Assembly (NCBI GenBank): GCA_002269645.1 | Contig: NIVC01002321.1 | Location: forward strand, 1-64,000 | DNA: 64,000 nt | DNA from: Macrostomum lignano | Lineage: Eukaryota | Reading direction: 5' to 3' | Shown here: one piece after another, positions 1 through 64,000 of the stretch | Numbering within the stretch: the first letter of the stretch is position 1 | How the letters are laid out: every line of letters starts with the position of its first letter | The notes under the pieces: generated by a model | What the model was told of the DNA's origin: nothing | Seen by the model: the letters and a program-made list of their open reading frames with translations, nothing else | The model's database searches: none | Translations under genes and position numbers: made by a program

Positions 1-75
1 CCCTGCGTTTTGCAGCAGTTTCGGATTTGATACGGGCTCGAAGAAGTCACATTCAGTGTCAGTGACGACGTGTAT
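1..75 (-). CDS. Probable DEG/ENaC exon 10 (thumb), truncated by window edge
   Basis: Acceptor acatag| in matching phase 2. Reads (K)YTSSLTLNVTSSSPYQIRNCCKTQG. Short, so support is limited. Confidence 0.45.
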   Translation of the reverse strand, partial: MHVVTDTECDFFEPVSNPKLLQNAG

Positions 76-195
76 CTATGTCGTGTCCATCTACCTCTCT
101 TGCATACGAGTAAATAACAGGGACCATTAAAATTTCTTTATATACCAATTCTAGAACCCATGTTGCAGCACAACTAAACAAAGGATTGAGCCTAC

Positions 196-466
196 TTGAA
201 CACATACACTGAGTAGTTGTTACTCCAAGACTCCAGTCGATATGTCACACTGCTTCTTGTTTGAGTGCATGGCTGATAAGGCGATTTCGAGTAGCGAGTG
301 CTCTTATCGAATCTTAGCTTTAGTTCAACGTGCTGTCCAGGGTACACAGGAACGGCCTCTTTTGTCCAGGGATATGCTCCAGGTGGAACCACAATAACCT
401 TGAAAGGTTTTACGAGTAATTCGTAATTCGTTATAAAATCATATTCGAGTTCATATAAGACTACAA
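196..466 (-). CDS. DEG/ENaC exon 9: palm/beta-ball to start of thumb
   Basis: Encodes EYDFITNYELLVKPFKVIVVPPGAYP...VPVYPGQHVELKLRFDKSTRYSKSPYQPC. Donor |GTAGGC. Acceptor ambiguous (511, 466 or 460, all phase 1). Confidence 0.75.
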
Positions 467-544
467 CTGTATTGTCAGATAGCAACAAAATAAAATATAA
501 CCGGAGTAAATCTTCAAAGCGGTAGAAAGTATCAAGAGGATAAG

Positions 545-1190
545 AAAGGAGAATAGAGAGGAGAAGGGAGGAGAGGAGAGGAGAGAAGAGAAGAGAAGAG
601 AGAGAAGAGAAGAGAAGAGAAGAGAAGAGAAAGAGAAGAGAAGAGAAGAGAAGAGAAGAGAAAGAGAAGAGAAGAGAAGAGAAGAGAAGAGAAGAGAAGA
701 GAAGAGGAGAGGAGAGGAGAGGAGAGGAGAGGAGAGGAGAGAAGAGAAGAGAAGAGAAGAGAAGAGAAGAGAAGAGAGAGAAGAGAGAGAGAGGAGAGGA
801 GAGGAGAGGAGAGGAGAGGAGAGGAGAAGGAGAGGAGAGGAGAGGAGAGGAGAGGAGAGGAGAGGAGAGGAGAGGAGAGGAGAGGAGAGGAGAGGAGAGG
901 AGAGGAGAGGAGAGGAGAGGAGAGAAGAGAAGAGAAAGAAGAGAAGAGAAGAGAAGAGAAGAGAAGAGAAGAGAAGAGGAGAGGAGAGGAGAAGGGAGAG
1001 GAGAGGAGAGGAGAGGAGAGGAGAGGAGAGGAGAGGAGAGAAGAGAAGAGAAGAGAAGAGAAGAGAAGAGAAGAGAAGAGGAGAGGAGAGGAGAGGAGAG
1101 GAGAGGAGAGGAGAGGAGAGGAGAGGAGAGAAGAGGAGAGGAGAGGAGAGGAGAGGAGAGGAGAGGAGAGAAAAGAGAAGCTTTTAGATT
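545..1190. repeat. (GGAGA)n/(GAAGA)n pentanucleotide microsatellite in a DEG/ENaC intron
   Basis: Direct inspection. It produces the spurious Ser/Leu/Pro run in ORF 192..1358. Confidence 0.95.
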
Positions 1191-1409
1191 AGAAAGAAGA
1201 GAGCTGAGAAGAGACACAAACCTTGAGCGGGCCGGATTGCTATTGTGAAGTTTCAAAAGACCCGATAGAGAGGCTTTGCGGGTCACATGAGGCCCGTGGA
1301 CCTTGCTGCTGCTCATACTGCTACTTATGACTTTTGTCAGATAAAGAACTCCTGTCAACAGTCAGATAAAACACTAAGAGAGACCTGGAAAGTGGTCTTA
1401 TCTACATAC

Positions 1410-1793
1410 GACAGATATACTGCAAAGCAAGTCCAGCACCTACTTTTAGAGCGCTCTGCGACTCCGACCTGTGCCGAGTGTCGCGTACAGCGTAAGCCAG
1501 CTTGCTGGAGTTCTCGTACGAATGACCGAACGAGTCCATCTTGTCCGAGAAGTATTTGATTGACAGCTTGGCCAAGGTGCCACTGCCTGTGCTAGCAAAC
1601 GCTTCGTAGTTGAACTTGTGGCACAGGCCCAACTCTGGATGAACCATGGTCATGAAGTGGCTCCTGTCGCATGCGCGATCGCCAAAGACGCATTTGGACA
1701 GCGAGGTGGCGAGTCCGCTGCTGAACTGCCTGGACAGCAGTGCAGTTCCGAGAGAGTCCCGCAGCGAGGCTGTGACACTCGGCACCGCGTGAT
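1410..1793 (-). CDS. DEG/ENaC exon 8: finger/palm region of ectodomain
   Basis: Acceptor catgtccag| (phase 1). Encodes SKCVFGDRACDRSHFMTMVHPELGLCHKFN, the conserved C.F.G..C...F....HP..G.C..FN. Donor C|GTATGT at 1410/1409; alternative AAA|GTAGGT at 1444/1443. Confidence 0.85.
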
Positions 1794-2109
1794 CTGGACA
1801 TGAGATTGTAGATTTAGATTGCTCAGAAGCACAATCTGGATATCCGGACTATTAAAAAAACAGTAATAAGTTGTAATAACAAAGCAGGCTATAATTATCC
1901 GCTGAGTTTTAATTTAAAAAATGCTGTTATGTAAGTAAAAGAGTAGTAAATTTTAATAATCTGGCATAGAATGCCAAAAAAGCAAACAGTGCTTATTGCA
2001 CTCCCAGACTTGCACTGAACGTCTATGAGCTACAGCCAAAGATCATATATACGCACTCATTAACCACTTATGTGGCCATAAAAGCCAATGTAAAAAACTT
2101 TGCGAAAAT

Positions 2110-3340
2110 TGATGTAACCACGCTCTGGTCGCGGGATACGGTAGGGGACATTTTTCAAAAGTACCTCCGATCTCCGTGCACCTCCTGAGCAGAGCCGTCG
2201 AGACTGGGCCAGGTCTTTGACCAGGCCTGCTGACTCCCGCTCTGCTGCATCCCCTTGCTGCCTCGGCTCCGTCTCCCGCGCCGCCACACATGCCTTTCCA
2301 GAGCCCCTACCTCTCTCTGTACCTCACCCGCTACCCTATTTCTCATGCGCTTTACCCTATCTATCTTGCACTTTTCCCGCTTCCCATCTTTTTTCTCTTT
2401 TTGCACTGTTTTCCTGCGCTGTCCCTCCTTCTTTTGGCATCTACTGACAGTACTTTGTGCGCTCACCGTCACCCCATTCCTACTGAAACTCCCAAACGGT
2501 GACGCAAGTCTTGTGACCCCTCTTTCCTCTCGATGACTCATCGATGACTCACACCACCCCCTCTTGCGCAACATTTTCTCATGCCATTGTTCTCCTCCCC
2601 AAATTTCTCATGCGGCACCCACCTCACCTCCGCTTCTATTGTTCTCGTTTTTGATTCTTTTGTTCTCCTTTCGCACCCAATTATCACATTTTCCAGGATT
2701 TTCTCTTTCTTTTGTTCTTGTTTTCGCACCCCATTAGCACCTTTTCTCCAATTTTTACTTTTCTATTGTTCTCGATTCTCCCCAATTATCCTCGATTTCT
2801 ATTTCCTTTGTTCTCGACCCCAGCCCCATTGTTCTCAATGTTTGCATGTGCAACACTTTCGCGACTTCCCGCTGCGCCAATTATCCCCCACCCCACCTCC
2901 GGATTGCGCAATTTTCCCATTTCTCATGTTGCTATGCCGTTCTCATGCTTCTCATCTTAACTCATTCTGACGTCATTCTGCCGGCAGCCAATCAGAGAGA
3001 GGGAGTCATGGAAACGATCTTGGAGCGGCGGCTGGGAAGGCTATTTAAGGAAGCGGTTTTCGGCATGAGAATCCTCAACCTCTTCGTCTCCTCGTCCTTC
3101 TTTGGACTTGCTGTCAGACACTGATCTGACCCATTCGTCTATAGGACGAACCTCTGCCGGTCCGCGGTCTGTTACCGCCAAGTTACCTCAGCTCCCCAAG
3201 TGAGCTCACCTGCCGGTCCGCGGTCTGGTACCGCACAGCATCTTCAGCATCGCCTGAACTACATCCGCGCCTCACCGCTTCAGCGCATCGCCGCTTCACA
3301 GTCTGCCTGACTGCAGCCAACAGCCGCCCACGGTCACTCC

Positions 3341-3388
<48 letters not shown>

Positions 3389-4340
3389 AGCTGCCGGTAA
3401 GTTCCTGTTACTAATTTGTGCTTTAATTGCCTTGCTTATCCGGGGTTTGCCTATTTTCCATTGCTTGATTAGAGAGCTGAGCCAATTGTGATACCGTATT
3501 ATTTGCTGTATTTATTCAATAGTGAAGTCGCCTAATTGCCTGATTATTTTGCCTAAGGGCCTAATTATTAACCATTACTAAACTCCTCATTATTCACACT
3601 TTCACCATCATTTCACTCATGGCTTGCTAAGCCTTCTCCCTGGGTGGCTAAGCATAAGGAAGTTTGGGTAAGCTAATGGCCTCTCCCCGTGCAAAGCTCG
3701 CCTGTGAGTGCGTGCTGCGGGGCCGTGTGTGCGTGCAGTAGAGGGGATTAGCGAGTCTTGGCACAGAATGGCAGTAGGAATGTTGCAACCCCATGCTGAC
3801 GCGTCCCTTCGCCCTGAGCAATCTAAACTATAGACAGTACATGTTCGCCTCACACTACTCTTAGTAATCAAAGCCGCAAGTCAGCCTCGCTCACAGCCAC
3901 AAAGGATCCCCTGCTGAGAAATCCTCCAGATTGAGCCCAGAGTTCCCGATCATGCCCCAGGCAGAGTCCCTGTACTCGGCTGCATGTGTCTCCCCTGTTA
4001 GCCTAAATCCCCTGGTAACCAATCCAGGCGGGGCTCTAGCCTCGAGAGGTCTGGTAGTGAGATCCAGGTGCGCCAGGTCACTTAGAGTGGTGGCAGCCAC
4101 TCGGTCATGCTCTGACCGAGTGACCAACTATTGCACCTTGGCTACAGGTGGGGTCCATGTGGGTCCTTGGCCCTCTGGTCACGAAAGCGCTACCAAAGCT
4201 ATCAATCATGTGGGCGGGACAGTCTGGTGCTGGAGGTCCGTCAGGTCATTGCCCGGTCATAGGCAGCCTACGGTCATTGCCCCCTCTGGTCATGCGTTCG
4301 TTTCTCAACGGAGCGGAGGGCGACAAGGGCGGTTACATCA
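2110..4340 (+). mobile_element. Probable solo LTR (Gypsy-like), 2.2 kb, antisense in a DEG/ENaC intron
   Basis: Begins TGATGTAACC and ends GGTTACATCA (TG...CA, imperfect inverted ends of about 20 bp). Flanked by 4-bp TSD AAAT (2106-2109, 4341-4344). No transposase or pol ORF. Confidence 0.65.
2968..3048 (+). promoter_or_regulatory. Pol II promoter-like cluster inside the LTR
   Basis: TGACGTCA (CRE) 2968-2975, CCAAT 2988-2992 and TATTTAA 3042-3048 in canonical order. Downstream donor GTAAGT at 3397. Confidence 0.5.
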
Positions 4341-4597
4341 AAATCAACTACTGAACTCAATTTCGTGAGTAGTCTCTACAGTACATGCATCGTTCTTAGT
4401 TTTATTAAGTAGCTTTTTATTTAATTCATGAAAAGTTCTATCACTTTCTCAAAAAATAGCGTCTAAGTCTCTAAGATACTGAACTCAACATTTTAGTATG
4501 CTTCTTGTATCCTTCTTGTGGGTGTGCTCAGGTGCCTAATGCGTGATAATGACTCCCATTAGAAACAGTCAAATATTGTTCAGAGACAAAATCTTAC

Positions 4598-4689
4598 AGC
4601 AGTTGTCGATCTCGCACTCCTCGAAGGCTAAATATCCATGTTTTTGTGTGAAACAGCCGGGCCTGCTTGAACTGAGGAATGGCTCTCGG
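4598..4689 (-). CDS. DEG/ENaC exon 7: kringle 2, part c
   Basis: Acceptor atcccttgcag| and donor |GTAAGA, phase 2-1, 92 nt. Encodes RPGCFTQKHGYLAFEECEIDNC (C-x12-C-x4-C). Confidence 0.75.
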
Positions 4690-4770
4690 CTGCAAGGGAT
4701 TCGGGAATCAGGAAAATTAAAGTCTAGTTACAGTAAAGGACCAGAAGGCCTGGTTCAAATTGCAACTCAC

Positions 4771-4906
4771 CGGAATACCTGACTGCCATTACTCAGGGTG
4801 TAGAGAGTTTCAATCACAACCATGACAGAGCGACAGAAGCTGTGCTGGCTGCTCGTCTCAAAGTCGGGCATGTCGATGTGCACGTTGAGCACTCGGTATG
4901 TTCTGA
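4771..4906 (-). CDS. DEG/ENaC exon 6: kringle 2, part b
   Basis: Acceptor ttcttgtttttcag| and donor |GTGAGT, phase 1-2, 136 nt open. Encodes SSQHSFCRS (kringle HNFCR). Not in the ORF track. Confidence 0.72.
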
Positions 4907-5449
4907 CTGAAAAACAAGAAAGGAGATTCCATTTTTTTAATTCCAAAGAGCATCAGGAATAAAAAACGCGAGGCCATCTGATTGAATTCTGAACGGAAGT
5001 TTTCTGAACGAAACCTACAAGAGCTTCCGCTTGAAGGTTTACAATATCCAATTCGAGTATATTCGCTATATTCAGCTATATTGGGAAACACGAAAAGACT
5101 TAATGGCTACATTTATTTATTCTGCCTAAAAAACAGATAAGAAAATCCTCCATAGGGATCAGAAATAACTGGCTAGGAAATTTCTAATTTGTAGACGCGA
5201 AGCGAATGTCCGATGAAGCCGTGATAAGTAGTGTTCTCAGCCCTTGTATAGCTAATGCATTGCATAGCAGAGAAGTGCGAGTACACAAACGGCCACACTG
5301 CTAAGAGAACAACTGTGCAAAAACATTATTGATCTACAGTATGTTTACAGTTTTTAAAGAGTTTTAAAATGATAACCGGTAGCATCGAATAACGTTGACG
5401 GGATCATTTCCATGAAGCCGTATTAAAGTTCGCCACGTCCAGTAGGCCT

Positions 5450-6114
5450 CTGGGACCAGTCTCAAGCACTCGTTAGGCACCTCCAGCTCTGCTGGCCGCC
5501 AAGGCTGGAATTTCAAAAGTAGCGCGTAAGGTCGGCCGCCCCCTGCTTGGACTCAACTGCAGGGACATCAGGTCGGTGACCATGGCCCTCTCGGTAATGG
5601 CTGTTTTGCCAGGCATCGTCAGTGAGATCGGCAGTGAGAAATGCCCATTCTGCCTCTCCGGTGTCGAGAATGCGGAGCACTTCATCTGGGAATGCCTTCA
5701 TCTGTTTACTCAGGACAGGCTCACCTACCTCGGCCCAAACCCGGACCTCTCCGACGTTTTCAGGCCCGAGAATCTCTGCCAGCTCGTCCGCTACCCTAAG
5801 GGCTACCGGGCAAGCGACCATCCACCTTCTGGACTCTCCGGAGGGGGACCGCGCTGCAGACACCGGCACCACCGGAACTCCCTGCGCGACACCGCAGCAC
5901 TAGCTGCCCGTGGTCGCCAGAGGTTAGCAAAGTGTGCGGCAACGCCTCCTCGCTGTTTCCAGACGCACGAAGCCCCCTGCAGCTGAGTCAAGTATTGGCA
6001 CTGGAATCTGTCTAGCGAGTGGAAAGGTGGCTTCTAGTTGTGCCGTGTTGCAGCCAGTCGGCTCCTGCATGGTGATCCAACGACCAGTTACCAAGCTGGG
6101 TCGGCAACAACAAC
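5450..6114 (+). mobile_element. Degenerate 3' end of a non-LTR retrotransposon (ORF2 C-terminal CCHC knuckle, 3' UTR, (CAA)n tail)
   Basis: IGSEKCPFCLSGVENAEHFIWEC (CxxC..EH....C), preceded by frameshifted ALSGNGCFARH. Ends in caacaacaac. Confidence 0.75.
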
Positions 6115-6308
6115 AGTTGAATCAGAGCTCTTTCCCTTTCAACGGGAAACATAATTTCTTAGAAATGTAGATTTTAGCAATTAAACTATATCAAATAGCT
6201 AGACTGATTAATAAAGCTGATGGGTACATAATGAAAACTAATCCCAACGAAAAATATACTACTGTAGCGTGAAACATTGCATTTCTTATTAGAGGCAAAA
6301 GGCTATGT

Positions 6309-6935
6309 TGCACCCTGGCGCACTTTAAGCAACATTGTCAGCCAACTGCCCGCCCATTCTACCAACTCCCCTGAGCAGGCACACAAGCGCGCATATACGT
6401 CTGCAGTCATACACACAGGCACACACTCACACGGAAGTGTACAGCGACCCTAACTTTATTTATCGTTAGGCATGTACACGGGGGGTCAAGGACACAAAGT
6501 ACATTTGGGGTCAAGCCCGGAACGCTGTAGCCTATTGGTTAGAGCGTCGGACTCACGACTGAAAGGTCGGGGGTTCGATTCTCGATCCACTCGGAACAAT
6601 TGTGTCCTTGAGCAAGACACTCTGCATTGCTTCAGTTCACCCAGCTGTAAAATGGGTGCCAGCATAGCTGGGGTAATTGAGGGTGAGTGTGGCGAACCCC
6701 CAGTCCTTGGACTGAACAGCCGTAAGCAGCCTTCAGATGTGAGATGGGGCAGGTGTAATCAGTTACTATGTACACTTTCCTGTTCCGGGTTGGTCCTCAA
6801 GTGCGTTAATTGCACGAGCAGAGCCAAGCCGAGGTTCCAATTTAGCCCCAAATTAACGTGACTGTACTTGGGGTCAAGCCCGGACCACTGCCACATCAGA
6901 GCGCCGTGCTAGACCGCCAGGCTACGGCCTCCCCC
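6309..6935 (-). mobile_element. tRNA-derived SINE family B, copy 1 (interrupted by a family A SINE)
   Basis: Minus-strand head gggaggccgtagcctggcgg with A-box. Body homologous to 7413-7683 and 34896-35229. Confidence 0.75.
6524..6767 (+). mobile_element. tRNA-derived CORE-like SINE family A
   Basis: A-box tagcctattgg and B-box ggttcgattc, then ttgtgtccttgagcaagacact...cagctgtaaaatggg resembling the CORE domain. 8-bp TSD atgtacac (6472-6479, 6768-6775). Confidence 0.85.
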
Positions 6936-7126
6936 GATAAGCAGGTCGAAATAAAAAGTGAGCCGAATATGTGCAAACTCATACTATACAATCACTAAAG
7001 TCAATTACAAAGTAAGCTTTGCAAAAACCCATGAAAAAAAGCAGTTTTTAAAAGCAACAAATTTCTTTGTCTTTTTTCTGAAGTCGTCCTTCTTGCTCAC
7101 CCACTAGCCGCATGCACTGGACTCAC

Positions 7127-7369
7127 TGCTAAACGGCAGGTCGTGCCGGAACCAAGGCGCCGATTCGTGACCCCCTGCATTGTTGGCAAGGATTTTCCAG
7201 ACTCCGGATTCCAGATTTGTCTTGACATCAGCCCAGGTTAGGCAGCGCCTTGCCGTCATGGTTCGGTTCGCCGCTCCAGTGTAATGGCTGAAGTGGTCGA
7301 TCTCTGAGTTGGCGGCTCTTGTACCAGCCAAACTGCTGCTAATACTGCAGTCGTACTTTGTTGGTATGC
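7127..7369 (-). CDS. DEG/ENaC exon 5: kringle 2, part a
   Basis: Acceptor ccttactcag| and donor |GTGAGT, phase 1-1, 243 nt. Encodes YDC...HYTGAANRTMTARRCLTW (kringle YxG..T..GR.C..W). Confidence 0.75.
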
Positions 7370-7412
7370 CTGAGTAAGGATTGGGTACATTGTAGTAAGT
7401 GTACTAAGGGTA

Positions 7413-7683
7413 CAAGCGCGCGGATACGTCTGCAGTCATACAGTGTACGCGCAGGCACACACTCACACAGGAGTGTACAGCGGTCCTAACTTTATTTATC
7501 GTTAGGCATGTACACTTCACTGTGCCTTGCGGGTTGGCCCTCAAGGGCGCTAATTCCATGAGCAGAGCCAAGCCGAGATTCCAATTAATGCAACTGCAAA
7601 ATTAAAGCCCGAAAATTAATGCAACTGCACTTAGAATCGAGCTTGGGCCGCTGGCACATGAGAGCACAGGGATACGGCGCCCC
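7413..7683 (-). mobile_element. SINE family B, copy 2 (tail missing)
   Basis: Shares ctaactttatttatcgttaggcatgtacac and gcagagccaagccgag with the other copies. Confidence 0.75.
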
Positions 7684-7778
7684 TACATCTACACTACACG
7701 ACTATCCATTCTGAAAACAAATATTTGATAAAAATTTTGGATTGGAGCAGCCCATGGCCGAAGATTCAGCATACTCAC

Positions 7779-7901
7779 CACAGTAGGGGATGTTGCAGCC
7801 AGCAGCCGCCATGAGTCCATGTGCACTGTCGTAGAAGCAGAAAGGGCCATCAAAAAATGTAACAGCTTCCGGTCGGAGCGGAATAAACACCGGATTCCAA
7901 G
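7779..7901 (-). CDS. DEG/ENaC exon 4: C-terminal half of kringle 1 (C4-C6)
   Basis: Acceptor tatttcttcag| and donor |GTGAGT, phase 1-1, 123 nt. Encodes GPFCFY-x-GCNIPYC (C-x13-C-x4-C), like kringle PWCY..C.IP.C. Confidence 0.8.
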
Positions 7902-8122
7902 CTGAAGAAATAGTGGATCGCAAGCTAGCAGTTTGACATTAGGTCAAACCCTTGAACTTTGAACAATTAACAGGTGTAGAGTTCTGCTATACTGTACGCT
8001 CGTAGTTGTCACGGCATGCATGTGCAGATAGATCAGTTTTCATTTTTTAGATTATTAGTTAATTAGTTAGTTAAACATTTCGAAAATGTTTCTAAAATTC
8101 CAAGCATATGGAAGCGACTCAC

Positions 8123-8458
8123 CCGACTCGCGAATCCGGTACACGCTGGTGAAATTGTCTCCACCACCGCAGTAGACGCCAGGTCCGTTGCCGCCACCGC
8201 AAAAAGTTGAGCACTTCTCCGGCTTAGAATTTCGCACCGGTTTGAGCAGCTGATAATCATCTTCGGCATCAGCTAGCGAGCTACACAGACAGATTTGCTG
8301 ATCGAGCGCCATGTGGGTAAAGTTTCTCCGATAGCAGCACTTTTGGCACAATTCCGGTGACAGAAATCTCGCTGGCTGATCAAAACAGTCCATCATTTGG
8401 TGGAATCGGCTCAGTGCAAATTTTTTCGAGAAGCACCCGATGTACTTTCTAGCAGAGT
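8123..8458 (-). CDS. DEG/ENaC exon 3: WSC domain
   Basis: Acceptor aacgacag| and donor |GTGAGT, phase 1-1, 336 nt open. Encodes KYIGCF...LCQKCC...QICLCS...KCSTFCGG...YCGGGDNFTSVY, the WSC cysteine pattern. Confidence 0.85.
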
Positions 8459-8640
8459 CTGTCGTTAAAATATGTTAAAGAAAGACTTCCTGATAAACGG
8501 ATAAGCGAACGAAGCATTCAAAATAAGTTCTGTATTTTCTTGTAATTTCGATTTGTAAATTAAAACAAATATCGCTTTCCAGTATAATCATTACCTCGTA
8601 AAGGTAACTAGATAGTTAACGTTTGTCAACAGCATAATGA

Positions 8641-8901
8641 GACCTAGAGAGGTTATAGCGTCGGACTCGATTGAAAGGTCGAGGCTTAGTTTCTCGACCC
8701 ACTAGGAACAATTTGTGTCCTTGAGTAAGACACAATTCTGTGTTGCTTCAGTTCACCCAGTTGTAAAATGGGTGCCAGCATTAGCTGGGGTAATTGAGGG
8801 TGTGTGTGGCGACCCCCCAGTCCTTGAACTGAACAGCCGTACGCAGCCTTCAGATGCGACGCGCAATAGCTGCGGCTGAGCTGTCGGTTGCATATCTGGC
8901 C
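8641..8901 (+). mobile_element. SINE family A copy
   Basis: Same CORE-like body as 6524-6767 and 48565-48864, with a degenerate head. Confidence 0.8.
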
Positions 8902-9233
8902 ATTTATCCCTGATTTTGCAAAATCACACGGCTTGTACATATTTTTCTTTTATATACATTAATGGTACGACCTATGATTTCATGACTCAGTTGATGTCAG
9001 TGTGAACGATTCTCTAAGGTTCTATGTATCTGCTTAAGAAATGTTCCTAGTATTACTATAAGAGTTCAGAAGTACGGGAGCCTGGTTGCTCGGAGGTCAT
9101 ATGAGAACACATGGAACCCCTTGCTCTCAGTGTCTAAAACCAACCTACATGTACTAAACAAACGTAACTGCAAAAATCTATAAGCGACATTCAACAGATC
9201 CGCAACACCATGAGTCTGCCAGCTGCAACTTAC

Positions 9234-9593
9234 ACGTAGCAACTCCGAGATCACGCAGGCTCTGCAGAGACAGTCCGGGGGGTTTCCGACATCGTCTGTC
9301 TTCATTCGACAGGTTCAAAGCCCGGATGCGTTCCGCCAGCAGTCGGGCAGACGACTGAAACCGGCCTTGGACTTGTTCAAGCCTTCGAGCCGCCTCGCTC
9401 CAGGCCAGGCATCTTGGCCGATTCAGAAATGATGCCACGAAATCCGAGGTCGATTGGTTATCAGGCTGTTGCGTGCGATCGACAGGCGCGGTCAGGAAGC
9501 TATCAGAGTACACGGCGGCTGCGTCCACGCTGCCAGAGTACTCCTCGCCGGTAGCCGTGAAGCGGCAGTTCTGACCCATAGATCTGGACGAAG
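9234..9593 (-). CDS. DEG/ENaC exon 2: N-terminal half of kringle 1 (C1-C3)
   Basis: Acceptor ttgcacag| and donor |GTAAGT, phase 1-1, 360 nt open. Encodes NCRFTATGEEYSG...RCLAW...RRCRKP, matching kringle C..G..YxG / C..W / CRNP motifs. Confidence 0.8.
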
Positions 9594-10402
9594 CTGTGCA
9601 ATTTAATTGTATTCAATTCAATGAGACAGAACCAATCAATTGGTTATCAATCAACCTTAAATCAACTGTTTTAGAAGGCAATTTTTCTACTAAGGAAATG
9701 CATGCAGAGTCACTATATGGACAACTCAATGGAGACCGGTTGTTGCTGCCAAGGAGAGCTTAACAATATCCCAAATGCTGGACTTCTGTATTCCAAAGAA
9801 GGTTAGCAAGTGTTTTGTCCGAAGTGCACTCACAAGTTCATCAAGCTATTTATTTTTTTGAAATGCGACCGACCAACGACTAGCAGGCCTATCTCCTATC
9901 TCCTTTTTCTAAGAACAAGTCTCTCTATGAGGAAACCGAAACAATAAAGCAAATCTTAACAAAATTGGTTCAGAAAACACAACTGTAGTTGGAATCAAGG
10001 ACCGCTTTAGAAGTTGCGCGTTGGTTTGGCTCTGAGTGCATTGGAATGGTGGACTGGCTGGGGTCGTCACCCTCGCCCTTTTATTTGCCTCTGGCCTCTG
10101 TTTGCTCAGCAGCGTTTTTGGCTGCCTTGCGTGAGCTAAAAAAACTGAACTCAAGCTGTCAATCTACCTATTATGTAACTTTATTATCTAGCCAGGAAAC
10201 AAAATAGGCCTGCTATTAATAATAATTATTGATTCTCGTGGGACCCTCCAGTGGCGGAAATTTAACATAATATTTAGAGTGCTGCTGTGCCACTTAATTC
10301 GTGGTGCTTTTCTCCCGGCTGAATAGGTCAACCCATGGAAGCATGCTAATTCTGTTACACTATAGCCGAAAATTTATGCACGCATTTAAAATGGTTAATC
10401 TA

Positions 10403-11106
10403 GTATAGCATTTTTCAAGCCAATTGAGCCTTGGTGGGAAAATCAAGCTATTTTAGACTTGCTTTTCAACGTCTATGGCCCAAAGGGGGGTCTGTGGAGC
10501 AACCAATTTGAGAACCTGGGCGCTTTTAATCCTTTCCATTGTTGTGCAAGCCTTAGACCAAAGAAAATAACAGATTTCATTAGACAAACATGGATATGGC
10601 AGACGAAGAATTTAGCGAGAAGAGCAGTGACAAAGTTCTGCTACAGCCCAAGATGCAGTGGATGAGCAGAATCCTGCAGGGCAAGAACCCTATCGCAAGA
10701 TAAGCAACGAAAAGTACGACCTGATTGTCGCTGCCATCGAGAGAGGTGATAGTGCTGAGCACATTTCGCGATGGCTGGACGTAAAGAGAATAGCAGTGTA
10801 TTCTATCAGGCGTCGCTATGAAATCACGGGCCTGTTTTGATTGGTTTCTCTGAAATCAAAGTGCTAATGTCAATCGTTTTTTGATATGCCATCTATTTGC
10901 AGACGTTATTTCAGTGAAGTTATTCGTGAAAGATATACGAGCACTGTGAAAAGGATTAATTGCGCGCCCAGATTCTCAAATTGGTTGCTCCGTAGACCCC
11001 CCTTTCGGGCCATAGACAATGAAAAACAAGTCTTCAATAGCTTGATTTTCCCACTAAGGATTAAATTGCTTGCTCCTAGGCTTAATTGACTTGAAAAATG
11101 CTATAC
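10403..11106 (+). mobile_element. Non-autonomous Tc1/mariner-like element with about 130-bp TIRs and an HTH remnant
   Basis: gtatagcatttttcaag...ctgggcgc is matched by its reverse complement at about 10965-11106. TA on both flanks. Internal ORF 10658..10840 (IVAAIERGDSAEHISRWLDVKRIAVYSIRRRY) is helix-turn-helix-like. Confidence 0.75.
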
Positions 11107-11729
11107 TATTTCTAGCCGCAAGTTCGACCGATCAGTATGTGAAAATGTTATTTTACGACAAGATTCTATGGGTCCAGTCTGACCTTTCAACGCACTCGTC
11201 TTGACTAAACATATACACTTGTAGCCTTCGACGGGCACAAACTTTATTAAATCAAATCCAACCAAGGTTGAATAGAGTTGGGCAAGCAGCCACGGTCGAT
11301 GGAGTTGGTACATGAGGTAACTGTACAGGGCGGTTTGTCATGATGTCGTTATATTCGTTTAATGTCGTTTCATTCCGGACATTATTTAGGTTCAATTATT
11401 TTAGTTCTTATGCTATTCTAAAATGGGTTCTACGAGCTAGTTGCATCATTTTCCTCATTGAAAACATCATTAAAACCAAGTTTAAGAACTTCACCTAGCG
11501 TTTTAAGGTGTTTCGTTTTTAACAAAGGCATTTAAACACAATTTTTGCTTGTTTTTTTCTTGTCACTAACTTCAAATTTTTAACTTGAAATAAAAACGTA
11601 TTATGTAAGATTAACATTAAGTTTTAATCTCAAAAATTTACTGGACAATAGACTGTAGCAGTAATGTAAATATAGCTTTTCAGTCTATTTCGGCTTATGC
11701 GCACTGAATTTAATCCAAGATACGTTTGC

Positions 11730-12000
11730 CAATGTCACGGAGCTTTTGTCTATGGTAGCAAGGCTGACACAGCTGTATTTAATTTGGTCCAACAAGCCTC
11801 AATTTGGCCCATAGCCTCATTTGCAACTGTGGAGGAGGCGCAAGACCAGCCCCAGAACTGTGGACCATATGCTAGGCTATCAAACGAATGCCATTAGCTT
11901 GTGGTCGAAGCACTCGACAGAGGTGAACACACAAAGGACATTGCAAGGTTTCTGAATGTAGAATAAAAGATGGTTTACAGCATCCATCAGCGCGTTGAAA
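11730..12000 (+). mobile_element. Relic of the same HTH-transposase family
   Basis: PYARLSNECH*LVVEALDRGEHTKDIARFLNV aligns with ORF 10658..10840. Nucleotide match to 56985-57195 on the opposite strand. Confidence 0.6.
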
Positions 12001-12211
12001 CTACTGCCCAGGGCCCTTCGAAAATACCTAGCTAGCTAAGTAATAGTCTTCAGGAGCCCGCGACCCAGGGACAACCTTAGTAGAAGGACACTGCACTCGA
12101 ATTTCTTAGACATGGCTGGGTGCGGTTAAGAAACGTATATTTTTTGTTCTGGAAGTGTATCTTCAGAGATTCATTTTAGCATTTACACGTCAACAAAGTC
12201 CCTTAACTAAC

Positions 12212-12725
12212 CTTCTTTCTGCATGATGAAGCGAAACTCGTGCGTGAGTCCGGTCTCAACGGCGGCCAGAGTGTCCGACAGGGCCAGGGCTGGCTGGCCA
12301 AGCCGCGGTCGCTTCCACCCTGTGCTTGGATCCGCGTTGGCAATGTCGAATACCAGAAAGTTCAACTTGCACTTGGTATCGCAGTTGAGCAGGGAGTTGA
12401 GTTCCGGTGCTGCTGAGCTGTCCGTGAGCTTGCTAATTGACAAAGCGTCGTTTGGACAGATGTACACATCCGGGAAGCGATAGGCCAGCGACGTGGTCAG
12501 GGTGGTAAGCAGCGGCAGGCTGAAGAACCTGTCGAACAGGGTGTACATGTGATAAGCAAAACCGCTGTAGGTGCCAATTAGAAAGGCCAACCAAATGACG
12601 CGACCGTAGGCGCTGCTCTGCGAACGGAACCGACCAAGGCCGTGCGCCGTAGTGTACTGGCAGAACTGCTTCAAGGCATGGATCGGTGCAGTTGGCTGAT
12701 GTGCTTGATGTGCCTTCCCCTTCAT
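12212..12725 (-). CDS. DEG/ENaC (ASIC/FaNaC-like) channel, exon 1: N-terminus, TM1, start of ectodomain
   Basis: ORF 12207..12794 contains the pre-TM1 motif FCQYTTAHG, hydrophobic TM1 (VIWLAFLIGTYSGFAYHMY) and FPDVYIC. Phase-1 donor GAAG|GTTAGT at 12212/12211. Start is ATG 12725, or upstream ATG 12794. Confidence 0.9.
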
Positions 12726-12854
12726 TTTTGAGGCCTGAAATTTGGCATGATAGGGTTGGTGGTTGTCTGTTTTTATATAGTAAAACAAATTCATAATTCA
12801 GGCTCTCAGAAATCGCAAACCAAAAGCGCGGATTGGTTGCGGATTCATCTTTGA

Positions 12855-12885
<31 letters not shown>

Positions 12886-13320
12886 CCTTTCTCATAAACT
12901 TATTCGAGTATCTTTCCCGTCGGTCTTCCTCATCGATAATTAAAGCTCAAATTTCCAGCTGGCTAGCGAATGCATCGATGTTTCTACTACTACTACTACA
13001 GTGTTAAGAGAAAGAATCGGCGACTGGACGGCTATAGCATTATGGATTATACTGAACCGTACTGGCCTATCCGTGACAGTACAATGCATTAGGTCGAATT
13101 TTATCGCTAGGAACAAACAACTTTTTCTTTTTTATGTATCGCCTCTTAGCTAAAAGCAACGGAAAATCTCTGTTTTGACATAAAATTCTGTACGAATCTT
13201 TTTCATTCGATGCTGTTTTACCTGGTGAGTAGTTTGACTTACTGTGCGACTTTTAGGATTTTGAACTAATAAGTCAACTTTTCAAAAAGCCTTGGCATAA
13301 TATATAATAATAATTTAATT

Positions 13321-13382
13321 AATTACACCTGTCCCAATTGGGCCAGATGTGCAACCGACAGCTCAGCCGCAGCTATTGTGCT
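13321..13382 (-). mobile_element. 3' fragment of SINE family A
   Basis: Reverse complement matches 48815-48862 (gctgcggctgagctgtcggttgcacat...caggtgtaat). Confidence 0.7.
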
Positions 13383-13396
13383 GTTGCGGGGCACCA

Positions 13397-14880
13397 ATTC
13401 GCTTTTCCCATAAAGCATACAGCATTCGTCATAAAACAGAGGCAAAAAGTGATTCATGTAGACACAGTGCTTTAAGTAGTCTGTACTGCTTAAATAGATC
13501 CTTAATTTTAGACTGATACAGTCGGCCTACGCAGCAAAGAGATCCTTAATTTTAGACTGATACAGTCGGCCTACGCAGCAAAGAGATCCTTAATTTTAGA
13601 CTGATACAGTCGGCCTACGCAGCAAAGAGATCCTTAATTTTAGACTGATACAGTCGGCCTACGCAGCAAATAGATCCTTAATTTTAGACTGATACAGTCG
13701 GCCTACGCAGCAAAGAGATCCTTAATTTTAGACTGATACAGTCGGCCTACGCAGCAAATAGATCCTTAATTTTAGACTGATACAGTCGGCCTACGCAGCA
13801 AAGAGATCCTTAATTTTAGACTGATACAGTCGGCCTACGCAGCAAATAGATCCTTAATTTTAGACTGATACAGTCGGCCTACGCAGCAAATAGATCCTTA
13901 ATTTTAGACTGATACAGTCGGCCTACGCAGCAAATAGATCCTTAATTTTAGACTGATACAGTCGGCCTACGCAGCAAAGAGATCCTTAATTTTAGACTGA
14001 TACAGTCGGCCTACGCAGCAAAGAGATCCTTAATTTTAGACTGATACAGTCGGCCTACGCAGCAAATAGATCCTTAATTTTAGACTGATACAGTCGGCCT
14101 ACGCAGCAAAGAGATCCTTAATTTTAGACTGATACAGTCGGCCTACGCAGCAAATAGATCCTTAATTTTAGACTGATACAGTCGGCCTACGCAGCAAATA
14201 GATCCTTAATTTTAGACTGATACAGTCGGCCTACGCAGCAAAGAGATCCTTAATTTTAGACTGATACAGTCGGCCTACGCAGCAAATAGATCCTTAATTT
14301 TAGACTGATACAGTCGGCCTACGCAGCAAAGAGATCCTTAATTTTAGACTGATACAGTCGGCCTACGCAGCAAATAGATCCTTAATTTTAGACTGATACA
14401 GTCGGCCTACGCAGCAAAGAGATCCTTAATTTTAGACTGATACAGTCGGCCTACGCAGCAAATAGATCCTTAATTTTAGACTGATACAGTCGGCCTACGC
14501 AGCAAATAGATCCTTAATTTTAGACTGATACAGTCGGCCTACGCAGCAAATAGATCCTTAATTTTAGACTGATACAGTCGGCCTACGCAGCAAAGAGATC
14601 CTTAATTTTAGACTGATACAGTCGGCCTACGCAGCAAATAGATCCTTAATTTTAGACTGATACAGTCGGCCTACGCAGCAAAACAGTCGGCCTACGCAGC
14701 AAAGAGATCCTTAATTTTAGACTGATACAGTCGGCCTACGCAGCAAAGAGATCCTTAATTTTAGACTGATACAGTCGGCCTACGCAGCAAAGACTACGGG
14801 TAACTTTCCTAATACCATTCAACTCAAAAGTTACACGTGGAATAACTCGCAGCCCGTAGCCTAAAGATGCGCACTCGAAC
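13397..14880. mobile_element. Dispersed repeat hosting the 44-bp array (second copy at 26115-26333)
   Basis: Both flanks of the array match 26115-26333, where the unit occurs once. Confidence 0.7.
13493..14792. repeat. 44-bp tandem array (about 29 units)
   Basis: Unit gatccttaattttagactgatacagtcggcctacgcagcaaa(t/g)a. Units are nearly identical, with no spacers. Confidence 0.97.
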
Positions 14881-15119
14881 AAAATAAGAATTTTGAACTT
14901 AAATATCATATTTAACCTTGGGCATACGCTCGTAGCACTGTCTGGAACCCTCTTGAAAGAATTAGGATGTAGAGCTTTATAGAAACGAGCTAGAATGCCA
15001 ACGAGCGATGAGGAAGTGAAGCCGATTTTATATTTTTGTCTCGTTTAGTATCTTTGATTTGACATTGTTTTACACGTTGTTATTCAAGAATAAATATGCA
15101 TATTTGATATTAAAACTAT

Positions 15120-15460
15120 TCATACAACTTTCCAAGCATTCGGTCGGAGTGATGATTGAATGCTTGAGAGACTAGTTGAGGATGTCCAGCAGTTGATTTT
15201 TGCCCGCTGTCGAGGCTTGATCGGCGAAACTAGAGAAATCCGCATCAGGGTGTCACCTGGTGCCACCTGTTGAAGGTCCAGAAGCTCCGCCGGGGTAAAG
15301 GTCAGTGACCAATGAAGTCCGAGCTGATGCAGACACATGTGATCGATGTGCTGGTGAAATTTGGAGACTTGGCAAGGCTGCACTAAGGCGCAGTGCTGAT
15401 TGGCGCACAGGGGTGTACTGAATACACTGGCGCTTATGGGAAAAATCCGACCTTCTGGCA
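15120..15460 (-). pseudogene. Frameshifted relic of a lectin/PAN-like secreted protein exon
   Basis: Fragments in different frames: FIG/TDLYPGGASG/FNRW and IITPTECLESCM. FPISASVFSTP is paralogous to FPIGASVFNTP at about 16940-16985. Confidence 0.35.
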
Positions 15461-16289
15461 GAATCGTCGAATATCTCGACGGTCTGGGGGGCTGACGACT
15501 TGATTCTTGTTTGAGAAGGTGCGCAACAAAAGTTAGCCCGTGTTCTTGAATTTCGTGTGCCTGCGTTGCTCCTTTCTGGCGTAGCAAAAACATTGTCAGG
15601 ATCCCCCCCCCCCCTAAGTACGAGTACGAGATAGCTCGACAGGCGGAAAAAGGGCTTGGTATTCCTACTGTTAAAGGCTCCTCTCAATTAAGATGGCTTG
15701 GGTTTTTAAACGAGTTGGTTGCAATCAGAAACAGAGCCGGTATTCTCTTGCCTCTTTGAGCTTGCACTAAGCATGCATACTTGAAATCCCAGCGGAGTAA
15801 GAGTTTTCTTTTCTGAACAGAATTATACATGAATAATTTTGTTGTTGAAGGCCTGTTTTCAATCCTTGATTTGGAATTTCTAGCTACGTCAGCAATGAGC
15901 CTGTGCTTTCATTTTGACAAAGCTGATGTTAGTCATAAAAAGAATGTTTTACGCTGAAAAACGACACCAATGCAAGCTGCGCTCAGCAATTGCGGAGACA
16001 GTGGATCAAATATTTGCTTTTCTTTGCCTATTTGACTAAGCAACTGTCTGGAACAGGATGCAATTCGACTACATCCGGAACGCCAAAATGGTTAAACGCC
16101 GCTTCGAGGCTTTGAAAGCAATGCGTCATCGGCCAGTTGAATATTCCCTGCATCGTTGATATAGAGGCTCAATCCTTGTAATTGTGTACGTTGATGGTGC
16201 CGGGTGATCCCTAACCCACAGCGGGTAGGCGCAGTTGATTGCGTCAGCGGCAACGTTGCACAAGGTCTTGGCACCAGGGACTTTTACGC

Positions 16290-16805
16290 TCGTAGCTCTA
16301 GGGTCTTTAGCGCCAGGGGCTTTAGCACCCGGGTCTTTAGCACCAGGGGCTTTAGCACCAGGGGCTTTAGCACCAGGGTCTTTAGCACCAGGGTCTTTAG
16401 CTCCAGGGTCTTTAGCACCAGGGGCTTTAGCACCAGGGTCTTCAGCACCAGGGGCTTTAGCACCAGGGTCTTTAGCAGCAGGGTCTTTAGCAGCAGGGTC
16501 TTTAGCACCAGGGGCTTTAGCACCAGGGTCTTCAGCACCAGGGGCTTTAGCACCAGGGTCTTTAGCACCAGGGTCTTTAGCAGCAGGGTCTTTAGCAGCA
16601 GGGTCTTTAGCAGCAGGGTCTTTAGCACCAGGGGCTTTAGCACCCGGGTCTTTAGCACCAGGGTCTTTAGCACCAGGGGCTTTAGCACCCGGGTCTTTAG
16701 CACCAAGGGCTTTAGCACCCGGTCTTTAGCAACAGGGGCTTACACCAGGGGCTTTAACACCAGGGGCTTTAGCACCAGGGGCTTTAACACCAGGGTCCTT
16801 AGCAC
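16290..16805. repeat. 15-bp minisatellite (about 34 units)
   Basis: Unit ctttagcaccaggg(g/t). One minus frame reads (GAKDP/GAKAP)n. Confidence 0.95.
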
Positions 16806-17675
16806 GAGAGGACAATCACAGTGGTTAGGGTAAGGCTTATCTAAGAAATTTGCAACAGGGCTGGGTGTTCTATGTCTCTCCGGGCCACCTGTTGAAGCTG
16901 CCGATGTCGTCGGGGCGATGAAAGAGTGTTTGAGTGACCAGCAGTGGTGTATTGAATACACTGGCGCCTATGGAAAAACCCGAACTTCTGACAGTTTTTT
17001 GAATAATTTGAATTTGGATTGAATAATTTGTTTCACTTTGGACGCAAATTTGAATTCTTCGAAATAAAAACGAGAGCCAGCAGAATATTTGAATGCTCTG
17101 TATAGTTGTATAATATTTAGCTCTTGTGCGTCAACTCACATTTAATTGTATTCGAAAAATTCGATCACAAACTATGTGGTTTTACATAATGTCCAGAAGA
17201 AGAAAAAATAATTTGAGTAATTGTAAATAATTTTTCTAAGATAATGAAAGATTTTCATATTTTCGGTAGCTCAGTTGAAAAGAAAACAAGGTAAACAAGT
17301 GTATGAGTTTCAGTTCTCAGAGTATCGAGGTGATTCTCATGCGATTGCACAGCGGCAGTTCGTCATGGAGAACCAGCAGAAAAAAACTGAAAATCAGAGA
17401 GAGAAAAATCATATTTAAGAATAAGAAACCGAAAAAAAGTCCATTTTTGAGGAACGTACGCAAAGCGACACAAGACAGGGCAGAGGAGAGGGGTTTAAAA
17501 CTGGTTACCGACTAGTCAAAACCAGTCGCAAACCAACGCATTTTAGGCCTTTTATAATTTTTGGGATAAAATAGAATTAACCAGTGTCTCAACCATTTCG
17601 CAAGCTATCGTATTGATTTGCTCTTTGACCATCTTCAGTTCTTCGGTCAGATCCAGCAGCTCCAAGCCTCGCCTC

Positions 17676-18431
17676 TCAGGTCAGGACGAACTTCACCCAG
17701 TCGGCGCTCGTCTCGATCGCCTCCTCCACCTGAGCGTCGGTGAAGTGCAGCAGGCGGCATTTCTTTTGCTTCTTATTGAACAGCACGTGCTGGCTGTCCT
17801 TCGATCGCGTCGCCATGGCAACGCACTCGATAGCACTGTCGATGTTGGTCAGGTCAGTGAAGCAGTACTCAGAGCTGGGATTGTAGCTGGACCGCTTGAA
17901 CGGAGTTCGCCTCCACTGGCCGTTGAGTTGGGCCGCAATCGGAGCAGCTGCAGCGAACTCGCACGCAAATCCAAGTTTGTAAGAGCAAAAGAAGTCGGCG
18001 AGTTTGCTATTATTTGTGTATGTACAAACGCAGTCCTGCTTACCGCCTACGTTGTTTGGGTCATTGCTGACCCACAGAGAGGCATTCAGAGGCAGATTGT
18101 CTTTGCCGAACACCGTCTGCCAGCCCTCCCTGCTGGCGTTTCTCTAATCCGCCATGTCGGTCACTCCGAGCCAGATTTTATTGCCAGTTTGAAAACTCGG
18201 CATGCTCGGCAGCAGCTGCAGCGAGCCGTACGAGTTGATGAGCTCGCCTCCGATCGATGAGCACTGCCGATTGGCCTCGCACCAGGTGAAGCTCTGGGAT
18301 GGGTTCACGAATATGCACCTGCCGGCCTCGATATAGAAGGGAGCGGGGCACTGAGCCAGCACTGGCAGCAGTGAGCAGAGCAAACTCAAAATAATGTGGA
18401 TAAATGTTCGCACTGCGACTGACCTTTGCAT
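17676..18431 (-). pseudogene. Intronless secreted C-type lectin + PAN-like protein, copy 1, with one in-frame TAG
   Basis: Signal peptide, then CPAPF...FTWCEANRQCSSIGGEL...IWLGVTD, NDPNN..QDC..C......FACE and SAIECVAMA...VLFNKKQKKCRLL. ORFs 18144..18431 and 17676..18113 share a frame. TAG at 18144-18146 is GAG in copy 2. Confidence 0.85.
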
Positions 18432-18983
18432 TCGGGCGCGATTGCAGTTAGTCTGGTCTCGGTTATCGAGTTAGAAATAGGTATTTTTCATGGTGCTAAA
18501 TTATTTGAATTTTTTTACCGTTTATATTCGCTAGATTTTCGACCCAAAATATTCTCATTGGCGGCTGGGAGGCCAACCAATCAGAGCTACCCTCGCTTTC
18601 CATCCAATGGGCAAAATATTGATTACAAGCGTGTATCATCCTTACTTGTACACTGAAGTTGCCTGTGCAATGTATCGACTCGCTGTAAAAGTTGATGGAG
18701 TTCCACTCCGGTATTTTTATTTTTTAAAATAAATGAGTAATAAAAATCAAGTAATTTTTAATTGGACGCTTCCTGGATTCACTGGAGAGCCGGCGAATTA
18801 ATCATTTGTCCCCCACTTGTCCCGGTCAAATAAGTCTATGGTCTAGTGTTGAAGCATTTATTTGTCCAGGACGAAGAAACGATTTATCTGTCCCGGACGA
18901 AGAAACGATTTATTTGGAACTGACGATCAGAACCATAGACTGTTGAGCTATAGTTCTTTTTTTGCCAAGTTGTGAAAAATACT

Positions 18984-19081
18984 ATCTCTCCCGTTTATTC
19001 ATTTTTCTATGACCAGTACGACTTCAAACTCGTTTCTCAGTCGTTTAGACGGCCACAGATAAATGAATAAACGGGAGAGAT
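18984..19081. repeat. Short hairpin/MITE with a perfect 21-bp inverted repeat
   Basis: atctctcccgtttattcattt (18984-19004) versus aaatgaataaacgggagagat (19061-19081). Confidence 0.75.
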
Positions 19082-20019
19082 TATATACTCTTATATTTAA
19101 AGTATTTTAACGTCTATGGTAAAAACTATGATTAACTGCATTCACTTGTTGGCTAAACCATTCGGCAGCAATGATTTTTCAAAGCATAGTGAACGTGAAG
19201 CGTGGTGTCATATCGTGTACACTAAGTACATTCGCCGTATTATTGTGATTGACTTTACTGACTAATTCTTCGTTTGAGCGAGGTAGCCCTTCCACCTGTT
19301 CTAATTGTCTGCGTTGCTTTGCAGACACCCCGCTCTGCAGACATCCCGCTTTACAGACATCGCTTTCCAGATACTGCTTTGGAGACAATGCTTTAGCGAC
19401 TTCGCTTTGAGAGATGAGAGGCCTAGTCCTGATGGTAAAATTCAGCTGTGTAATCCACATACTAAGAATGATTTGTCGGTATTTACATGTGTCTAGGAGT
19501 AAATGGTGAAATTATTGAAGGCGATTTCCGACGTTGAAAGCTTTAATTGCCTTTGATGCGACCGGCTCACTGACACATCCAAAACTGACGGATTGAAGGC
19601 TTTTCTCCATTAAGATTGCTGGAGATGGTAGCTCTTAGAAATCGAAAATAGAAACCGCTACTACATGTATCTCGTCTGTTTGAGCTTGCAACGGAAGCCA
19701 AGTGAGAACTGGAAACATTTCCATCTTCCATCACTGCATCCCCACTGTCAAATATGACCGAACAAGCAAACGCGAGCGTAAAAGAAGACAAAACTGCAAG
19801 CAATTCGACTCACCTAATGGCGACTTTTCGCTTAAATCCATGCCCCATCATCGGTTGCTGCAGAATATTTACTGAAGTAGCAGGACCACTGTCTCTCACT
19901 AGCTAAGGTGAGCTCGCCTCCGACAAATTCTTGTCTTGCATGTTGGAAATCCCAACTGAGGGAATGAGAAAGCTTTTCTTGACAGCTTCAATGTGCAAAC
20001 CATTTCGATTTTTGAAAGT

Positions 20020-20300
20020 AAATTTCTAGACACAGTAGTAATGAGCCTGTGCTTCAAATATTTACTTTTCTTTGCCTATTTGACTAAGCAACTGTCTGAA
20101 TCCAATTCGACTACATCCGGAACGCCGAAACGGTAAAATGCTGTTGCGAGGCACCGAAGCCTCTGCCACATTGGTCAGTTGAAATTCCCTGCATCTTTGT
20201 TATAGAGGCCCAATCCTTGTAACTTTGTAGGAATGGGTGCGCTGATGGTGGCGGGGGATCCCTAACGCCCAGTGCAATACTTAGCTCTATGGCAGGAAGG
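20020..20300. repeat. Diverged local duplication of about 15880-16270
   Basis: Shared blocks aatgagcctgtgct, tttgcctatttgactaagcaactgtctg, caattcgactacatccggaacgcc and ttccctgcatc. Confidence 0.7.
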
Positions 20301-20410
20301 GAGATAACGAAAGCGCTTGGTGAGAAACACAGGTGGCACAATCGAGCCCGTCAAGGTATATTTTATTGTAATACGAACACAAAAAAAATTAAACGCCGCG
20401 AGAACAAGCG

Positions 20411-20533
20411 ATTTCAGCTCAAGGCGAGGCCTAAAAAGGCACAGAACACAACCACCCACTCCAACGCCGCAAACCTACCCCCACAGGTGGAGCCAAACAA
20501 CCCCTCCCAGCCAATCGCAAACGCCGGTTAGCC
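20411..20533. repeat. 123-bp direct repeat, copy 1 (probable terminal repeat of the DIRS/Ngaro element)
   Basis: Matches 24509-24631 with 4 substitutions. Confidence 0.9.
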
Positions 20534-21045
20534 AGTCCCGGCAACCATTCGCAGGGTGGATCCCGCACGAACGGTAGGCTTGACCAAGGTTAACCTTACA
20601 CTTGTAAGAGCCGGGACGCAGTCTTCTGCTGAAGTTCGTAGCGGATGCCAAGCGGAACTTTGAAAGCATCGAGTAGTAGTCGTTAACCGCGAGCCCCTCA
20701 GGCCGGCTGCAATCGTGAATGAGTCGCACTAAGGCGGATCCAGGCTTAGGAATGGCTCCCAAGGCACTGACAATTTGTGGCTTGATGCCAGTCGGGCAGC
20801 GGCGATACCGACCGCGCAGAACTTCTTTCTGGATCTGTACATCGGCCTGATTAATGTTGGCCTTTAATGAATAATAGTTTTCCAGTTCAATGTTTGGCTG
20901 GTGATCACTGCGTGACTTCTTGGTAATGCGGAATCCATGAGTTACACCAGAAATGATAAAACTGGCTTCATCTTTGGGGATATTAATTTCTTCCAGTTCT
21001 TCTTTCCAGGCTTCAAGATGCTTGTCACTCGATAAGCAAAGATTT
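20534..21045 (-). mobile_element. DIRS/Ngaro-type reverse transcriptase, N-terminal part, truncated
   Basis: LEAWKEEL..FIISGVTHGFRI...ALGAIPKPGSALVRLIHDCSRPEGLAVND...KVNLGQAYRSCGIHP. Breaks off into the direct repeat before the YxDD region. Confidence 0.85.
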
Positions 21046-21075
21046 TTTTAAAACTATCCGTATTGACGATATTGT

Positions 21076-22234
21076 TCAGAGGTGAGTTAGCATTTTTGGT
21101 GTGCGAGTCGTTCTGAACAGCTGATTCACTAAAGGGACACGGGGGCGACTCCTGGTGTTCCCGTGCCCCTGAGTCCTCGAGTCATTGGCGTGGAAACTCC
21201 GGATCCCGCTCGCGGTGGAAGGAGGCTTTGGAGTGGCTCTGGCCGCACCGGCGGCATCGGTGAGCAAATCGGCACTGAGCTCTGGAGCAGCCACCAGCCC
21301 GGTTGAAGTCAAAGCAAATTCCATGGCCTCCTTTTCGAGTTGCACGAGCATTTGCCTGGCGCCATCAAGTACGCTGCCACAAGCCCTAGGTCAGATGCTG
21401 GCTGATTCAAACTCTGATTCTGCTGCTTTTGCGCGCGACACTCGTCATTGAACCGCATCACCTTCGGCCGCTCAAAGCCAAGATCGAACAGTTCGACAAC
21501 CCGAGCATTGATACTCAACCAGCTCCGACACATCCACGGTTCCCGTCTCGGAAAGACGCACCAGCTTGCCGTCATGCAACATGTGAATCAGCGCGATTGC
21601 GTTTCCAGTAATCCAGTCACCGAATGACATCGACTCAACAGCCGCTGACTTTGACTTCATGCTCACGCGGCCCGATTTATCGACTGTGGTCAGTGGTGGC
21701 CAACCCGGCATCCTTCTGCATACGGCTGCTTAGATGTTCCACTGGCCTGTACGCCCCTCCGGCAACTGTCCCTTCTGACTCAGGGTTGGGGCCCTCATTC
21801 AAAACCCTCTCAAAAAGGCACGACATCTCACTGGGGAGATCATTGCGTCTCCGTAAATCGCGAGTGTCAGCTTCTAGAGCGGCTTCTTTCTTGCGCAGAG
21901 TCAGGATGCGCACCCTCTTCTCCGCGAGCTCCAGCTCCTTGTCCAGGTCGCCTCCCACAGCGCCAGTCGGGCCCCTGCCGCCTTGAGGCTCAAAGGCCCG
22001 TCCGCTGCTTTTGCTGCTTCTGGAAGTGTTTTCCGTGTCTACGAGTAGTTCTTCCTGACGTGGATCAGTCAGGGCGTTAAGTTCCAGCTGCGTTGCTTTG
22101 TGTTGAGCAGCCAAGCGTTCCCTGAGTACTGCCTTACGGCCGTTTGAAGAGAGGCCTGCCTGTCTAAGCGCGGCCTTCAGGCCTTTCACAGTCTCGGGCA
22201 TATGCACTGTGTGGCTTGAGTCAGCCATTGACAA
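21076..22234 (-). mobile_element. DIRS/Ngaro gag-like ORF1 with N-terminal SAP domain, frameshifted
   Basis: TVKGLKAALRQAGLSSNGRKAVLRERL fits SAP. Downstream fragments (MSFGDWITGN..., KVMRFNDECR) lie in shifted frames directly upstream of the RT. Confidence 0.65.
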
Positions 22235-22509
22235 GCATTTCGCAACCCATTAACACGCACGCGGGATGCGTGCTATTGTCCATCGATAAAAAAATTAGTT
22301 TAACGAGTTTATTAGATGACCCAAATATTAATAAAATATTAATATAAATATTAAATATTTTTAAATTTATTATTAAATGTTATTACCTCGTATTAATATT
22401 ATTATTATTAATATTAATAATTATTCCTATTGATGATTAGCATGAACATGAGGGGAAATGTCTAAAGCCATAGTTTTTCTCGAAGCATTAGTCTTTTGAT
22501 AGATACGTC

Positions 22510-22921
22510 TTACTCAAACACAATGTTAATCAAATTGTTGTTGCCGTCAATGCTAACACGCATCTTCTTGGTCGGACAGGCCTCGATATGAACTGGCCGA
22601 GGAACCGGCTCGTCAATTGATTGTGGGGTGGCATTGCAACTGGTAATCGTCATCACTTGCGTGCAGACAGTAGAACTGATAGAGCCGCTCGCATTACCGC
22701 TCGCATTAGCAGAGAAAGACGCCTCATTGGACGGCATTGTGCTTGTGCTTGGAATATGCCGGCTTAGTGCACAGTTCACTGCCTTGGAACTCCTGAACAG
22801 ACTGCGGTCCCGGCGCCTGGTTAAATACCTTTTGACCGTCTTCTCGCATTTCTGGCCGGTAATTAGCATTATGTCTTGCAGCGAATGGCCGGCCGCGTCT
22901 AGATCGCACACTCTAGTGACT
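22510..22921 (-). CDS. Crypton-type tyrosine recombinase, exon 2
   Basis: Acceptor ctcccacag|, phase 2, 91-bp intron. Joins to HCIRVTRVCDLDAAGHSLQDIMLITGQKCEKTVKRY (catalytic Y). Total 500 aa with no disablement seen. Confidence 0.82.
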
Positions 22922-23012
22922 CTGTGGGAGAATTAAAGGACAGTAATTTTATATGAACTAGTTAAAACTATTTATATAGCATATTGGAAAGCGAAATTTA
23001 CTTACGAGCTAC

Positions 23013-24103
23013 CTAATACAGTGATTAGTGTAGACCTTGCTTAGACCGGCCTTCGCACTCAGATTCTTCATAAATTCTTGAAGGAATCGATACCCTCGAG
23101 CGGTCTTCTCAGAGAAACGGTACGGTTTTCCAGGTTGTCCTTGAAGAGGCTTCGGAAAAAACGATCGAGCAGACTGCGGTAGATGACTGATGTATGTATC
23201 TATAAGCTCAGTTTCATAAATTCTGGCGTGCTTTCCGTCGACGCTTTTCTCCGGATGATCAACATCAGCTGACCGATTCTTCGAAGGTAGGGACGGCAGG
23301 GCGAAATACTTGCGACCGTCAGCATCTACACTGTGTTGCAAACAATCACGCCCCATCAAGGCACGTAAGTGTTCCTGTCCACGTTCGCCCAGCTCGTAGA
23401 GAATCCGAAATAGCGTCTCATCCTGCAATCTTTCAGCATCACGCCGGTTGAAATAGTCACGGATCTTTAGCATATCGCCTTCCTCGATTGCATCATAGGT
23501 GCGTGTCTCTTGGCCAGCTTGAATGAATTGCTTGATCTTGTAGCAGAGCATTCTGTTGCTTCCATCGAAAGCCGTGTGCTTAGCAATCAGATTGGTTGGA
23601 CGCTTGCACAAGATATTTAAATATCGTTGGATGCCTGCTCTAATGCAACCAAGTGATGCTTGTGCGTAATACTTCCCTTCTTTCGTCTCTAATTGAAAGT
23701 AGTAGAGTCTCAAATACTCATTTAGTGCTCCATCATCCAAATCCTGATAGTCGGTACGCAGTCCTTTGCTCATACAGAATTCCAAAAACTTCCTACCATT
23801 CTCTTCCATTTGTCGTCGCGTGCTTATGGGTAGTCCGTCCAACTCGAAACTGTCTAAATCAGCCAATTCAGCCGAGAGATGATCGTCTGCAAGTTGATTC
23901 TCGTATTCTTCGAGACCGTTGGACTGGCCATTATCGTCCTCTATAAACTTAATAAAAGCCGAAATAAGCTCCTGACAATCATCGTCAAGTGACGATAGTC
24001 GCGTAATAACGTCCAGTTCATCGGTAGTAGCGCCACTAATACAGTTATCAGGGAGATTCTTGTAGTTTATCAATGGCGGAACAATTTGTCTTCCGGTTGA
24101 CAT
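23013..24103 (-). CDS. Crypton-type tyrosine recombinase, exon 1
   Basis: LGERGQE (catalytic R) and SKVYTNHCIR (HxxR), in a DUF3504/ZMYM-like context. Donor AG|GTAGCT, phase 2. Confidence 0.85.
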
Positions 24104-24508
24104 TTATAAAAACTAACAATTAAACACGATAAATTGCAAACACAGCGAGATGAAAACAAATAACAGATAGCGAAGCGCAGCACCTAAACGGGTATATTTA
24201 TTCAAATATACAGGAGGGGGTGCAAGATAAGACAGGGGTGGGGTGGAGTCCGCAACTGAGGAAAGAGGTGAGAACTGAGAGCCAATCAGAAGGCAGCGAG
24301 GGAGAGAGATAAATGACATAACAAAATTGAACTAGACAGATTCTACTGAGACTGCGTGTTATTGTCTTTCTCGATCAAAAACAACTAGCCTATGTGGAAA
24401 CACTAGTCAATGCACTTTTCTGCAGTTGGGATGCATGATATTGGTATAACACGACTCGCGCCGAAGAATATACCATTGCTACTCAGGGCTAAAAAGAATT
24501 CAACGCCA

Positions 24509-24631
24509 ATTTCAGCTCAAGGCGAGGCCTAAAAAGGCACAGAACACAACCACCCACCCCAACGCCGCAAACCCACCCCCACGGGTGGAGCCAAACAACC
24601 CCTCCCAGCCAATCGCAAACGCCAGTTAGCC
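24509..24631. repeat. 123-bp direct repeat, copy 2
   Basis: Matches 20411-20533. Confidence 0.9.
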
Positions 24632-25026
24632 CACGCCGTACAAGCCGGCTAGGCAAACCGGTCAAAAGTTAGCAAAACATTGTGCTGTTTTTTTCAGGCA
24701 ACTCACGCAGTGTAATAGGAACCGTTAGCTGTATGAAACCTGCGTGTGATAGATGCGGACTGTCATTCAGAGGCTTCAGCACCTGGGGCACCTGGGGCTT
24801 TAGCACCTTAGCTTTTGATTTCTATATAATCCTTGCCTTTTAAAACATTGTCTCTAGAAATTCCTGATAGTTACACTGACGCTACACTCCTGCGCTGATG
24901 CTATCGACTTTTTGACGGCCGATATTCAAAGCACTGCAAGTTTCTGAATCCTTCATACAGAAAGCTAGCTATCCCACTCGTATTTCTAAATAAATTCACA
25001 GATTTGTTTTTCTAGTGGGATACCTT

Positions 25027-25815
25027 GCTAATGATATGGCACCCCTGCTAATGATATGGCACCCCTGCTAATGATATGGCAACCCCGCTAATGATATGGA
25101 AACTCTGCTAACGATATGGAAACTCTGCTAATAATATGACACCACTGCTAATGATATGGCAACCCCGCTAATGATATGGCACCCCTGCTAATGATATGGC
25201 ACCCCTGCTAATGATATGGCACCCCTGCTAATGATATGGCAACCCCGCTAATGATATGGAAACTCTGCTAACGATATGGAAACTCTGCTAATAATATGAC
25301 ACCACTGCTAATGATATGGCAACCCCGCTAATGATATGGCACCCCTGCTAATGATATGGCACCACTGCTAATGATATGGCAACCCCGCTAATGCTATGGA
25401 AACTCTGCTAATGATATGGCACCACTGCTAATGATATGGCAACCCCGCTAATGATATGGCACCCCTGCTAATGATATGGCACCACTGCTAATGATATGGC
25501 ACCACTGCTAATGATATGGCACCACTGCTAATGACATGGCACCCCTGCTAATGATATGGCACCACTGCTAATGATATGGCACCACTGCTAATGATATGGC
25601 ACCACTGCTAATGATATGGCAACCCCGCTAATGATATGGCACCACTGCTAATGATATGGCACCCCTGCTAATGATATGGCACCCCTGCTAATGATATGGC
25701 ACCCCTGCTAATGATATGGCAACCCCGCTAATGATATGGCACCACTGCTAATGATATGGCAACCCCGCTAATGATATGGCACCACTGCTAATGATATGGC
25801 ACCACTGCTAATGAC
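25027..25815. repeat. 20-bp tandem array (about 39 units)
   Basis: Unit gctaatgatatggcacc(c/a)ct with variants aaccccg and aaactct. Confidence 0.97.
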
Positions 25816-25884
25816 GTGGAGCCCCTTAAAATAAGTAACATCAATTCAAAACTGCTTCGGTAGGAATATTTCTGGCTTCGAACT

Positions 25885-25960
25885 TAACGCAGCCTTGGAT
25901 CCTCCTCCAACTGAGCGTTGGTGGGACACAGGATGCAGGTCCTTTTTGTTCATACTCAAA
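25885..25960 (-). pseudogene. Short relic of the lectin/PAN gene 3' end
   Basis: cctcctccaactgagcgttggtg resembles cctcctccacctgagcgtcggtg of the lectin copies (TNAQLEE versus TDAQVEE). Confidence 0.4.
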
Positions 25961-26114
25961 AATGGATTGAATTGGATTTAATTACTTCAAGTACGTCAGG
26001 TTGTTAATTTGATTTGAGCTGCAATTCGCAATTGATACGGTGGGTGCCTCGGTGCCAGCTGGGCGCCAAAAGAGGCCCTGAAAAGGAGCGGGGCGCCAAC
26101 GTAAACGGTCAGAC

Positions 26115-26333
26115 ATTCGCTTTTCCCATTAAGCATAAAGCATTCGCTTAAAAACAGACGCTAAAAGTGATGCAGTGCTTTAAGTAGTCTGTACTGCTTA
26201 AATAGATCCTTAATTTTAGACTGATACAGTCGGCCTACGTACGCAGCAAAGACTAGGGGTAACTTTCCCAATGCTTTTCCACTCAGAAGTTACACGTGGA
26301 ATAACTCGTAGCCTCAAGAAGCGCACTCGGACC
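26115..26333. mobile_element. Dispersed repeat with a single copy of the 44-bp satellite unit
   Basis: Colinear with 13397-13540 plus 14770-14880. Confidence 0.75.
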
Positions 26334-26511
26334 TAAGAATTTCAAGCCTCTAATTGAAATGGAGGAACGCGATGTACGGGTTTATTACAAGAGAGGAACA
26401 CATACAATTAATTTGTCTTCGTCGGTGATTACACTTGAAGTTTTCCTGTTATGTGTTGAGTAGAAGACCAGAACATGTAGTAGTAGAACAGAGCTATAAG
26501 TTGTTAGAAAT

Positions 26512-26738
26512 GGTTTGCAGCCTAGTGGTTAGAGCTCAAATGCCGTGGTTTCGATTCTCGAATTTGTGTCCTTGAGCACTTAACTCTGCATTGCTTCAGT
26601 TCACCCAGCTGTAAAATGGGTGCGAGCATTAGCTGGGGTAATTGAGGGTGTGTGTGGCGACCCCCCCCCCAGTCCCTGGATTGAACAGCCGTACACAGCC
26701 TTCATATGAGCCGCGCAATGGCTGGGCAGGTGTAATCA
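26512..26738 (+). mobile_element. SINE family A copy
   Basis: gcctagtggttagagc...ggtttcgattctcg head, CORE-like body and gcaggtgtaatca end. Confidence 0.8.
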
Positions 26739-26749
26739 AAATCGGCTCT

Positions 26750-27420
26750 CAGTCGTTGAGACATCCATGATGACGAAATCCAGCCCCTCGAAAGCTCTGA
26801 CAATCGAGTCGAATTCCTTCTTGAAATAGTGCATCCGCGCGTTCCTGATGACGTGGTAAAGAGGATGTGCGCCAGTGCGCCGCGATGTGGCCTGAAGCCG
26901 TTCTGCTCAGCACCGGCTGCAACCGCAATAAACAGCATCGGTTGAACAGCTTCGCAGCGCAGGACTTAAGGCAGATGCCTCGATTCCCTTTGTTGTGTCC
27001 GGCTTTATAGAAAAAGCGACAATTTGAGCTGTGGTCCCATTCGTTCGGTGACTTCTCACCGAGGAGCACTCGTTTCGTCAACTCTCTGGCCCTACAAGTG
27101 GTCATTCCAATCGGACCCAGCGCTTTCCCGTTCGTCAACTGTCTTGCTGCAGCGAGATTGAATGGCGACGTAGTAAACCATGTCGGGGAAGAACTCACGT
27201 GCAGCCCACAGCCAATTCCTGCTCTCGTCCGCAGTGTCCCCTACAAAGTTCAGTGAAATGCGCCGCTTTTGAACCGTCAGAATGTTGATGGCGGACCAAG
27301 TCGGCATCAGGCCGGTGGCAGAAACTCTTTTGCTCTTTCACGCAGTACCCACAGTGACCGTCTGACGCCTTAACCTCACAGCTCGTGTCTGTTTTGATTT
27401 TGTTTAAAATCACTGCAACC
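26750..27420 (-). pseudogene. Frameshifted Cys-rich lectin/PAN-like gene relic
   Basis: Three overlapping ORF fragments (SDGHCGYCVKEQKSFC; NWLWAA; GICLKSCAAKLFNRCC) suggest one decayed CTL+PAN gene. Confidence 0.35.
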
Positions 27421-28345
27421 AGATTAACAACAATTTAGGAATGCAAGTTCAAATTTCGATAGTTTATTTTTCTTTTGATTCCATCAGGGTGAAAAACTTT
27501 TCAAGCAAACTGTCTAAAATTGAAACGAAAAGTTATAATTTTTCATAGCTGGTTGAAGTTTATTGCACAGTTTAATATTAGAATACAAAGAGATTTCCCC
27601 ATTTGGAAATGGAACAGAAAAAACCACAACAAAGACGGGTAAAAAACAATTCCACAATGCTTCTTAATATTCGGACCAAAATTGAAACGATCGAACCAGC
27701 TGTTAAGTCTGTTCTCAGTCTGTTCTCATGGTGCTTTTATTGCGATTGCACAGTCGGCTCTTCGGTCAGATCCAGCAGCTCCAAGCCTCCTCGCCTCTCA
27801 AGTCAGGACGAACTTCACCCAGTCGGCGCTCGTCTCGATCGCCTCCTCCACCTGAGCGTCGGTGAAGTGCAGCAGGCGGCATTTCTTTTGTTTCTTATTG
27901 AACAGCACGTGCTGGCTGTCCTTCGATCTCATCGCCATGGCAACGCACTCGATAGCACTGTCGATGTTGGTCAGGTCAGTGAAGCAGTACTCAGAGCTGG
28001 GATTGTAGCTGGACCGCTTGAACGGAGTTCGCTTCCACTGGCCGTTGAGTTGGGCCGCAATCGGAGCAGCTGCAGCGAACTCGCACGCGAATCCGAATTT
28101 GTCAGAGCAGAGAGGTCGACGACATTAGTGGAGCTTTCAAAGGTGCCTACGCAGTCCTGTTTACCGTCTTTATTGTTTGGGTCACCGTTGATCCACAGAG
28201 AGTCATCGAGAGGCAACTGGCCTCTGCCGAACACCGTCTGCCAGCCCTCCCTGCTGGCGTTTCTCTCATCCGCCATGTCGGTCACTCCGAGCCAGATTTT
28301 ATTGCCAGTTTGAAAACTCGGCATGCTCGGCAGCAGCTGCAGCGA

Positions 28346-28821
28346 CCGCCGGCCCCAACAGGGACCGGGTGCCCCAGTCCATCGGGGGTACGGTCATGGA
28401 CACTGCCTTGTCGTGGCGACCCGGCTTAATCCTGTCGTCGGCTCCCGCCGGTTGCCGGCGGCAGGAGAACCAAAGTGTCCACCCTTCGGCTGTCGACAGG
28501 GACACAGCGGCTGCCTGCGTCCCTGCCCCCCTGCTGGCAGGCAGGCGCTCCGACTCGGCTGGGAGTGCGACCGACCAGGCGCCGAAGCCAGGGTCGGCCG
28601 GTCCAGCACTCGCCCCAGGCGAGGCTGCGTCTGGTCCCTTGGCTGACTCGTCTGGGATGACGTTGGCGTTGACTGGCTCCGGTGGGAGGATAACATGCCA
28701 TGCTCCCACGCTGGCAGCAACCACCCTTCTGGAGTCCAGGATGATGCGTGGCTTGTCCCCTCCCTGCCCGGCGTTCGGAGGCGCTTCCTGGCAGGCTAGC
28801 CCCTTACAACAACAACAACAA
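28346..28821 (+). mobile_element. 476-bp non-autonomous RTE-like retro-insertion with (CAA)n tail
   Basis: 15-bp TSD cagcagct(g/t)cagcga (28331-28345, 28822-28836). Tail (caa)5. Copy 1 of the host gene shows the empty site. Confidence 0.85.
28349..28480 (+). ncRNA. HDV-like self-cleaving ribozyme fold
   Basis: P2 GGACACU 28398-28404 pairs with AGUGUCC 28474-28480. P3 GCC/GGC around L3 UUGUCGU. P4 UCCUGUCG/CGGCAGGA. J4/2 CCAA. P1 3' strand GACCCGG has imperfect partners. Confidence 0.7.
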
Positions 28822-29530
28822 CAGCAGCTTCAGCGAGCCGTACGAGTTGATGAGCTCGCCTCCGATCGATGAGCACTGCCGATTGGCCTCGCACCAGGTG
28901 AAGCTCTGGGATGGGTTCACGAACACGCACCTGCCGGCCTCGATGTAGAAGGGAGCGGGGCACTGAGCCAGCACTGGCAGCAGTGAGCAGAGCAAAATCA
29001 AAATTGCCCGAATAAAGATATGATATGGCGGTGGGTCTTGCATTTAGAGCAGGCAATTACCCAATTACCTATTTTGGTCTTGTTTTCAGTTCAGTTACGA
29101 AAAATTTTTTAGTCAAGCCAGTTTTAATAAATTAGAGGTGTTTGGGTAACGTCCAATGCTATTTAAAGTTTTAAACACCTTTAGTTATATGGATTTGCTT
29201 GATTTTATAACGCAAGAATTCCTCATTGGCTGCTATTAGCACTGGCAATGGCGGCTCAGTCCCTCCACTGGTCACTTTCTCTCACGGGTATCATACATCT
29301 CATAGGTAGCAATGTGGCTGTACATCGATAAAATAGCCTTGCATTGCCGCATAATGCATGGGCATAACTGCATGTAAACACATAAATTATGTGTGCTAAA
29401 AGACAAAAACACAACTTTAATAGGCTATTAAAGCCAAGCTGCATACCTAGGTTCGCACAGGAATTTTAATTGAAGGGGTCGCAACCTTAAGGGGCCCAAA
29501 GCTGCATACGTAGTTGCTTGGCACCTTAAG

Positions 29531-29811
29531 GTCTCTTAGCCCCTGTCTCTTGGTTGGCGCCCCTGTCTCTTGGTTGGCGCCCCTGTCTCTTGGTTGGCGC
29601 CCCTGTCTCTTGGTTGGCGCCCCTGTCTCTTGGTTGGTGCCCCTGTCTCTTGGTTGGCGCCCCTGTCTCTTGGTTGGCGCCCCTGTCTCTTGGTTGGTGC
29701 CCCTGTCTCTTGGTTGGCGCCCCTGTCTCTTGGTTGGCGCCCCTGTCTCTTGGTTGGCGCCCCTGTCTCTTGGTTGGTGCCCCTGTCTCTTGGTTGGCGC
29801 CCCTGTCTCTT
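29531..29811. repeat. 20-bp tandem array (about 14 units)
   Basis: Unit tggttgg(c/t)gcccctgtctct. Confidence 0.97.
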
Positions 29812-30712
29812 GATTCTCAGTTTCCCAGTAGTTTTTCTGGGGGGGGGGGTGGCAGTTTTATGTTGCATTTCACATACTCGTATTGCTTTCGTATCCATTT
29901 AGCTTGAGACGAAGTCGCTTGATGAGACAAACTGGACATTAAAGCAAAAGGACTCTGGGTTTGTCTCCTCTGTGAGTTAAGGACCACTACAGTAGAATAT
30001 TATGTTACTTAAGTAGTCCTTGGTTGCGATGTTTGACAGAGTCAAACAATGGACGCAAACATCTTGTTAATTCGTGGAAAAATGCTTTCCACGAGTTCCA
30101 TGCTTCATTAAATTGATGCATTTTGGCATGCAGTGGAGGAGGCGCAAAAACTGGGGAAGCATGCAGTTGCTAGGAGGAAAGGTTTGGCATGTAGCTCGTA
30201 TTGAGTGAGTTTCCCCACCTAACGGAAGCCAGTTGATGGATAAACAAGTCTTTATGTCCATTAGGGTTGATCGTCTAGCATTAGCTATCGTTTTGGCTAT
30301 AGAATCTAGCTGGTGCAATTAGGAGCCTAATGGTGAAAAAGTACTCGTAGGTCATAGTCTGAACTGCGGAGCATTCGATAATTAACCACTGTCGATGGAA
30401 AATGGAAAACAAAAAAACTGCATTTTGCCCGCCTCGACCAGAGTAAGTTTGCGAACCTGCATGATCCCCCTTAATGCTGACTTTCTGGTACATTTCCTGT
30501 CAAAACCAACTGGTAGAGTAGAAGCTGTTGCAACAGCTCTGCTCTGAGATCTCACATGCTATACGTGTACGATGGTTAAGGCTTTAACTTGAATGTTCTA
30601 CTTACATGTTAAATGTTGCATGAAATCCACTGCAAAATACATGTATACAATTTGCCAACCCGCTATCGTTCACCCGCTTTCAAATTCTGCCCGCGGGGGA
30701 TTTCTATGAAAA

Positions 30713-33536
30713 CCCTAGTTGACAATCTTACAAACTGACTTGTCAGATCTGATTTCTCTTGAATAGTCTTATTAAATCTTCTCAGATCTGTTCAGAAAAT
30801 GTAAGTGACAGATAAAAATCTATGATTAGTATGTTTTGTATGCAAACAATATTTTCCTGCTTTAAAAGTCGAAAAAGCTTTTATAATGTGATAATTTAAT
30901 TCACTAATTCACAGTTTAGTTGATCTAACAGATTTCGCAAGGTGATAATGCAAGTTGCGATTGCATATGTATCGAAGGGAAAATTTATAATAGGTAAAAG
31001 GAGTACTGCACAGCAGAATTGTATTACATATAAAATTTCAGCATGATGTGTTTCATTTTTACAGTTTAGTAATCTTAAACTGATATTCCTATGTACATGT
31101 GTACACATATGTAGTCATTTTTACACTGTCGTAAAATATTTGCTAAATGTATAAGAAACTATAAAAACGTATTTGTACACTTAAGTAATATATAATAGTT
31201 GTATTTACTTATCTAAATGGGCAAAAAGGCAAGTTTATAAATAAAAAATGTGCCCTGTTTGTTTTAACTATGTTTTCTTTTAAATAAGCTTCTGCTGTAT
31301 TTACTTTCGTAGATCGATTTATCGGATATTCATCTAGGCTACAAATTTACCAACGCGTCTGCTAATTTGTAGGCCTAAGCCTATGAAAAGTTTTTTGCTA
31401 CTTTCTATTTTAATTTTTCAGTAAATACTTTATTTGCAATGCAAGTGACAAGAGCAGCCATTAATTGCCCGAGTCCAGGAAATGAAGCTAAAGTCTTTGT
31501 GTCTTTGTACTGCATTCTGTGCTGTGGTAGCATTTTTTACAAATCTTCAAGCTAACAGACACTCGATTTTCATCATGTTCTTTAGAAGCACGCCTGCGTT
31601 GAGATTTTGTAAGTATGGAGCTCTACATTGTTAATTAGAGAAAAAATGATGATAAGCATTGGCCTAGCCCTACTAGCCTACCTAGCCTAAGCCAAGCCCT
31701 AGGTAGGCACATGATGAAGATGGCCACAGCTCTAAATATCTAAATAGATCATAGGCCTAGGTCTATATATTTCCTCATTTCCTATTATTAGTATAATGGA
31801 GATAAGTAAGGGAGATAAGTACTAGGGCATATATATATATATAAAATGGAATTAGATTAGGCCTAACCAAACAAAAACTTGAAAAAAACAATTTTGTATT
31901 GTGAATAAAGTCTAAAAATCTGTTATTGCATGATATTTATATATTCAATTATAATTAAACTTCATAATTTACATAATGATGGCACTAGGGGGGGGGGCCT
32001 AAGTTATGAATTAATATTAAAAAGTTGATAATACAGAGATTAAAAAATTCTATGCTGTAGCCATCTTGGACTTGGTTTTACACCCTACATGTATCACTAA
32101 GCCATGTTGCCCTTCCATTGTCATTCTATCCTAGTTTGGTTTTCACATTTTTTTTCTAATTTTGACCTAGACCTAATTTTTTAAAAGTATTTGGGCTAAA
32201 AATATAGCAGTGAAGTATAATTTGCATATTTAAAAACATTAAGGCAAAACCTTTATGCTTTTTAATCATTGGGACAGATATTTTAAACCAAATGTGTAGT
32301 GTATAAAGGCATTGTCCAGTGTCCAAGCCATTAATTCTTTTATACCCGCAGCCACAGAGCCAACAAATCTGCTGTCAAGTTTGATTAATATGGTAAATCA
32401 TCAGATTTTAGAAAGAAGCAAACAAATGCTTTCAAGAAATCATGCAAAATATTGATTTTAACCTACCTGCAACTTGAGTAAGTATTGTGCATATTTCTCT
32501 GAAAAGTACTAGTGTATTTCATTATCATTATTTCAATTATTGTATATGTATACTCCACTTTATTTTTATTTCAAGATGCTTTTCGGGCTTGCTATGGATA
32601 GACACTGGAGAGCTACTTGGCTGTTGCTCAACCAAGCATCTAGATATTGTGCCAGGACAAGTGTCAAGAAGCACAGGTGTCAGCAAGCCAATCTGCCAAT
32701 GGCCGCAGCAGATGGCACTATGAATGGTGCTTGACTTGGTGTGTCAGTTTTTATAAAATTCTTCTTTAACTTCAAAGTTTCGGATTTGTTTGTTTTTTAT
32801 GTAATGCACTTAAGACACAAAATTAAAAAAGTAAGGTAAAAAATTACAGTTGCTTTTAACTTTTTGATTGATTAATTAACTAATTGCAGGTAAAACTTGA
32901 AGGAATTTTAAAAGTTTCCTTCATAAAGATGTCAATTAAAACAATTTTTGCTGTTGGTTTTAGTGCTAAATAGTTAAATAGAAGTACTGGTATAATAGTG
33001 AGTTAAACATCTTTTAATTGTTATTAAATTGTTATGCAGTGCTTAAAAGACCTTGCTTTTTGGTTTAGTTGTGACTGCATTTGCAGATGAATTTTGTTTG
33101 CATGTTTCTTTGTGCCAATTTTTCTGTCCTAAATAAATTGCCAAAGTTGATTTTTGGTTTTCTAATGCCTACAGTCTGTCTTGAATATAATTAAATGACA
33201 ATAATAAATGCTTTTTTCTAATAAATCCAACCTTATATTAAATTATTTATTGCTGTACATAAACACAAATATAAAGCTTTTTAAGCAATTAATTGTTTAT
33301 ATTCTTTTTCCTTTTATTAATATTCGAGCAAATCGAATATTAACCAAAAATGCTGACCATTGAATTCTGCATAGATAAACATATGCAAAATTTCCTGCGA
33401 TTTCTTGCCAGATCTTACCCAACTCTTGTCAAATCTTACAGGATACCTTAAGTAAGATCTTATAATTTCTTTGGAATTATTGAAGGAATTGGTAAGTCAG
33501 ATTTTGTAAGATTTGGCAAGTCATTGTCAACTAGGG
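30713..33536. mobile_element. Non-autonomous CMC/EnSpm-like element 1
   Basis: TIR ccctagttgacaat / attgtcaactaggg, 2-bp TSD AA, subterminal aatcttaca-type repeats and an AT-rich interior. Confidence 0.6.
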
Positions 33537-33683
33537 AAGATACTGGCGGGAGATTGCAGTGTTCTGCATACTAGATTGCAATGTCCTGCAAAAAGATGCT
33601 AGCTCCATTTCAGTTCGTACTGATCCTGCACTGTAGCCTGCACTGCGCACTGGCCTGCCAGACGACTCTAATGGATTCGATCA

Positions 33684-36600
33684 CCCAGTGAAAAATGATA
33701 CATGGATTCCACGTGGGTTCCACGTGGCCATGTGGAATTTAAATGTTTCTTTATTTTTTGCAAATTATTAACTTAAAGATGACATAATGGTATGCAAAGT
33801 ATTTTTTATGCATTATTTTTTTATTTTTACTGTCCTAATGTTGATGTGGATTTTACAAGGAATTCATGAGAAATAAGCGTATATTGATTCAACATGGAAT
33901 CCACTTCGGTAAAAAACTGTGATACACCACATTCAGACATTTTTAGGAAATTACTATAATTAATTATTATATTTATATGTTTTTAAGTAAAAATTAATAT
34001 CTTAAAGCTAAATTATAATCGGCAAATAAGACACTGTTTGTTAAAATAGACAAAATAGAAGTGAACAATAAAAAACGCTTTGTGCTTTTTAAAATTAAAT
34101 TTATTTTATTTTATATTCATCAATGTTTTGATTCAAGGCCTTGAAAGATAAATTGCCTTGTTTATGGCTATTTAAGCACCTTAAAAATTTTAGTAGACCT
34201 AGCCTAGAGGCAATAACTTATCAGGCCATAGCCTCCATGAGATTAGAAATTAGATAAATCAGTATTTTATCATAGATAGGCCTAATACTTTTGGTAAAAT
34301 CCATGATAAATTTATTTAGGCCTAGGCCTCCAATTTCTAGGAATCCCATGGCCATGTCCATAGATTGGCTACTCATTTTTTTAACTTAAATAGGCCTTTA
34401 GAAGTTCATAATTTCCTCTTAGTCCTACCTATTAGTCCTATCTATTTATATGTATGCTTAATAGGTGTATTTTAAGCTAGGCCTGCTATAACTATCAATT
34501 TAGGTCCTTCTATTTTAATTAAGGTTAGGACTAGCTTGACTTTGTGAATTGTGACTAGTCAATCTAGTTAATATGTTAAAAATCAATTAATTTATGATTT
34601 TCTTCAAAAAAGTCTGTTAGCATCTTTTGGACTTGTTGCATATTTTAAAAACAATATTATTAATTATAATAAATAATTCTTTGCAATTACACTTGCAACT
34701 TGCTTTTGGCATAGCTAGCCTAGCAGATCCCTAAGGTTGCTAATAAAAATAAAGAATGATTATTGTAAATTTGATCTGATTTAGGCCAAGTCCAGAATTT
34801 AATTTTAAGCCATAGGGCATAGCTATTTAGGCTTAGGTTAGGCCTAGGCCTAATGTTTAATTATACTATTTTTTTTATTAGAGGCAGGGGGTTGTGTGCA
34901 CCCTGGCGCACTTTAAGCGACATAGGCACACAACTGGCAAGAGGCATTGCTGCCCATTCCGCCGACTCCCCTGAGCAGGCACACAAGTATTCGGATATGT
35001 ATGCAAGCACACTCACACAGGAATATACAGCGGCCCTAGCTTTATTTATCGTTAGGCATGTATACTTCACTGTGCCTTGGGGGGTTGGCTCTCAAGGCCA
35101 TTAATTGCATGAGCAGAGAGCCAAGCTGAGATTCCAATTCAGCCCCAAATTAATATGATTGCACTTGGATTCGAGCTTGGGTCGCTGGCACACCAGAGCA
35201 GCTGCGCTACCACTTGGCTACGGCCCCCCTTTTAATCATACTAGGCCAGCAAATATGAAAAACATGCATTGCTTTGCCTAAATACTTTATAGTCTAAAAT
35301 CAATTTTAAAATAAAAAATTAAATTTATAGAAACATATATTAATTATTTTTATACTTATTATTTTAATTTTATTAATTTTATTTTATTGATTGACTTAGG
35401 TAGGGTTTTCTTTTTTGCTAGAGACAAGGTGCAAAATCATACCCTATGCTCACTTTTAGGGTTTTATGATTTTAAGGCTTAGAATGCAGTTTCTTTTTTT
35501 TCTTATATAAAGGCAATGCAAATAAGGCTTCAACATAAAAATAGGTAATGAGATCGCACCTAAACTGTATCAACTTTTTAATTTCAGTTTTCAAGGTACA
35601 ATTTTAAGATTTAGGGTGCACTTGACTTACTTGACTTAGCTGCAGGGGGCTCTGTGCATCCGGAAACAGCAAGGAGGCATTGCTGCCCATTTCGCTAACC
35701 CCTGGCAAAGGCATATGCACACTTTGCGCTTAAAAAATAAACCTAGGACTTAGGCCTAGTTAATTTTAAAATAAACTTTATTAAGTATTCATCCTTAAAT
35801 TAGTTTTATGAATTATATCAATATTATCTATCAATCTTAATTGGCAACAATTATTTTTCTATTTCATTTCAGCCTAACATTACATGGCCCATCCTCAAAC
35901 TTGGATGTCACCTTGGTCTTGCCTTTGAAGAAGCATGCAAAGCTACTTGGAATTGGAATTTAATATCTCGAATGCTACCTTTTGTGAAGCAATGGTAAGT
36001 TTTAGTTATAAACTGATTTTTTCTGTCATCAAAATCTGTTATAAGATCAAAATCTATCAAAATCTATTACAAAATCTATTATCAATCTGTTATAAAATTC
36101 TGTAATTTAACCCTTTTCTTTTCTAAGGTTGCTCACCTGACCTGAAGAAGCAGCATTCTGGCAATTGGCAGCAGCATGTTTCTGACTGTTCTAATTCTGG
36201 TGCATTATATTATTGTTAATTAATTAATGCTATTGACAATGTCAATTTCAAATTATATATTATATCATATGCGCAGCGCAACTCTAAAGATATCAATATC
36301 TACATCAGTGTGTTTATTCTTTGTGTGCTAGTGACTCACTACTGTACATAAATACACCTTACTTATTGATACATCCTTTTTGAATATATTTTTGTGCAGA
36401 AATATTTTTGGCTATAGCTAGTGTTTTATCTGTGTTTCAGTTTCTTTTATATGGTATTGAGATCTGGGGTTTGTATGAAATTTTGAGATCTGGTATTATT
36501 TTGAGATTTAGGATGCAACAATTTATTATGGCAACCAGTATAATGGCTGCTTACTCAATGACAATGTGGATTCTATGTGAAATACATAATTACTTCCATG

Positions 36601-36715
36601 TGGATCTTCCATGTGGAATCCATATCTTGATTCCACATGGATGGACGGAGACAAATGCACATATGGATTTCATATGAAAAATCCACATGGAATCCATATC
36701 ATTTTTTTCACTGGG
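33684..36715. mobile_element. Non-autonomous CMC/EnSpm-like element 2
   Basis: TIR cccagtgaaaaatgatacatggattccac / gtggaatccatatcatttttttcactggg-like, 2-bp TSD CA, and subterminal ccacatgg/ccacgtgg repeats. Confidence 0.65.
34896..35229 (-). mobile_element. SINE family B, most complete copy
   Basis: Minus-strand head gggggccgtagccaagtggtagcgc...agctcgaatcc (A and B boxes). 3' end cgcttaaagtgcgccagggtgca. Confidence 0.8.
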
Positions 36716-36779
36716 CAATTGAGCTCTGTCGCAGAACAAGCAGGCAACACCCCGATAATTAGCGACTCTCCATTCTAGC

Positions 36780-37000
36780 GCTGATGTCTGGCTCAGCTGA
36801 AAGAGCTCAACGCCTGCTAGACCGGCTGACGGCGGCGGCCGCTGTGATTGGACTGTCCGTGAACACCAAAAAGACGATGGTGCTGACCGTACCGACGGAC
36901 CTCCCAGCGGAGTCGATAAACTGCCGCTGCAAAAACTGGCAGGCGCGGCATTGCTGCCTCGCTGCAAAGAGTTCGTCTACGTACTCTAGCTAGCTTGGCG
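36780..37000 (+). mobile_element. LINE (RTE-like) reverse transcriptase fragment
   Basis: SAERAQRLLDRLTAAAAVIGLSVNTKKTMVL...KEFVY corresponds to RT domains 6-7. Confidence 0.8.
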
Positions 37001-40000
37001 GTCTGGTGCCAAGCATCACGAACTACATGTACATGGCACACGGCGCAGGGCTCTTGCCTGGGGCGCATTCCGCACCGTGCGGACTGTCCGCCCTGCCGGA
37101 TCGGCTGAGAGGGAAATAATTTCTTTAAAAAACTTTTTATATTGCTCGAGAAATAATGAGTCTCCTATACTAAACACAAATGTACAACGACAAAAATTGG
37201 ACTTGGGATAGGGGAGAACAAGCAGCAATGGGGTAATAAAAGGGACTCATTTATGAGCTTAAGTTTACATAATATTCATTTACAAGTATAATATTCGTCG
37301 CGTTTTTGCCAAACCCTGCTTCCTAGTGTCACTGTGTCTCTGTGAGCCGAATGACGTATTATTTGTGTACATATAGGTTACTCGGGCTCCAATTTATAAG
37401 CTTGTTGACGACAGGCCCTTTTTAAAAACATATACTCGGAATTACTCAGATTTTAGTGGCACATTCTGATTAAAAAACTCTGACTAGAAACTATAGATTT
37501 CACGAGATTCCGAACCTAGTGTTCTGATTATTTTGTTACAAGAACTGAGGGCACAAAAGAACTTTAACTGCTTCTTCACAGTTAGGTAATTTGGTAGTAA
37601 AACAAAATAAAAGTAAGGAAATTTGTTTTGGCTAGCAAAACGCTTTTTTACTTCTTTCTCAAACGATTTTTTAAAGAAAAGTTAACTATATAAAACATTT
37701 TCTTTAATAAATAAATTAAAAAATAGAACTTGTTAAGATATGATTTTGTCAATTATGTTTATTTTTCTTGAGAGGAAGCGTTTTTTTACTGCAAGTCAGG
37801 AGTATTATCTTAGCTTGCGTTTGCTATATTTTTTTAAATTTATTCCGTGGAAGTAAAAAAATAATATTTTTTAAACATTTTATTTCGTGTTCTGAAAAAT
37901 TTCGTTGCTAAAACATTCCCACTGAGTCACTGACTGGGTTTATTTTTTGTGCACAGTGTGTGTATGCACCCTAAATTTTAAAATTGCACCTTGAAATTAA
38001 AAAAAGTGGGTGCAGTTTAGGTGCGGTCTCATAACCTATTTTTCCGTTGAAGCCTTTTTTGCACTGCCTTTAAATAAGAAAAAAGAGAAATTGTACTCCG
38101 AGCCTTGTAATTGTACCCAGAAAGTGAGCATAGGGAGGGGAGGGTGAGGGTGCAATTTTGCACCTTGTCTCTGGCGAAAAAAACCCTGCCCACTGACATC
38201 ATTCCCTTTTTCAAGTGAGGTAGTTCTGGAATCTAATATGGTATTTATAATTTATGGTAGGCCTAGTTCTTTTTTAAAAGTAAAATTTTATTTAATCTTC
38301 TAGGCTCTTTATGACTATATAATATATTCTTTATGATAATATTTAAAAAAATATGAATACAAAAAGCTCAAATATTCTATATGCAATGCCTACAGATCTA
38401 TAATTATAGTAAAGTCAATATTAAGAGATATGGTCACTGTTATTCTGTTACTATCATTAGGGCAAAATCTTTAATTAAAGAATTAACATCTATATGACTG
38501 GGTAGTTCTCAAATTAAGGTCATGATATTTTGGTACAGAAAAAAAGTTTTTGAATAAAGTAATTATTTTGCAAAAACGATTCTTTCATCAATTTAATTAA
38601 AAAACTGCCGTTAAACCACAAGAAACCAAATATTTAAGACGAAATCTAGCAATTTGTTATTTTTCGCAACGGAAAATAAAACAACCAAAAATTGTGAAAT
38701 AATGCAAGTTTTCTTTTATTTTTTTTATGAATAAGATACATCTTTTATTCTATTGTTACTATTTGATAAGTATTATTTCAATAGAAAATGTTATTTTTAA
38801 ATCAACATTTTGTTTTTTTCGTCTAAATTGCTTGTATTTAAAATTATCGCGTAACAAGAAACACCTGAAATAATTGATATTGTACCACTCAAGAACTTAA
38901 TTATTGTACTTAAACACCAAAATATGAAGCTTAAAATCTACAAAAGTGGTTTAGCTAAAAATTAGGCTTGCAAAATATGTCTTTTAAAGCATTAAAACTT
39001 TTGTAACTCATATTTGTAACTCAATATTCTAACTCAAAAAAAGTTTTTTTGAGTTAGAATATATATAGAAAATGAGCTAGGAAGCCATTTCTTTTAAAAC
39101 CTAAAATACATGTATTTTTTTCGAACAGACTTGCGTCTTTTTAAAAAGAATTCAGCAAGCATTTATATTCTGCAGTAGTATTTATATACTAGGCCTATTT
39201 TACTATTTTACTATACTATTTTCTTATGTAATTAGGCTGCATAACTACTAAAAGAACAGCTTATAAATTTAAATTAAATACTTTGGTCTTGGTAAGTTAA
39301 TTGGCCTATTACAGACGTCTGACTCGGCAGCCACATGGATCACTGCACAATTGCTCTGGCGAACCTCTGTAATCAATTCTGGCCCTGCACTAGCTGTCAT
39401 GCTTGGTATACAATTCGTCTCAATTAATAAATTACATCGATGCCTGCAGAACTAACCACATCCAAAGGACCACTGCACATCTTAGCACTGTGGCACGTAC
39501 AATGATGCTGGTGTTCTGGCAGAGAAACAGGTAAAAGTGCAGCAAATGGCATTACATATCCGTCTGAGAGGTGTGCAGTTTACAGTGCTTTAGCCAATTG
39601 GGTCAGTAGAATTAAATCGATCACATTAGAATAAAAGTAGATGTTTGCTGTACATGTAACAAACCAATAGCAAGATACTATTGGATGTCTTTCCTTTCTA
39701 CTGATGCTCGTACATCAGCTGGCTGTCTCCACAGGCCACAGCTCATCGCATTCTCTGTTAACCGCCGCTTCAGTGCTGTCAGCCGCACTTAACTGTGTCT
39801 GGCCTCAGTATATAGTCAGTCCCAATGGAAAATCATCATCTAAAACATCTCTAAAGCATAATTGTCAATCGAAGAGTAATATAAAATATAGTATGTCTGT
39901 TATGGTACTGCCATGACTTATCTGTTAAACACTTCAAAAATTTGTGTGGCAGCACTCTGTAGAGATTCCATCTTTCTGTACCATATTTAATATTACATTG

Positions 40001-41275
40001 CCAGCATCAATGGCAATTAAGTTTTTTCTTTTATCTTTTTTCTTGTTAGTAGCTATATGCATCCAAAGGTGGAAAATATCAACTGAATGTTTAAGTTGCT
40101 TCATGTATATCTTTAATGAATTGCAGAACATATGAGAATGAATTTAATGTTTCAAAGAAATTAATTTTTTGTGCTTCAGACAGCTAATTTCATTGATAAT
40201 AAATCAGATGCAAAATTGTTTTAATACTATTTCTTGACAAATCAAATCATGCAACTTTTTTATTATTCGTTACTCTTATTTTATTTTCAGTTTCTACTAC
40301 CTCTTGTTTTGACTCATTATGTTTACTTGTAACTTACAATACAAATTGTAAATCAGTTTAAAAAAAATTGTGTGAGAACAACAAAAAACAACTGTTTTTA
40401 AGAGAAAAATAGTCGATTTTATCTACATAAATCAAATTCTGTTTGTTCTGACTAACATATTGGGTGATCAATAGCAAAAATTCATCTAAATACATAAAAA
40501 AACATCCAAAAAACCTAACAATGTGCTGAGAAATTTTTTTTTCATAACTAGAGAAAAAAAAGTGGTACTTTTTCTCATCCCACAGATGAGGACTTTGAAT
40601 AAAAATAACTTTGGTGCTACTTGCTTTGTTGTAGTCAGCAAAATCTCTCTTTGTTAGGTTAATTTTGTGCTATTGAAAAAAACTTAAATTGAATTTAATT
40701 AACTTTTCTTTTTTAATATAGAATGAAACTGCCTTAATTGATATTTTAGTGTTAGATATGACTATCTTTCTTAAAAAAACAGCAGAAAACGCAGCTATTA
40801 GCTTATTCTATCAACAGAACAAATTAATTAAAAGTGGATTTTTTAATCATTCATAATGTTACGTTTCTAGCAAAAATCGAAATAGCAACATCTGCTTTGC
40901 AATCGAAAGAGTTAAATGGGTTCTAGGTTGTGCTAACCAAAGTTTTAAATAACATTTATCAATTTTCTTCTTTAATAAGACCACGTGAACAGAATGTAGC
41001 TTCTCTAAAGTGGGTATTATAGCTCGTGCGATAAAAAAAATATATATCAAAAAAATGAAATAGCGCACTCTATTGAGATTAACATCAAAAGTTCAATGTT
41101 AAAAAAGATTAAGACCCATGAGAGGCATTTATTTTTTAAGTCCATTTAGAGCTAAAATAAGAAAAGATTCAATATTTCGGGCTGATTTTCAAAAATATTT
41201 GTTTCACTGCTTACGACTAAACTTTGAGAACAACCCGACTATATCATTAAATCATTGTTCTTTGATATCTTATAC

Positions 41276-42344
41276 CAGGGTCTCAATTGTGTATTAGTGC
41301 TAACTAGAACAAGAATCCTATCTTAGCTAAATGTATACCAATTGATGCCAATCGCCAGTATAGGCCTATGTTAAAAAACAAAAGATTCCTAGCTAAAATG
41401 TATGCCAAAAATTTCTCTTAAAAGCATTTGGTTTTCATGAGTTAAGTCTTCTAAGAAAAGGTTTTGTATATAAAATTAATGATGTACAAAATTTACATTT
41501 TTAGCAATACTTTTTACTAATTTTATTTCTTGTTAATTTTAAAAAAAGAAAACCAGTTATCACTAACGTTATAGACTATGCTAATTTTTTTATAATTTAC
41601 ATTAAAATGTTAATTTATATTACAATTTTCATGCTTGGCCAAAATTTGTATATAAAAAATTAACATGAATTTGTATGTCAATTTGTACTCCAACTCTGAA
41701 AGGGGTCATTCATATATTAGAATTTTCCCAGACTCTGGAAGGTTACATATATGCTAGAAAATTCTGGTGTACAAATGACCTCTTTGAAAGTTGGCATACA
41801 AATTTTGTATATAAACTTATGTAAATGTTTTTGGCATACAAATTTTGACACACAAATTCATGTCAATTTTTTTCACATACTAATTTAGTAAATAAATTTA
41901 TGCTGTGCATGAAAATTATAATTCAAATGAACACTTTTATGTAAAATAAAGGGAAATTTTTATAGTCTTGAAAGTCAATGATAAATTTTTTGCTTCTTTA
42001 AAATTAACAATAAAAAATTAATTATTATAAATTATTGCTAAAAATGTAGATTTTGCATTATTATTTCTATAGGTTTAATTTAAGTTTGTTTAAAATAAAA
42101 ATATTTGTAATATTTTAAAAAGACTTTTTGTACAAAAGTCTTTCTAATCTTAGGAAACTCTACTTGTGAAAACCGAATGACCTTTTTTAAAAGGAATTTT
42201 TGGCGTATATTTTAGGGAAATTTTTTGTTTTTGGCATATACTGGTATACATTTAGCTGAGATAAGATTCTTGCTCCGTCATACACTATTACACAATCCAG
42301 GCCCTGAGAATTTTCTGGCATATATGTAACTTTCCAGAGTCTGG
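41276..42344. mobile_element. AT-rich foldback element / compound MITE
   Basis: About 41276-41715 is an imperfect inverted copy of about 41770-42306. 41728-41765 is an inverted copy of 42307-42344 (2 mismatches in 38). Confidence 0.65.
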
Positions 42345-43840
42345 ATCCTACAACAACTTTGAATTAAATATTTCTCATAGGTGCATATCATTCTAATAAT
42401 AAGAAAAATTTATTTTTAAGGTTTAATAAAAATTAATGCCAAAAACTTGCTTATTTTAGTAAAGATACAAATCAAAATTAAGAAACTCCAAAAGCTCAGT
42501 CTTGATCAAATCTTATATTATATTGTCAAAAATATTGAATCTCAAAAAGCTTAAAAATTTAATATAATTTGACCCCTAGCAAAATGGTACATTATATTAG
42601 ATACTAAATAATCTCTACCTATAAAAATCAAAACTCTGTCTGTGTGTGTGTGTGTGTGTGTTATATTATATTTATAGAAAATTAGGCCTACAAAGCTATA
42701 ATGCTAATGGGTATTTGTTTTTATTTTTATATAGACCATTTTATTTTTTTAATCTAAATATTGCTATGTAGTAAATTTATAACAATACCTTGAAAATATC
42801 AAACTTTAAAAGAGTAGTACTTGCCTTGTAAAACATTTAATAAAATTTATAATATAAACACAATTAATATTGTTAGTGATTGGCAAATTCCCATAGTCTA
42901 AAAGGTGGCCTTTATATATTTAATAGAAAGTTCTAGTATGTTTTTTCTCTTATACTAATAATATTAATATAAACATAATATATATAATTTTCTAATCCAA
43001 TTTTAGCATGCATAGCACTAGTAACATTGTTATTGTTGTGTACTTAATACCAATTTTACAAACTTTTAGACTCTTGCTTATTTTAAAAAAGCCTAAAATT
43101 TTAGAATTTAGAATATTTTATTCGTGCTAATTTGTAAGTTTGATTTTATATTATTTTGATGCTTGTTGTTTTGCCCTTAGCATAACTTAAATCTATGATA
43201 ATAAACTGATAGTCAAAATAATTTGTTATAAATATTAATGAATAATAAAGAACAATTAATTAGTAACAATTATTATAAATGCTTTAATACTAAAATTAAC
43301 TTTTAATTAAAATTAAAATTAAAATTAATGATTAGAATCCTGCTTACTTTTTATATACCAATGTCTTAAAGATACCTAAAAGTGCCAAATATTTAAAGAG
43401 GCTTTAAGAAAACTATACTAAAAATATTGAATTATCTAGATGCATTTAAATGCAATAGGCTTGCTTTCCTTTTCCTATCTATTAACTACTTAGAATTTGT
43501 ATGCTATGCTAATATTGTCACTTTTTTGTCTACTTCATATAAATGCTAATTTAATTTTAGTATATTTAATCATTTTTAGTATATGGAGATATATTTCTAG
43601 GGTTAGTATTTTTTTAGATTTATTTGTGCTTCCATGTAGTTCTTTGCAAACTAAAGATAACTATAAAGGTTTTTTTGACATACAGAGTTAACTGTGCTAT
43701 AATATGTACTATATATATTTTATAACTTTAGTACAGATCCTTCCAAACGCCCTCCAAGCCTCAAAATTCGCAGAATTGCATCAAAATCTTCAGAACGATC
43801 TCAAACTTCTCGAAGTCGTTTTAAACTTCTCAAAGTCGCC

Positions 43841-44645
43841 TCAAACTGATCAGAATCATCACAAACTGATCAGAATCATCTCAAACTAATCAGAATCATC
43901 ACAAACTGATCAGAATCATCTCAAACTAATCAGAATCATCACAAACTGATCAGAATCATCTCAAACTAATCAGAATCATCTCAAACTGATCAGAATCATC
44001 TCAAACTGATCAGAATCATCACAAACTGATCAGAATCATCTCAAACTAATCAGAATCATCACAAACTGATCAGAATCATCTCAAACTGATCAGAATCATC
44101 TCAAACTAATCAGAATCATCTCAAACTGATCAGAATCATCTCAAACTGATCAGAATCGCCTCAAACTGATCAGAATCATCTCAAACTAATCAGAATCATC
44201 TCAAACTGATCAGAATCATCTCAAACTGATCAGAATCATCACAAACTGATCAGAATCATCTCAAACTAATCAGAATCATCACAAACTGATCAGAATCATC
44301 TCAAACTGATCAGAATCGCCTCAAACTGATCAGAATCATCTCAAACTAATCAGAATCATCACAAACTAATCAGAATCATCTCAAACTGATCAGAATCATC
44401 TCAAACTAATCAGAATCATCTCAAACTGATCAGAATCATCTCAAACTGATCAGAATCGCCTCAAACTGATCAGAATCATCTCAAACTGATCAGAATCATC
44501 TCAAACTAATCAGAATCATCACAAACTGATCAGAATCATCTCAAACTGATCAGAATCATCTTAAACTGATCAGAATCATCTCAAACTAATCAGAATCATC
44601 ACAAACTGATCAGAATCATCTCAAACTGATCAGAATCGCCTCAAA
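43841..44645. repeat. 20-bp tandem array (about 40 units)
   Basis: Unit tcaaact(g/a)atcagaatcatc. Confidence 0.97.
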
Positions 44646-45186
44646 CCCGCCACAATCGCCTTGAATAACACCGACCTTAGTCTGTCCGTCTCTGTAAGTG
44701 TATAAATATTTGCATAGAAATAATGACTTGCAGAGTTTTGCATAAAAATCCAATTTAGTGTGCGGTATTATTAGTAGTAGAGGTTTCTGCTTCACCAGAG
44801 GACTGCTGAAGTGCATTGTTGGTCGGGAATCCTGATGATTTGTGCTACACTTCCTGATGAATGACAAATGCCAGCTTCCCTACAGCTCTGCTTTAACTTG
44901 TGCGTAAATTAATTAGAAAGGAAAATGAAAATAAGTTTGCTGAAAGAACTGCGCAGATTTAAATATCAACTGTATGCACCTTTAGCTCTTAAAAATTTGG
45001 CCGCGGGTCTCTAGGCTATTCTGCAGTTTATAGTTTTCTTATAATAAGTCAGTTAATGGTAAAAAAGACTATAAAAACATGAAATGGAGATGGATATAAA
45101 GTAGTTATTAACTTATATCTAGCTAGTTTATAAACTAAGGGCTTAAGACTCTCGAGAATTAGCAAATGGTGTGATTCTAGAAGAAG

Positions 45187-45410
45187 CCAATTCCCATGAG
45201 GGGAATTTCTGAGAGGCCAATGCTCATTATAGGGGATTTCTGAGATGCCAACGCTCATGAGGGGAATTTCTGAAAGGCCATTTCTCATGAGGGGAATTTT
45301 TTAGATTTCAATGCTCATGAGGGGAATTTCTGAGAGGCCAATACTCATGAGGGGAATCTCTGAGATGCCAATACTCATTATGGGGAATTTCTGAGAAGCC
45401 AATGCTCACG
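45187..45410. repeat. About 30-bp tandem repeat (about 7 units) just upstream of the FMO gene
   Basis: Unit approximately gccaatgctcatgaggggaatttctgaga. Confidence 0.85.
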
Positions 45411-45519
45411 GGGTAGAATTTGTCGCTGATAGGCCAAGCATCACATGGGAAAGCATCGGCTGAGGCCATGACTAAACTCAAATTATTTATATGCTAATTC
45501 TTCAGCCCCAGCCTGAGCC

Positions 45520-46149
45520 ATGCGGGTATGCATCATAGGCGCAGGTGTCAGCGGTCTAGTCAGCATCAAAGCCTGTTTAGAAGAGGCTGAGCAATTTCAG
45601 CCAGTCTGTTTCGAGCGCACCAACGATATTGGCGGTTTGTGGCGATTTCGAGAAGACGATGGACAGGCATGCGTGATGCGGTCAACTGTGATCAACACTA
45701 GCAAGGAAATGATGGCTATCAGTGACTTTCCACCCAGCTCGTCTTATCCGAACTTTATGCACAACAGTCAGGTGCAGCAGTACCTGAGAGACTATGCCGA
45801 CAAGTTCAATTTGAGGCAGTACATTCAGTTCCGTCATACTATTGAGAAGGTGGAGAAATGTCCAGATTTCAACTCTACCGGACAGTGGATTGTCACGGTG
45901 AAAGACGACCAGTCTGGTGTAAGTCGTACCGAGACATTTGGCGCTGTGCTGGTGTGTGTCGGTCACCATGCCAACCCTCACGTGGCCAGCTTTGCTGGAT
46001 TAGATACGAACTTCCAAGGCCAGGTGTTCCATCCGCACAGTTATCGCGACTGCACAGGTGACAATTTCAAAGGCAAGCGCGTGCTAATTGTTGGGATTGG
46101 CAATTCGGGCGGCGATCTGGCTGTCGAATTGAGTCGGGTGGCCTCTCAG
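45520..46149 (+). CDS. FMO: Flavin-containing monooxygenase, exon 1
   Basis: GAGVSG (FAD), FQGQVFHPHSY (FMO signature FxGxxxHxxxY) and GIGNSGGD (NADPH). Donor CAG|GTAGGT, phase 0. Confidence 0.95.
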
Positions 46150-46345
46150 GTAGGTTGAAGTTTTGGTTCGGTTTCTTAGAAAATTATTTTTTGAAGGCTG
46201 GTTTTACATAAATATATAGATTAGCTAGAAAAATGACAACATTGAGTTTGTTTGTTTGAATAGACACGCATGTATTTATATGGTATTTACTAAGGTATAT
46301 GCTTTACAACGATCGACTGCTACAACTCAACTGCTTAACCTAACT

Positions 46346-46680
46346 ATACCTAACCTAACCTAAACCCTACCTAAACCCTACCTTAAACCCTACTCTGAAC
46401 CCTATTCTAAATCCTATCCTAAACCGTCACCTAAATCCTATCCTAGAACCTGATTCCTAAACCCTACCCTAAATCCTATCCTAAACCCTACTCGTACCCT
46501 AAATCCTATCCTAAACCCTACCCTAAACCCTATCCTAAACCGTCACCTAAATCCTATCCTAAACCCTGATTCCTAAACTCTACCCTAAGCCCTATCTAAA
46601 GCCCTATCTTAAACCCAAATTCCTGAACTCACCTTAACACCTTAAACCGTATCCTAAACCCTACCAAAACGCTATCCTAA
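46346..46680. repeat. Degenerate (cctaaacccta/cctaaatccta)n repeat in FMO intron 1
   Basis: Direct inspection. Confidence 0.8.
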
Positions 46681-47339
46681 AGATTTAACATGCATTGTAA
46701 TAAGAGATTCTGTTTTCGCGTTCGCATTAAAACCAGCCTTAATTATAAAGCTAGGTTAGGTTTCCACCATTCAACTAAAGCTTTGTCATGCTTTTTAAGT
46801 GTGGTCACCTAAATTGGTGGTCTGTGACACTATATATATACATATAGGCTTGTGCATTGTCTGCAGCAATACTCATATACACTTTCCGTGCTCGCTCCAC
46901 TTATGGTTAAGAACACTTCATTACTTTTTTTAACAGCATCTGTGCCCCAGCTCAAATATGCTATTTTGCTTTTAGTTAGAAAACTATTTCCTGACGCTGT
47001 GCAATTTCTCTGCGAGTGCCTGCCTGTCTGTCTGTCTTTTTGTTTTCTTGACAGAGCAGCGTTAGGTTAGCTTTTCTTTCCACTGTTTTTTCAAGAAGTT
47101 TCCGACTCTGCATACACATGCACATGTATTGCTGTCGGGTATCTCGGATACGCTCACTTTCTATAACTGTACTATAAGTGCAGTTAGCATTTTATATAGA
47201 AACTTGTACAGTATTACTAGCCATCACAGAATGTCTATTGCAGTATAATTATTAGTGATCACCTCAGAGCATTACTCACCCTTCCTAACCTTTATGACCT
47301 GAATACATCTCAGATTCTCTCACCCCATATGACCTCTGA

Positions 47340-47640
47340 AACTGTCACCCTCGCTGCCCCCTCTCTGACCACTTCTCGCCCTCTCTGACCCCCTCTCACC
47401 CTCTCTGACCCCCTTTTAGCCTCTCTGACCCCCTCTCACCCTCTGACACCCTCTCTGACTCCCTTTCACCCTCTCTGACCTCTTCTCACCCCCTCTGACC
47501 CCCTTTTACCCTCTCTGACACCCTCTCACCCTCTCTGACACCCTCTCTGACACCCTCTCACCCTCTCTGACACCCTCTCACCCTCTCTGACACCCTCTCT
47601 GACCCCCTCTCACTCTCTGACACCCTCTCTGAGCCTCTCC
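47340..47640. repeat. CT-rich minisatellite (ccctctctgacaccctctca-like) in FMO intron 1
   Basis: Direct inspection. Confidence 0.85.
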
Positions 47641-47710
47641 TTATAATTACCCACTCGTGTTTGGTTAGTGCATTGGATCTATAGCACCAACATCCTCTCT
47701 GTACAAACAG

Positions 47711-48185
47711 GTATTCTTAAGCACTCGCCGAGGCACCTGGCTATTCAAAAGAATCCTAGACAATGGCTTGCCAATTGACTTGTTGATAACCAGGCGCTGG
47801 TTAATGAAACTGGCCTACTCTTTGCCGCAGTCATTGGTTAACGCCAAAATGCGCATGCTTGGGCGCAAACTAGGGATTCGCCCGGCCGTTTCTATTGGCG
47901 GCACACACATGTAAGTCGCTATTGGACAGAATATTGGTCACGTGACTGCTCTCAGCCAATAGCGACTTACATGTGTGTGTTGCCAGTAGAGGCGGCCGGG
48001 TGATTCCCAAGGTTGCGCATGTATGAAAATGCGTAGCGATATTAATCACGTGATTGATCACCGGCTGTACTCACTGGAGCCCGAGCACGAGCCTATGGCC
48101 GCGCATCCTACGGTTAATGACGATTTGCCAAATAGAATTATCTGCGGCTCTGTTAAAGTGAAAACCGATGTTAAACAGTTCACAG
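47711..48185 (+). CDS. FMO: FMO exon 2, interrupted by a MITE at 47854-48025
   Basis: VFLSTRRGTWLFKR...NAKMR[insert]SDINHVIDHRLYSLEP...HPTVNDDLPNRIICGSVKVK. Acceptor acag| and donor G|GTTAGT. Not in the ORF track. Confidence 0.88.
47854..48025. mobile_element. 172-bp palindromic hAT-like MITE
   Basis: 8-bp TSD aaaatgcg (47846-47853, 48026-48033), CAT...ATG ends, and long internal inverted arms (cccggccg...acacacatgtaagtcgctattgg). Confidence 0.85.
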
Positions 48186-48237
48186 GTTAGTAAAATGGCT
48201 TGTATTCATAAAATATCTTTGGGGTAGCTTAGACACA

Positions 48238-48525
48238 AGTGAGACACTCTGAGATGCATTTGAGACACTCTGAGATGCATTTGAGACACTTCTGAGATGC
48301 ATTTGAGACACTCTGAGATGCATTTGAGACACTCTGAGATGCATTTGAGACACTCTGAGATGCATTTGAGACACTCTGAGATGCATTTGGAGACACTCTA
48401 AGATGCATTTAAGACACTCTGAGATGCATTTGAGACACTCTGAGATGCATTTGAGACACTCTGAGATGCATTTAAGACACTCTGAGATGCATTTGAGACA
48501 CTCTGAGATGCGTTTGAGACAATTC
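48238..48525. repeat. 21-bp tandem array in an FMO intron
   Basis: Unit gagacactctgagatgcattt. Confidence 0.95.
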
Positions 48526-48564
48526 TGAAAGCTTGAAAGTTTTTTAGTTTAAAAATTTCTGAGA

Positions 48565-48864
48565 GGGTTCTAGTCTAGTGGTTAGAGCGTCGGACCCACA
48601 ACTGAAAGGTCGGGGGTTCGATTCTCGACCCACTCGGAACAATTGTGTCCTGAGCAAGACACTTAACTCTGCATTGCTTCAGTTCACCCAGCTGTAAAAT
48701 GGGTGCCAGCATTAGCTGGGGTAATTGAGGGTGTGTGGCGACCCCCCAGTCCTTGGACCGAACAGCCGTACGCAGCCTTCAGATGACTGCGGCTATACGC
48801 TGCGCAATAGCTGCGGCTGAGCTGTCGGTTGCACATTTGGCCAAATTAGGGCAGGTGTAATCAG
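48565..48864 (+). mobile_element. SINE family A, most complete copy
   Basis: tagtctagtggttagagcgtcggac...ggttcgattctcg head, CORE-like body and full 3' region. Confidence 0.88.
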
Positions 48865-49004
48865 TTATGTAGCGTTATTAGTTTTTAAGCTAATCTTATC
48901 TCTTTAGTCTTTCATTGTAAATCTCAGGCCTAATTTGGGGGGGGGGGGCTGCTACCCGAATATTAAAGCACGACTTCGCATCCTAATTGACTTGCACTTT
49001 CCAG

Positions 49005-49375
49005 CCACCGGCTGCGAATTCGTTGACGGCACCGTCGAGGACAATCTGGACGTTGTTACGAGTATCGTTGCCACCGGTTACAAATTCTCGTTTCCATTCC
49101 TGCCGGAAGATGTGATTTCGGTAGTTGACAACAGGCTGGACCTGTACAAGTACGTGTTTCCGCCCAAACTGGAACGGTCAACCCTGGCTTTTATTGGCTA
49201 CGTGCAACCGCTTGGCGCTCTGCACCCGATCTCTGAGGGTCAGGCCAGATGGGCCGTCCAGGTGTTCAAAGGCATGGCACCGCTGCCAACTGCCGAAGCT
49301 ATGCTAGCGGATGTGGAAGCTAAGCGAACGGCTATGGCTAGTCGATATGTGAAAAGTCCGAGGCATACTATTCAG
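49005..49375 (+). CDS. FMO: FMO exon 3
   Basis: ATGYKFSFPFL...LYKYVFPP...PISEGQARW...SPRHTIQ. Phase 1-0 splice sites. Confidence 0.92.
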
Positions 49376-49801
49376 GTAAATAGGTGTTATTTATTATTGA
49401 CACTGTACAGAAGTTACCTTAGTCTTTGGCAGATATGTAGCGTAAAAATCTTTATGCATTAAAGAAAGTAGTTCATATTTTGACTCCTTCAAATTTTGCC
49501 GATATGTAGGGTAATAATCTTTCTAAAGTGAATAAATTCATTCATCTGATTTTCGAATTTTGCCGATATGTAGTGTAACAATTTTCCTAAATTAAAAAAC
49601 CGTTCTTCATAAAATTAATTTCTCACCGATATGTAGCGTATAAATCTTTATGCATTGAAAAAGGCATTTCCTTCTCGAGCTTCCCTTAATGTCACCGATA
49701 TGTAGTGCAAAAACTCAGTTGTGTATATTGAAGAATTCCATTCGTATTCTCTGATTTCTCACCGATATGTTGAGTAACAATTATAACTGCCCGCATTCCA
49801 G

Positions 49802-50125
49802 GTGGACTGGGTTCCCTACATGGACGAAATTCACGAACAGTTTGGCGCCAGACCCAATATGCTGCGCCTGTGGCTCAGCGATCCCCGATTAGCCAGCAGT
49901 GTTTGGTTCGGTCCCTGCCTGCCCTATCACTATCGGCTGGACGGTCCGCACGCTTGGCCGGGCGCCAGGGAGGCTATTCTTAACGTGTGGGACCGGGTTC
50001 GAGCCCCGCTAGCTACTAGGCCGCTGCCGCCGGCTCCTAGCGCTAATGGGTCGTTTGGCAGCATCCTCTGTTTAGTGGCGATTGCTGGAGTGCTGCTGGC
50101 AGTGCTTGCTCTGCTGTGGCGTTGA
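49802..50125 (+). CDS. FMO: FMO exon 4 with C-terminal membrane anchor
   Basis: VDWVPYMDE...FGPCLPYHYRLDGPHAWPGAREAI, a hydrophobic tail, then TGA. Confidence 0.93.
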   Translation: MDWVPYMDEIHEQFGARPNMLRLWLSDPRLASSVWFGPCLPYHYRLDGPHAWPGAREAILNVWDRVRAPLATRPLPPAPSANGSFGSILCLVAIAGVLLAVLALLWR

Positions 50126-50159
50126 CTGCTGCTTGAATGTTGCTGAGAGTGCTGAGTAG

Positions 50160-50640
50160 GGGTGAGATTTAGGGTGAGATGAGCTGAGATACTGTCTCAT
50201 GCAGTGAGTTGTAGGTTGAGATTAACAGATACTGTCTTATGGGGTGAGATTTGGATTGACATAAATAGAAATACTGTCTCATAGGGTGAGATCTAGGATG
50301 AGATGAACGGAGATACTGTCTCATTGTGGTGAGATCTAGGGTGAGATGAACGGAGATACTGTCTCATTGGGGTGAGATCTAGGGTGAGATGAACGGAGAT
50401 ACTGTCTCATTGGGGTGAGGTCTAGGGTGAGATGAACGGATATATTCGAATACTGTCTCATGCGGTGAGTTTAAGGGTGAGATGAACAGGGATACTGTTT
50501 TATAGGGGTGAGATCTAGGGTGAGATGAAGGGAAGTACTAATCCAGGGGGAGATCTATGGTGAGATGAACAGAGATACTGTCTCATGGGATGAGATCTAG
50601 GGTGAGATGAACAGAGATGCTCTGTCATGCGGTGAGATTT
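50160..50640. repeat. About 43-bp tandem repeat downstream of FMO
   Basis: Unit approximately gggtgagatctagggtgagatgaacggagatactgtctcattg. Confidence 0.88.
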
Positions 50641-51199
50641 CGGAATCTAGATTTTCGCATCAATGAAAAGTCAAATTCTTACACTTTGATTTCCGAAACG
50701 ATTTTATCAATTCATACATAAGACATAAAGTTTTGACACATGCGCTTATCATGCAGTTTAGAGAGAGATTTTTAGTATATGGGATATGTAGCATATAATA
50801 AATACATGATTTATTGATTATAATAGTTTTCAAATTTGTTCAATGTCCGGTGTGTTCCTGAGAGCTTTTAATTAGTTTGTTATATAATTATTGTTTCATA
50901 GGTGCTTTAAAATTATGATTGAAATCTGCCAGCATCCTACGATTAAATTAAACTATTTGTTAAGAAATCCAATTAGATTTATCATTAATAGATTGTCAAT
51001 TTTATTTTGTTTTCTTTCATGGTCTTAAATTGAATATAATTTAATATATATTCATTTAATAATATAATATAGTGAATATAATATTTGTGTTATTAGCAAA
51101 TTTAATTATATTGCACACCCAACAGTCCTACATGCAAGACATACAGTAGTCTTCAGACTTTTCTCTTGACTCTTGTCCGTCCTATTCATACTATCTTGT

Positions 51200-52325
51200 T
51201 TCTCAGTCTTACTGCTACTGTCTCATCTCACTCTATCACTCTCCTCATATCCCTCACTGTCTCCTCTCCTCGCCTCACCTCTCCTTTTCTCTGATCTCCC
51301 CTCTCACAGTGTCTCCTCTCCCATCTCACTCTCTCATTGTCTCTTCTCTCATCTCTCCCTCTCACTGTCTCTCTTCTCCCATCTCCCTCTCTCTGCCCCC
51401 TTCCATCTCCCCCTCTCACTGTCTCGCATCTCCCTCTCACACTGTCTCTTCTCTCATCACTCCCTCTCACCGTCCCATCTCCCTTTCTCACTATCTCCCT
51501 CTCTCACTATCTCTCCCTATCACTGTTCTTCTCTCCCATCTCCCTTTCTCACTGTCTCTCCTCTCCCATCTCCCTTTCTCACTGTCTCTCCTCTCCCATC
51601 TCACTTTCTCACTGTCTCTTCTCCCATCTCCCTCTCTCACTGTCTCTCGTCTCCCATCTCCCTTTCTCACTGTCTCTCCTCTCCCATCTCCCTCTCTCAC
51701 TGTCTCTCCTCTCCCATCTCCCTTTCTCACTGTCTCTTCTCTCATCTCTCCCTCTCACTGTCTCTCGTCTCCCATCTCCCTTTCTCACTGTCTCTCCTCT
51801 CCCATCTCCCTCTCTCACTGTCTCTCCTCTCCCATCTCCCTTTCTCACTGTCTCTTCTCTCATCTCTCCCTCTCACTGTCTCTCGTCTCCCATCTCCCTT
51901 TCTCACTGTCTCTCCTCTCCCATCTCCCTTTCTCACTGTCTCTTCTCTCATCTCTCCCTCTCACTGTCTCTCGTCTCCCATCTCCCTTTCTCACTGTCTC
52001 TCCTCTCCCATCTCCCTCTCTCACTGTCTCTTCTCTCATCTCTCCCTCTCACTGTCTCTCGTCTCCCATCTCCCTTTCTCACTGTCTCTCCTCTCCCATC
52101 TCCCTCTCTCACTGTTTCTCCTCTCCCATCTCCCTCTCTCACTGTCTCTTCTCTCATCTCTCCCTCTCACTGTCTCTCGTCTCCCATCTCCCTTTCTCAC
52201 TGTCTCTCCTCTCCCATCTCCCTCTCTCACTGTCTCTCCTCTCCCATCTCCGTCTCTCACTGTCTCTCCTCTCCCATCTCCCTCTCTCACTGTCTCTCCT
52301 CTCCCATCTCCCTCTCTCACTGTCT
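51200..52325. repeat. CT-rich minisatellite (about 29-30-bp unit) upstream of the APP-like gene
   Basis: Unit approximately tctcactgtctctcctctcccatctccct. Source of several spurious long ORFs. Confidence 0.95.
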
Positions 52326-52473
52326 CCTGTAAGTCAGTTTTAATGCAATGTTCAGCAACAAAAATCCGAAAATTAATTTCAGCAGAAAAGCAGGCCACCG
52401 TTTTGTGGATTACCTATTCGTCTTAAAAGTTTGACTCCATCTTCTGAGAAACTCAGCAAACAAGAAAAGCAAC

Positions 52474-53166
52474 ATGGCTCATCGCGCGCCTCTGCTGCTG
52501 TCACTGACTCTCATGATTGCCAATGTGGTGGTTGCCCTGGAAACGGCACCAACAAAATCGCCCACCACTGTTGCGGCTACTGCTGGCGCTACAGCCCAGC
52601 CGACAAGCGGGCCAAGCGCCGACGGATTTCGCGGCCGAGTTGCCGTCGCCTGCTCCGACGGGCACCGACGCGCCGCCTTGGCCTGGTCGGAGAGCGCCGG
52701 AGAATGGCGCCAGATCCCCGGCGCCAACAGCTGTCCGGCGTCGGAAAGCGACGCTGACGCCATCCGTGATCTGTGCCGGCGCGCCTACCCTGGTCAGCGG
52801 ATCGTGAACGTGGAGCCGGCTGTGGAGCACGAAGCATTCCCCAACTGGTGCCCGCTTGACAACTCGCATCGGCGTAAGGCTGGCCAACCCTGTCCGATTC
52901 TGAATGTCCGCCCGTTCGAGTGCCTGTCCGGCCCGTTCCAGAGCCCCTCGCTGCTGGTTCCGCGCGGCTGCGAGTTCAAGCACAACTCTAGCGACACCGA
53001 GAACTGCCAGCAATACGCCTATTGGCGTACAGTTGCTAAGGACTATTGCGCCAATATCAAGCTGCCTGGAAAATGGCATTTGGATCGGTACGCACCGCTG
53101 CGACCCTGCAATCGGATGCTGAGCGCTGGCTACTTTGCCGCCGTGGAGTTTGTCTGCTGCCCTGAG
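52474..53166 (+). CDS. APP: Amyloid precursor protein family, exon 1: signal peptide and E1 (GFLD + CuBD)
   Basis: CRRAYP...IVNV...FPNWC...VRPFECLSGPFQSPSLLVPRGCEFKH...LRPC...FAAVEFVCCP. Donor GAG|GTAAAA. Confidence 0.93.
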
Positions 53167-53258
53167 GTAAAATTAGACTCAAAACGAGTTTGTTTTTTTA
53201 GATTTTGTACAAAAACTCTACACACAGCGGCTGTCGGAGTTTCTTGGATTCGCATCTA

Positions 53259-53725
53259 TGAATTCCTTACCCCAATGTACACTCACTGCTAGCCTAGAAT
53301 TCCTTACCCCAATGTACACTCACTGCTAGCCTAGAATTCCTTACCCCACTGTACACTCACTGCTAGCCTAGAATTCCTTACCCCAATGTACACTCACTGC
53401 TAGCCTAGAATTCCTTACCCCAATGTACACTCACTGCTAGCCTAGAATTCCTTACCCCACTGTACACTCACTGCTAGCCTAGAATTCCTTACCCCACTGT
53501 ACACTCACTGCTAGCCTAGAATTCCTTACCCCACTGTACACTCACTGCTAGCCGTTAATTCCTTACCCCAATGTACACTCACTGCTAGCCTAGAATTCCT
53601 TACCCCAATGTACACTCACTGCTAGCCTAGAATTCCTTACCCCAATGTACACTTACTGCTAGCCTAGAATTCCTTACCCCACTGTACACTCACTGCTAGC
53701 CTAGAATTCCTTACCCCAATTTACA
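53259..53725. repeat. 37-bp tandem array, APP intron 1
   Basis: Unit agaattccttacccca(a/c)tgtacactcactgctagcct. Confidence 0.95.
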
Positions 53726-53745
53726 CTCCTTCCTACCCTAATAAG

Positions 53746-54048
53746 CACCCCACCCCACCCCGGCAGCCCGTCATCGAGGTCAGCCCGGCTAAGGTGGATC
53801 CGCCGCGCAAAGTTGCCGAGAAAAAAGCCATCGACAAGGGCATTGCCAACGCCAAAGCGGCTGCCTACGCCGCCGCCACGGCCATAAATTCGAAGCCCAT
53901 GGAACTGCAGTCGCCGTCCGATCTGCTCGGCCTTGGCAAAGACGCCGATGAAGCTCGCTACCAGCGCTACCTGACCGTGCCGACCGAGTCCGGACACTCC
54001 GAGCACGAGCGATTCCTGGGCGCTAAACGCGGCCTTCAGCATCATCAG
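53746..54048 (+). CDS. APP: APP-like exon 2: linker and start of E2
   Basis: EARYQRYL...SEHERFLGAKRGLQHHQ. Donor CAG|GTGGGT. Acceptor taataag| is less certain. Confidence 0.8.
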
Positions 54049-54099
54049 GTGGGTCAAAGAGAAAACTGCGTGACAGGAAGGTCAAATATCAGAAAGATC

Positions 54100-54375
54100 A
54101 GCTGTCAAGACAGGGAGATTAGAGAGGACAAGACAAGGAGGTCAAAGAGGTCAAGATAGGGAGGTCAAAGGGGTCAAGACAGGGAGGTCAATGGTCAAAG
54201 GGGTCAAGACAGAGAGGTCAAAGGGGTCAAGACAGTGAGGTCAAAGGGGACAAGACAGGAGGTCAAAGGGGTCAAGACAGTGAGGTCAAAGAGGTCAAGA
54301 CAGGAAGGTCAAAAGGGACAAGACAGGGAGGTCAAAGGGGTCAAAACAGAAAGGTCAAAGCAGGCCAGGCAAGAC
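54100..54375. repeat. Degenerate aggtcaaaggggtcaagacaggg repeat, APP intron 2
   Basis: Direct inspection. Confidence 0.8.
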
Positions 54376-54454
54376 GAAGAAACAAATCCAGAATCCATAA
54401 GTCATCCAGATCGATCTCAGTTGATGTCGATGTCAATTCTTTTAAAATTCGCAG

Positions 54455-54775
54455 GCGATTCGCGAGAGCGCCATGGTCAAGGAGCTGCAGGAGGCCGAGT
54501 CTCGTATCCTTCGCCTGTCGCCTCGCGACCCGGAGAGCGCCCAGCGACTCCTAGACGAAGTTGAGAAACAGTTCCGACGCTCGTTTCTGTCTGTGCAACG
54601 CGAGGAGGAGGCCGAGCACGATCAGCTTGACTCGGTGCACCAGCAGCGGGTCAACCTGCTGTTTGTTGGCAAGCTGAACCACGTGAAACGATTGCTAGCT
54701 GAATCGATTTCGGAGAAGAATGCCAAATCGGCTAAGAGATATTTTGCTCGGCTAGCTGCTCTCATTACTAAAGAG
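54455..54775 (+). CDS. APP: APP-like exon 3: E2 domain
   Basis: MVKELQEAE...EKQFRRSFLSVQREEEAEHDQLDSVHQQRV. Phase 0-0. Confidence 0.88.
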
Positions 54776-54879
54776 GTTTGATTTACTGTTAATCATGTAC
54801 ACGTACGCTGAGAGTACCGTTTCTAAGGCACTAAACTTGTCTTAAGTCTTGGAATCTCAGCATCTCAGATCGTTTCGAT

Positions 54880-55840
54880 GGTAGATTAGGGAGGTTGAGA
54901 TGGTAGATTAGTGGGGTTGAGATGGTAGATTAGTGAGGTTGAGATGGTAGATTAGTGAGGTTGAGATAGTAGATTAGTGAGGTTGAGATAGTAGATTAGT
55001 GAGGTTGAGATAGTAGATTAGTGAGGTTGAGATGGTAGATTAGAGAGGTTGAGGTGGTAGATTAGGGAGGTTGAGATGGTAGATTAGAGAGGTTGAGATG
55101 GTAGACTAAGTGTAGATTGAGATGGTAGATTAGGTGTAGATTGAGATGGTAGACTAGGTGTAGATTGAGATGGTAGATTAGGGAGGTTGAGATGGTAGAC
55201 TAGGGAGGTTGAGATGGTTGATTAGTGAGGTTGAGATTGTAGATTAGAGAGGTTGAGATGGTAGATAAGGGAGGTTGAGATGGTAGACTAAGTGTAGATT
55301 GAGATGGTAAACTAGGTGTAGATTGAGATGGTAGACTAGGTGTAGATTGAGATGGTAGACTAGGTGTAGATTGAGATGGTAGATTAGGGAGGTTGAGATG
55401 GTAGACTAGGGAGGTTGAGATGGTTGATTAGTGAGGTTGAGATTGTAGATTAGAGAGGTTGAGATGGTAGATAAGGGAGGTTGAGATGGTAGATTAGAGA
55501 GGTTGAGATGGTAGACTAAGTGTAGATTGAGATGGTAGATTAGGTGTAGATTGAGATGGTAGACTAGGTGTAGATTGAGATGGTAGATTAGGGAGGTTGA
55601 GATGGTAGACTAGGGAGGTTGAGATGGTTGATTAGTGAGGTTGAGATTGTAGATTAGAGAGGTTGAGATGGTAGATAAGGGAGGTTGAGATGGTAGATTA
55701 GTGAGGTTGAGATGGTAGACTAAGTGTAGATTGAGATGGTAAACTAGGTGTAGATTGAGATGGTAGACTAGGTGTAGATTGAGATGGTAGATTAGGGAGG
55801 TTGAGATGGTAGACTAGGTGTAAATCGAGATGGTAGATTC
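54880..55840. repeat. 22-bp tandem array, APP intron 3
   Basis: Units gatggtagattagggaggttga and gatggtagactaggtgtagattga. Confidence 0.95.
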
Positions 55841-55896
55841 AATGGTAGACAGCGGCTCTACGAGTAGATCTGGTACCCTCCCCCCGGCTCCTCCAG

Positions 55897-56171
55897 ATTG
55901 TCCGCCTGGCCAACCGGGCCAACCGTCTGTCACCGCGCATCAGCCAGGCCCACCTGGCCACTCTGCGCCGTCACGCCGCCAACCTGCGCACCGATCTGTC
56001 GGACTCCGGTGCCGACGCTGCGCTGCGGCGCCTAGTCGACTTGTCCGTCGTGTCCGGCATTCTTGCCCGCTATGAGAACGTGCTCAAAAAGGCTGATAAA
56101 CTTCTGGCTGAGGCGAAGGCTTCTTCTGCTGCTGCTGCTGGAGATTCTGCAGGCTCTGCCTATCCGCCAAG
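55897..56171 (+). CDS. APP: APP-like exon 4
   Basis: Acceptor ctcctccag|, open frame IVRLANRANRLSPRISQAHL..., donor AG|GTATTG in phase 2. Confidence 0.8.
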
Positions 56172-56420
56172 GTATTGCAGTAATACGCATTTATTGCCTG
56201 CTCGCATTTATGGCTCTCCATGGCTAGGGAGGGGGTAGGGAGGTAGAACTGCAAGGCAATAAAATTGTGCGCGTGCGTGCCCAGCTGAGCTCATGTCATA
56301 AAATTTAAGCTTTCTTGTTGACTCGTTTTTTTTAATTAAGATTTCTCCGGTACATTACTTTCAGTAAGTAGTATGGTTAAGGCGAATTTTTACTATCACA
56401 AATTTTGCTTACCAAATCCG

Positions 56421-56925
56421 GACCGGATTTTGCTTAGCAAAGTGTTGTCTATGGCCAAGCCCTGCTGACCTCGCCGGCAGGACCGGATTTAGCTTAGCAA
56501 AGTGTTGTCTATGGCCAAGCCCTGCTGACCTCGCCGGCAGGACCGGATTTTGCTTATCAAAGTGTTGTCTATGGCCAAGCCCTGCTGACCTCGCCGGCAG
56601 GGCCGGATTTAGCTTATCAAAGTGTTGTCTATGGCCAAGCCCTGCTGACCTCGCCGGCAGGACCGGATTTAGCTTATCAAAATGTTGTCTATGGCCAAGC
56701 CCTGCTGACCTCGCCGGCAGGACCGGATTTGCTTAGCAAAGTGTTGTCTATAATCAAGCCCTGCTGACCTCGCCGGCAGGACTGGATTTAGCTTAGCAAA
56801 GTGTTGTCTATGGCCAAGCCCTGCTGACCTCGCCGGCAGGACTGGATTTAGCTTAGCAAAGTGTTGTCTATGGCTAAGCCCTGCTGACCTCGCCGGCAGG
56901 GCCGGATTTTGCTTGTTGTCTATGG
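56421..56925. repeat. 60-bp tandem array (about 8 units), APP intron 4
   Basis: Unit gaccggattt(t/a)gcttagcaaagtgttgtctatggccaagccctgctgacctcgccggcag. Confidence 0.96.
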
Positions 56926-56984
56926 TCAAAACTCCGCTTCTATCAGAAGCCTTTAGCGTTCGTAGTTCGTTCCACAGTCTAGCA

Positions 56985-57195
56985 TATTGTCCACAATTCT
57001 GGGGCTGCTGATCTTGCTCTTCCGCGGCAGTTGCAAATAAAGCATTGCTTCCATTCCCACTGCTTGTGACAGCCATGTCTAAATGAAAATCTACGGGTGA
57101 AACTATAGAACCACTATGGACCAAATTGATGCTTGTTGGACCAAATTAAATACTGCTATGCCAGCCTTGCTACCATAGACAAAAGCATCATTACG
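56985..57195 (-). mobile_element. Third relic of the HTH-transposase family
   Basis: Reverse complement matches 11735-11880 (AEEQDQQPQNCGQYARL versus EEAQDQPQNCGPYARL). Confidence 0.6.
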
Positions 57196-57506
57196 TGGGC
57201 AAACATCTTGGATTATTTATTTTATTAAATTAGTTGGATTATTGGAATTTCGAGACTTGCACCAAATTTAACAATTTAGTAATCTGTAAACATGGATTTA
57301 GCAAAATTCTGCAACTTCCGTGTACCAGAGATGGCTAGCAGTGTAAAGGATAGTAGGATAGAGATATTGATGTTTTGTTTAATTTTGAACTGTTTTGATT
57401 GGTGCCAGCTGGCATCCTGAATTCGGACCAGTTACCAGTTTTAAAGTACTACAAGTACTTTCGGTCTAGAATCAAGCTTTTATTATTCTCGAATTCTTAA
57501 TTCTAG

Positions 57507-58098
57507 ACTGGCCGAGCGCTTCGACCACCTGCTCCGTCTGTACCACGAGCAGAGCGTTCGAATTCTACAGAAGGCTAAGCAACAGCACCACCAGCACCAG
57601 CACAAGCAACAGCACCATCAGCAGCTTCTGCCGCAGGCCCATCATGACGCTGGCACCAGCACCAGCAGCATCAAAGACAGGCACCGAGTCGGTCACGTCG
57701 GTCACGACAACGATGACGATTCCTTCCATCTGCCGCCTGTCAAATCAGCTGGCGTCACTTCGCCGGAGACTGATTACTCTCAAAAATCCGTAGTCTTTGT
57801 TGTGATCTTCTGCGTGCTGGCCTTCCTGCTCACTCTAGTAGTGATCTTTGTCACTGTACGAATCTGCCGCATGGTGTACGGCGCCAACTCGCCCGCTGGC
57901 AAAGGCTACAAGCTGTCCCTGGTTGATGAGGAAGAGAAACCGCCAGCCCAGTGCGGCACGACTGCCATGTGCTGCGATGCGCCTTACAATTACCCGACTG
58001 TGCACCCGGAGAAGGCCTGTCTGGGCGACCCGCACCTGGCTAACATGCAGATGAACGGATACGAGAATCCCACCTACAAGTTCTATGAAGAGAAGTAA
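57507..58098 (+). CDS. APP: APP-like exon 5: juxtamembrane region, TM and AICD
   Basis: TM VVFVVIFCVLAFLLTLVVIFVTV and tail HLANMQMNGYENPTYKFYEEK*. Full protein about 727 aa, no KPI domain. Confidence 0.93.
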
Positions 58099-58547
58099 CG
58101 CTACGGATTAATTGATAATAGACAAAGGAGTTTGTGTTGATGAAGAGAAACGACGATAAGAAACGATTCCTCGTGTGTTTTTTTAACGTTTTATTATTAC
58201 TGTGTTAATTTTATCTCATGTTTTATTGTTCCATCGCTGTTTAGCTGTTGTGTCGCTATATAGCTTGGGGGTTTTTTCGAGCCCGCATAGCATCAGCTTC
58301 TTTTTTTGTTTTCTTAGTATCGTTTTAACGATATTTTTCTGTGTATCAGCTTTTGATTTTATTTTTAACGAAGCAGTTTGGTCCATTGATTATAGAACTT
58401 TCGACATTTTTGTGTCACGATCTTGTTTTTGTTATCATTTCACTTCTTCGTCTTTTATTACAAATATCATTTTAAATGGACCATATCGGCGGTTTGCGTT
58501 TTTATTTTAATTACCAGCAGTTCTTAGATTGCTTGATTGAAGGGAGT

Positions 58548-58780
58548 GAGGGGTAGAAATTGCGTACACACTGCGGCGTGAGGTGGGTGAGGGACAGAGG
58601 GGTAGAAATCGCGTACGCTGCGGCGTGAGGTGGGTGAGGGACAGAGGGGTATAAATCGCGTACACACTGCGGCGTGAGGTGGGTAAGGGACAGAGGGGTA
58701 GAAATCGCGTACGCTGCGGCGTGAGGTGGGTGAGGGACAGAGGGGTAGAAATCGCGTACACTGCAGCGCAAGGTGGGTAG
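58548..58780. repeat. About 46-48-bp tandem repeat (5 units) in the APP 3' region
   Basis: gaggggtagaaatcgcgtac(a)c(a)ctgcggcgtgaggtgggtgagggaca-like units. Confidence 0.88.
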
Positions 58781-59749
58781 CTTTAACCGCGGAAAGTTAA
58801 TTTAAACCGCTTTGTTTAAACGTCCTCGCAGTTTTTTTATTGCCCCTGCAATGCGCTTTGTACATTCTTTTTATTTTACCAGCTTCTAAATTTCAATTTT
58901 TTAAGCTAACATCTAACAATAAGTATCGCTTGATGGTATTTTTTGATGCATATATGCCTACTAAACTATATAACCTACTGTTAGTAGCTAGTAGTTTAGA
59001 TATTACAGTATCTATCACCGCACAATTCCACCTGAAATAGAGCGCGCGATTTTGCTTCTTCTGTTTTGTTTCTCCTAATTACATGTTTTGTTTTTCTGCT
59101 TGTGTAAACTAAATAAAAATATCTTGATTTTTATTAAGCACACAACTTTTACTATCAGTAATTTTTGTCACTTTTTATATAAACCTATTCGTCATATCAC
59201 CTTTCGCTTGCTAAATCGTACTACTGAGCACTCAAAATGAGTAGTTTCACCAAGTTGTTAATTTTTAATTCATTGAAAAATAAGTAAATTTGTTTTCGTT
59301 TGTTCTTTTCATAACGCGGCCGTATTTACCTCAAGCAAGTACAACCTGCACTTTATTGATTCAAATATTTATAAATAACTTTACTGCAAGCTGTAGTGAC
59401 TCTTATTATATTTAACAGTTAAAGCAAACTAGAAGCATCTTGAAGAATTTTTTTCTTTTTGAAACACCATTTTTTAAAAAATTAAAAGTAAATTTTTGAA
59501 TTTTTTATTACCGTTCATCACTACTATTGCTATATAATTTTAAATATACCTTATATCGCTGTGTTTATTACGTCTCCATTTTATGTCCATTTTTCAGTCT
59601 GCTTCTTTAAACTTTTAAAAGTCTAGAGGTACAAGTGTAGATTCAGCGCATATTCTGAGGTAGATTCAAGCAGAATATAAATTAGATTCCACGGCATATT
59701 TTAGAGAGATTCTGGAGTAGATTCTACTGCATATTCAAGTCGATTCTGG

Positions 59750-60412
59750 AAAGATTTTGAGCTAGATTCTATGATCATTTTGAGGTGGGTTCTATGGGAA
59801 TTTTCTGGTGGATTCTATGGACGTTTTGAGGTGGATTCTATGGACATTTTGAGGTGGATTCTATAGACATTTTAGGTGGATTCTATAGATATTTTGAGGT
59901 AAGGTATATGGAGATTTTCAGGTGGATTATATAAACATTTTGAGGTAGATTCTATGGGAATTTTGAGGTGAATTCTATGGACATTTTGAGATGGATTCTA
60001 TGGACGTTTTGAGGTGGATTCAATGGACATTTTGAGGTGGATTCTATAGACATCTTAGGTGGATTCTATAGATATTTTGAGGTAAGGTATATAGAGATTT
60101 TCAGGTGGATTATATAAACATTTTGAGGTAGATTCTATGGGAATTTTGAGGTGAATTCTATGGACATTTTGAGATGGATTCTATGGACGTTTTGAGGTGG
60201 ATTCAATGGACATTTTGAGGTGGATTCTATAGACATTTTAGGTGGATTCTATAGATATTTTGAGGTAAGGTATATGGAGATTTTCAGGTGGATTATATAA
60301 ACATTTTGAGGTAGATTCTATGGACATTTTGAGGTGGATTCAATGGACATTTTGAGGTGGATTCAATGGACATTTTGAGATGGATTCTATAGACATTTTT
60401 AGGTGGATTCTA
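59750..60412. repeat. 23-bp tandem array with a 183-bp higher-order repeat
   Basis: Unit gacattttgaggtggattctatg. The variant ggtaaggtatat recurs every 183 bp. Confidence 0.92.
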
Positions 60413-60606
60413 TCAAAGCTACTTTTATTAACATCCAATGCATGACTTCAGAATCCTGCTTAATAACAGTCGGATCATAAAATATATCAAAGCCAGCATT
60501 CTGAATGTTCAAGAGTGCAAAGAGATTGAAAGCGTCAGGGTGACCAGCTGCACAGGTGTGTGTGCCTTTAGCAACTAGATAATATAGAGTTGTCAGTCTC
60601 GGCACC

Positions 60607-60988
60607 ATGAGTCAGCAGCAGCAGCAGAAACTGTCCAGCACACCGGGCCTGAGTCCCGGTGGCAGCGCCAGTCCCAGTCCCAGCGGCAGCGGAATGCAGG
60701 AGCGCTACCAGCGCCTAGCAACCGAGTACAGCAAAGCCAGACAGCAGGTTATTGTGCTGAAGAATGGCGTCCTTGAAGAGCAGAAACGAACTGGCCAGCT
60801 TACCGAGGAGTTGAACACGGCTAGGCAGACTTTGAGAAAGCGCGAGGTTGAAGCCGACTCGCTGAACTTGTTAAATAGGCAGCTGCAGTCCAGAGTCGAT
60901 CAGTTGCAGGAATCCTTGGAGTCATTGCGGCGTCTGCAGCACCAGCCTCATCAGCACAGTCCCAGCAGTGGCAAAGTCAAGGCTGCGG
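60607..60988 (+). CDS. PPP1R21: PPP1R21 (KLRAQ-domain protein, FERRY subunit), exon 1
   Basis: QERYQRLATEYSKARQQVIVLKNGVLEEQ...LRKREVEADSLNLLNRQLQSRVDQLQ matches the KLRAQ domain. Donor G|GTAATA. Confidence 0.9.
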
Positions 60989-61034
60989 GTAATAAAAGTA
61001 TTCGAAATTCTATTTTACGCGTACAATACTCGAC

Positions 61035-61597
61035 AATCTGTAATACTCTACCAGACGCATCTGTAATACTCTACCAGACGCATCTGTAATACTCTGCCAG
61101 ACTCATCTGTAATACTCTACCAGACCCATCTGTAATACTCTGCCAGACTCATCTGTAATACTCTACCAGACTCATCTGTAATACTCTACCAGACCCATCT
61201 GTAATACTCTACCATATCCATCTGTAATCCTCTACCAGATCCATCTGTAATACTCTACCAGACCCATCTGTAATACTCTACAAGGCTCATCTGTAATACT
61301 CTACCAGATCCATCTGTAATACTCTACCATATCCATCTGTAATCCTCTACCATATCCATCTGTAATACTCTACCAGACCCATCTGTAATACTCTACCAGA
61401 CCCATCTGTAATACTCTACCATATCCATCTGTAATCCTCTACCATATCCATCTGTAATACTCTACCAGACCCATCTGTAATACTCTACCAGACCCATCTG
61501 TAATACTCTACCATATCCATCTGTAATCCTCTACCATATCCATCTGTAATACTCTACCAGACCCATCTATAATACTCTACAAGGCTCATCTGTAATC
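61035..61597. repeat. 23-bp tandem array, PPP1R21 intron 1
   Basis: Unit catctgtaatactctaccagacc. Confidence 0.95.
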
Positions 61598-61607
61598 ACT
61601 AACCCAG

Positions 61608-61993
61608 CTGCCGCAGAAACATCTGGGGGCGCCTCCGTCCTAGAAGAGGAACTGCAGCGCAAGATCGCAGAGAACGCTCGCCTACACCAGGAACTGCTGG
61701 CCAGAGACGAAGCTGCTCAAACTGCCGCAGTTCGCTACGCCGAACAGTTGTCGGCTCTCGAGACGGCCGCGGCGTCGGCCAGAGCGGAACGAGACGCCGC
61801 CCTGGCGGAAGCCACCGAGGCTCGCCAGTCGGCAGTGGAGGAACGGGACCGCCTAGCCGCCCAGGTTGCTACCGCAGCTGGTCGCGTGGAGACGGCAACG
61901 TCCCAGTTGGCTGAGGCTCGAGCTGAGTCAGCTGGACTGCGCCGAGATGCTGAGCTGCTGTCAGGTCTGCTCAGGCACTCGGAAGAGGCTCAG
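61608..61993 (+). CDS. PPP1R21: PPP1R21 exon 2
   Basis: VLEEELQRKIAENARLHQ (human DEDLQKKIEENERLH). Phase 1-0. Confidence 0.88.
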
Positions 61994-62185
61994 GTTCGTG
62001 ATCGCCTGCTCTATTTGCGGTCATGTATTTAACGGTCCGATTTCCTTCCAGTGCATTAAATCCAAATAAAATTCCCTAGTCTTATCTTCCCTTTATCCCA
62101 TGAAAGAGCAGGGATGGTTTTGTAAATTCAAGGAATTCTGTAAACACTACTTATAGTACTCTCGACACACTAAAATCCAATTCAG

Positions 62186-62812
62186 GTCGCCCGTCGTTGG
62201 TACGACTGGACGTCTAGCCAGACTCCCACTCTGGTGCGGGCGCTCAAGTCGCTGGTGGACCTGCACCTGCACCTGGAGGCCCGGTTGAGAGCGGCTGGCA
62301 GCTGGACTGAGTCAGCCAGTCGCCGACTGCGGGCTTGCGTAGCTGCCGCCCGGTCGCTGTGCCTGGAGCTGCCTGCGGATAGGCCAGAACTGGCCACGGA
62401 TGCCCAGCTGCTGTCTCTGCTGCGTCGGTGTCCTCAGCTGGCCGACTGTCTGTCCGAACTGTCCGAACCGTTCTCGGTCGCCGTGTCAGCCGAGCATTTG
62501 TCAACTGAGCTGCAGACTTTAAATACGGAACTGTGCCAATGCTTGACAATTGAGCTGCCGAATTCGCTGCGAAATTTAGCAAGTCTGATGACTACTGCTG
62601 CGGAGGCCAAGTCCAGAAGTCAATTAGCCGATTCTATTACCCAACGATTTGCAGCACTAGCCGGTGCATGTAAAAAGCTGTATACCGCCTGCGAGAGAAA
62701 AGTCAACGCCGAATCGGCGCTCAGAGTTTCCGATGATATCGCTGCGGGTAATAAGGCGTGTCTGACCGCCGCGTCGACTCTTGTAACCAAGTTTGATCTG
62801 CTTAATACTCAG
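62186..62812 (+). CDS. PPP1R21: PPP1R21 exon 3
   Basis: Open helical segment between ttcag| and CAG|GTGAAA, phase 0-0. Confidence 0.82.
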
Positions 62813-63090
62813 GTGAAATTCTTGACCTGCTTTTTGGGTACTAAACGGTTCTCAGTCTGAAACGAATTTAGTATATTAGACTAGCCAGTTAGCCCCTCCT
62901 TGGGCGGGGTGTTTTGTAGCATAGTCGACAAAGTTAAGCTTGAGCATTAAAAATGTGTATTAGCCTAGCCACTTAGCCCCTTTTCGGGGGTGTGCGGCTG
63001 ACAATCAAAATAGATAACCTGGTAGGCTTGAGCATTAAAAACTTAGCATAACCAAATCACATTGCATTGGATATACCTTTCCTATTCCAG

Positions 63091-63441
63091 GTAAGCGAGC
63101 AATGCGAGTTAATCGCTTCTCGTTTGATGTTCGCCGCCGTGAATCTCTCGTCCGCTATTTCGGATTCAACAACCGGCCCAACGGTCGCTGCCAACGTGAA
63201 TTCGTTGTCGCCTTCGCCGTCTCCTTCGTCGCCTTCAATTGCTAATGCCGCCGCTTCGGCTGCGGCGGCTGCTGCGGCAGCCGAGGCGGCTGAGGCGGCC
63301 AAGGCAGAGCTGGCCGTCCTGCGCGACGAGCTGCAGCGTGGGCAAGATCAGCTGGCTCTGATGGAGTCCCGGCTGGCAGCTCAGCAGGCTCGGATTAGCC
63401 AACTTGAAAAAGATCGAGAACGATGGATGCTCGAAGCTCAG
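63091..63441 (+). CDS. PPP1R21: PPP1R21 exon 4 (gene continues beyond the window)
   Basis: ISQLEKDRERWMLEAQ matches the conserved EQDKEHWMLEAQ-like motif. Donor CAG|GTGGGT. Confidence 0.86.
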
Positions 63442-63516
63442 GTGGGTTTGCTCTATCAGTTGGAGCGATTATCCTAACCCCAGCATTAAACCGTACTAAC
63501 CTAAAAATAATAATTA

Positions 63517-63787
63517 AGTACACCTGCTTACTCGGCAGATGTGCAACCGACAGCTCAGCTGAGCGCATCTGAATGCTGCGTACGGCTGATCAGTCCAAGG
63601 ACTGGGGGGTCGCCACACACCCTCAATTAACCCAGCTAATGCTGGCACCCATTTTACAGCTAGGTGAACTGAAGCAATGCAGAGTTAAGTGTCTTGCTCA
63701 GGACACAGATTGTACCTAGTGGGTCGAGAATCGAACCCCCGACCTTTACGTCGCGAGTCCGACGCTCTAACCACTAGGCTTCAACCC
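63517..63787 (-). mobile_element. SINE family A copy
   Basis: Reverse complement of the tRNA-like head and CORE-like body. Confidence 0.85.
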
Positions 63788-64000
63788 ATAACCCTAACCT
63801 GAGCATCAGTTTAAACAGCATCTCCCGACACGTGAACCCCCACCCTTGAAAACGTTATCATGGCAAGAATCGCTAGTCATTGCTAACAGCTCACTAAGTC
63901 ACTCTAGCGACTCTAGCGCGACTCTTGTCACTTTTTAGCGACTCAAACGCTGTAATGTGACGGAGATCGAGGCGACTTTTGAATCTCAAGCGCATCACAC

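Follow-up and report, generated by a model that had tools for sequence, protein, structure and literature searches.

Does the DEG/ENaC channel gene at this locus of Macrostomum lignano include six additional exons that lie inside one of its introns, or do those exons belong to a separate gene or to no functional gene at all? The window (the whole 64,000-nt stretch of contig NIVC01002321.1 that was analyzed) carries the gene on its minus strand. The initial annotation read the six exons as a cassette of kringle and WSC modules spliced into the finger domain of the channel.

The predicted host channel gene

Three exons of the host gene lie within the window:
DEG/ENaC exon 1: 12725-12212, minus strand, 514 nt; opens at an ATG and ends in phase 1 at the donor AAG/GTTAGT
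DEG/ENaC exon downstream of the cassette: 1793-1444, minus strand, 350 nt, phase 1-0; carries CVFGDRAC and HPELGLCHKFN
Following DEG/ENaC exon: 398-~210, minus strand; VIVVPPGAYPW..., after which the gene leaves the left end of the window

By translation, exon 1 encodes the HG motif TTAHG, TM1 (VIWLAFLIGTYSGFAYHMYTLF), FPDVYIC, and the proximal finger, and it corresponds to positions 1 to 90 of the Pfam ASC profile (PF00858). With CVFGDRAC and GLCHKFN from the 1793-1444 exon, the DEG/ENaC motif set is complete for the part of the gene that is present. Joining 12212 directly to 1793 keeps the frame, and the resulting cassette-less protein has an uninterrupted ASC match typical of a normal domain (88.8 bits versus a cut-off of 23.6; profile positions 1-287 of 455), while inclusion of the cassette gives 75.8 bits, split into two stretches. 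The closest PDB sequences are FaNaC1 (8on7; the nearest match to exon 1, E 8e-5) and beta-ENaC. The host shares the HG motif, TM1, the post-TM1 FPxxxxC, and the beta-ball cysteine motifs with FaNaC, ASIC, and ENaC channels but has diverged far from them: against PDB members its E values are just 1e-4 to 1e-2. Judged from these matches, the host gene is a genuine but divergent metazoan DEG/ENaC with the flanking motif exons originally described. Its ASC identity is read from the N-terminal part of the protein, the selectivity filter (G/SxS) and Deg site lying beyond the window; TM2 is likewise absent from the sequence because, after 398-210, the gene continues past the left edge of the window. 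The feature had been given a limit at position 1410, which does not hold because the gene carries on with this exon and past the window edge.

The intron that holds the cassette is in phase 1 and interrupts the coding sequence 34 residues upstream of the C-x-F-x-G-x-x-C motif. The motif block of the 1793-1444 exon aligns with human beta-ENaC residues 247-278. By position, therefore, the insertion site falls in the variable finger-coding part, as had been proposed.

Six phase-compatible exons within one intron

The cassette consists of the following exons, listed with a candidate end beyond the last of them:
Cassette exon 2: 9593-9234, minus strand, 360 nt, phase 1-1; N-terminal half of kringle-like module 1
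Cassette exon 3: 8458-8123, minus strand, 336 nt, phase 1-1; 10-cysteine WSC-like module in a single exon
Cassette exon 4: 7901-7779, minus strand, 123 nt, phase 1-1; C-terminal part of kringle-like module 1, FFDGPFCFYDSAHGLMAAAGCNIPYC, Cys4-6
Cassette exon 5: 7369-7127, minus strand, 243 nt, phase 1-1; N-terminal part of kringle-like module 2, YDC...HYTGAANRTMTARRCLTW
Cassette exon 6: 4906-4771, minus strand, 136 nt, phase 1-2; middle of kringle-like module 2, Cys3 (HSFCRSV)
Cassette exon 7: 4689-4598, minus strand, 92 nt, phase 2-1; C-terminal part of kringle-like module 2, RPGCFTQKHGYLAFEECEIDNC
Possible alternative 3′ end: 4400-4597, minus strand; read-through of the 4598 donor adds CKILSLNNI, then a stop

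All six exons are bounded by AG/GT and together form a single open frame of 430 codons (1,290 nt), whose chain phases of 1-1-1-1-1-2-1 fit both flanking ASC exons at entry and exit. A check of translations and splice sites reproduced the coordinates, splice sites, length, phases, and lack of stops given in the initial annotation. Exon 6 is required for the frame between exons 5 and 7, as computed from the exon lengths. Both ends of the cassette are phase-1 boundaries of the internal-module type: the sole possible upstream junction is a phase-1 acceptor 9 residues before Cys1, with a poor polypyrimidine tract, and the donor of exon 7 (GTAAGA) immediately follows Cys6 of kringle-like module 2.

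Open reading frames of 110 to 130 codons are not rare in themselves, and other, non-coding-looking ORFs of this size occur in the same introns. Since ORF length alone is unconvincing, the coding case rests on split kringle motifs, even cysteine groups, codon bias, and phase fit. The ordered kringle motifs are divided among exons and fit only once spliced; kringle-like module 2 spans three exons with asymmetric phases (1-1, 1-2, and 2-1) that are workable only together. The 22 cysteines of the cassette are grouped 6+10+6, and its N-glycosylation sequons number 6, versus 2.8 expected. GC3 is 0.61 in the cassette and 0.67 in the ASC exons; the overall GC of the introns is 0.46. The relative synonymous codon usage of the cassette correlates with that of the ASC, FMO, and APP exons at 0.65 to 0.70 in frame, versus 0.38 to 0.46 out of frame. 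The six exons look like coding sequence.

The flanking introns are rich in transposon debris. They contain no convincing exon with a methionine, a signal peptide, and a phase-1 donor, in agreement with the original observation that the cassette lacks a signal-peptide exon of its own, and their same-strand ORFs carry no Pfam domain, including no CUB. The ASC exons are thus the only coding partners available to the cassette.

Degenerate kringle-like modules and a nested WSC-like exon

Six cysteines occur in canonical kringle order in both modules, as judged by consensus-guided inspection. Their contexts are QNC, RPRCLAW, RRCRKP (RRCRKPPG), GPFCFY, and GCNIPYC in kringle 1 and YDC, RRCLTW, FCRSV (a partial C-R-x-P), RPGCFT, and ECEIDNC in kringle 2, resembling the C-x2-W, C-R-x-P, P-x-C-[FY], and C-x4-C contexts of classical kringles. 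As in the kringles of plasminogen, HGF, and the coagulation proteases, the modules are bounded by phase-1 introns placed a few residues beyond the outermost cysteines, Cys1 and Cys6. The modules differ from classical, compact kringles of ∼80 residues in spanning 161 residues (kringle 1, excluding the nested exon) and 157 residues (kringle 2), with insertions of 40 to 66 residues between cysteines; Cys1, Cys2, and Cys3 of exon 2 are set apart by such long insertions. The classical NPDGD lysine-binding loop is replaced in kringle 2 and interrupted by a whole domain in kringle 1.

Profile scores fall below the curated threshold. The Pfam Kringle profile (PF00051; gathering cut-off, 34.3 bits) scored 18.6 bits on the whole cassette and 22.2 bits (E 1.8e-4) on kringle 2 alone, both sub-threshold, and gave no hit on untrimmed kringle 1; exons 2 and 4, hand-trimmed under the guidance of the consensus, reached 26.3 bits over profile positions 3-79. 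With a local kringle HMM, spliced kringle 2 scored 19.9 bits with its pieces in order, exon 5 matching positions 9-30 (9.4 bits) and exon 7 positions 48-79 (49-79 in the Pfam profile). Kringle 1 scored 4.4 bits with the same HMM, exon 2 contributing ordered weak pieces at positions 3-16 and 22-34 and exon 4 matching positions 59-79. In hhalign, RPRCLAW...RRCRKPPG of exon 2 aligned with C..W...NYCRNPDG (P 0.034) and exon 5 gave P 0.0024, with probabilities for the kringle-like modules of 12% and 1.5%; phmmer against the PDB found no kringle for the cassette. The kringles of the initial annotation are thus borne out in cysteine order and contexts but not in profile score, and kringle 1 is very degenerate, recognizable only from its six cysteines and flanking motifs.

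Exon 3, the WSC-like exon, separates Cys3 from Cys4 of kringle-like module 1. With this nesting, the linear kringle-WSC-kringle array first described does not apply to the cassette. A Pfam search with the 111-residue translation of exon 3 returned no family at E≤10, WSC (PF01822) included, so that what is left of the claimed WSC domain is a Kremen1-like spacing of eight cysteines. A regular expression built from the PDB-verified Kremen1 WSC sequence (GC..Cx3C..CxC..Cx3C..CGG) matches exon 3 and 0 of 200,000 composition-preserving shuffles; since its tolerances were chosen after the sequence had been seen, the match is a lead and not proof. A cysteine-only version matched 70 of 200,000 shuffles. 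Smith-Waterman alignment of exon 3 to the Kremen1 WSC gave a score of 32 (p 0.26). The AF2 single-sequence model of exon 3 had a pLDDT of 45, and a Foldseek search of the PDB with this model returned nothing at E<1, the non-significant top match being a PAN/apple lectin. It is by cysteine spacing only that exon 3 is a candidate WSC domain.

Comparison with known channels and receptors

No homologue of the cassette was found in a word-indexed search of 5.8 billion proteins or among JGI metagenome contigs, and exhaustive HMMER of 1.84 billion representative proteins returned no real homologue of exon 3 alone. The literature searched describes no kringle-bearing DEG/ENaC, consistent with the initial statement that no characterized channel of this kind was known. 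As read from gene structure alone, a channel with a kringle-like block in its finger would be an unreported architecture. We know of no DEG/ENaC member of solved structure with accessory modules in the finger.

Kremen1/2 (Kringle-WSC-CUB-TM) is, to our knowledge, the only well-known protein uniting kringle and WSC. The eight-cysteine spacing of the Kremen1 WSC recurs in exon 3, but here the WSC-like module is nested in kringle 1, a second kringle comes after it, and neither a CUB domain nor a dedicated signal-peptide exon is present. The cassette has no significant sequence similarity to Kremen, and the host is an ion channel, whereas Kremen is a single-pass receptor. The analogy drawn with Kremen therefore fails on domain order and on the absent CUB.

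Within the DEG/ENaC family, EGAS subunits carry extra cysteine-rich extracellular modules beside the ASC domain (PMC10424705) and provide a precedent for the acquisition of shuffled modules, although theirs are EGF domains and those described here are kringle-like and WSC-like. EGAS channels gave no currents in oocytes (PMC10424705), so there is no functional model to borrow from them. The GRIP domain of ENaC alpha and gamma is a lineage-specific finger insertion that acts on gating from a peripheral position in the extracellular domain (Noreng et al. 2018, PMC6197857). Like the cassette, it sits between TM1/beta1 and the C-x-F-x-G-x-x-C strand. GRIP, however, is small and beta-rich, an autoinhibitory element that proteases release, whereas the cassette comprises ∼430 disulfide-rich residues on separate phase 1-1 exons, and neither an inhibitory tract nor a convincing furin site was identified in it.

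Origin and fate of the cassette

On balance, we think it probable that a divergent DEG/ENaC subunit gained the block by exon shuffling and that the block is spliced into at least some transcripts. Inclusion in the mRNA is the best reading because the exons are coding-like, the ends are of the phase-1 module type, and the locus offers neither a signal-peptide exon nor other coding neighbors.

The cassette could instead be separate from the downstream channel exons, which we regard as unlikely. It might be a nested same-strand gene that starts at the ATG at 9579 (MGQNCRF...) or in an undetected upstream exon, or a truncated isoform of exon 1 plus cassette in which the 4598 donor is read through and the transcript is polyadenylated near 4400, and which would yield a type II membrane-anchored kringle-like protein and no channel. 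The channel is complete without the cassette, with a normal ASC match, and few pyrimidines precede the first acceptor of the cassette. Inside exon 2, 14 nt past that acceptor, is an in-frame ATG, which lacks a purine at -3. If the last donor is read through, 9 residues are added before a stop, with ATTAAA at 4425 and AATAAA at 4406, about 145 to 165 nt further on; such hexamers, however, are common in AT-rich intron sequence. Against this reading, the two ends of the block are of the phase-1 module type, unlike a start or terminal exon. The nested gene would also encode a 22-cysteine protein with no signal peptide, for which no credible signal-peptide exon was located.

It is improbable, in our judgment, that the cassette exons never enter a stable mRNA, either as fortuitous open frames or as the silent or decaying remains of a shuffled or duplicated module block, and that the gene makes the ordinary channel alone. 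The modules are distant from every known kringle or WSC and below all curated thresholds, with just 4.4 bits for kringle 1; the lack of homologues in the protein and metagenome searches, the non-coding ORFs of similar length, and the transposon load of the introns point the same way. Decay or chance is nevertheless hard to reconcile with 430 codons over six pieces with zero stops or frameshifts, canonical splice sites throughout, an even number of cysteines in each module, GC3 and codon usage that are coding-like only in the claimed frame, and enriched sequons.

Under the favored reading, in which the cassette is part of the channel, exon shuffling into a phase-1 intron of the finger-coding region would have introduced the 1,290-nt, six-exon block, and an isoform without it would be equally in frame. 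The block would encode a disulfide-rich extracellular array. Its first element would be a degenerate kringle-like module whose Cys3-Cys4 loop houses the 10-cysteine WSC-like module; a second kringle-like module, better defined but with long insertions in its loops, would come next. Cysteine-rich modules need the secretory pathway, and the DEG/ENaC finger is extracellular; TM1 of exon 1 would therefore give the cassette access to that pathway. Each subunit of the trimer would bear an appendage of ∼430 residues at the top of the extracellular domain, on its periphery. This appendage may bind the matrix or a protein or glycan partner outside the cell. Its effect may be to modulate the gating machinery of the finger and its surroundings, or else to tether the channel and fix its location. 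Gating by glycan, by protease, or by tether is in each case speculation. More tentatively, and with some doubt, the three fingers might each display a kringle-like/WSC-like array through which partner binding is mechanically coupled to gating, making a ligand- or tether-gated sodium channel that splicing could switch between plain and decorated forms.

Significance

Should the cassette prove to be a relic or a nested gene, there is nothing unusual about the locus, which would serve mainly as a warning that phase-compatible, same-strand intronic exons can yield chimeric gene models. The DEG/ENaC finger is the site of action of protons (ASIC), peptides (FaNaC), and proteases (ENaC GRIP). If the cassette is spliced into the channel, it would represent a new route by which the family gains ligand or matrix sensitivity, and a channel with versus without the cassette would offer a direct experimental handle on how force or binding is transmitted from finger to gate. 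The locus would also be a clean modern case in which an ion-channel gene acquired phase 1-1 exons by shuffling, with one module nested in another.

Structure and coding potential of the cassette

The DEG/ENaC (Pfam ASC) channel gene harbors, within one intron, a cassette of six exons on the same strand. All six had been listed in the initial annotation; their coordinates proved exact, as did the AG/GT splice sites, the single open frame, and the phases assigned to them.

Exons of the channel gene and cassette, with other genes predicted in the window
12725-12212, minus strand: channel exon 1 (514 nt; ATG start, GT donor, phase 1)
9593-9234, minus strand: cassette exon 2
8458-8123, minus strand: cassette exon 3
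7901-7779, minus strand: cassette exon 4
7369-7127, minus strand: cassette exon 5
4906-4771, minus strand: cassette exon 6
4689-4598, minus strand: cassette exon 7
1793-1444, minus strand: next channel exon (phase-1 start; CVFGDRAC...HPELGLCHKFN)
398-~210, minus strand: further channel exon, after which the gene leaves the window
45520-49462, plus strand: FMO-like flavin monooxygenase gene (E 2e-80)
52474-53292, plus strand: APP-like gene (APP_N and CuBD domains)
60607-61089, plus strand: KLRAQ coiled-coil gene

The translation of channel exon 1 contains QYTTAHGLGR, a hydrophobic TM1 (VIWLAFLIGTYSGFAYHMYTLF), and FPDVYIC. Every cassette exon has AG immediately before it and GT(A/G)AG immediately after it, and together the six form a single open frame of 1290 nt with phases 1-1-1-1-1-2-1. 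The product that includes the cassette comprises 781 residues within the window; if the cassette is skipped (12212 joined to 1793), the frame is kept and 351 residues are encoded.

Because other ORFs of 110 to 140 codons are present in the same introns, the length of the open frame alone is indecisive. That the cassette is coding is supported by its cysteine grouping, sequons, GC3, codon usage, and the phases of exons 6 and 7. Its 22 cysteines are split 6+10+6, and it carries six N-x-S/T sequons compared with 2.8 expected (p 0.05). The GC3 of the cassette is 0.61, close to that of the ASC exons (0.67) and of the FMO and APP exons in the window (0.58 to 0.64), while the overall GC of the introns is 0.46. 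Codon usage correlated with that of known exons at 0.65 to 0.70 in the claimed frame versus 0.38 to 0.46 in the other two. Finally, exons 6 and 7 are asymmetric in phase, restore the frame only jointly, and jointly complete a second kringle-like module.

Domain assignment of the cassette

The initial annotation had described a kringle-WSC-kringle series. Under our delimitation, module 1 consists of exons 2 and 4 and module 2 of exons 5 to 7; by inspection, each has exactly six cysteines, which follow the kringle order and sit among the residues that normally flank them. Kringle was the only Pfam family to match the cassette, and its scores stayed below the gathering score of 34.3 bits: the full cassette reached 18.6 bits, and exons 5 to 7 by themselves reached 22.2 bits (E 1.8e-4) in two stretches. 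A hand-trimmed kringle 1 reached 26 bits in Pfam, a score of little weight because the consensus had served as the guide for trimming. When the cassette and kringle 2 were compared with all PDB sequences by phmmer, neither kringle nor WSC domains were matched.

A local kringle HMM was built from six kringles, those of Kremen1 and plasminogen kringles 1 to 5, and run unfiltered; the human Kremen1 ectodomain sequence used was 100% identical to PDB 5fww_B. Module 2 matched this profile at 19.9 bits in two ordered pieces, HYTGAANRTMTARRCLTW from exon 5 (profile positions 9 to 30) and RREPFLSSSRPGCFTQKHGYLAFEECEIDNC from exon 7 (positions 48 to 79). Module 1 scored 4.4 bits in three ordered pieces (TATGEEYSGSV, RCLAWSEA, and GPFCFYDSAHGLMAAAGCNIPYC). 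Alignment to kringles with hhalign gave P 0.0024 for module 2 and P 0.034 for module 1. The kringle labels retain the cysteine framework and the ordered profile pieces in their favor, but all Pfam scores fall short of the threshold and each module spans ∼160 residues rather than the usual ∼80. Judged by these comparisons, module 2 is probably kringle derived, and module 1 only plausibly so.

Exon 3, whose translation (8456-8124) has 111 residues and 10 cysteines, carries the eight-cysteine spacing of WSC domains (GC...C-x3-C...C-x-C...C-x3-C...CGG) plus one additional cysteine pair. A regular expression derived from Kremen1 matched exon 3 and none of 200,000 shuffles, but it is post hoc, its tolerances having been set after the sequence was seen. 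Other approaches gave the WSC label no support. Pfam was blank even at E ≤ 10, Smith-Waterman alignment with the Kremen1 WSC domain was no better than with shuffles (p 0.26), and Foldseek searches with an unreliable AF2 model (pLDDT 45) returned nothing significant, the top match being a PAN/apple lectin at E 1.7. Exon 3 can therefore be called WSC-like by cysteine spacing, and no more than that. When 1.84 billion representatives were searched exhaustively with HMMER, exon 3 had a sole match, P0001, which was rejected as an artifact: it is a 3017-residue translated satellite whose E value of 1.6e-41 accumulated from 50 weak matches to its repeats, a caution about repeat-driven false positives in that protein library.

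The linear order did not hold. Exon 3 is placed between Cys3 (RRCRKPPG) and Cys4 (GPFCFY) of module 1, so the predicted arrangement places the WSC-like domain within a loop of the first kringle-like module, and the second such module comes after it. Nor is the cassette Kremen-like, since Pfam detected no CUB domain in the same-strand ORFs of the flanking introns.

Host channel and insertion site

The protein without the cassette matched Pfam ASC at 88.8 bits (cutoff, 23.6), unbroken over profile positions 1 to 287; when the cassette was included, the match broke into two. As a member of its family, the channel has diverged strongly. Among PDB sequences, FaNaC1 (8on7, E 8e-5) and ENaC subunits are its nearest relatives, and when 5.8 billion proteins were searched by word index, the ASC part had zero matches. 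The SKCVFGDRAC...GLCHKFNYE block aligns with human beta-ENaC residues 247 to 278. The cassette junction is positioned 34 residues ahead of the CVFGDRAC block and ∼80 residues past FPDVYIC; by these motif positions, rather than by structural alignment, the insertion point would fall in the variable finger region. In ENaC, the finger region holds the GRIP domain (PMC6197857).

Homologs and sampling

No homologs of the cassette were found in the word-indexed search of 5.8 billion proteins, no relatives in metagenome contigs, and no second copy within the window (tblastn with the joined protein). As a control query, an FMO exon retrieved a best match of 57% identity (Mytilus edulis); a gastropod protein and unnamed ENA proteins were also among the top matches, and vertebrate proteins came next. 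Because FMO matches did not exceed 57% even though metazoan proteins were present, the lineage appears not to be represented in the searched databases. The gene content of the window is metazoan (FMO, APP-like with APP_N and CuBD, KLRAQ coiled-coil, and C-type lectins).

Repeats and neighboring genes

Several repeats lie in or near the channel gene. A (GAGAG)n pentanucleotide microsatellite (556-1170, ∼122 copies) occupies most of the intron between 1793-1444 and 398-210 and yields a spurious 388-residue, S/L/P-rich minus-strand ORF. Pieces of one interspersed repeat, 88 to 94% identical, occur at 6410-6842, 7446-7586, and 8782-8859 in three cassette introns, which were thus targeted by the same mobile element. 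A Tc1/mariner-type transposon relic (10416-11072) lies in the intron that separates exon 1 from the cassette; its 75-nt terminal inverted repeats (84% complementary) surround a plus-strand ORF of 60 residues with matches to HTH_23 and the Sleeping-Beauty HTH. A 44-bp satellite (13492-14793; ∼27 copies in the main array at 13492-14682, 98% matching, and a few more beyond) begins ∼770 bp upstream of the channel ATG and is presumed to be promoter proximal. Farther away, a 15-bp minisatellite (16300-16805, ∼34 copies) creates long artifactual ORFs, on both strands and in several frames, and a 14-kb AT-rich block (30000-44000; GC 25 to 37% versus 44 to 55% elsewhere) has few long ORFs. No Rfam matches were obtained within the window.

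A secreted C-type-lectin-like gene, with signal peptide MQRSVAVRTFIHIILSLLCSLLPVLAQC and a weak Lectin_C match, is present in two minus-strand copies ∼10 kb apart (17640-18392 and 27759-29004); the copies are 91 to 97% identical, and the second carries an insertion of ∼470 bp. The first (18431-17676) was considered as the 5′ part of a lectin-kringle gene and rejected: its last ORF runs into a further cysteine-containing stretch and stops at 17676. An intact 364-residue ORF (23009-24103, minus strand) is closely followed downstream, on that strand, by a 133-residue ORF (22510-22911). The longer ORF matched no Pfam family, lacks an exact entry in the gene-position index, and could represent a domesticated or mobile-element gene. 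Exact-product look-up of two window ORFs found neither on record.

Inclusion of the cassette in the channel mRNA

Judged from gene structure, we lean slightly toward inclusion of the cassette in the channel mRNA. The open frame of exon 2 starts just six codons upstream of the acceptor, so the sole possible upstream junction is the phase-1 AG at 9593. This site is nine residues ahead of Cys1, a typical module boundary, and the last donor, also phase 1, falls immediately past Cys6, an internal-module boundary; both positions favor inclusion, as does the agreement of the entry and exit phases with that of the host intron. A set of modules with 22 cysteines would also need the secretory pathway, to which the channel's extracellular finger would give access.

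The cassette might instead belong to a nested or truncated transcript. An ATG in frame at 9579 counts against inclusion or is neutral, and the same is true of the sequence past the last donor, where read-through would add CKILSLNNI before a stop, with ATTAAA at 4425 and AATAAA at 4406. We regard such a transcript as rather unlikely: no convincing exon combining Met, a hydrophobic stretch, and a phase-1 donor was found, the intron 12211-9594 offering two weak candidates in poor context, and within 20 kb upstream a real signal peptide occurred only in the separate C-type-lectin gene, which has its own stop. Same-strand ORFs of the flanking introns contained zero Pfam domains, which also favors inclusion. 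That the cassette is a silent relic seems improbable, given its coding signals; the pyrimidine-poor first cassette acceptor and the perfectly normal ASC channel left when the cassette is removed are against inclusion or neutral. The proposal of a channel carrying spliced-in receptor modules is plausible and unproven, favored by phase-compatible internal-module boundaries and the lack of a convincing signal-peptide exon. The domain labels were only partly confirmed.

Relationship to known channels

The EGAS channels of C. elegans ("EGF plus ASC domain") are a precedent for accessory cysteine-rich modules in DEG/ENaC genes (PMC10424705), and the GRIP domain of ENaC shows that insertions in the finger can control gating (PMC6197857). 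In full-text literature searches, no publication was found to connect DEG/ENaC architecture with kringle or WSC domains. By inference, the cassette may couple a ligand, glycan, or matrix to the finger. If the splicing is real, it would extend a known channel family rather than define a new kind of system.

Follow-up and report, generated by a model that had tools for sequence, protein, structure and literature searches.

The window analysed here is a single stretch of 64,000 nucleotides from Macrostomum lignano (GCA_002269645.1, NIVC01002321.1:1-64000), whose minus strand carries, in the direction of transcription, the first exon of a DEG/ENaC channel gene, five cysteine-rich exons that share one splice phase, and two further exons of channel homology. 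We refer to the five as the cassette and to their two candidate kringle modules as K1 (exons A and C) and K2 (exons D and D2); slashes mark exon boundaries.

12794-12212, minus strand: exon 1 of the DEG/ENaC (Pfam ASC) gene, with the ATG, the N-terminus, TM1 and the start of the extracellular part; donor GAAG/GTTAGT, phase 1.
9593-9234 (360 nt), minus strand: exon A (K1a); phase 1-1, donor GTAAGT.
8458-8123 (336 nt), minus strand: exon B, WSC-like; phase 1-1, donor GTGAGT.
7901-7779 (123 nt), minus strand: exon C (K1b); phase 1-1, donor GTGAGT.
7369-7127, minus strand: exon D (K2a), with HYTGAANRTMTARRCLTW; phase 1-1, donor GTGAGT.
4723-4598, minus strand: exon D2 (K2b), with C3-C6 in RIPCSREPFLSSSRPGCFTQKHGYLAFEECEIDNC; phase 1-1, acceptor ctag/AC, donor TGCT/gtaaga.
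1793-1440 (3' end at 1444 or 1440), minus strand: exon E, ASC-homologous, with CVFGDRAC...GLCHKFN; phase-1 acceptor at 1793.
About 466-213 (3' end uncertain), minus strand: exon F, ASC, profile about 222-295.

Exons A, B and C are each open and flanked by an AG acceptor and a GTRAG donor, and GTRAG donors and phase 1-1 are common to all five cassette exons. A preliminary description of this DNA had placed exons at 9593-9234 and 7901-7779 with a phase 1-1 exon between them, an arrangement that can be read directly from the splice sites and phases; its motifs (NC..., RCLAW, RRCRKPPG, GPFCFY, GCNIPYC, MMDCF, and QKCC) are likewise all found in the sequence. Spliced together, A-B-C-D-D2 encodes 395 residues, 22 of them cysteines. 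Since every cassette junction is in phase 1, transcripts without exon B, or without the whole cassette, would remain in frame. GC content is 0.51-0.59 in the exons versus 0.36-0.47 in the introns before A and between the first four exons, and the GC3 of the cassette exons (0.53-0.62) is like that of clear exons elsewhere in the window. Polypyrimidine tracts are weak at the acceptors of exons A and B, the tract score being 8 for B versus 12 for C. The window contains no Ns, and SINE-like repeats occur in the cassette introns without overlapping the exons.

Exon B we accept as a divergent, complete WSC-like domain encoded on one exon. A WSC HMM seeded with Kremen and yeast Wsc1 and Wsc2, run with filters off and judged against composition-preserving shuffles, scored exon B at 14.7 bits (E=1.5e-6, Z=1), a value reached by none of 3,000 shuffles; the two yeast seeds were verified against Pfam, where both match PF01822. 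Exon B aligns end to end (profile 5-94) with 8/8 canonical cysteines in register, and it follows the eight-cysteine pattern of the family, from a Y-x-G-C start through a C-x3-C helix, C-x-C, C-x3-C-x-G and C-G-G to a V-Y end. A separate MAFFT alignment puts it on the WSC region of the Kremens, and as a negative control it scores nothing on a kringle HMM. The claim that a complete WSC domain occupies its own phase 1-1 exon is supported by the targeted profile and the eight cysteines but not by Pfam, whose WSC profile (PF01822; gathering threshold, 27.8 bits) has no match in exon B even at E<=10. The two extra cysteines attributed to the domain, in MMDCF and QKCC, are present, giving a total of ten.

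Modeled by AF2 from its single sequence, exon B reached a pLDDT of 45, and Foldseek matches of that model were nonsignificant; when a Kremen alignment was supplied, pLDDT rose to 69 with a pTM of 0.64. Because the model is confident only with Kremen sequences in the input, it is partly circular as a test of the PAN-like WSC fold, a beta-sheet plus a single helix, and so is the Foldseek comparison built on it, in which the best match was yeast Wsc1 (7pz2; probability, 1.0; TM, 0.56-0.62) and the best PDB matches were Wsc1, a fungal glyoxal oxidase, and Kremen1 (TM, 0.5-0.6). In the Kremen-aided model, strand beta1 covers residues 3-10 and beta5 covers residues 102-108 of 111, the strands starting 2 residues into the exon and stopping 3 residues short of its end. 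The corresponding strands of the Kremen1 WSC domain are adjacent and antiparallel (PMC5014086), which would bring the termini close together, as an inserted domain requires, and would allow a WSC domain to occupy a loop.

Kringle homology was assessed with an HMM built from 20 sequences, again with filters off and composition-preserving shuffles. Seventeen of its kringle seeds were verified against Pfam (17/17 match PF00051), and the Kremen sequences were retrieved. When all 3243 ORFs of the window were scanned with this profile, two stood out as clear outliers, both on the minus strand and downstream of exon C.

7403-7107, minus strand: ORF scoring 10.5 bits, N-terminal kringle half, containing exon D.
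4727-4572, minus strand: ORF scoring 14.2 bits, the best of the scan, C-terminal kringle half, containing exon D2.

Exon D by itself scores 11.8 bits (1/3000 shuffles) and matches positions 7-30 of the Pfam Kringle profile. Joined, D and D2 score 22.2 bits on the local HMM (E=7e-9, 0/3000 shuffles) and align to the kringle model over nearly its full length in glocal mode, while the Pfam Kringle profile returns them library-wide at E=4.3e-4 and 21.0 bits, below its 34.3-bit gathering threshold. The cysteine gaps of K2 are 34/48/12/12/4, compared with 20/27/11/11/4 in plasminogen K1, the last three being canonical. By profile and by the spacing of its last four cysteines, D+D2 is a recognisable, very divergent kringle, one that the preliminary description did not include. 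A reading of NNAGGHESAPWF in exon D as a cysteine-less C3-C4 region was dropped once exon D2 had been found. Beyond the cassette, the HMM scan of all ORFs found no kringle or WSC ORF elsewhere in the window.

K1 is much more degenerate. Exon A has C1 in a canonical C-x8-Y-x-G, C2 in RCLAW (C-x2-W) and a further cysteine in RRCRKPPG, and exon C has C4 in GPFCFY and C5 and C6 in GCNIPYC. On the kringle HMM, exon C scores 6.6 bits (profile 58-78, 3/3000 shuffles), exon A scores 6.0 bits (13/3000), and the two joined score 7.7 bits (3/3000). The cysteine gaps run 51/39/39/13/4 against the plasminogen K1 series given above, with the third cysteine displaced. K1 contains additional stretches of about 31 and 12 residues, and exon A carries large ones. 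The earlier assignment of two kringle halves to exons A and C is favored by these motifs, by the targeted HMM (p about 0.001-0.004), and by paralogy to K2, but it finds no echo in Pfam, where A, C, A+C, and A+B+C have no match to PF00051 even at E<=10, nor in the window-wide scan, where the scores of A and C are at noise level and several unrelated ORFs equal them. Aligning the sequence with the WSC exon deleted gives a similarly divided answer: A+C outscores nearly all of its shuffles, but hmmalign in glocal mode places just the last 23 residues of K1 on the kringle model. The profile evidence thus weakly suggests that exons A and C are halves of one kringle-like module.

Comparison of the two modules with each other is more telling about where exon B lies. 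Exon C (41 residues) aligns nearly end to end with D2 (42 residues), with a BLOSUM62 local score of 42 that was reached in 2/5000 shuffles (p about 4e-4), and exon A aligns with exon D around RCLAWSEAARRLE and RCLTWADVKTNLE, respectively (35/5000 shuffles; p about 0.007). The crossed pairs, A with D2 and C with D, were nonsignificant in the same shuffle controls. Judged from these alignments, A+C and D+D2 go back to an old tandem duplication and have kept the same division into two exons. By this paralogy the A/C and D/D2 boundaries represent one shared phase-1 intron within the kringle, and since the K1 copy of that intron holds exon B, the WSC exon sits in an intra-kringle intron, as would be expected had a symmetric exon been inserted.

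The alignment also locates the insertion point within the module. The canonical C3 of K2, in IPCSRE, faces a leucine of exon C, in IPLRPE, and the cysteine of RRCRKPPG in exon A, 18 residues before the end of that exon, faces a histidine in exon D. On this reading the RRC cysteine is lineage specific, K1 holding six cysteines by relocating one. With the position of C3 assigned to exon C by paralogy, the insertion point falls in the long C2-C3 loop, about 9 residues before canonical C3. The preliminary description had seen a C3-C4 spacing stretched to about 150 residues, and for the cysteines actually present this is right, there being 151 residues between the RRC cysteine and the first cysteine of exon C; as a statement of the homologous insertion point it fails, because canonical C3 is the leucine in exon C. 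Its proposal that a symmetric exon had entered an intron splitting a kringle is supported in part, by a paralogue with a matching phase-1 intron, with the loop corrected from C3-C4 to C2-C3. K2, whose intron corresponds in relative position and phase, is uninterrupted. No hidden exon completing either half as a separate kringle turned up, the scan of all 3243 ORFs yielding only D and D2 and the intron between B and C measuring 221 nt.

The gene around the cassette is a member of the DEG/ENaC family. Exon 1 matches Pfam ASC (PF00858) at E=1.5e-14 and 54.3 bits (cutoff, 23.6; profile 1-88), and its PDB matches are FaNaC1 (8on7; E=2.2e-4) and ENaC alpha (6wth). Joined without the cassette, exons 1, E, and F give a single continuous ASC match (profile 1-287, 92.8 bits, E=3.3e-26), which makes the cassette an insertion by comparison with the family. 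In phase, the acceptor of exon E fits the donor of D2 and equally those of exon 1 and every cassette exon, and direct splicing of exon 1 to exon E would be in frame and give an ordinary channel. Exon E aligns to residues 276-311 of human ENaC alpha, just after the finger domain, and the conserved C-F-G-x2-C ... G-x-C-x-x-F-N segment follows the cassette after about 25 residues. The simplest model therefore places the cassette in the finger region of the predicted extracellular domain. The channel gene runs past position 1 of the window, with its 3' part beyond. The two large introns yielded no additional exons, and in their same-strand ORFs there were no other Pfam domains, CUB included.

For none of the cassette exons did searches outside the window return an orthologue or other homologue, and the cassette is known from one genomic sequence. 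There was no match to exons A-D in a phmmer search of the PDB, none to A+B+C or to a 761-residue composite in a word-indexed search of 5.8 billion proteins, and none to exon B or ASC exon 1 in scans of metagenomes; no close paralogous copies turned up when the exons were run by tblastn against the window itself. With exon B as query, a full HMMER scan of 1.84 billion representatives gave a lone match, to a 3017-residue protein that is a translated tandem DNA (satellite) repeat and was for that reason rejected as spurious. In the open-access literature searched, neither a domain inserted into a kringle nor the presence of kringle or WSC modules in a DEG/ENaC channel is reported.

Taken together, these data lead us to favor, with some reserve, a model in which the cassette comprises two divergent split kringles, with a WSC exon in the intron of the first, lying in the finger region of a channel gene. 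If all five exons were spliced in, the C2-C3 loop of kringle 1 would enclose the WSC domain. Whether the protein adopts the corresponding shape is a more speculative matter, and we offer only tentatively the picture of a DEG/ENaC finger bearing a Kremen-like head, a folded WSC domain nested in a discontinuous kringle and followed by a second kringle. The gene structure could have arisen by exon shuffling, in which either a 1-1 WSC exon entered the phase-1 intron within a kringle or K2 lost such an exon after the duplication; the whole cassette would have been taken up by the channel gene in one of its phase-1 introns. The head might serve as an additional ligand-, glycan-, or matrix-binding or tethering device on a variable finger that is linked to gating.

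Among rival explanations, exon B could be an alternatively spliced cassette exon, so that transcripts lacking it would encode two contiguous kringles and the nested form would be minor, nonproductive, or regulated. The phase-1 junctions would allow this, the pyrimidine tract at the exon B acceptor is the weaker one compared with exon C, and A+C is collinear and kringle-like once B is removed; exon B nevertheless has a strong GTGAGT donor and an intact ORF with all ten cysteines, and we regard this explanation as unlikely. We would likewise give a minor chance to the view that kringle 1 is a relic, with A and C now serving as linkers or as new structure after the arrival of the WSC domain or after losses in a (K-WSC)n array, which would make the nesting historical only. 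A Pfam match for K2 and none for K1, the leucine in place of canonical C3, cysteine gaps of 51 and 39 residues against 20 and 27 in plasminogen K1, and a glocal alignment limited to the C-terminal 23 residues all point that way. Set against them, K1 keeps six cysteines (3+3), has a canonical C1-x8-Y-x-G, C-x2-W, C4-C5 gap (13), and C5-C6 gap (4), and retains intact ORFs and splice sites.

It is also conceivable, if rather improbable, that the five exons make up a same-strand gene or transcript of their own, lying within the channel gene's first intron, or that they are nonfunctional captured exons, and in either case no part of the channel protein. The channel match is complete and continuous without them, and one weak candidate first exon lies at 11313-11184. 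Splice phases match on both sides of the cassette, however, no convincing signal-peptide or terminal exon for a separate gene was found, and same-strand nested genes are uncommon. That the exon order is an assembly artefact, or the likeness to kringles and WSC domains a product of chance, seems to us very improbable. The order is without confirmation from any outside sequence and exons A and C each score weakly by themselves, but the window is free of Ns, its introns carry ordinary SINE-like repeats, the WSC and K2 matches are significant, and the paralogy of A with D and of C with D2, with its matching intron and negative controls, would be hard to obtain by chance.

Should the Kremen-like head exist as pictured, with the WSC domain nested in a discontinuous kringle, it would count as the first nested kringle, and its host as the first DEG/ENaC channel with shuffled extracellular protein- or glycan-binding modules, suggesting gating or tethering by a ligand or matrix. 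The locus would illustrate cleanly the arrival of a phase 1-1 exon in a phase-1 intron within a small disulfide-rich module, and with an uninterrupted paralogue next door as an internal control, it would amount to a natural experiment on how far a kringle tolerates insertion. It would also show that the hypervariable DEG/ENaC finger can gain ready-made binding modules and would point to an extracellular ligand or tether. If the exons are not coexpressed, the locus would simply document exon shuffling within an intron.

Among known systems, the finger elaborations of other DEG/ENaC channels, such as the GRIP domain of ENaC and the extracellular regulatory and Cys-rich domains of nematode degenerins, occupy the same most variable region, before the C-x-F-x-G-x2-C / G-x-C-Y-x-F-N segment. 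To our knowledge, these are family-specific sequences rather than shuffled kringle or WSC modules.

Kremen is the only well-known protein family of which we are aware in which a kringle and a WSC domain occur together. In Kremen1 the two pack tightly into one binding surface (PMC5014086). Exon A resembles it locally, CRFTATGEEYSG recalling the Kremen1 segment CFTANGADYRG, and the Kremen kringle is likewise split by an intron, at NYCR/NPDG in exon-level ORFs of vertebrate KREMEN1, a position that differs by about 12 residues. The architectures diverge in other respects: in Kremen the WSC domain follows the kringle and a CUB domain is present, whereas in the cassette it would lie inside kringle 1, with a second kringle and no CUB domain in the same-strand ORFs; the WSC domain occupies two exons in KREMEN1 versus one here; and the host is a single-pass receptor in Kremen versus an ion channel here. 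The possibility that the C-to-D junction is a copy of the one between kringle and WSC domain in Kremen, 7 residues separating the cysteines in both, was set aside for the simpler reading of an ordinary linker between kringles.

Insertion of one domain into another had been called unusual for small disulfide-rich modules, a view that needs qualifying, given that the laminin L4 domain is inserted between Cys3 and Cys4 of an LE (EGF-like) module (PMC5338690), but that stands for kringles as far as the open-access literature goes. The laminin arrangement involves other module types, is structurally solved, and is conserved in all laminins, while the present one is a single sequence. Plasminogen, apolipoprotein(a), and HGF have tandem kringles with phase 1-1 module boundaries and an internal intron in each kringle. 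Compared with theirs, K2 has diverged much further (21 bits, with a Pfam threshold of 34.3), and here the internal intron is also in phase 1, which would make it able to accept a 1-1 exon.

When exon B, the minus-strand exon of the cassette that encodes the WSC-like domain, was searched against 1.84 billion representatives, nothing matched except P0001, which we rejected as a homologue because it is a 3017-residue translation of a tandem repeat of about 53 residues. Its E value of 1.6e-41 came from summing weak matches, and the case illustrates how far a satellite translation can climb by adding up such matches.

The cassette introns and the interval downstream of exon D2, which encodes the C-terminal half of kringle 2, hold the following features.

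Features within and next to the cassette
6410-6842, 7446-7586 and 8737-8859: SINE-like repeat copies in cassette introns, pieces 88-94% identical
5576-5986, plus strand: retrotransposon-like zinc-knuckle ORF in a cassette intron, without Pfam match
4137-4229 and 3620-3880, minus strand: cysteine-bearing ORF pieces between D2 and the next exon of the DEG/ENaC channel (ASC) gene, one reading 'PDCPAHMIDSF...DPTCSQ' (listed first) and the other '...RRTCTVYSLDCSGRRDASAWGCNIPTAILC...' (listed second)

The kringle and WSC models, like those of Pfam, gave neither ORF piece a score. The 'GCNIP' string of the second piece also occurs in exon C of kringle-like module 1. These pieces may be decayed exon remnants.

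Long arrays of simple or tandem repeats occur at 192-1358 (inside the intron separating the two last ASC exons), 16204-16833, 29536-29907 and 51173-52426, and they generate artefactual long ORFs in several frames. Positions 40001-44000 are very AT-rich (GC 0.25-0.27) and belong to a low-GC block that runs from 30 to 44 kb, compared with about 0.45-0.55 elsewhere in the window.

Other ORFs and exons of the window
17676-18113, minus strand: C-type-lectin-like ORF, copy 1 (Pfam Lectin_C, E=0.003)
27971-28324, minus strand: C-type-lectin-like ORF, copy 2, without Pfam match
Within 21677-24103, minus strand: SAP-domain ORF (SAP, E=3e-7)
23009-24103, minus strand: adjoining ATG ORF of 364 residues, without Pfam match
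Within 21677-24103, minus strand: adjoining 133-residue ORF, without Pfam match
45520-46158, plus strand: flavin-containing monooxygenase exon (Pfam FMO-like, E=2.4e-80)
48935-49462, plus strand: second exon of that gene (FMO-like, E=1.8e-39)
52474-53292, plus strand: signal peptide and amyloid-precursor-protein E1 region in one exon (APP_N, E=2.9e-12; APP_Cu_bd, E=3.3e-11)
60607-63477, plus strand: coiled-coil gene exons, the first matching Pfam KLRAQ (E=2.8e-18)

The lectin-like ORFs lie in a segment present twice (17613-18260 and 27603-28324, about 10 kb apart) with ORFs on both strands, those antisense on the plus strand being near-identical, and the pair resembles the product of a segmental duplication that copied a lectin exon locally. 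The minus-strand group at 21677-24103 could represent a cluster of mobile-element or orphan genes. Since exon 52474-53292 encodes an APP E1 region, it marks an APP-like gene, and the genome is invertebrate-looking.

What the first reader, a model, noticed from the sequence alone, without database searches (positions are those of the whole stretch)
28349..28480. HDV-like ribozyme at the 5' end of a short non-coding retro-insertion
Seen: a nested double pseudoknot can be drawn by hand. P2 is 7 bp, P3 is GCC/GGC with a 7-nt UxxxCGU loop, and P4 is 8 bp plus an internal GCCGG/CCGGC hairpin. J4/2 is CCAA with the putative catalytic C at 28470. P1.1 is a single pair (G28410-C28425) next to a U-U, as in CPEB3-type ribozymes. 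P1 is imperfect: CCGGGUG 28365-28371 gives 6/7 but competes with a J1/2 hairpin, and CCGGCCC 28349-28355 gives 5/7 and starts 3 nt from the insertion end. Established: RTE, R2 and L1Tc elements use HDV-like ribozymes to define 5' ends.
Basis: partly seen in the sequence, partly recalled or inferred. Interest (0 to 1): 0.7.

Follow-up and report, generated by a model that had tools for sequence, protein, structure and literature searches.

The report
Probable HDV-like ribozyme heading a retro-insertion
A 476-base non-coding retrotransposon copy that interrupts a lectin-like gene begins with an RNA fold matching the core of the known HDV-like self-cleaving ribozymes, but the helix that sets the cut site is weak, so it is a plausible untested new example of a known arrangement.

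Summary
The retro-insertion is real. It spans window 28346-28821 and ends in (CAA)5. It has 15-bp target-site duplications, and an uninterrupted paralogous "empty site" lies at 18210-18224. It has no protein domain and no tRNA-type head.

P2 is 8 bp. P3 is GCC/GGC with loop UUGUCGU. P4 is 13 continuous bp. J4/2 carries C28470-C-A-A. P1.1 is one possible pair.

A descriptor scan finds this as the only hit on both strands of the window. A perfect-P2 core is expected 0.18 times per shuffled window. It is expected only 2.9e-4 times in the first 200 nt of the insertion, and 2e-5 with a P4 helix. The evidence is therefore the co-location with the element's 5' end.

P1 adds nothing. A 6/7 match appears in 69% of shuffles. 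The best P1 puts cleavage 19 nt inside the insertion, and the terminal P1 is one of seven 5/7 matches. No Rfam HDV-type model matches. No second copy could be found, so covariation is untested.

Verdict: a plausible but unproven HDV-like ribozyme in a short non-autonomous non-LTR element. It would be a new member of a known kind, of moderate-to-low interest.

The parts
28331..28345 (+). 5' copy of the target-site duplication, CAGCAGCTGCAGCGA
   Evidence: It is identical to the empty paralogous site at 18210-18224.
28346..28821 (+). The retro-insertion: 476 bp, non-coding, sense on the + strand and antisense to the interrupted lectin-like gene
   Evidence: It is absent from the paralogous site at 18180-18248. 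No Pfam family matches any long ORF, and a protein search found nothing. The whole element folds with z = -2.9.
28346..28364 (+). 19-nt leader lying upstream of the best P1. It is unexplained.
   Evidence: It is unique in the window. It can pair 28348-56 with 28385-94, and that stem is compatible with P1.
28365..28371 (+). P1 5' strand, best candidate (CCGGGU plus a mismatched G). The predicted scissile bond is A28364/C28365.
   Evidence: It makes six contiguous Watson-Crick pairs with 28419-24, duplex -11.1 kcal/mol. It is the only P1 option found by the descriptor. It is not above chance.
28372..28396 (+). J1/2, with a possible small hairpin (28372-75 with 28384-87)
   Evidence: Structured J1/2 domains are known in natural HDV-like ribozymes (PMC4908430).
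28397..28404 (+). P2 5' strand
   Evidence: It makes 8 Watson-Crick pairs with 28474-81. P2 is present in every predicted fold.
28405..28417 (+). P3 (GCC/GGC) enclosing L3 (UUGUCGU)
   Evidence: It matches the conserved U...CG pattern of L3 (PMC6326823; PMC3774820)..
28418..28425 (+). P1 3' strand (G, then ACCCGG) followed by C28425, the possible P1.1 partner of G28410
28430..28466 (+). P4: a 13-bp helix (28430-42 with 28454-66) and its loop
   Evidence: It is part of the minimum-free-energy fold.
28467..28473 (+). J4/2 (GAACCAA), with the putative catalytic C at 28470
   Evidence: C-N-A-A lies directly before the P2 3' strand.
28474..28481 (+). P2 3' strand, which is the 3' end of the ribozyme-like domain
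28482..28806 (+). GC-rich, highly structured non-coding body. It is presumed to be the 3' module recognised by a partner reverse transcriptase.
   Evidence: The function is inferred, not shown.
28807..28821 (+). (CAA)5 microsatellite tail
   Evidence: It is the only (CAA)n>=4 or (TTG)n>=4 run in the window.
28822..28836 (+). 3' copy of the target-site duplication, CAGCAGCTTCAGCGA (one mismatch)
18210..18224 (+). Uninterrupted (empty) target site in the paralogous lectin-like gene

Best explanation
Window 28346-28821 is one copy of a short, non-coding, non-autonomous non-LTR retrotransposon.

Its first module runs from about 28365 to 28481. This is an HDV-like self-cleaving ribozyme, or a recent relic of one. 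The rest is a structured 3' module ending in (CAA)n. It is comparable to the R2 'SIDE' elements and to NARTc.

Proposed mechanism, in order:
1. The element has no promoter of its own and is transcribed as part of a longer host transcript (inferred).
2. The 5' module folds into the nested double pseudoknot (P1 28365-70/28419-24, P2, P3, P4, P1.1).
3. C28470 acts as general acid, and the RNA cuts itself between A28364 and C28365. This frees the element RNA from upstream sequence (inferred from the family).
4. A partner LINE's reverse transcriptase recognises the 3' module and tail. It inserts the RNA by target-primed reverse transcription, which produces the 15-bp duplication (the duplication is shown; the partner is inferred).

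The 19 nt between the duplication and the predicted cut site would be a 5'-junction extension of this copy. It could come from a template jump, from non-templated addition, or from copying an uncleaved RNA.
For: The insertion, the TSD, the empty site and the microsatellite tail are shown directly.

The element is non-coding and has no tRNA, 5S or 7SL-type head.

The HDV-like descriptor gives a single hit in the window, at exactly this place and in the sense orientation.

A strict core is expected 2.9e-4 times per local shuffle, and 2e-5 with P4. Controls altered at the catalytic position give 0, 1 and 0 hits.

The P2-enclosed domain 28397-28481 folds as a discrete unit even within the whole element. 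Its z-score is -4.0.

The pseudoknotted fold is roughly as stable as the best nested fold. The nested part is -58.1 kcal/mol and the P1 duplex about -11, against -72.5 for the minimum-free-energy fold.

Literature precedents:
- P1 of 6 or 7 bp, and structured J1/2 domains (PMC4908430).
- An active ribozyme with C at +1 and a single-pair P1.1 (PMC3185411).
- 5' extensions of 18 to 156 nt produced by template jumps (PMC3414825).
Against: No Rfam HDV-type family matches, even at E<=10.

P1 is no better than chance.

The predicted cut site is 19 nt inside the insertion. In proven cases the duplication abuts the cleavage site (PMC8501958; PMC3185411).

The +1 pair is C-G, not G-Y. P1.1 is a single, reversed G-C pair. 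Three extra nucleotides separate P4 from the catalytic C. J4/2 is C-C-A-A, against the C-R-R-A of one published descriptor (PMC6326823).

The minimum-free-energy fold sequesters both P1 strands and replaces P3.

There is only one copy, so there is no covariation evidence, and there are no activity data. The descriptor tolerances were fixed after the candidate had been seen.
Confidence: 0.5

Rival explanations
1. The insertion is a 5'-truncated (dead-on-arrival) copy of a longer LINE. It would consist only of a long, structured 3' UTR. The HDV-like drawing is then a coincidence in GC-rich, helix-rich RNA, and 28346 is just the point where reverse transcription stopped.
For: Truncated copies with intact 3' ends and simple-repeat tails vastly outnumber full-length elements, and they are easily mistaken for SINEs (PMC2887409). 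About one relaxed-descriptor hit is expected per shuffled window, and 0.18 strict-core hits. P1 is at chance level. There is no Rfam support. The predicted cut site does not coincide with the insertion's end. The nested minimum-free-energy fold does not need the pseudoknot.
Against: A chance core would have to fall in the first 136 nt of this one insertion, in the sense orientation. That has probability 2.9e-4, or 2e-5 with P4. No coding remnant of a reverse transcriptase is present in any frame. No LINE with a matching 3' end lies in the window.
Confidence: 0.3
2. It is a genuine HDV-like ribozyme, but it uses the terminal P1 (28349-55, or 28348-52 with G28348 at +1). The cut would then fall 2-3 nt from the insertion boundary. 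The hairpin around 28361-80 would be a structured J1/2 domain, as in the mosquito drz-Agam-2 type.
For: The cut site would lie next to the duplication, as expected for a ribozyme-terminated element. The first 'CCG' of the insertion could be microhomology with the target's GCCG. J1/2 would hold a stable hairpin, and such domains activate large HDV-like ribozymes (PMC4908430). In the 28348 register the +1 nucleotide is G.
Against: Only 4-5 contiguous pairs form, followed by two adjacent mismatches. The duplex energy is -5.6 to -9.0 kcal/mol, against -11.1 for the internal P1. It is one of seven 5/7 matches in 52 nt. P1 mismatches are uncommon and associated with loss of activity (PMC3774820). 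The 28348 register leaves no partner for P1.1.
Confidence: 0.1
3. The P2/P4 domain is a functional RNA structure of the element, but not a nuclease. It could be a binding site for the partner reverse transcriptase, or an IRES-like or promoter-associated 5' structure. The core nucleotides would then be a relic or a coincidence.
For: The domain is stable and modular in every fold. The 5' regions of R2 bind the R2 protein and are thought to act like an IRES, independently of cleavage (PMC6765202). In L1Tc the first 77 nt are both a promoter and a ribozyme (abstracts).
Against: The element has no ORF to translate. This idea does not explain why L3 and J4/2 carry exactly the catalytic-core pattern.
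Confidence: 0.1

Closest known systems
L1TcRz, the HDV-like ribozyme in the first 77 nt of L1Tc, and its non-autonomous derivative NARTc (Trypanosoma cruzi)
   Same: Both are ribozyme-type folds at the 5' end of a non-site-specific, TSD-flanked non-LTR element and of its short non-coding derivative. Both have C at +1 paired to G, a GC-rich P1, a 3-bp P3 and a single-pair P1.1 (PMC3185411).
   Different: In L1Tc the cleavage site is nucleotide 1 of the element. Here the best P1 starts at nucleotide 20. L1Tc and NARTc have poly(A) tails and a 77-nt compact fold. This element has a (CAA)n tail, a 26-nt J1/2 and a 13-bp P4. No sequence similarity was tested or shown.
R2 SIDEs and R2/R1 hybrid SIDEs of Drosophila (Short Internally Deleted Elements)
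   Same: Both share the architecture of a 5' HDV-like ribozyme joined directly to a 3' UTR that a partner's reverse transcriptase recognises. Both have no ORF and no Pol III promoter. Variable 5' junctions and template-jump extensions are documented for SIDEs (PMC3414825).
   Different: SIDEs are site-specific in 28S rDNA and have identified autonomous partners. This element sits in a protein-coding exon, and its partner is unknown.
drz-Agam-2 type ribozymes of RTE elements, and baggins ribozymes
   Same: Both are large HDV-like ribozymes with a structured J1/2 and an extended P2, at the 5' end of promoter-less elements with simple-repeat tails (PMC4908430; PMC6765202; PMC2887409).
   Different: The Rfam models do not match. 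P2 here is 8 bp, against 12 bp in Agam-2. No RTE coding sequence is associated.

Membership tests
HDV-like self-cleaving ribozyme | Nested double-pseudoknot topology: P1 crossing P2, P3 inside, P4, P1.1 | tested here: met
   All helices can be formed. P1 has 6 bp, P2 8 bp, P3 3 bp, P4 13 bp and P1.1 1 bp. This rests on complementarity in one sequence only.
HDV-like self-cleaving ribozyme | Conserved core nucleotides: L3 U...CG (reverse-wobble U/G), and a catalytic C followed by N-R-A directly 5' of the P2 3' strand | tested here: met
   L3 is UUGUCGU (28408-14) and J4/2 is C28470-C-A-A. Probability is 2.9e-4 per local shuffle. The stricter C-R-R-A form of PMC6326823 is not met at the second position.
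HDV-like self-cleaving ribozyme | Uninterrupted P1 of 6-7 bp starting at the scissile bond | tested here: inconclusive
   28365-70 with 28419-24 gives 6 contiguous Watson-Crick pairs. An equal match arises in 23-69% of shuffles. The terminal alternative has two adjacent mismatches.
HDV-like self-cleaving ribozyme | G at +1 paired with a pyrimidine, and C-G pairs in P1.1 (consensus descriptor of PMC6326823) | tested here: not met
   The +1 pair is C28365-G28424. P1.1 is a single G28410-C28425 pair beside U/U. The active L1TcRz also departs from this consensus (C1, single-pair P1.1), so the feature is not absolute.
HDV-like self-cleaving ribozyme | Match to curated covariance models (Rfam HDV-type families) | tested here: not met
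   There is no hit at gathering scores over the whole window. No HDV-type hit appears at E<=10 on 701-nt and 151-nt slices. The models omit the pseudoknots, and the family is poorly conserved in sequence (PMC4870747).
HDV-like self-cleaving ribozyme | Compensatory changes in P1-P4 among related copies | not testable with these tools
   There is no second copy in the window. None was found in the protein, metagenome, genome or viral collections. The source organism is not represented: the best FMO match has 57% identity.
HDV-like self-cleaving ribozyme | Mg2+-dependent site-specific self-cleavage that is abolished by mutating the catalytic C | not testable with these tools
   This needs an in vitro transcription and cleavage assay.
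Ribozyme-terminated non-LTR retrotransposon (R2, RTE, L1Tc, Perere-3 type) | [quoted passage not shown] | tested here: not met
   The best P1 predicts a cut 19 nt downstream of the TSD. The terminal P1 would be 0-3 nt away but pairs poorly. For comparison.
Non-LTR retrotransposon insertion (target-primed reverse transcription) | Target-site duplication, an empty site, and a 3' simple-repeat or A-rich tail | tested here: met
   The TSD is 15 bp (14/15 identical). The empty paralogous site lies at 18210-18224. The tail is (CAA)5.
SINE (Pol III-transcribed) | A head derived from tRNA, 5S or 7SL with an internal promoter | tested here: not met
   ARAGORN finds nothing. There is no Rfam tRNA, 5S or 7SL hit. 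A true tRNA-derived SINE family elsewhere in the window looks quite different.
SIDE-like internally deleted element | 5' and 3' ends shared with an autonomous partner LINE | not testable with these tools
   No LINE with this 3' end lies in the window. The source genome was not available.

The most novel reading that the evidence does not exclude
The ribozyme really does cut at A28364/C28365, and the 19-nt leader is a regular part of the element. After cleavage the leader stays clamped to J1/2 by the 9-bp helix 28348-56/28385-94. The reverse transcriptase then jumps from the new 5'-OH end onto the clamped leader. Sequence upstream of the cut site would thereby be inherited. This would be a way for a ribozyme-processed retroelement to keep an upstream leader or promoter-proximal segment.
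Probability: 0.05. Interest if true: 0.65.

Novelty: new member of a known kind. Interest (0 to 1): 0.35.

Why it matters
If it is active, this would be another independent case of a promoter-less, non-coding non-LTR element that frees its own 5' end with an HDV-like ribozyme.

The host is an unidentified non-arthropod invertebrate. Its closest protein matches are to molluscs, at 55-57% identity.

The ribozyme would be an unusual variant. It has C at +1, a reversed single-pair P1.1, and three extra nucleotides before the catalytic C. These features would help define how much variation the HDV-like active site tolerates.

This copy also disrupts an exon of a lectin-like gene. That makes it a concrete example of insertional gene inactivation.

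None of this would change current understanding. The arrangement is already described for R2 SIDEs, NARTc/L1Tc and RTE.

Tried and rejected
**Rfam**
- Rfam gave no HDV-type match. This held at gathering scores on the whole window and at E<=10 on 701-nt and 151-nt slices.
- The weak hits were sR32, weev_FSE, 6C and two miRNA families. All are far below their gathering scores, and I rejected them as chance.

**Searches for other copies, needed for covariation**
- BLAST of the element against the window found only the paralogous flanks.
- A protein search with the element-spanning + ORF found nothing.
- A 20-mer from the core gave one hit in JGI metagenomes. It lies in a bacterial coding region and shares nothing else with the element, so it is chance.
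- A 3'-end 22-mer and a core 22-mer against bacterial and archaeal genomes gave 0 hits.
- The core 20-mer against viral contigs gave 0 hits.

**Identifying the organism**
- An exact-protein look-up of an FMO exon was not on record.
- A homology search gave at best 57% identity, to Mytilus.
- The source genome and its near relatives are therefore not in the collections. I judged further protein searches with element ORFs futile and did not run them.

**Alternatives considered and rejected**
- An alternative HDV-like fold using the extreme 5' end as P1. The first 8 nt are perfectly complementary to 28454-61, but no P3/L3 motif precedes that strand.
- Twin-priming or inverted-copy origin of the 19-nt leader. 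Only 13/19 positions match the reverse complement of 28443-61.
- Leader copied from elsewhere in the window. There are no other matches at up to 3 mismatches.
- Coding remnant of a LINE ORF. No Pfam hit appears in six ORFs on both strands at E<=1.
- tRNA-derived SINE head. None is found.

**Papers not held**
- Ruminski 2011 and Webb & Luptak 2011 could not be read.
- The descriptor was therefore assembled from other papers and from general knowledge.

Full report
**1. What is at the locus**

Reading 27800-29600 and comparing the region with the rest of the window shows a clean insertion.
- The 45 nt before position 28346 are identical to 18180-18224.
- The 39 nt after 28821 match 18210-18248 at 97%.
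- The two matches overlap by 15 nt in the uninterrupted copy.
- A three-way alignment confirms the result. A 476-bp segment, 28346-28821, is inserted between two copies of CAGCAGCT[G/T]CAGCGA (28331-45 and 28822-36). The paralogous site at 18210-18224 is empty.

The segment ends in (CAA)5. This is the only (CAA)n or (TTG)n run of four or more units in the window.

The flanks belong to two paralogous minus-strand genes, at about 17640-18431 and 27759-29043, which are 91-97% identical. The joined flanks give a weak C-type-lectin match (Pfam Lectin_C, E = 6.5e-4, just below the curated cut-off). The insertion therefore splits an exon of a lectin-like gene and lies antisense to it.

The insertion is non-coding.
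- None of its six longest ORFs, on either strand, matches a Pfam family at E<=1.
- The ORF that spans the element has no homologue among 5.8 billion proteins.
- It has no tRNA-like head and no Rfam match of any small-RNA type.

The first part of the finding, "a short non-coding retro-insertion", is confirmed.

**2. The drawn ribozyme**

| Element | Coordinates | Note |
|---|---|---|
| P2 | 28397-28404 with 28474-28481 | 8 Watson-Crick pairs |
| P3 | GCC 28405-07 with GGC 28415-17 | encloses L3 |
| L3 | UUGUCGU, 28408-14 | |
| P1 3' strand | 28418-24 (G, then ACCCGG) | follows P3 directly |
| P1.1 | C28425 with G28410 | beside a U/U pair |
| J4/2 | GAACCAA, 28467-73 | C28470-C-A-A abuts the P2 3' strand |

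28365-71 gives six contiguous Watson-Crick pairs plus a G-G mismatch (duplex -11.1 kcal/mol). 28349-55 gives 5/7 with only four contiguous pairs (-5.6 kcal/mol).

**3. Is it more than chance?**

I wrote a descriptor from published features of the family.
- P1 of 6-7 bp.
- P2 adjacent to a 3-bp P3.
- L3 of the form U...CG.
- A catalytic C followed by N-R-A next to the P2 3' strand.
- J1/2 of up to 60 nt.

The sources were PMC4908430, PMC3774820, PMC6326823 and PMC3185411.

On both strands of the window the descriptor gives exactly one hit: this one, with P1 at 28365 and the catalytic C at 28470.

That alone is not significant.
- Block-shuffled windows give 1.03 hits on average with the relaxed descriptor.
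- They give 0.18 hits with a perfect-P2 core.
- Decoys with A, G or U in place of the catalytic C give 1, 1 and 7 relaxed hits, and 0, 1 and 0 strict-core hits, in the real sequence.

The signal is the place. In dinucleotide shuffles of the insertion's first 200 nt, sense strand only:

| Requirement | Frequency per shuffle |
|---|---|
| Strict core | 2.9e-4 |
| Strict core plus a P4 helix of at least 6 bp | 2e-5 |
| As above plus a P1.1 pair | 0 in 100,000 |

A back-of-envelope estimate that takes the natural P2 helix as given is my own inference. It asks only for P3/L3 and C-N-R-A at the helix's two ends, and it gives roughly 1e-4.

P1, by contrast, carries no information.
- A match of at least 6/7 to GACCCGG occurs in 69% of shuffles of the 52 upstream nucleotides.
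- Six contiguous Watson-Crick pairs occur in 23%.
- The terminal 5/7 match is one of seven such matches.

**4. Thermodynamics**

The nested minimum-free-energy fold of 28346-28485 is -72.5 kcal/mol. It keeps P2 and P4. It replaces P3/L3 with a GCC/GGC(28423-25) plus GUCG/CGAC hairpin, and it buries the P1 5' strand in a 5' hairpin.

I then forced P2, P3 and P4 and left the P1 strands and L3 free. The rest folds to -58.1 kcal/mol. Adding the P1 duplex (about -11) brings the pseudoknot to within a few kcal/mol of the nested fold, before any coaxial stacking, P1.1 or Mg2+ contributions. The HDV-like fold is plausible but is not predicted to dominate.

The domain 28397-28481 stays a discrete unit when the whole 476-nt element is folded. 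The local z-score is -4.0 on the + strand and -3.1 on the - strand.

**5. Comparison with curated models**

No HDV-type Rfam family matches. This holds at gathering scores and at E<=10 on 701-nt and 151-nt slices.

This is a real negative, but a weak one. The family has only about five conserved nucleotides and is normally found with descriptors, not with models (PMC4870747).

**6. The cleavage-site problem**

In proven ribozyme-terminated elements, the cut site is the element's first nucleotide and lies next to the target-site duplication (L1Tc; Perere-3 twister variants).

Here the only good P1 puts the scissile bond between A28364 and C28365. That is 19 nt inside the insertion.

The 19-nt leader (CCGCCGGCCCCAACAGGGA) has these properties:
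- It is unique in the window.
- It can pair 28348-56 with 28385-94 in J1/2 without disturbing P1.
- By eye, its first 8 nt are complementary to the P4 3' strand.

The terminal P1 that would fit the boundary has two adjacent mismatches. P1 mismatches are described as uncommon and are linked to lack of activity.

Possible reconciliations exist. 5' junctions of R2 and its SIDEs vary, and extensions of 18, 80 and 156 nt made by template jumps are documented. These reconciliations are inferences, and I could not test them.

**7. Departures from the consensus**

- The +1 pair is C-G rather than G-Y.
- P1.1 is one reversed G-C pair rather than two C-G pairs.
- Three nucleotides (GAA) separate P4 from the catalytic C.
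- The second J4/2 position is C.

L1TcRz is active with C at +1 and a one-pair P1.1, so these features are unusual but not disqualifying. The A at -1 cannot extend P1 onto C28425. This favours P1.1 (compare).

**8. Relatives**

- There is no second copy in the window.
- None was found in the protein collection.
- The JGI metagenomes gave one chance bacterial hit.
- The prokaryotic genomes and viral contigs gave nothing.

The source organism is not represented. The best match to an FMO exon is 57% identity (Mytilus), with an unnamed ENA contig (56%), the gastropod Batillaria and Xenopus at 53-56%.

The window has a CCCTAA-type degenerate array and many minisatellites. It also carries a tRNA-derived SINE. 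This points to a non-arthropod invertebrate (inference).

**9. Verdict**

The insertion is certain. The HDV-like core at its 5' end is too well placed to dismiss: local p is about 1e-4 to 3e-4. However, P1, the cut-site position, the absence of any model match, and the absence of covariation or activity data all keep it unproven.

| Reading | Estimated probability |
|---|---|
| Genuine or recently decayed HDV-like ribozyme in a SIDE/NARTc-like non-autonomous element | about 0.5 |
| Truncated LINE 3' UTR with a coincidental motif | about 0.3 |
| Ribozyme using the terminal P1 | about 0.1 |
| Non-catalytic structural role | about 0.1 |

Even if it is true, the arrangement is already known from R2 SIDEs, L1Tc/NARTc, RTE and baggins. 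It would be a new member of a known kind.

Noticed in passing
window 6526-6739, 8648-8902, 26510-26740, 48565-48843 (+) and 63536-63789 (-): A tRNA-derived SINE family has five copies, 76-93% identical. The head carries A-box and B-box-like motifs (TAGTGGTTAGAGCG ... GGTTCGATTCTCGA). It has a highly conserved central core (TGTGTCCTTGAGCAAGACACTTAACTCTGC). Its 3' end differs from that of the insertion studied here, so the partner LINE is probably different. ARAGORN does not call these heads as tRNAs.
   Followed up: partly
window 17640-18431 and 27759-29043, minus strand: Two paralogous C-type-lectin-like genes lie about 10 kb apart and are 91-97% identical. One is split by the retro-insertion. 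The other, which carries the empty site, has a stop right after '...GVTDMAD' where the interrupted copy reads on. Either it is also defective or an intron starts there.
   Followed up: partly
whole window, e.g. 556-1170, 13492-14793, 16300-16805, 25026-25814, 29539-29812, 43840-44646, 51294-52326, 54877-55839, 59754-60413, 61036-61596: Minisatellite arrays are unusually dense. Periods are 15-60 bp, with up to about 40 copies each, and there is a (GAGAG)122 tract. Several arrays create long spurious ORFs.
   Followed up: no
window 46354-46681: A degenerate array of CCCTAA-type (telomere-like) units lies between two exons of a flavin-monooxygenase gene (exons at 45520-46158 and 48935-49462).
   Followed up: no
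window 30000-44000: A long AT-rich block (GC 25-37%) directly follows the GC-rich lectin/insertion region (GC 55%).
   Followed up: no
window 12207-12794 (-), 21677-22234 (-), 52474-53292 (+), 60607-61089 (+): Other gene fragments recognised by Pfam are an amiloride-sensitive sodium channel (ASC), a SAP domain, an amyloid-precursor-like N-terminal plus copper-binding domain, and a KLRAQ coiled-coil domain.
   Followed up: partly
window 28843-28884 (+): A weak match to the archaeal C/D-box sR32 model (17.4 bits against a gathering score of 40, E = 0.033) lies inside the lectin-like exon, just downstream of the insertion. It is most likely chance.
   Followed up: no
L001 3692-3711 (JGI contig Ga0075471_10004432): This is the only metagenome match to the 20-nt ribozyme-core probe. 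It lies in a GC-rich bacterial coding region and has no further similarity to the element, so it is a chance match.
   Followed up: yes
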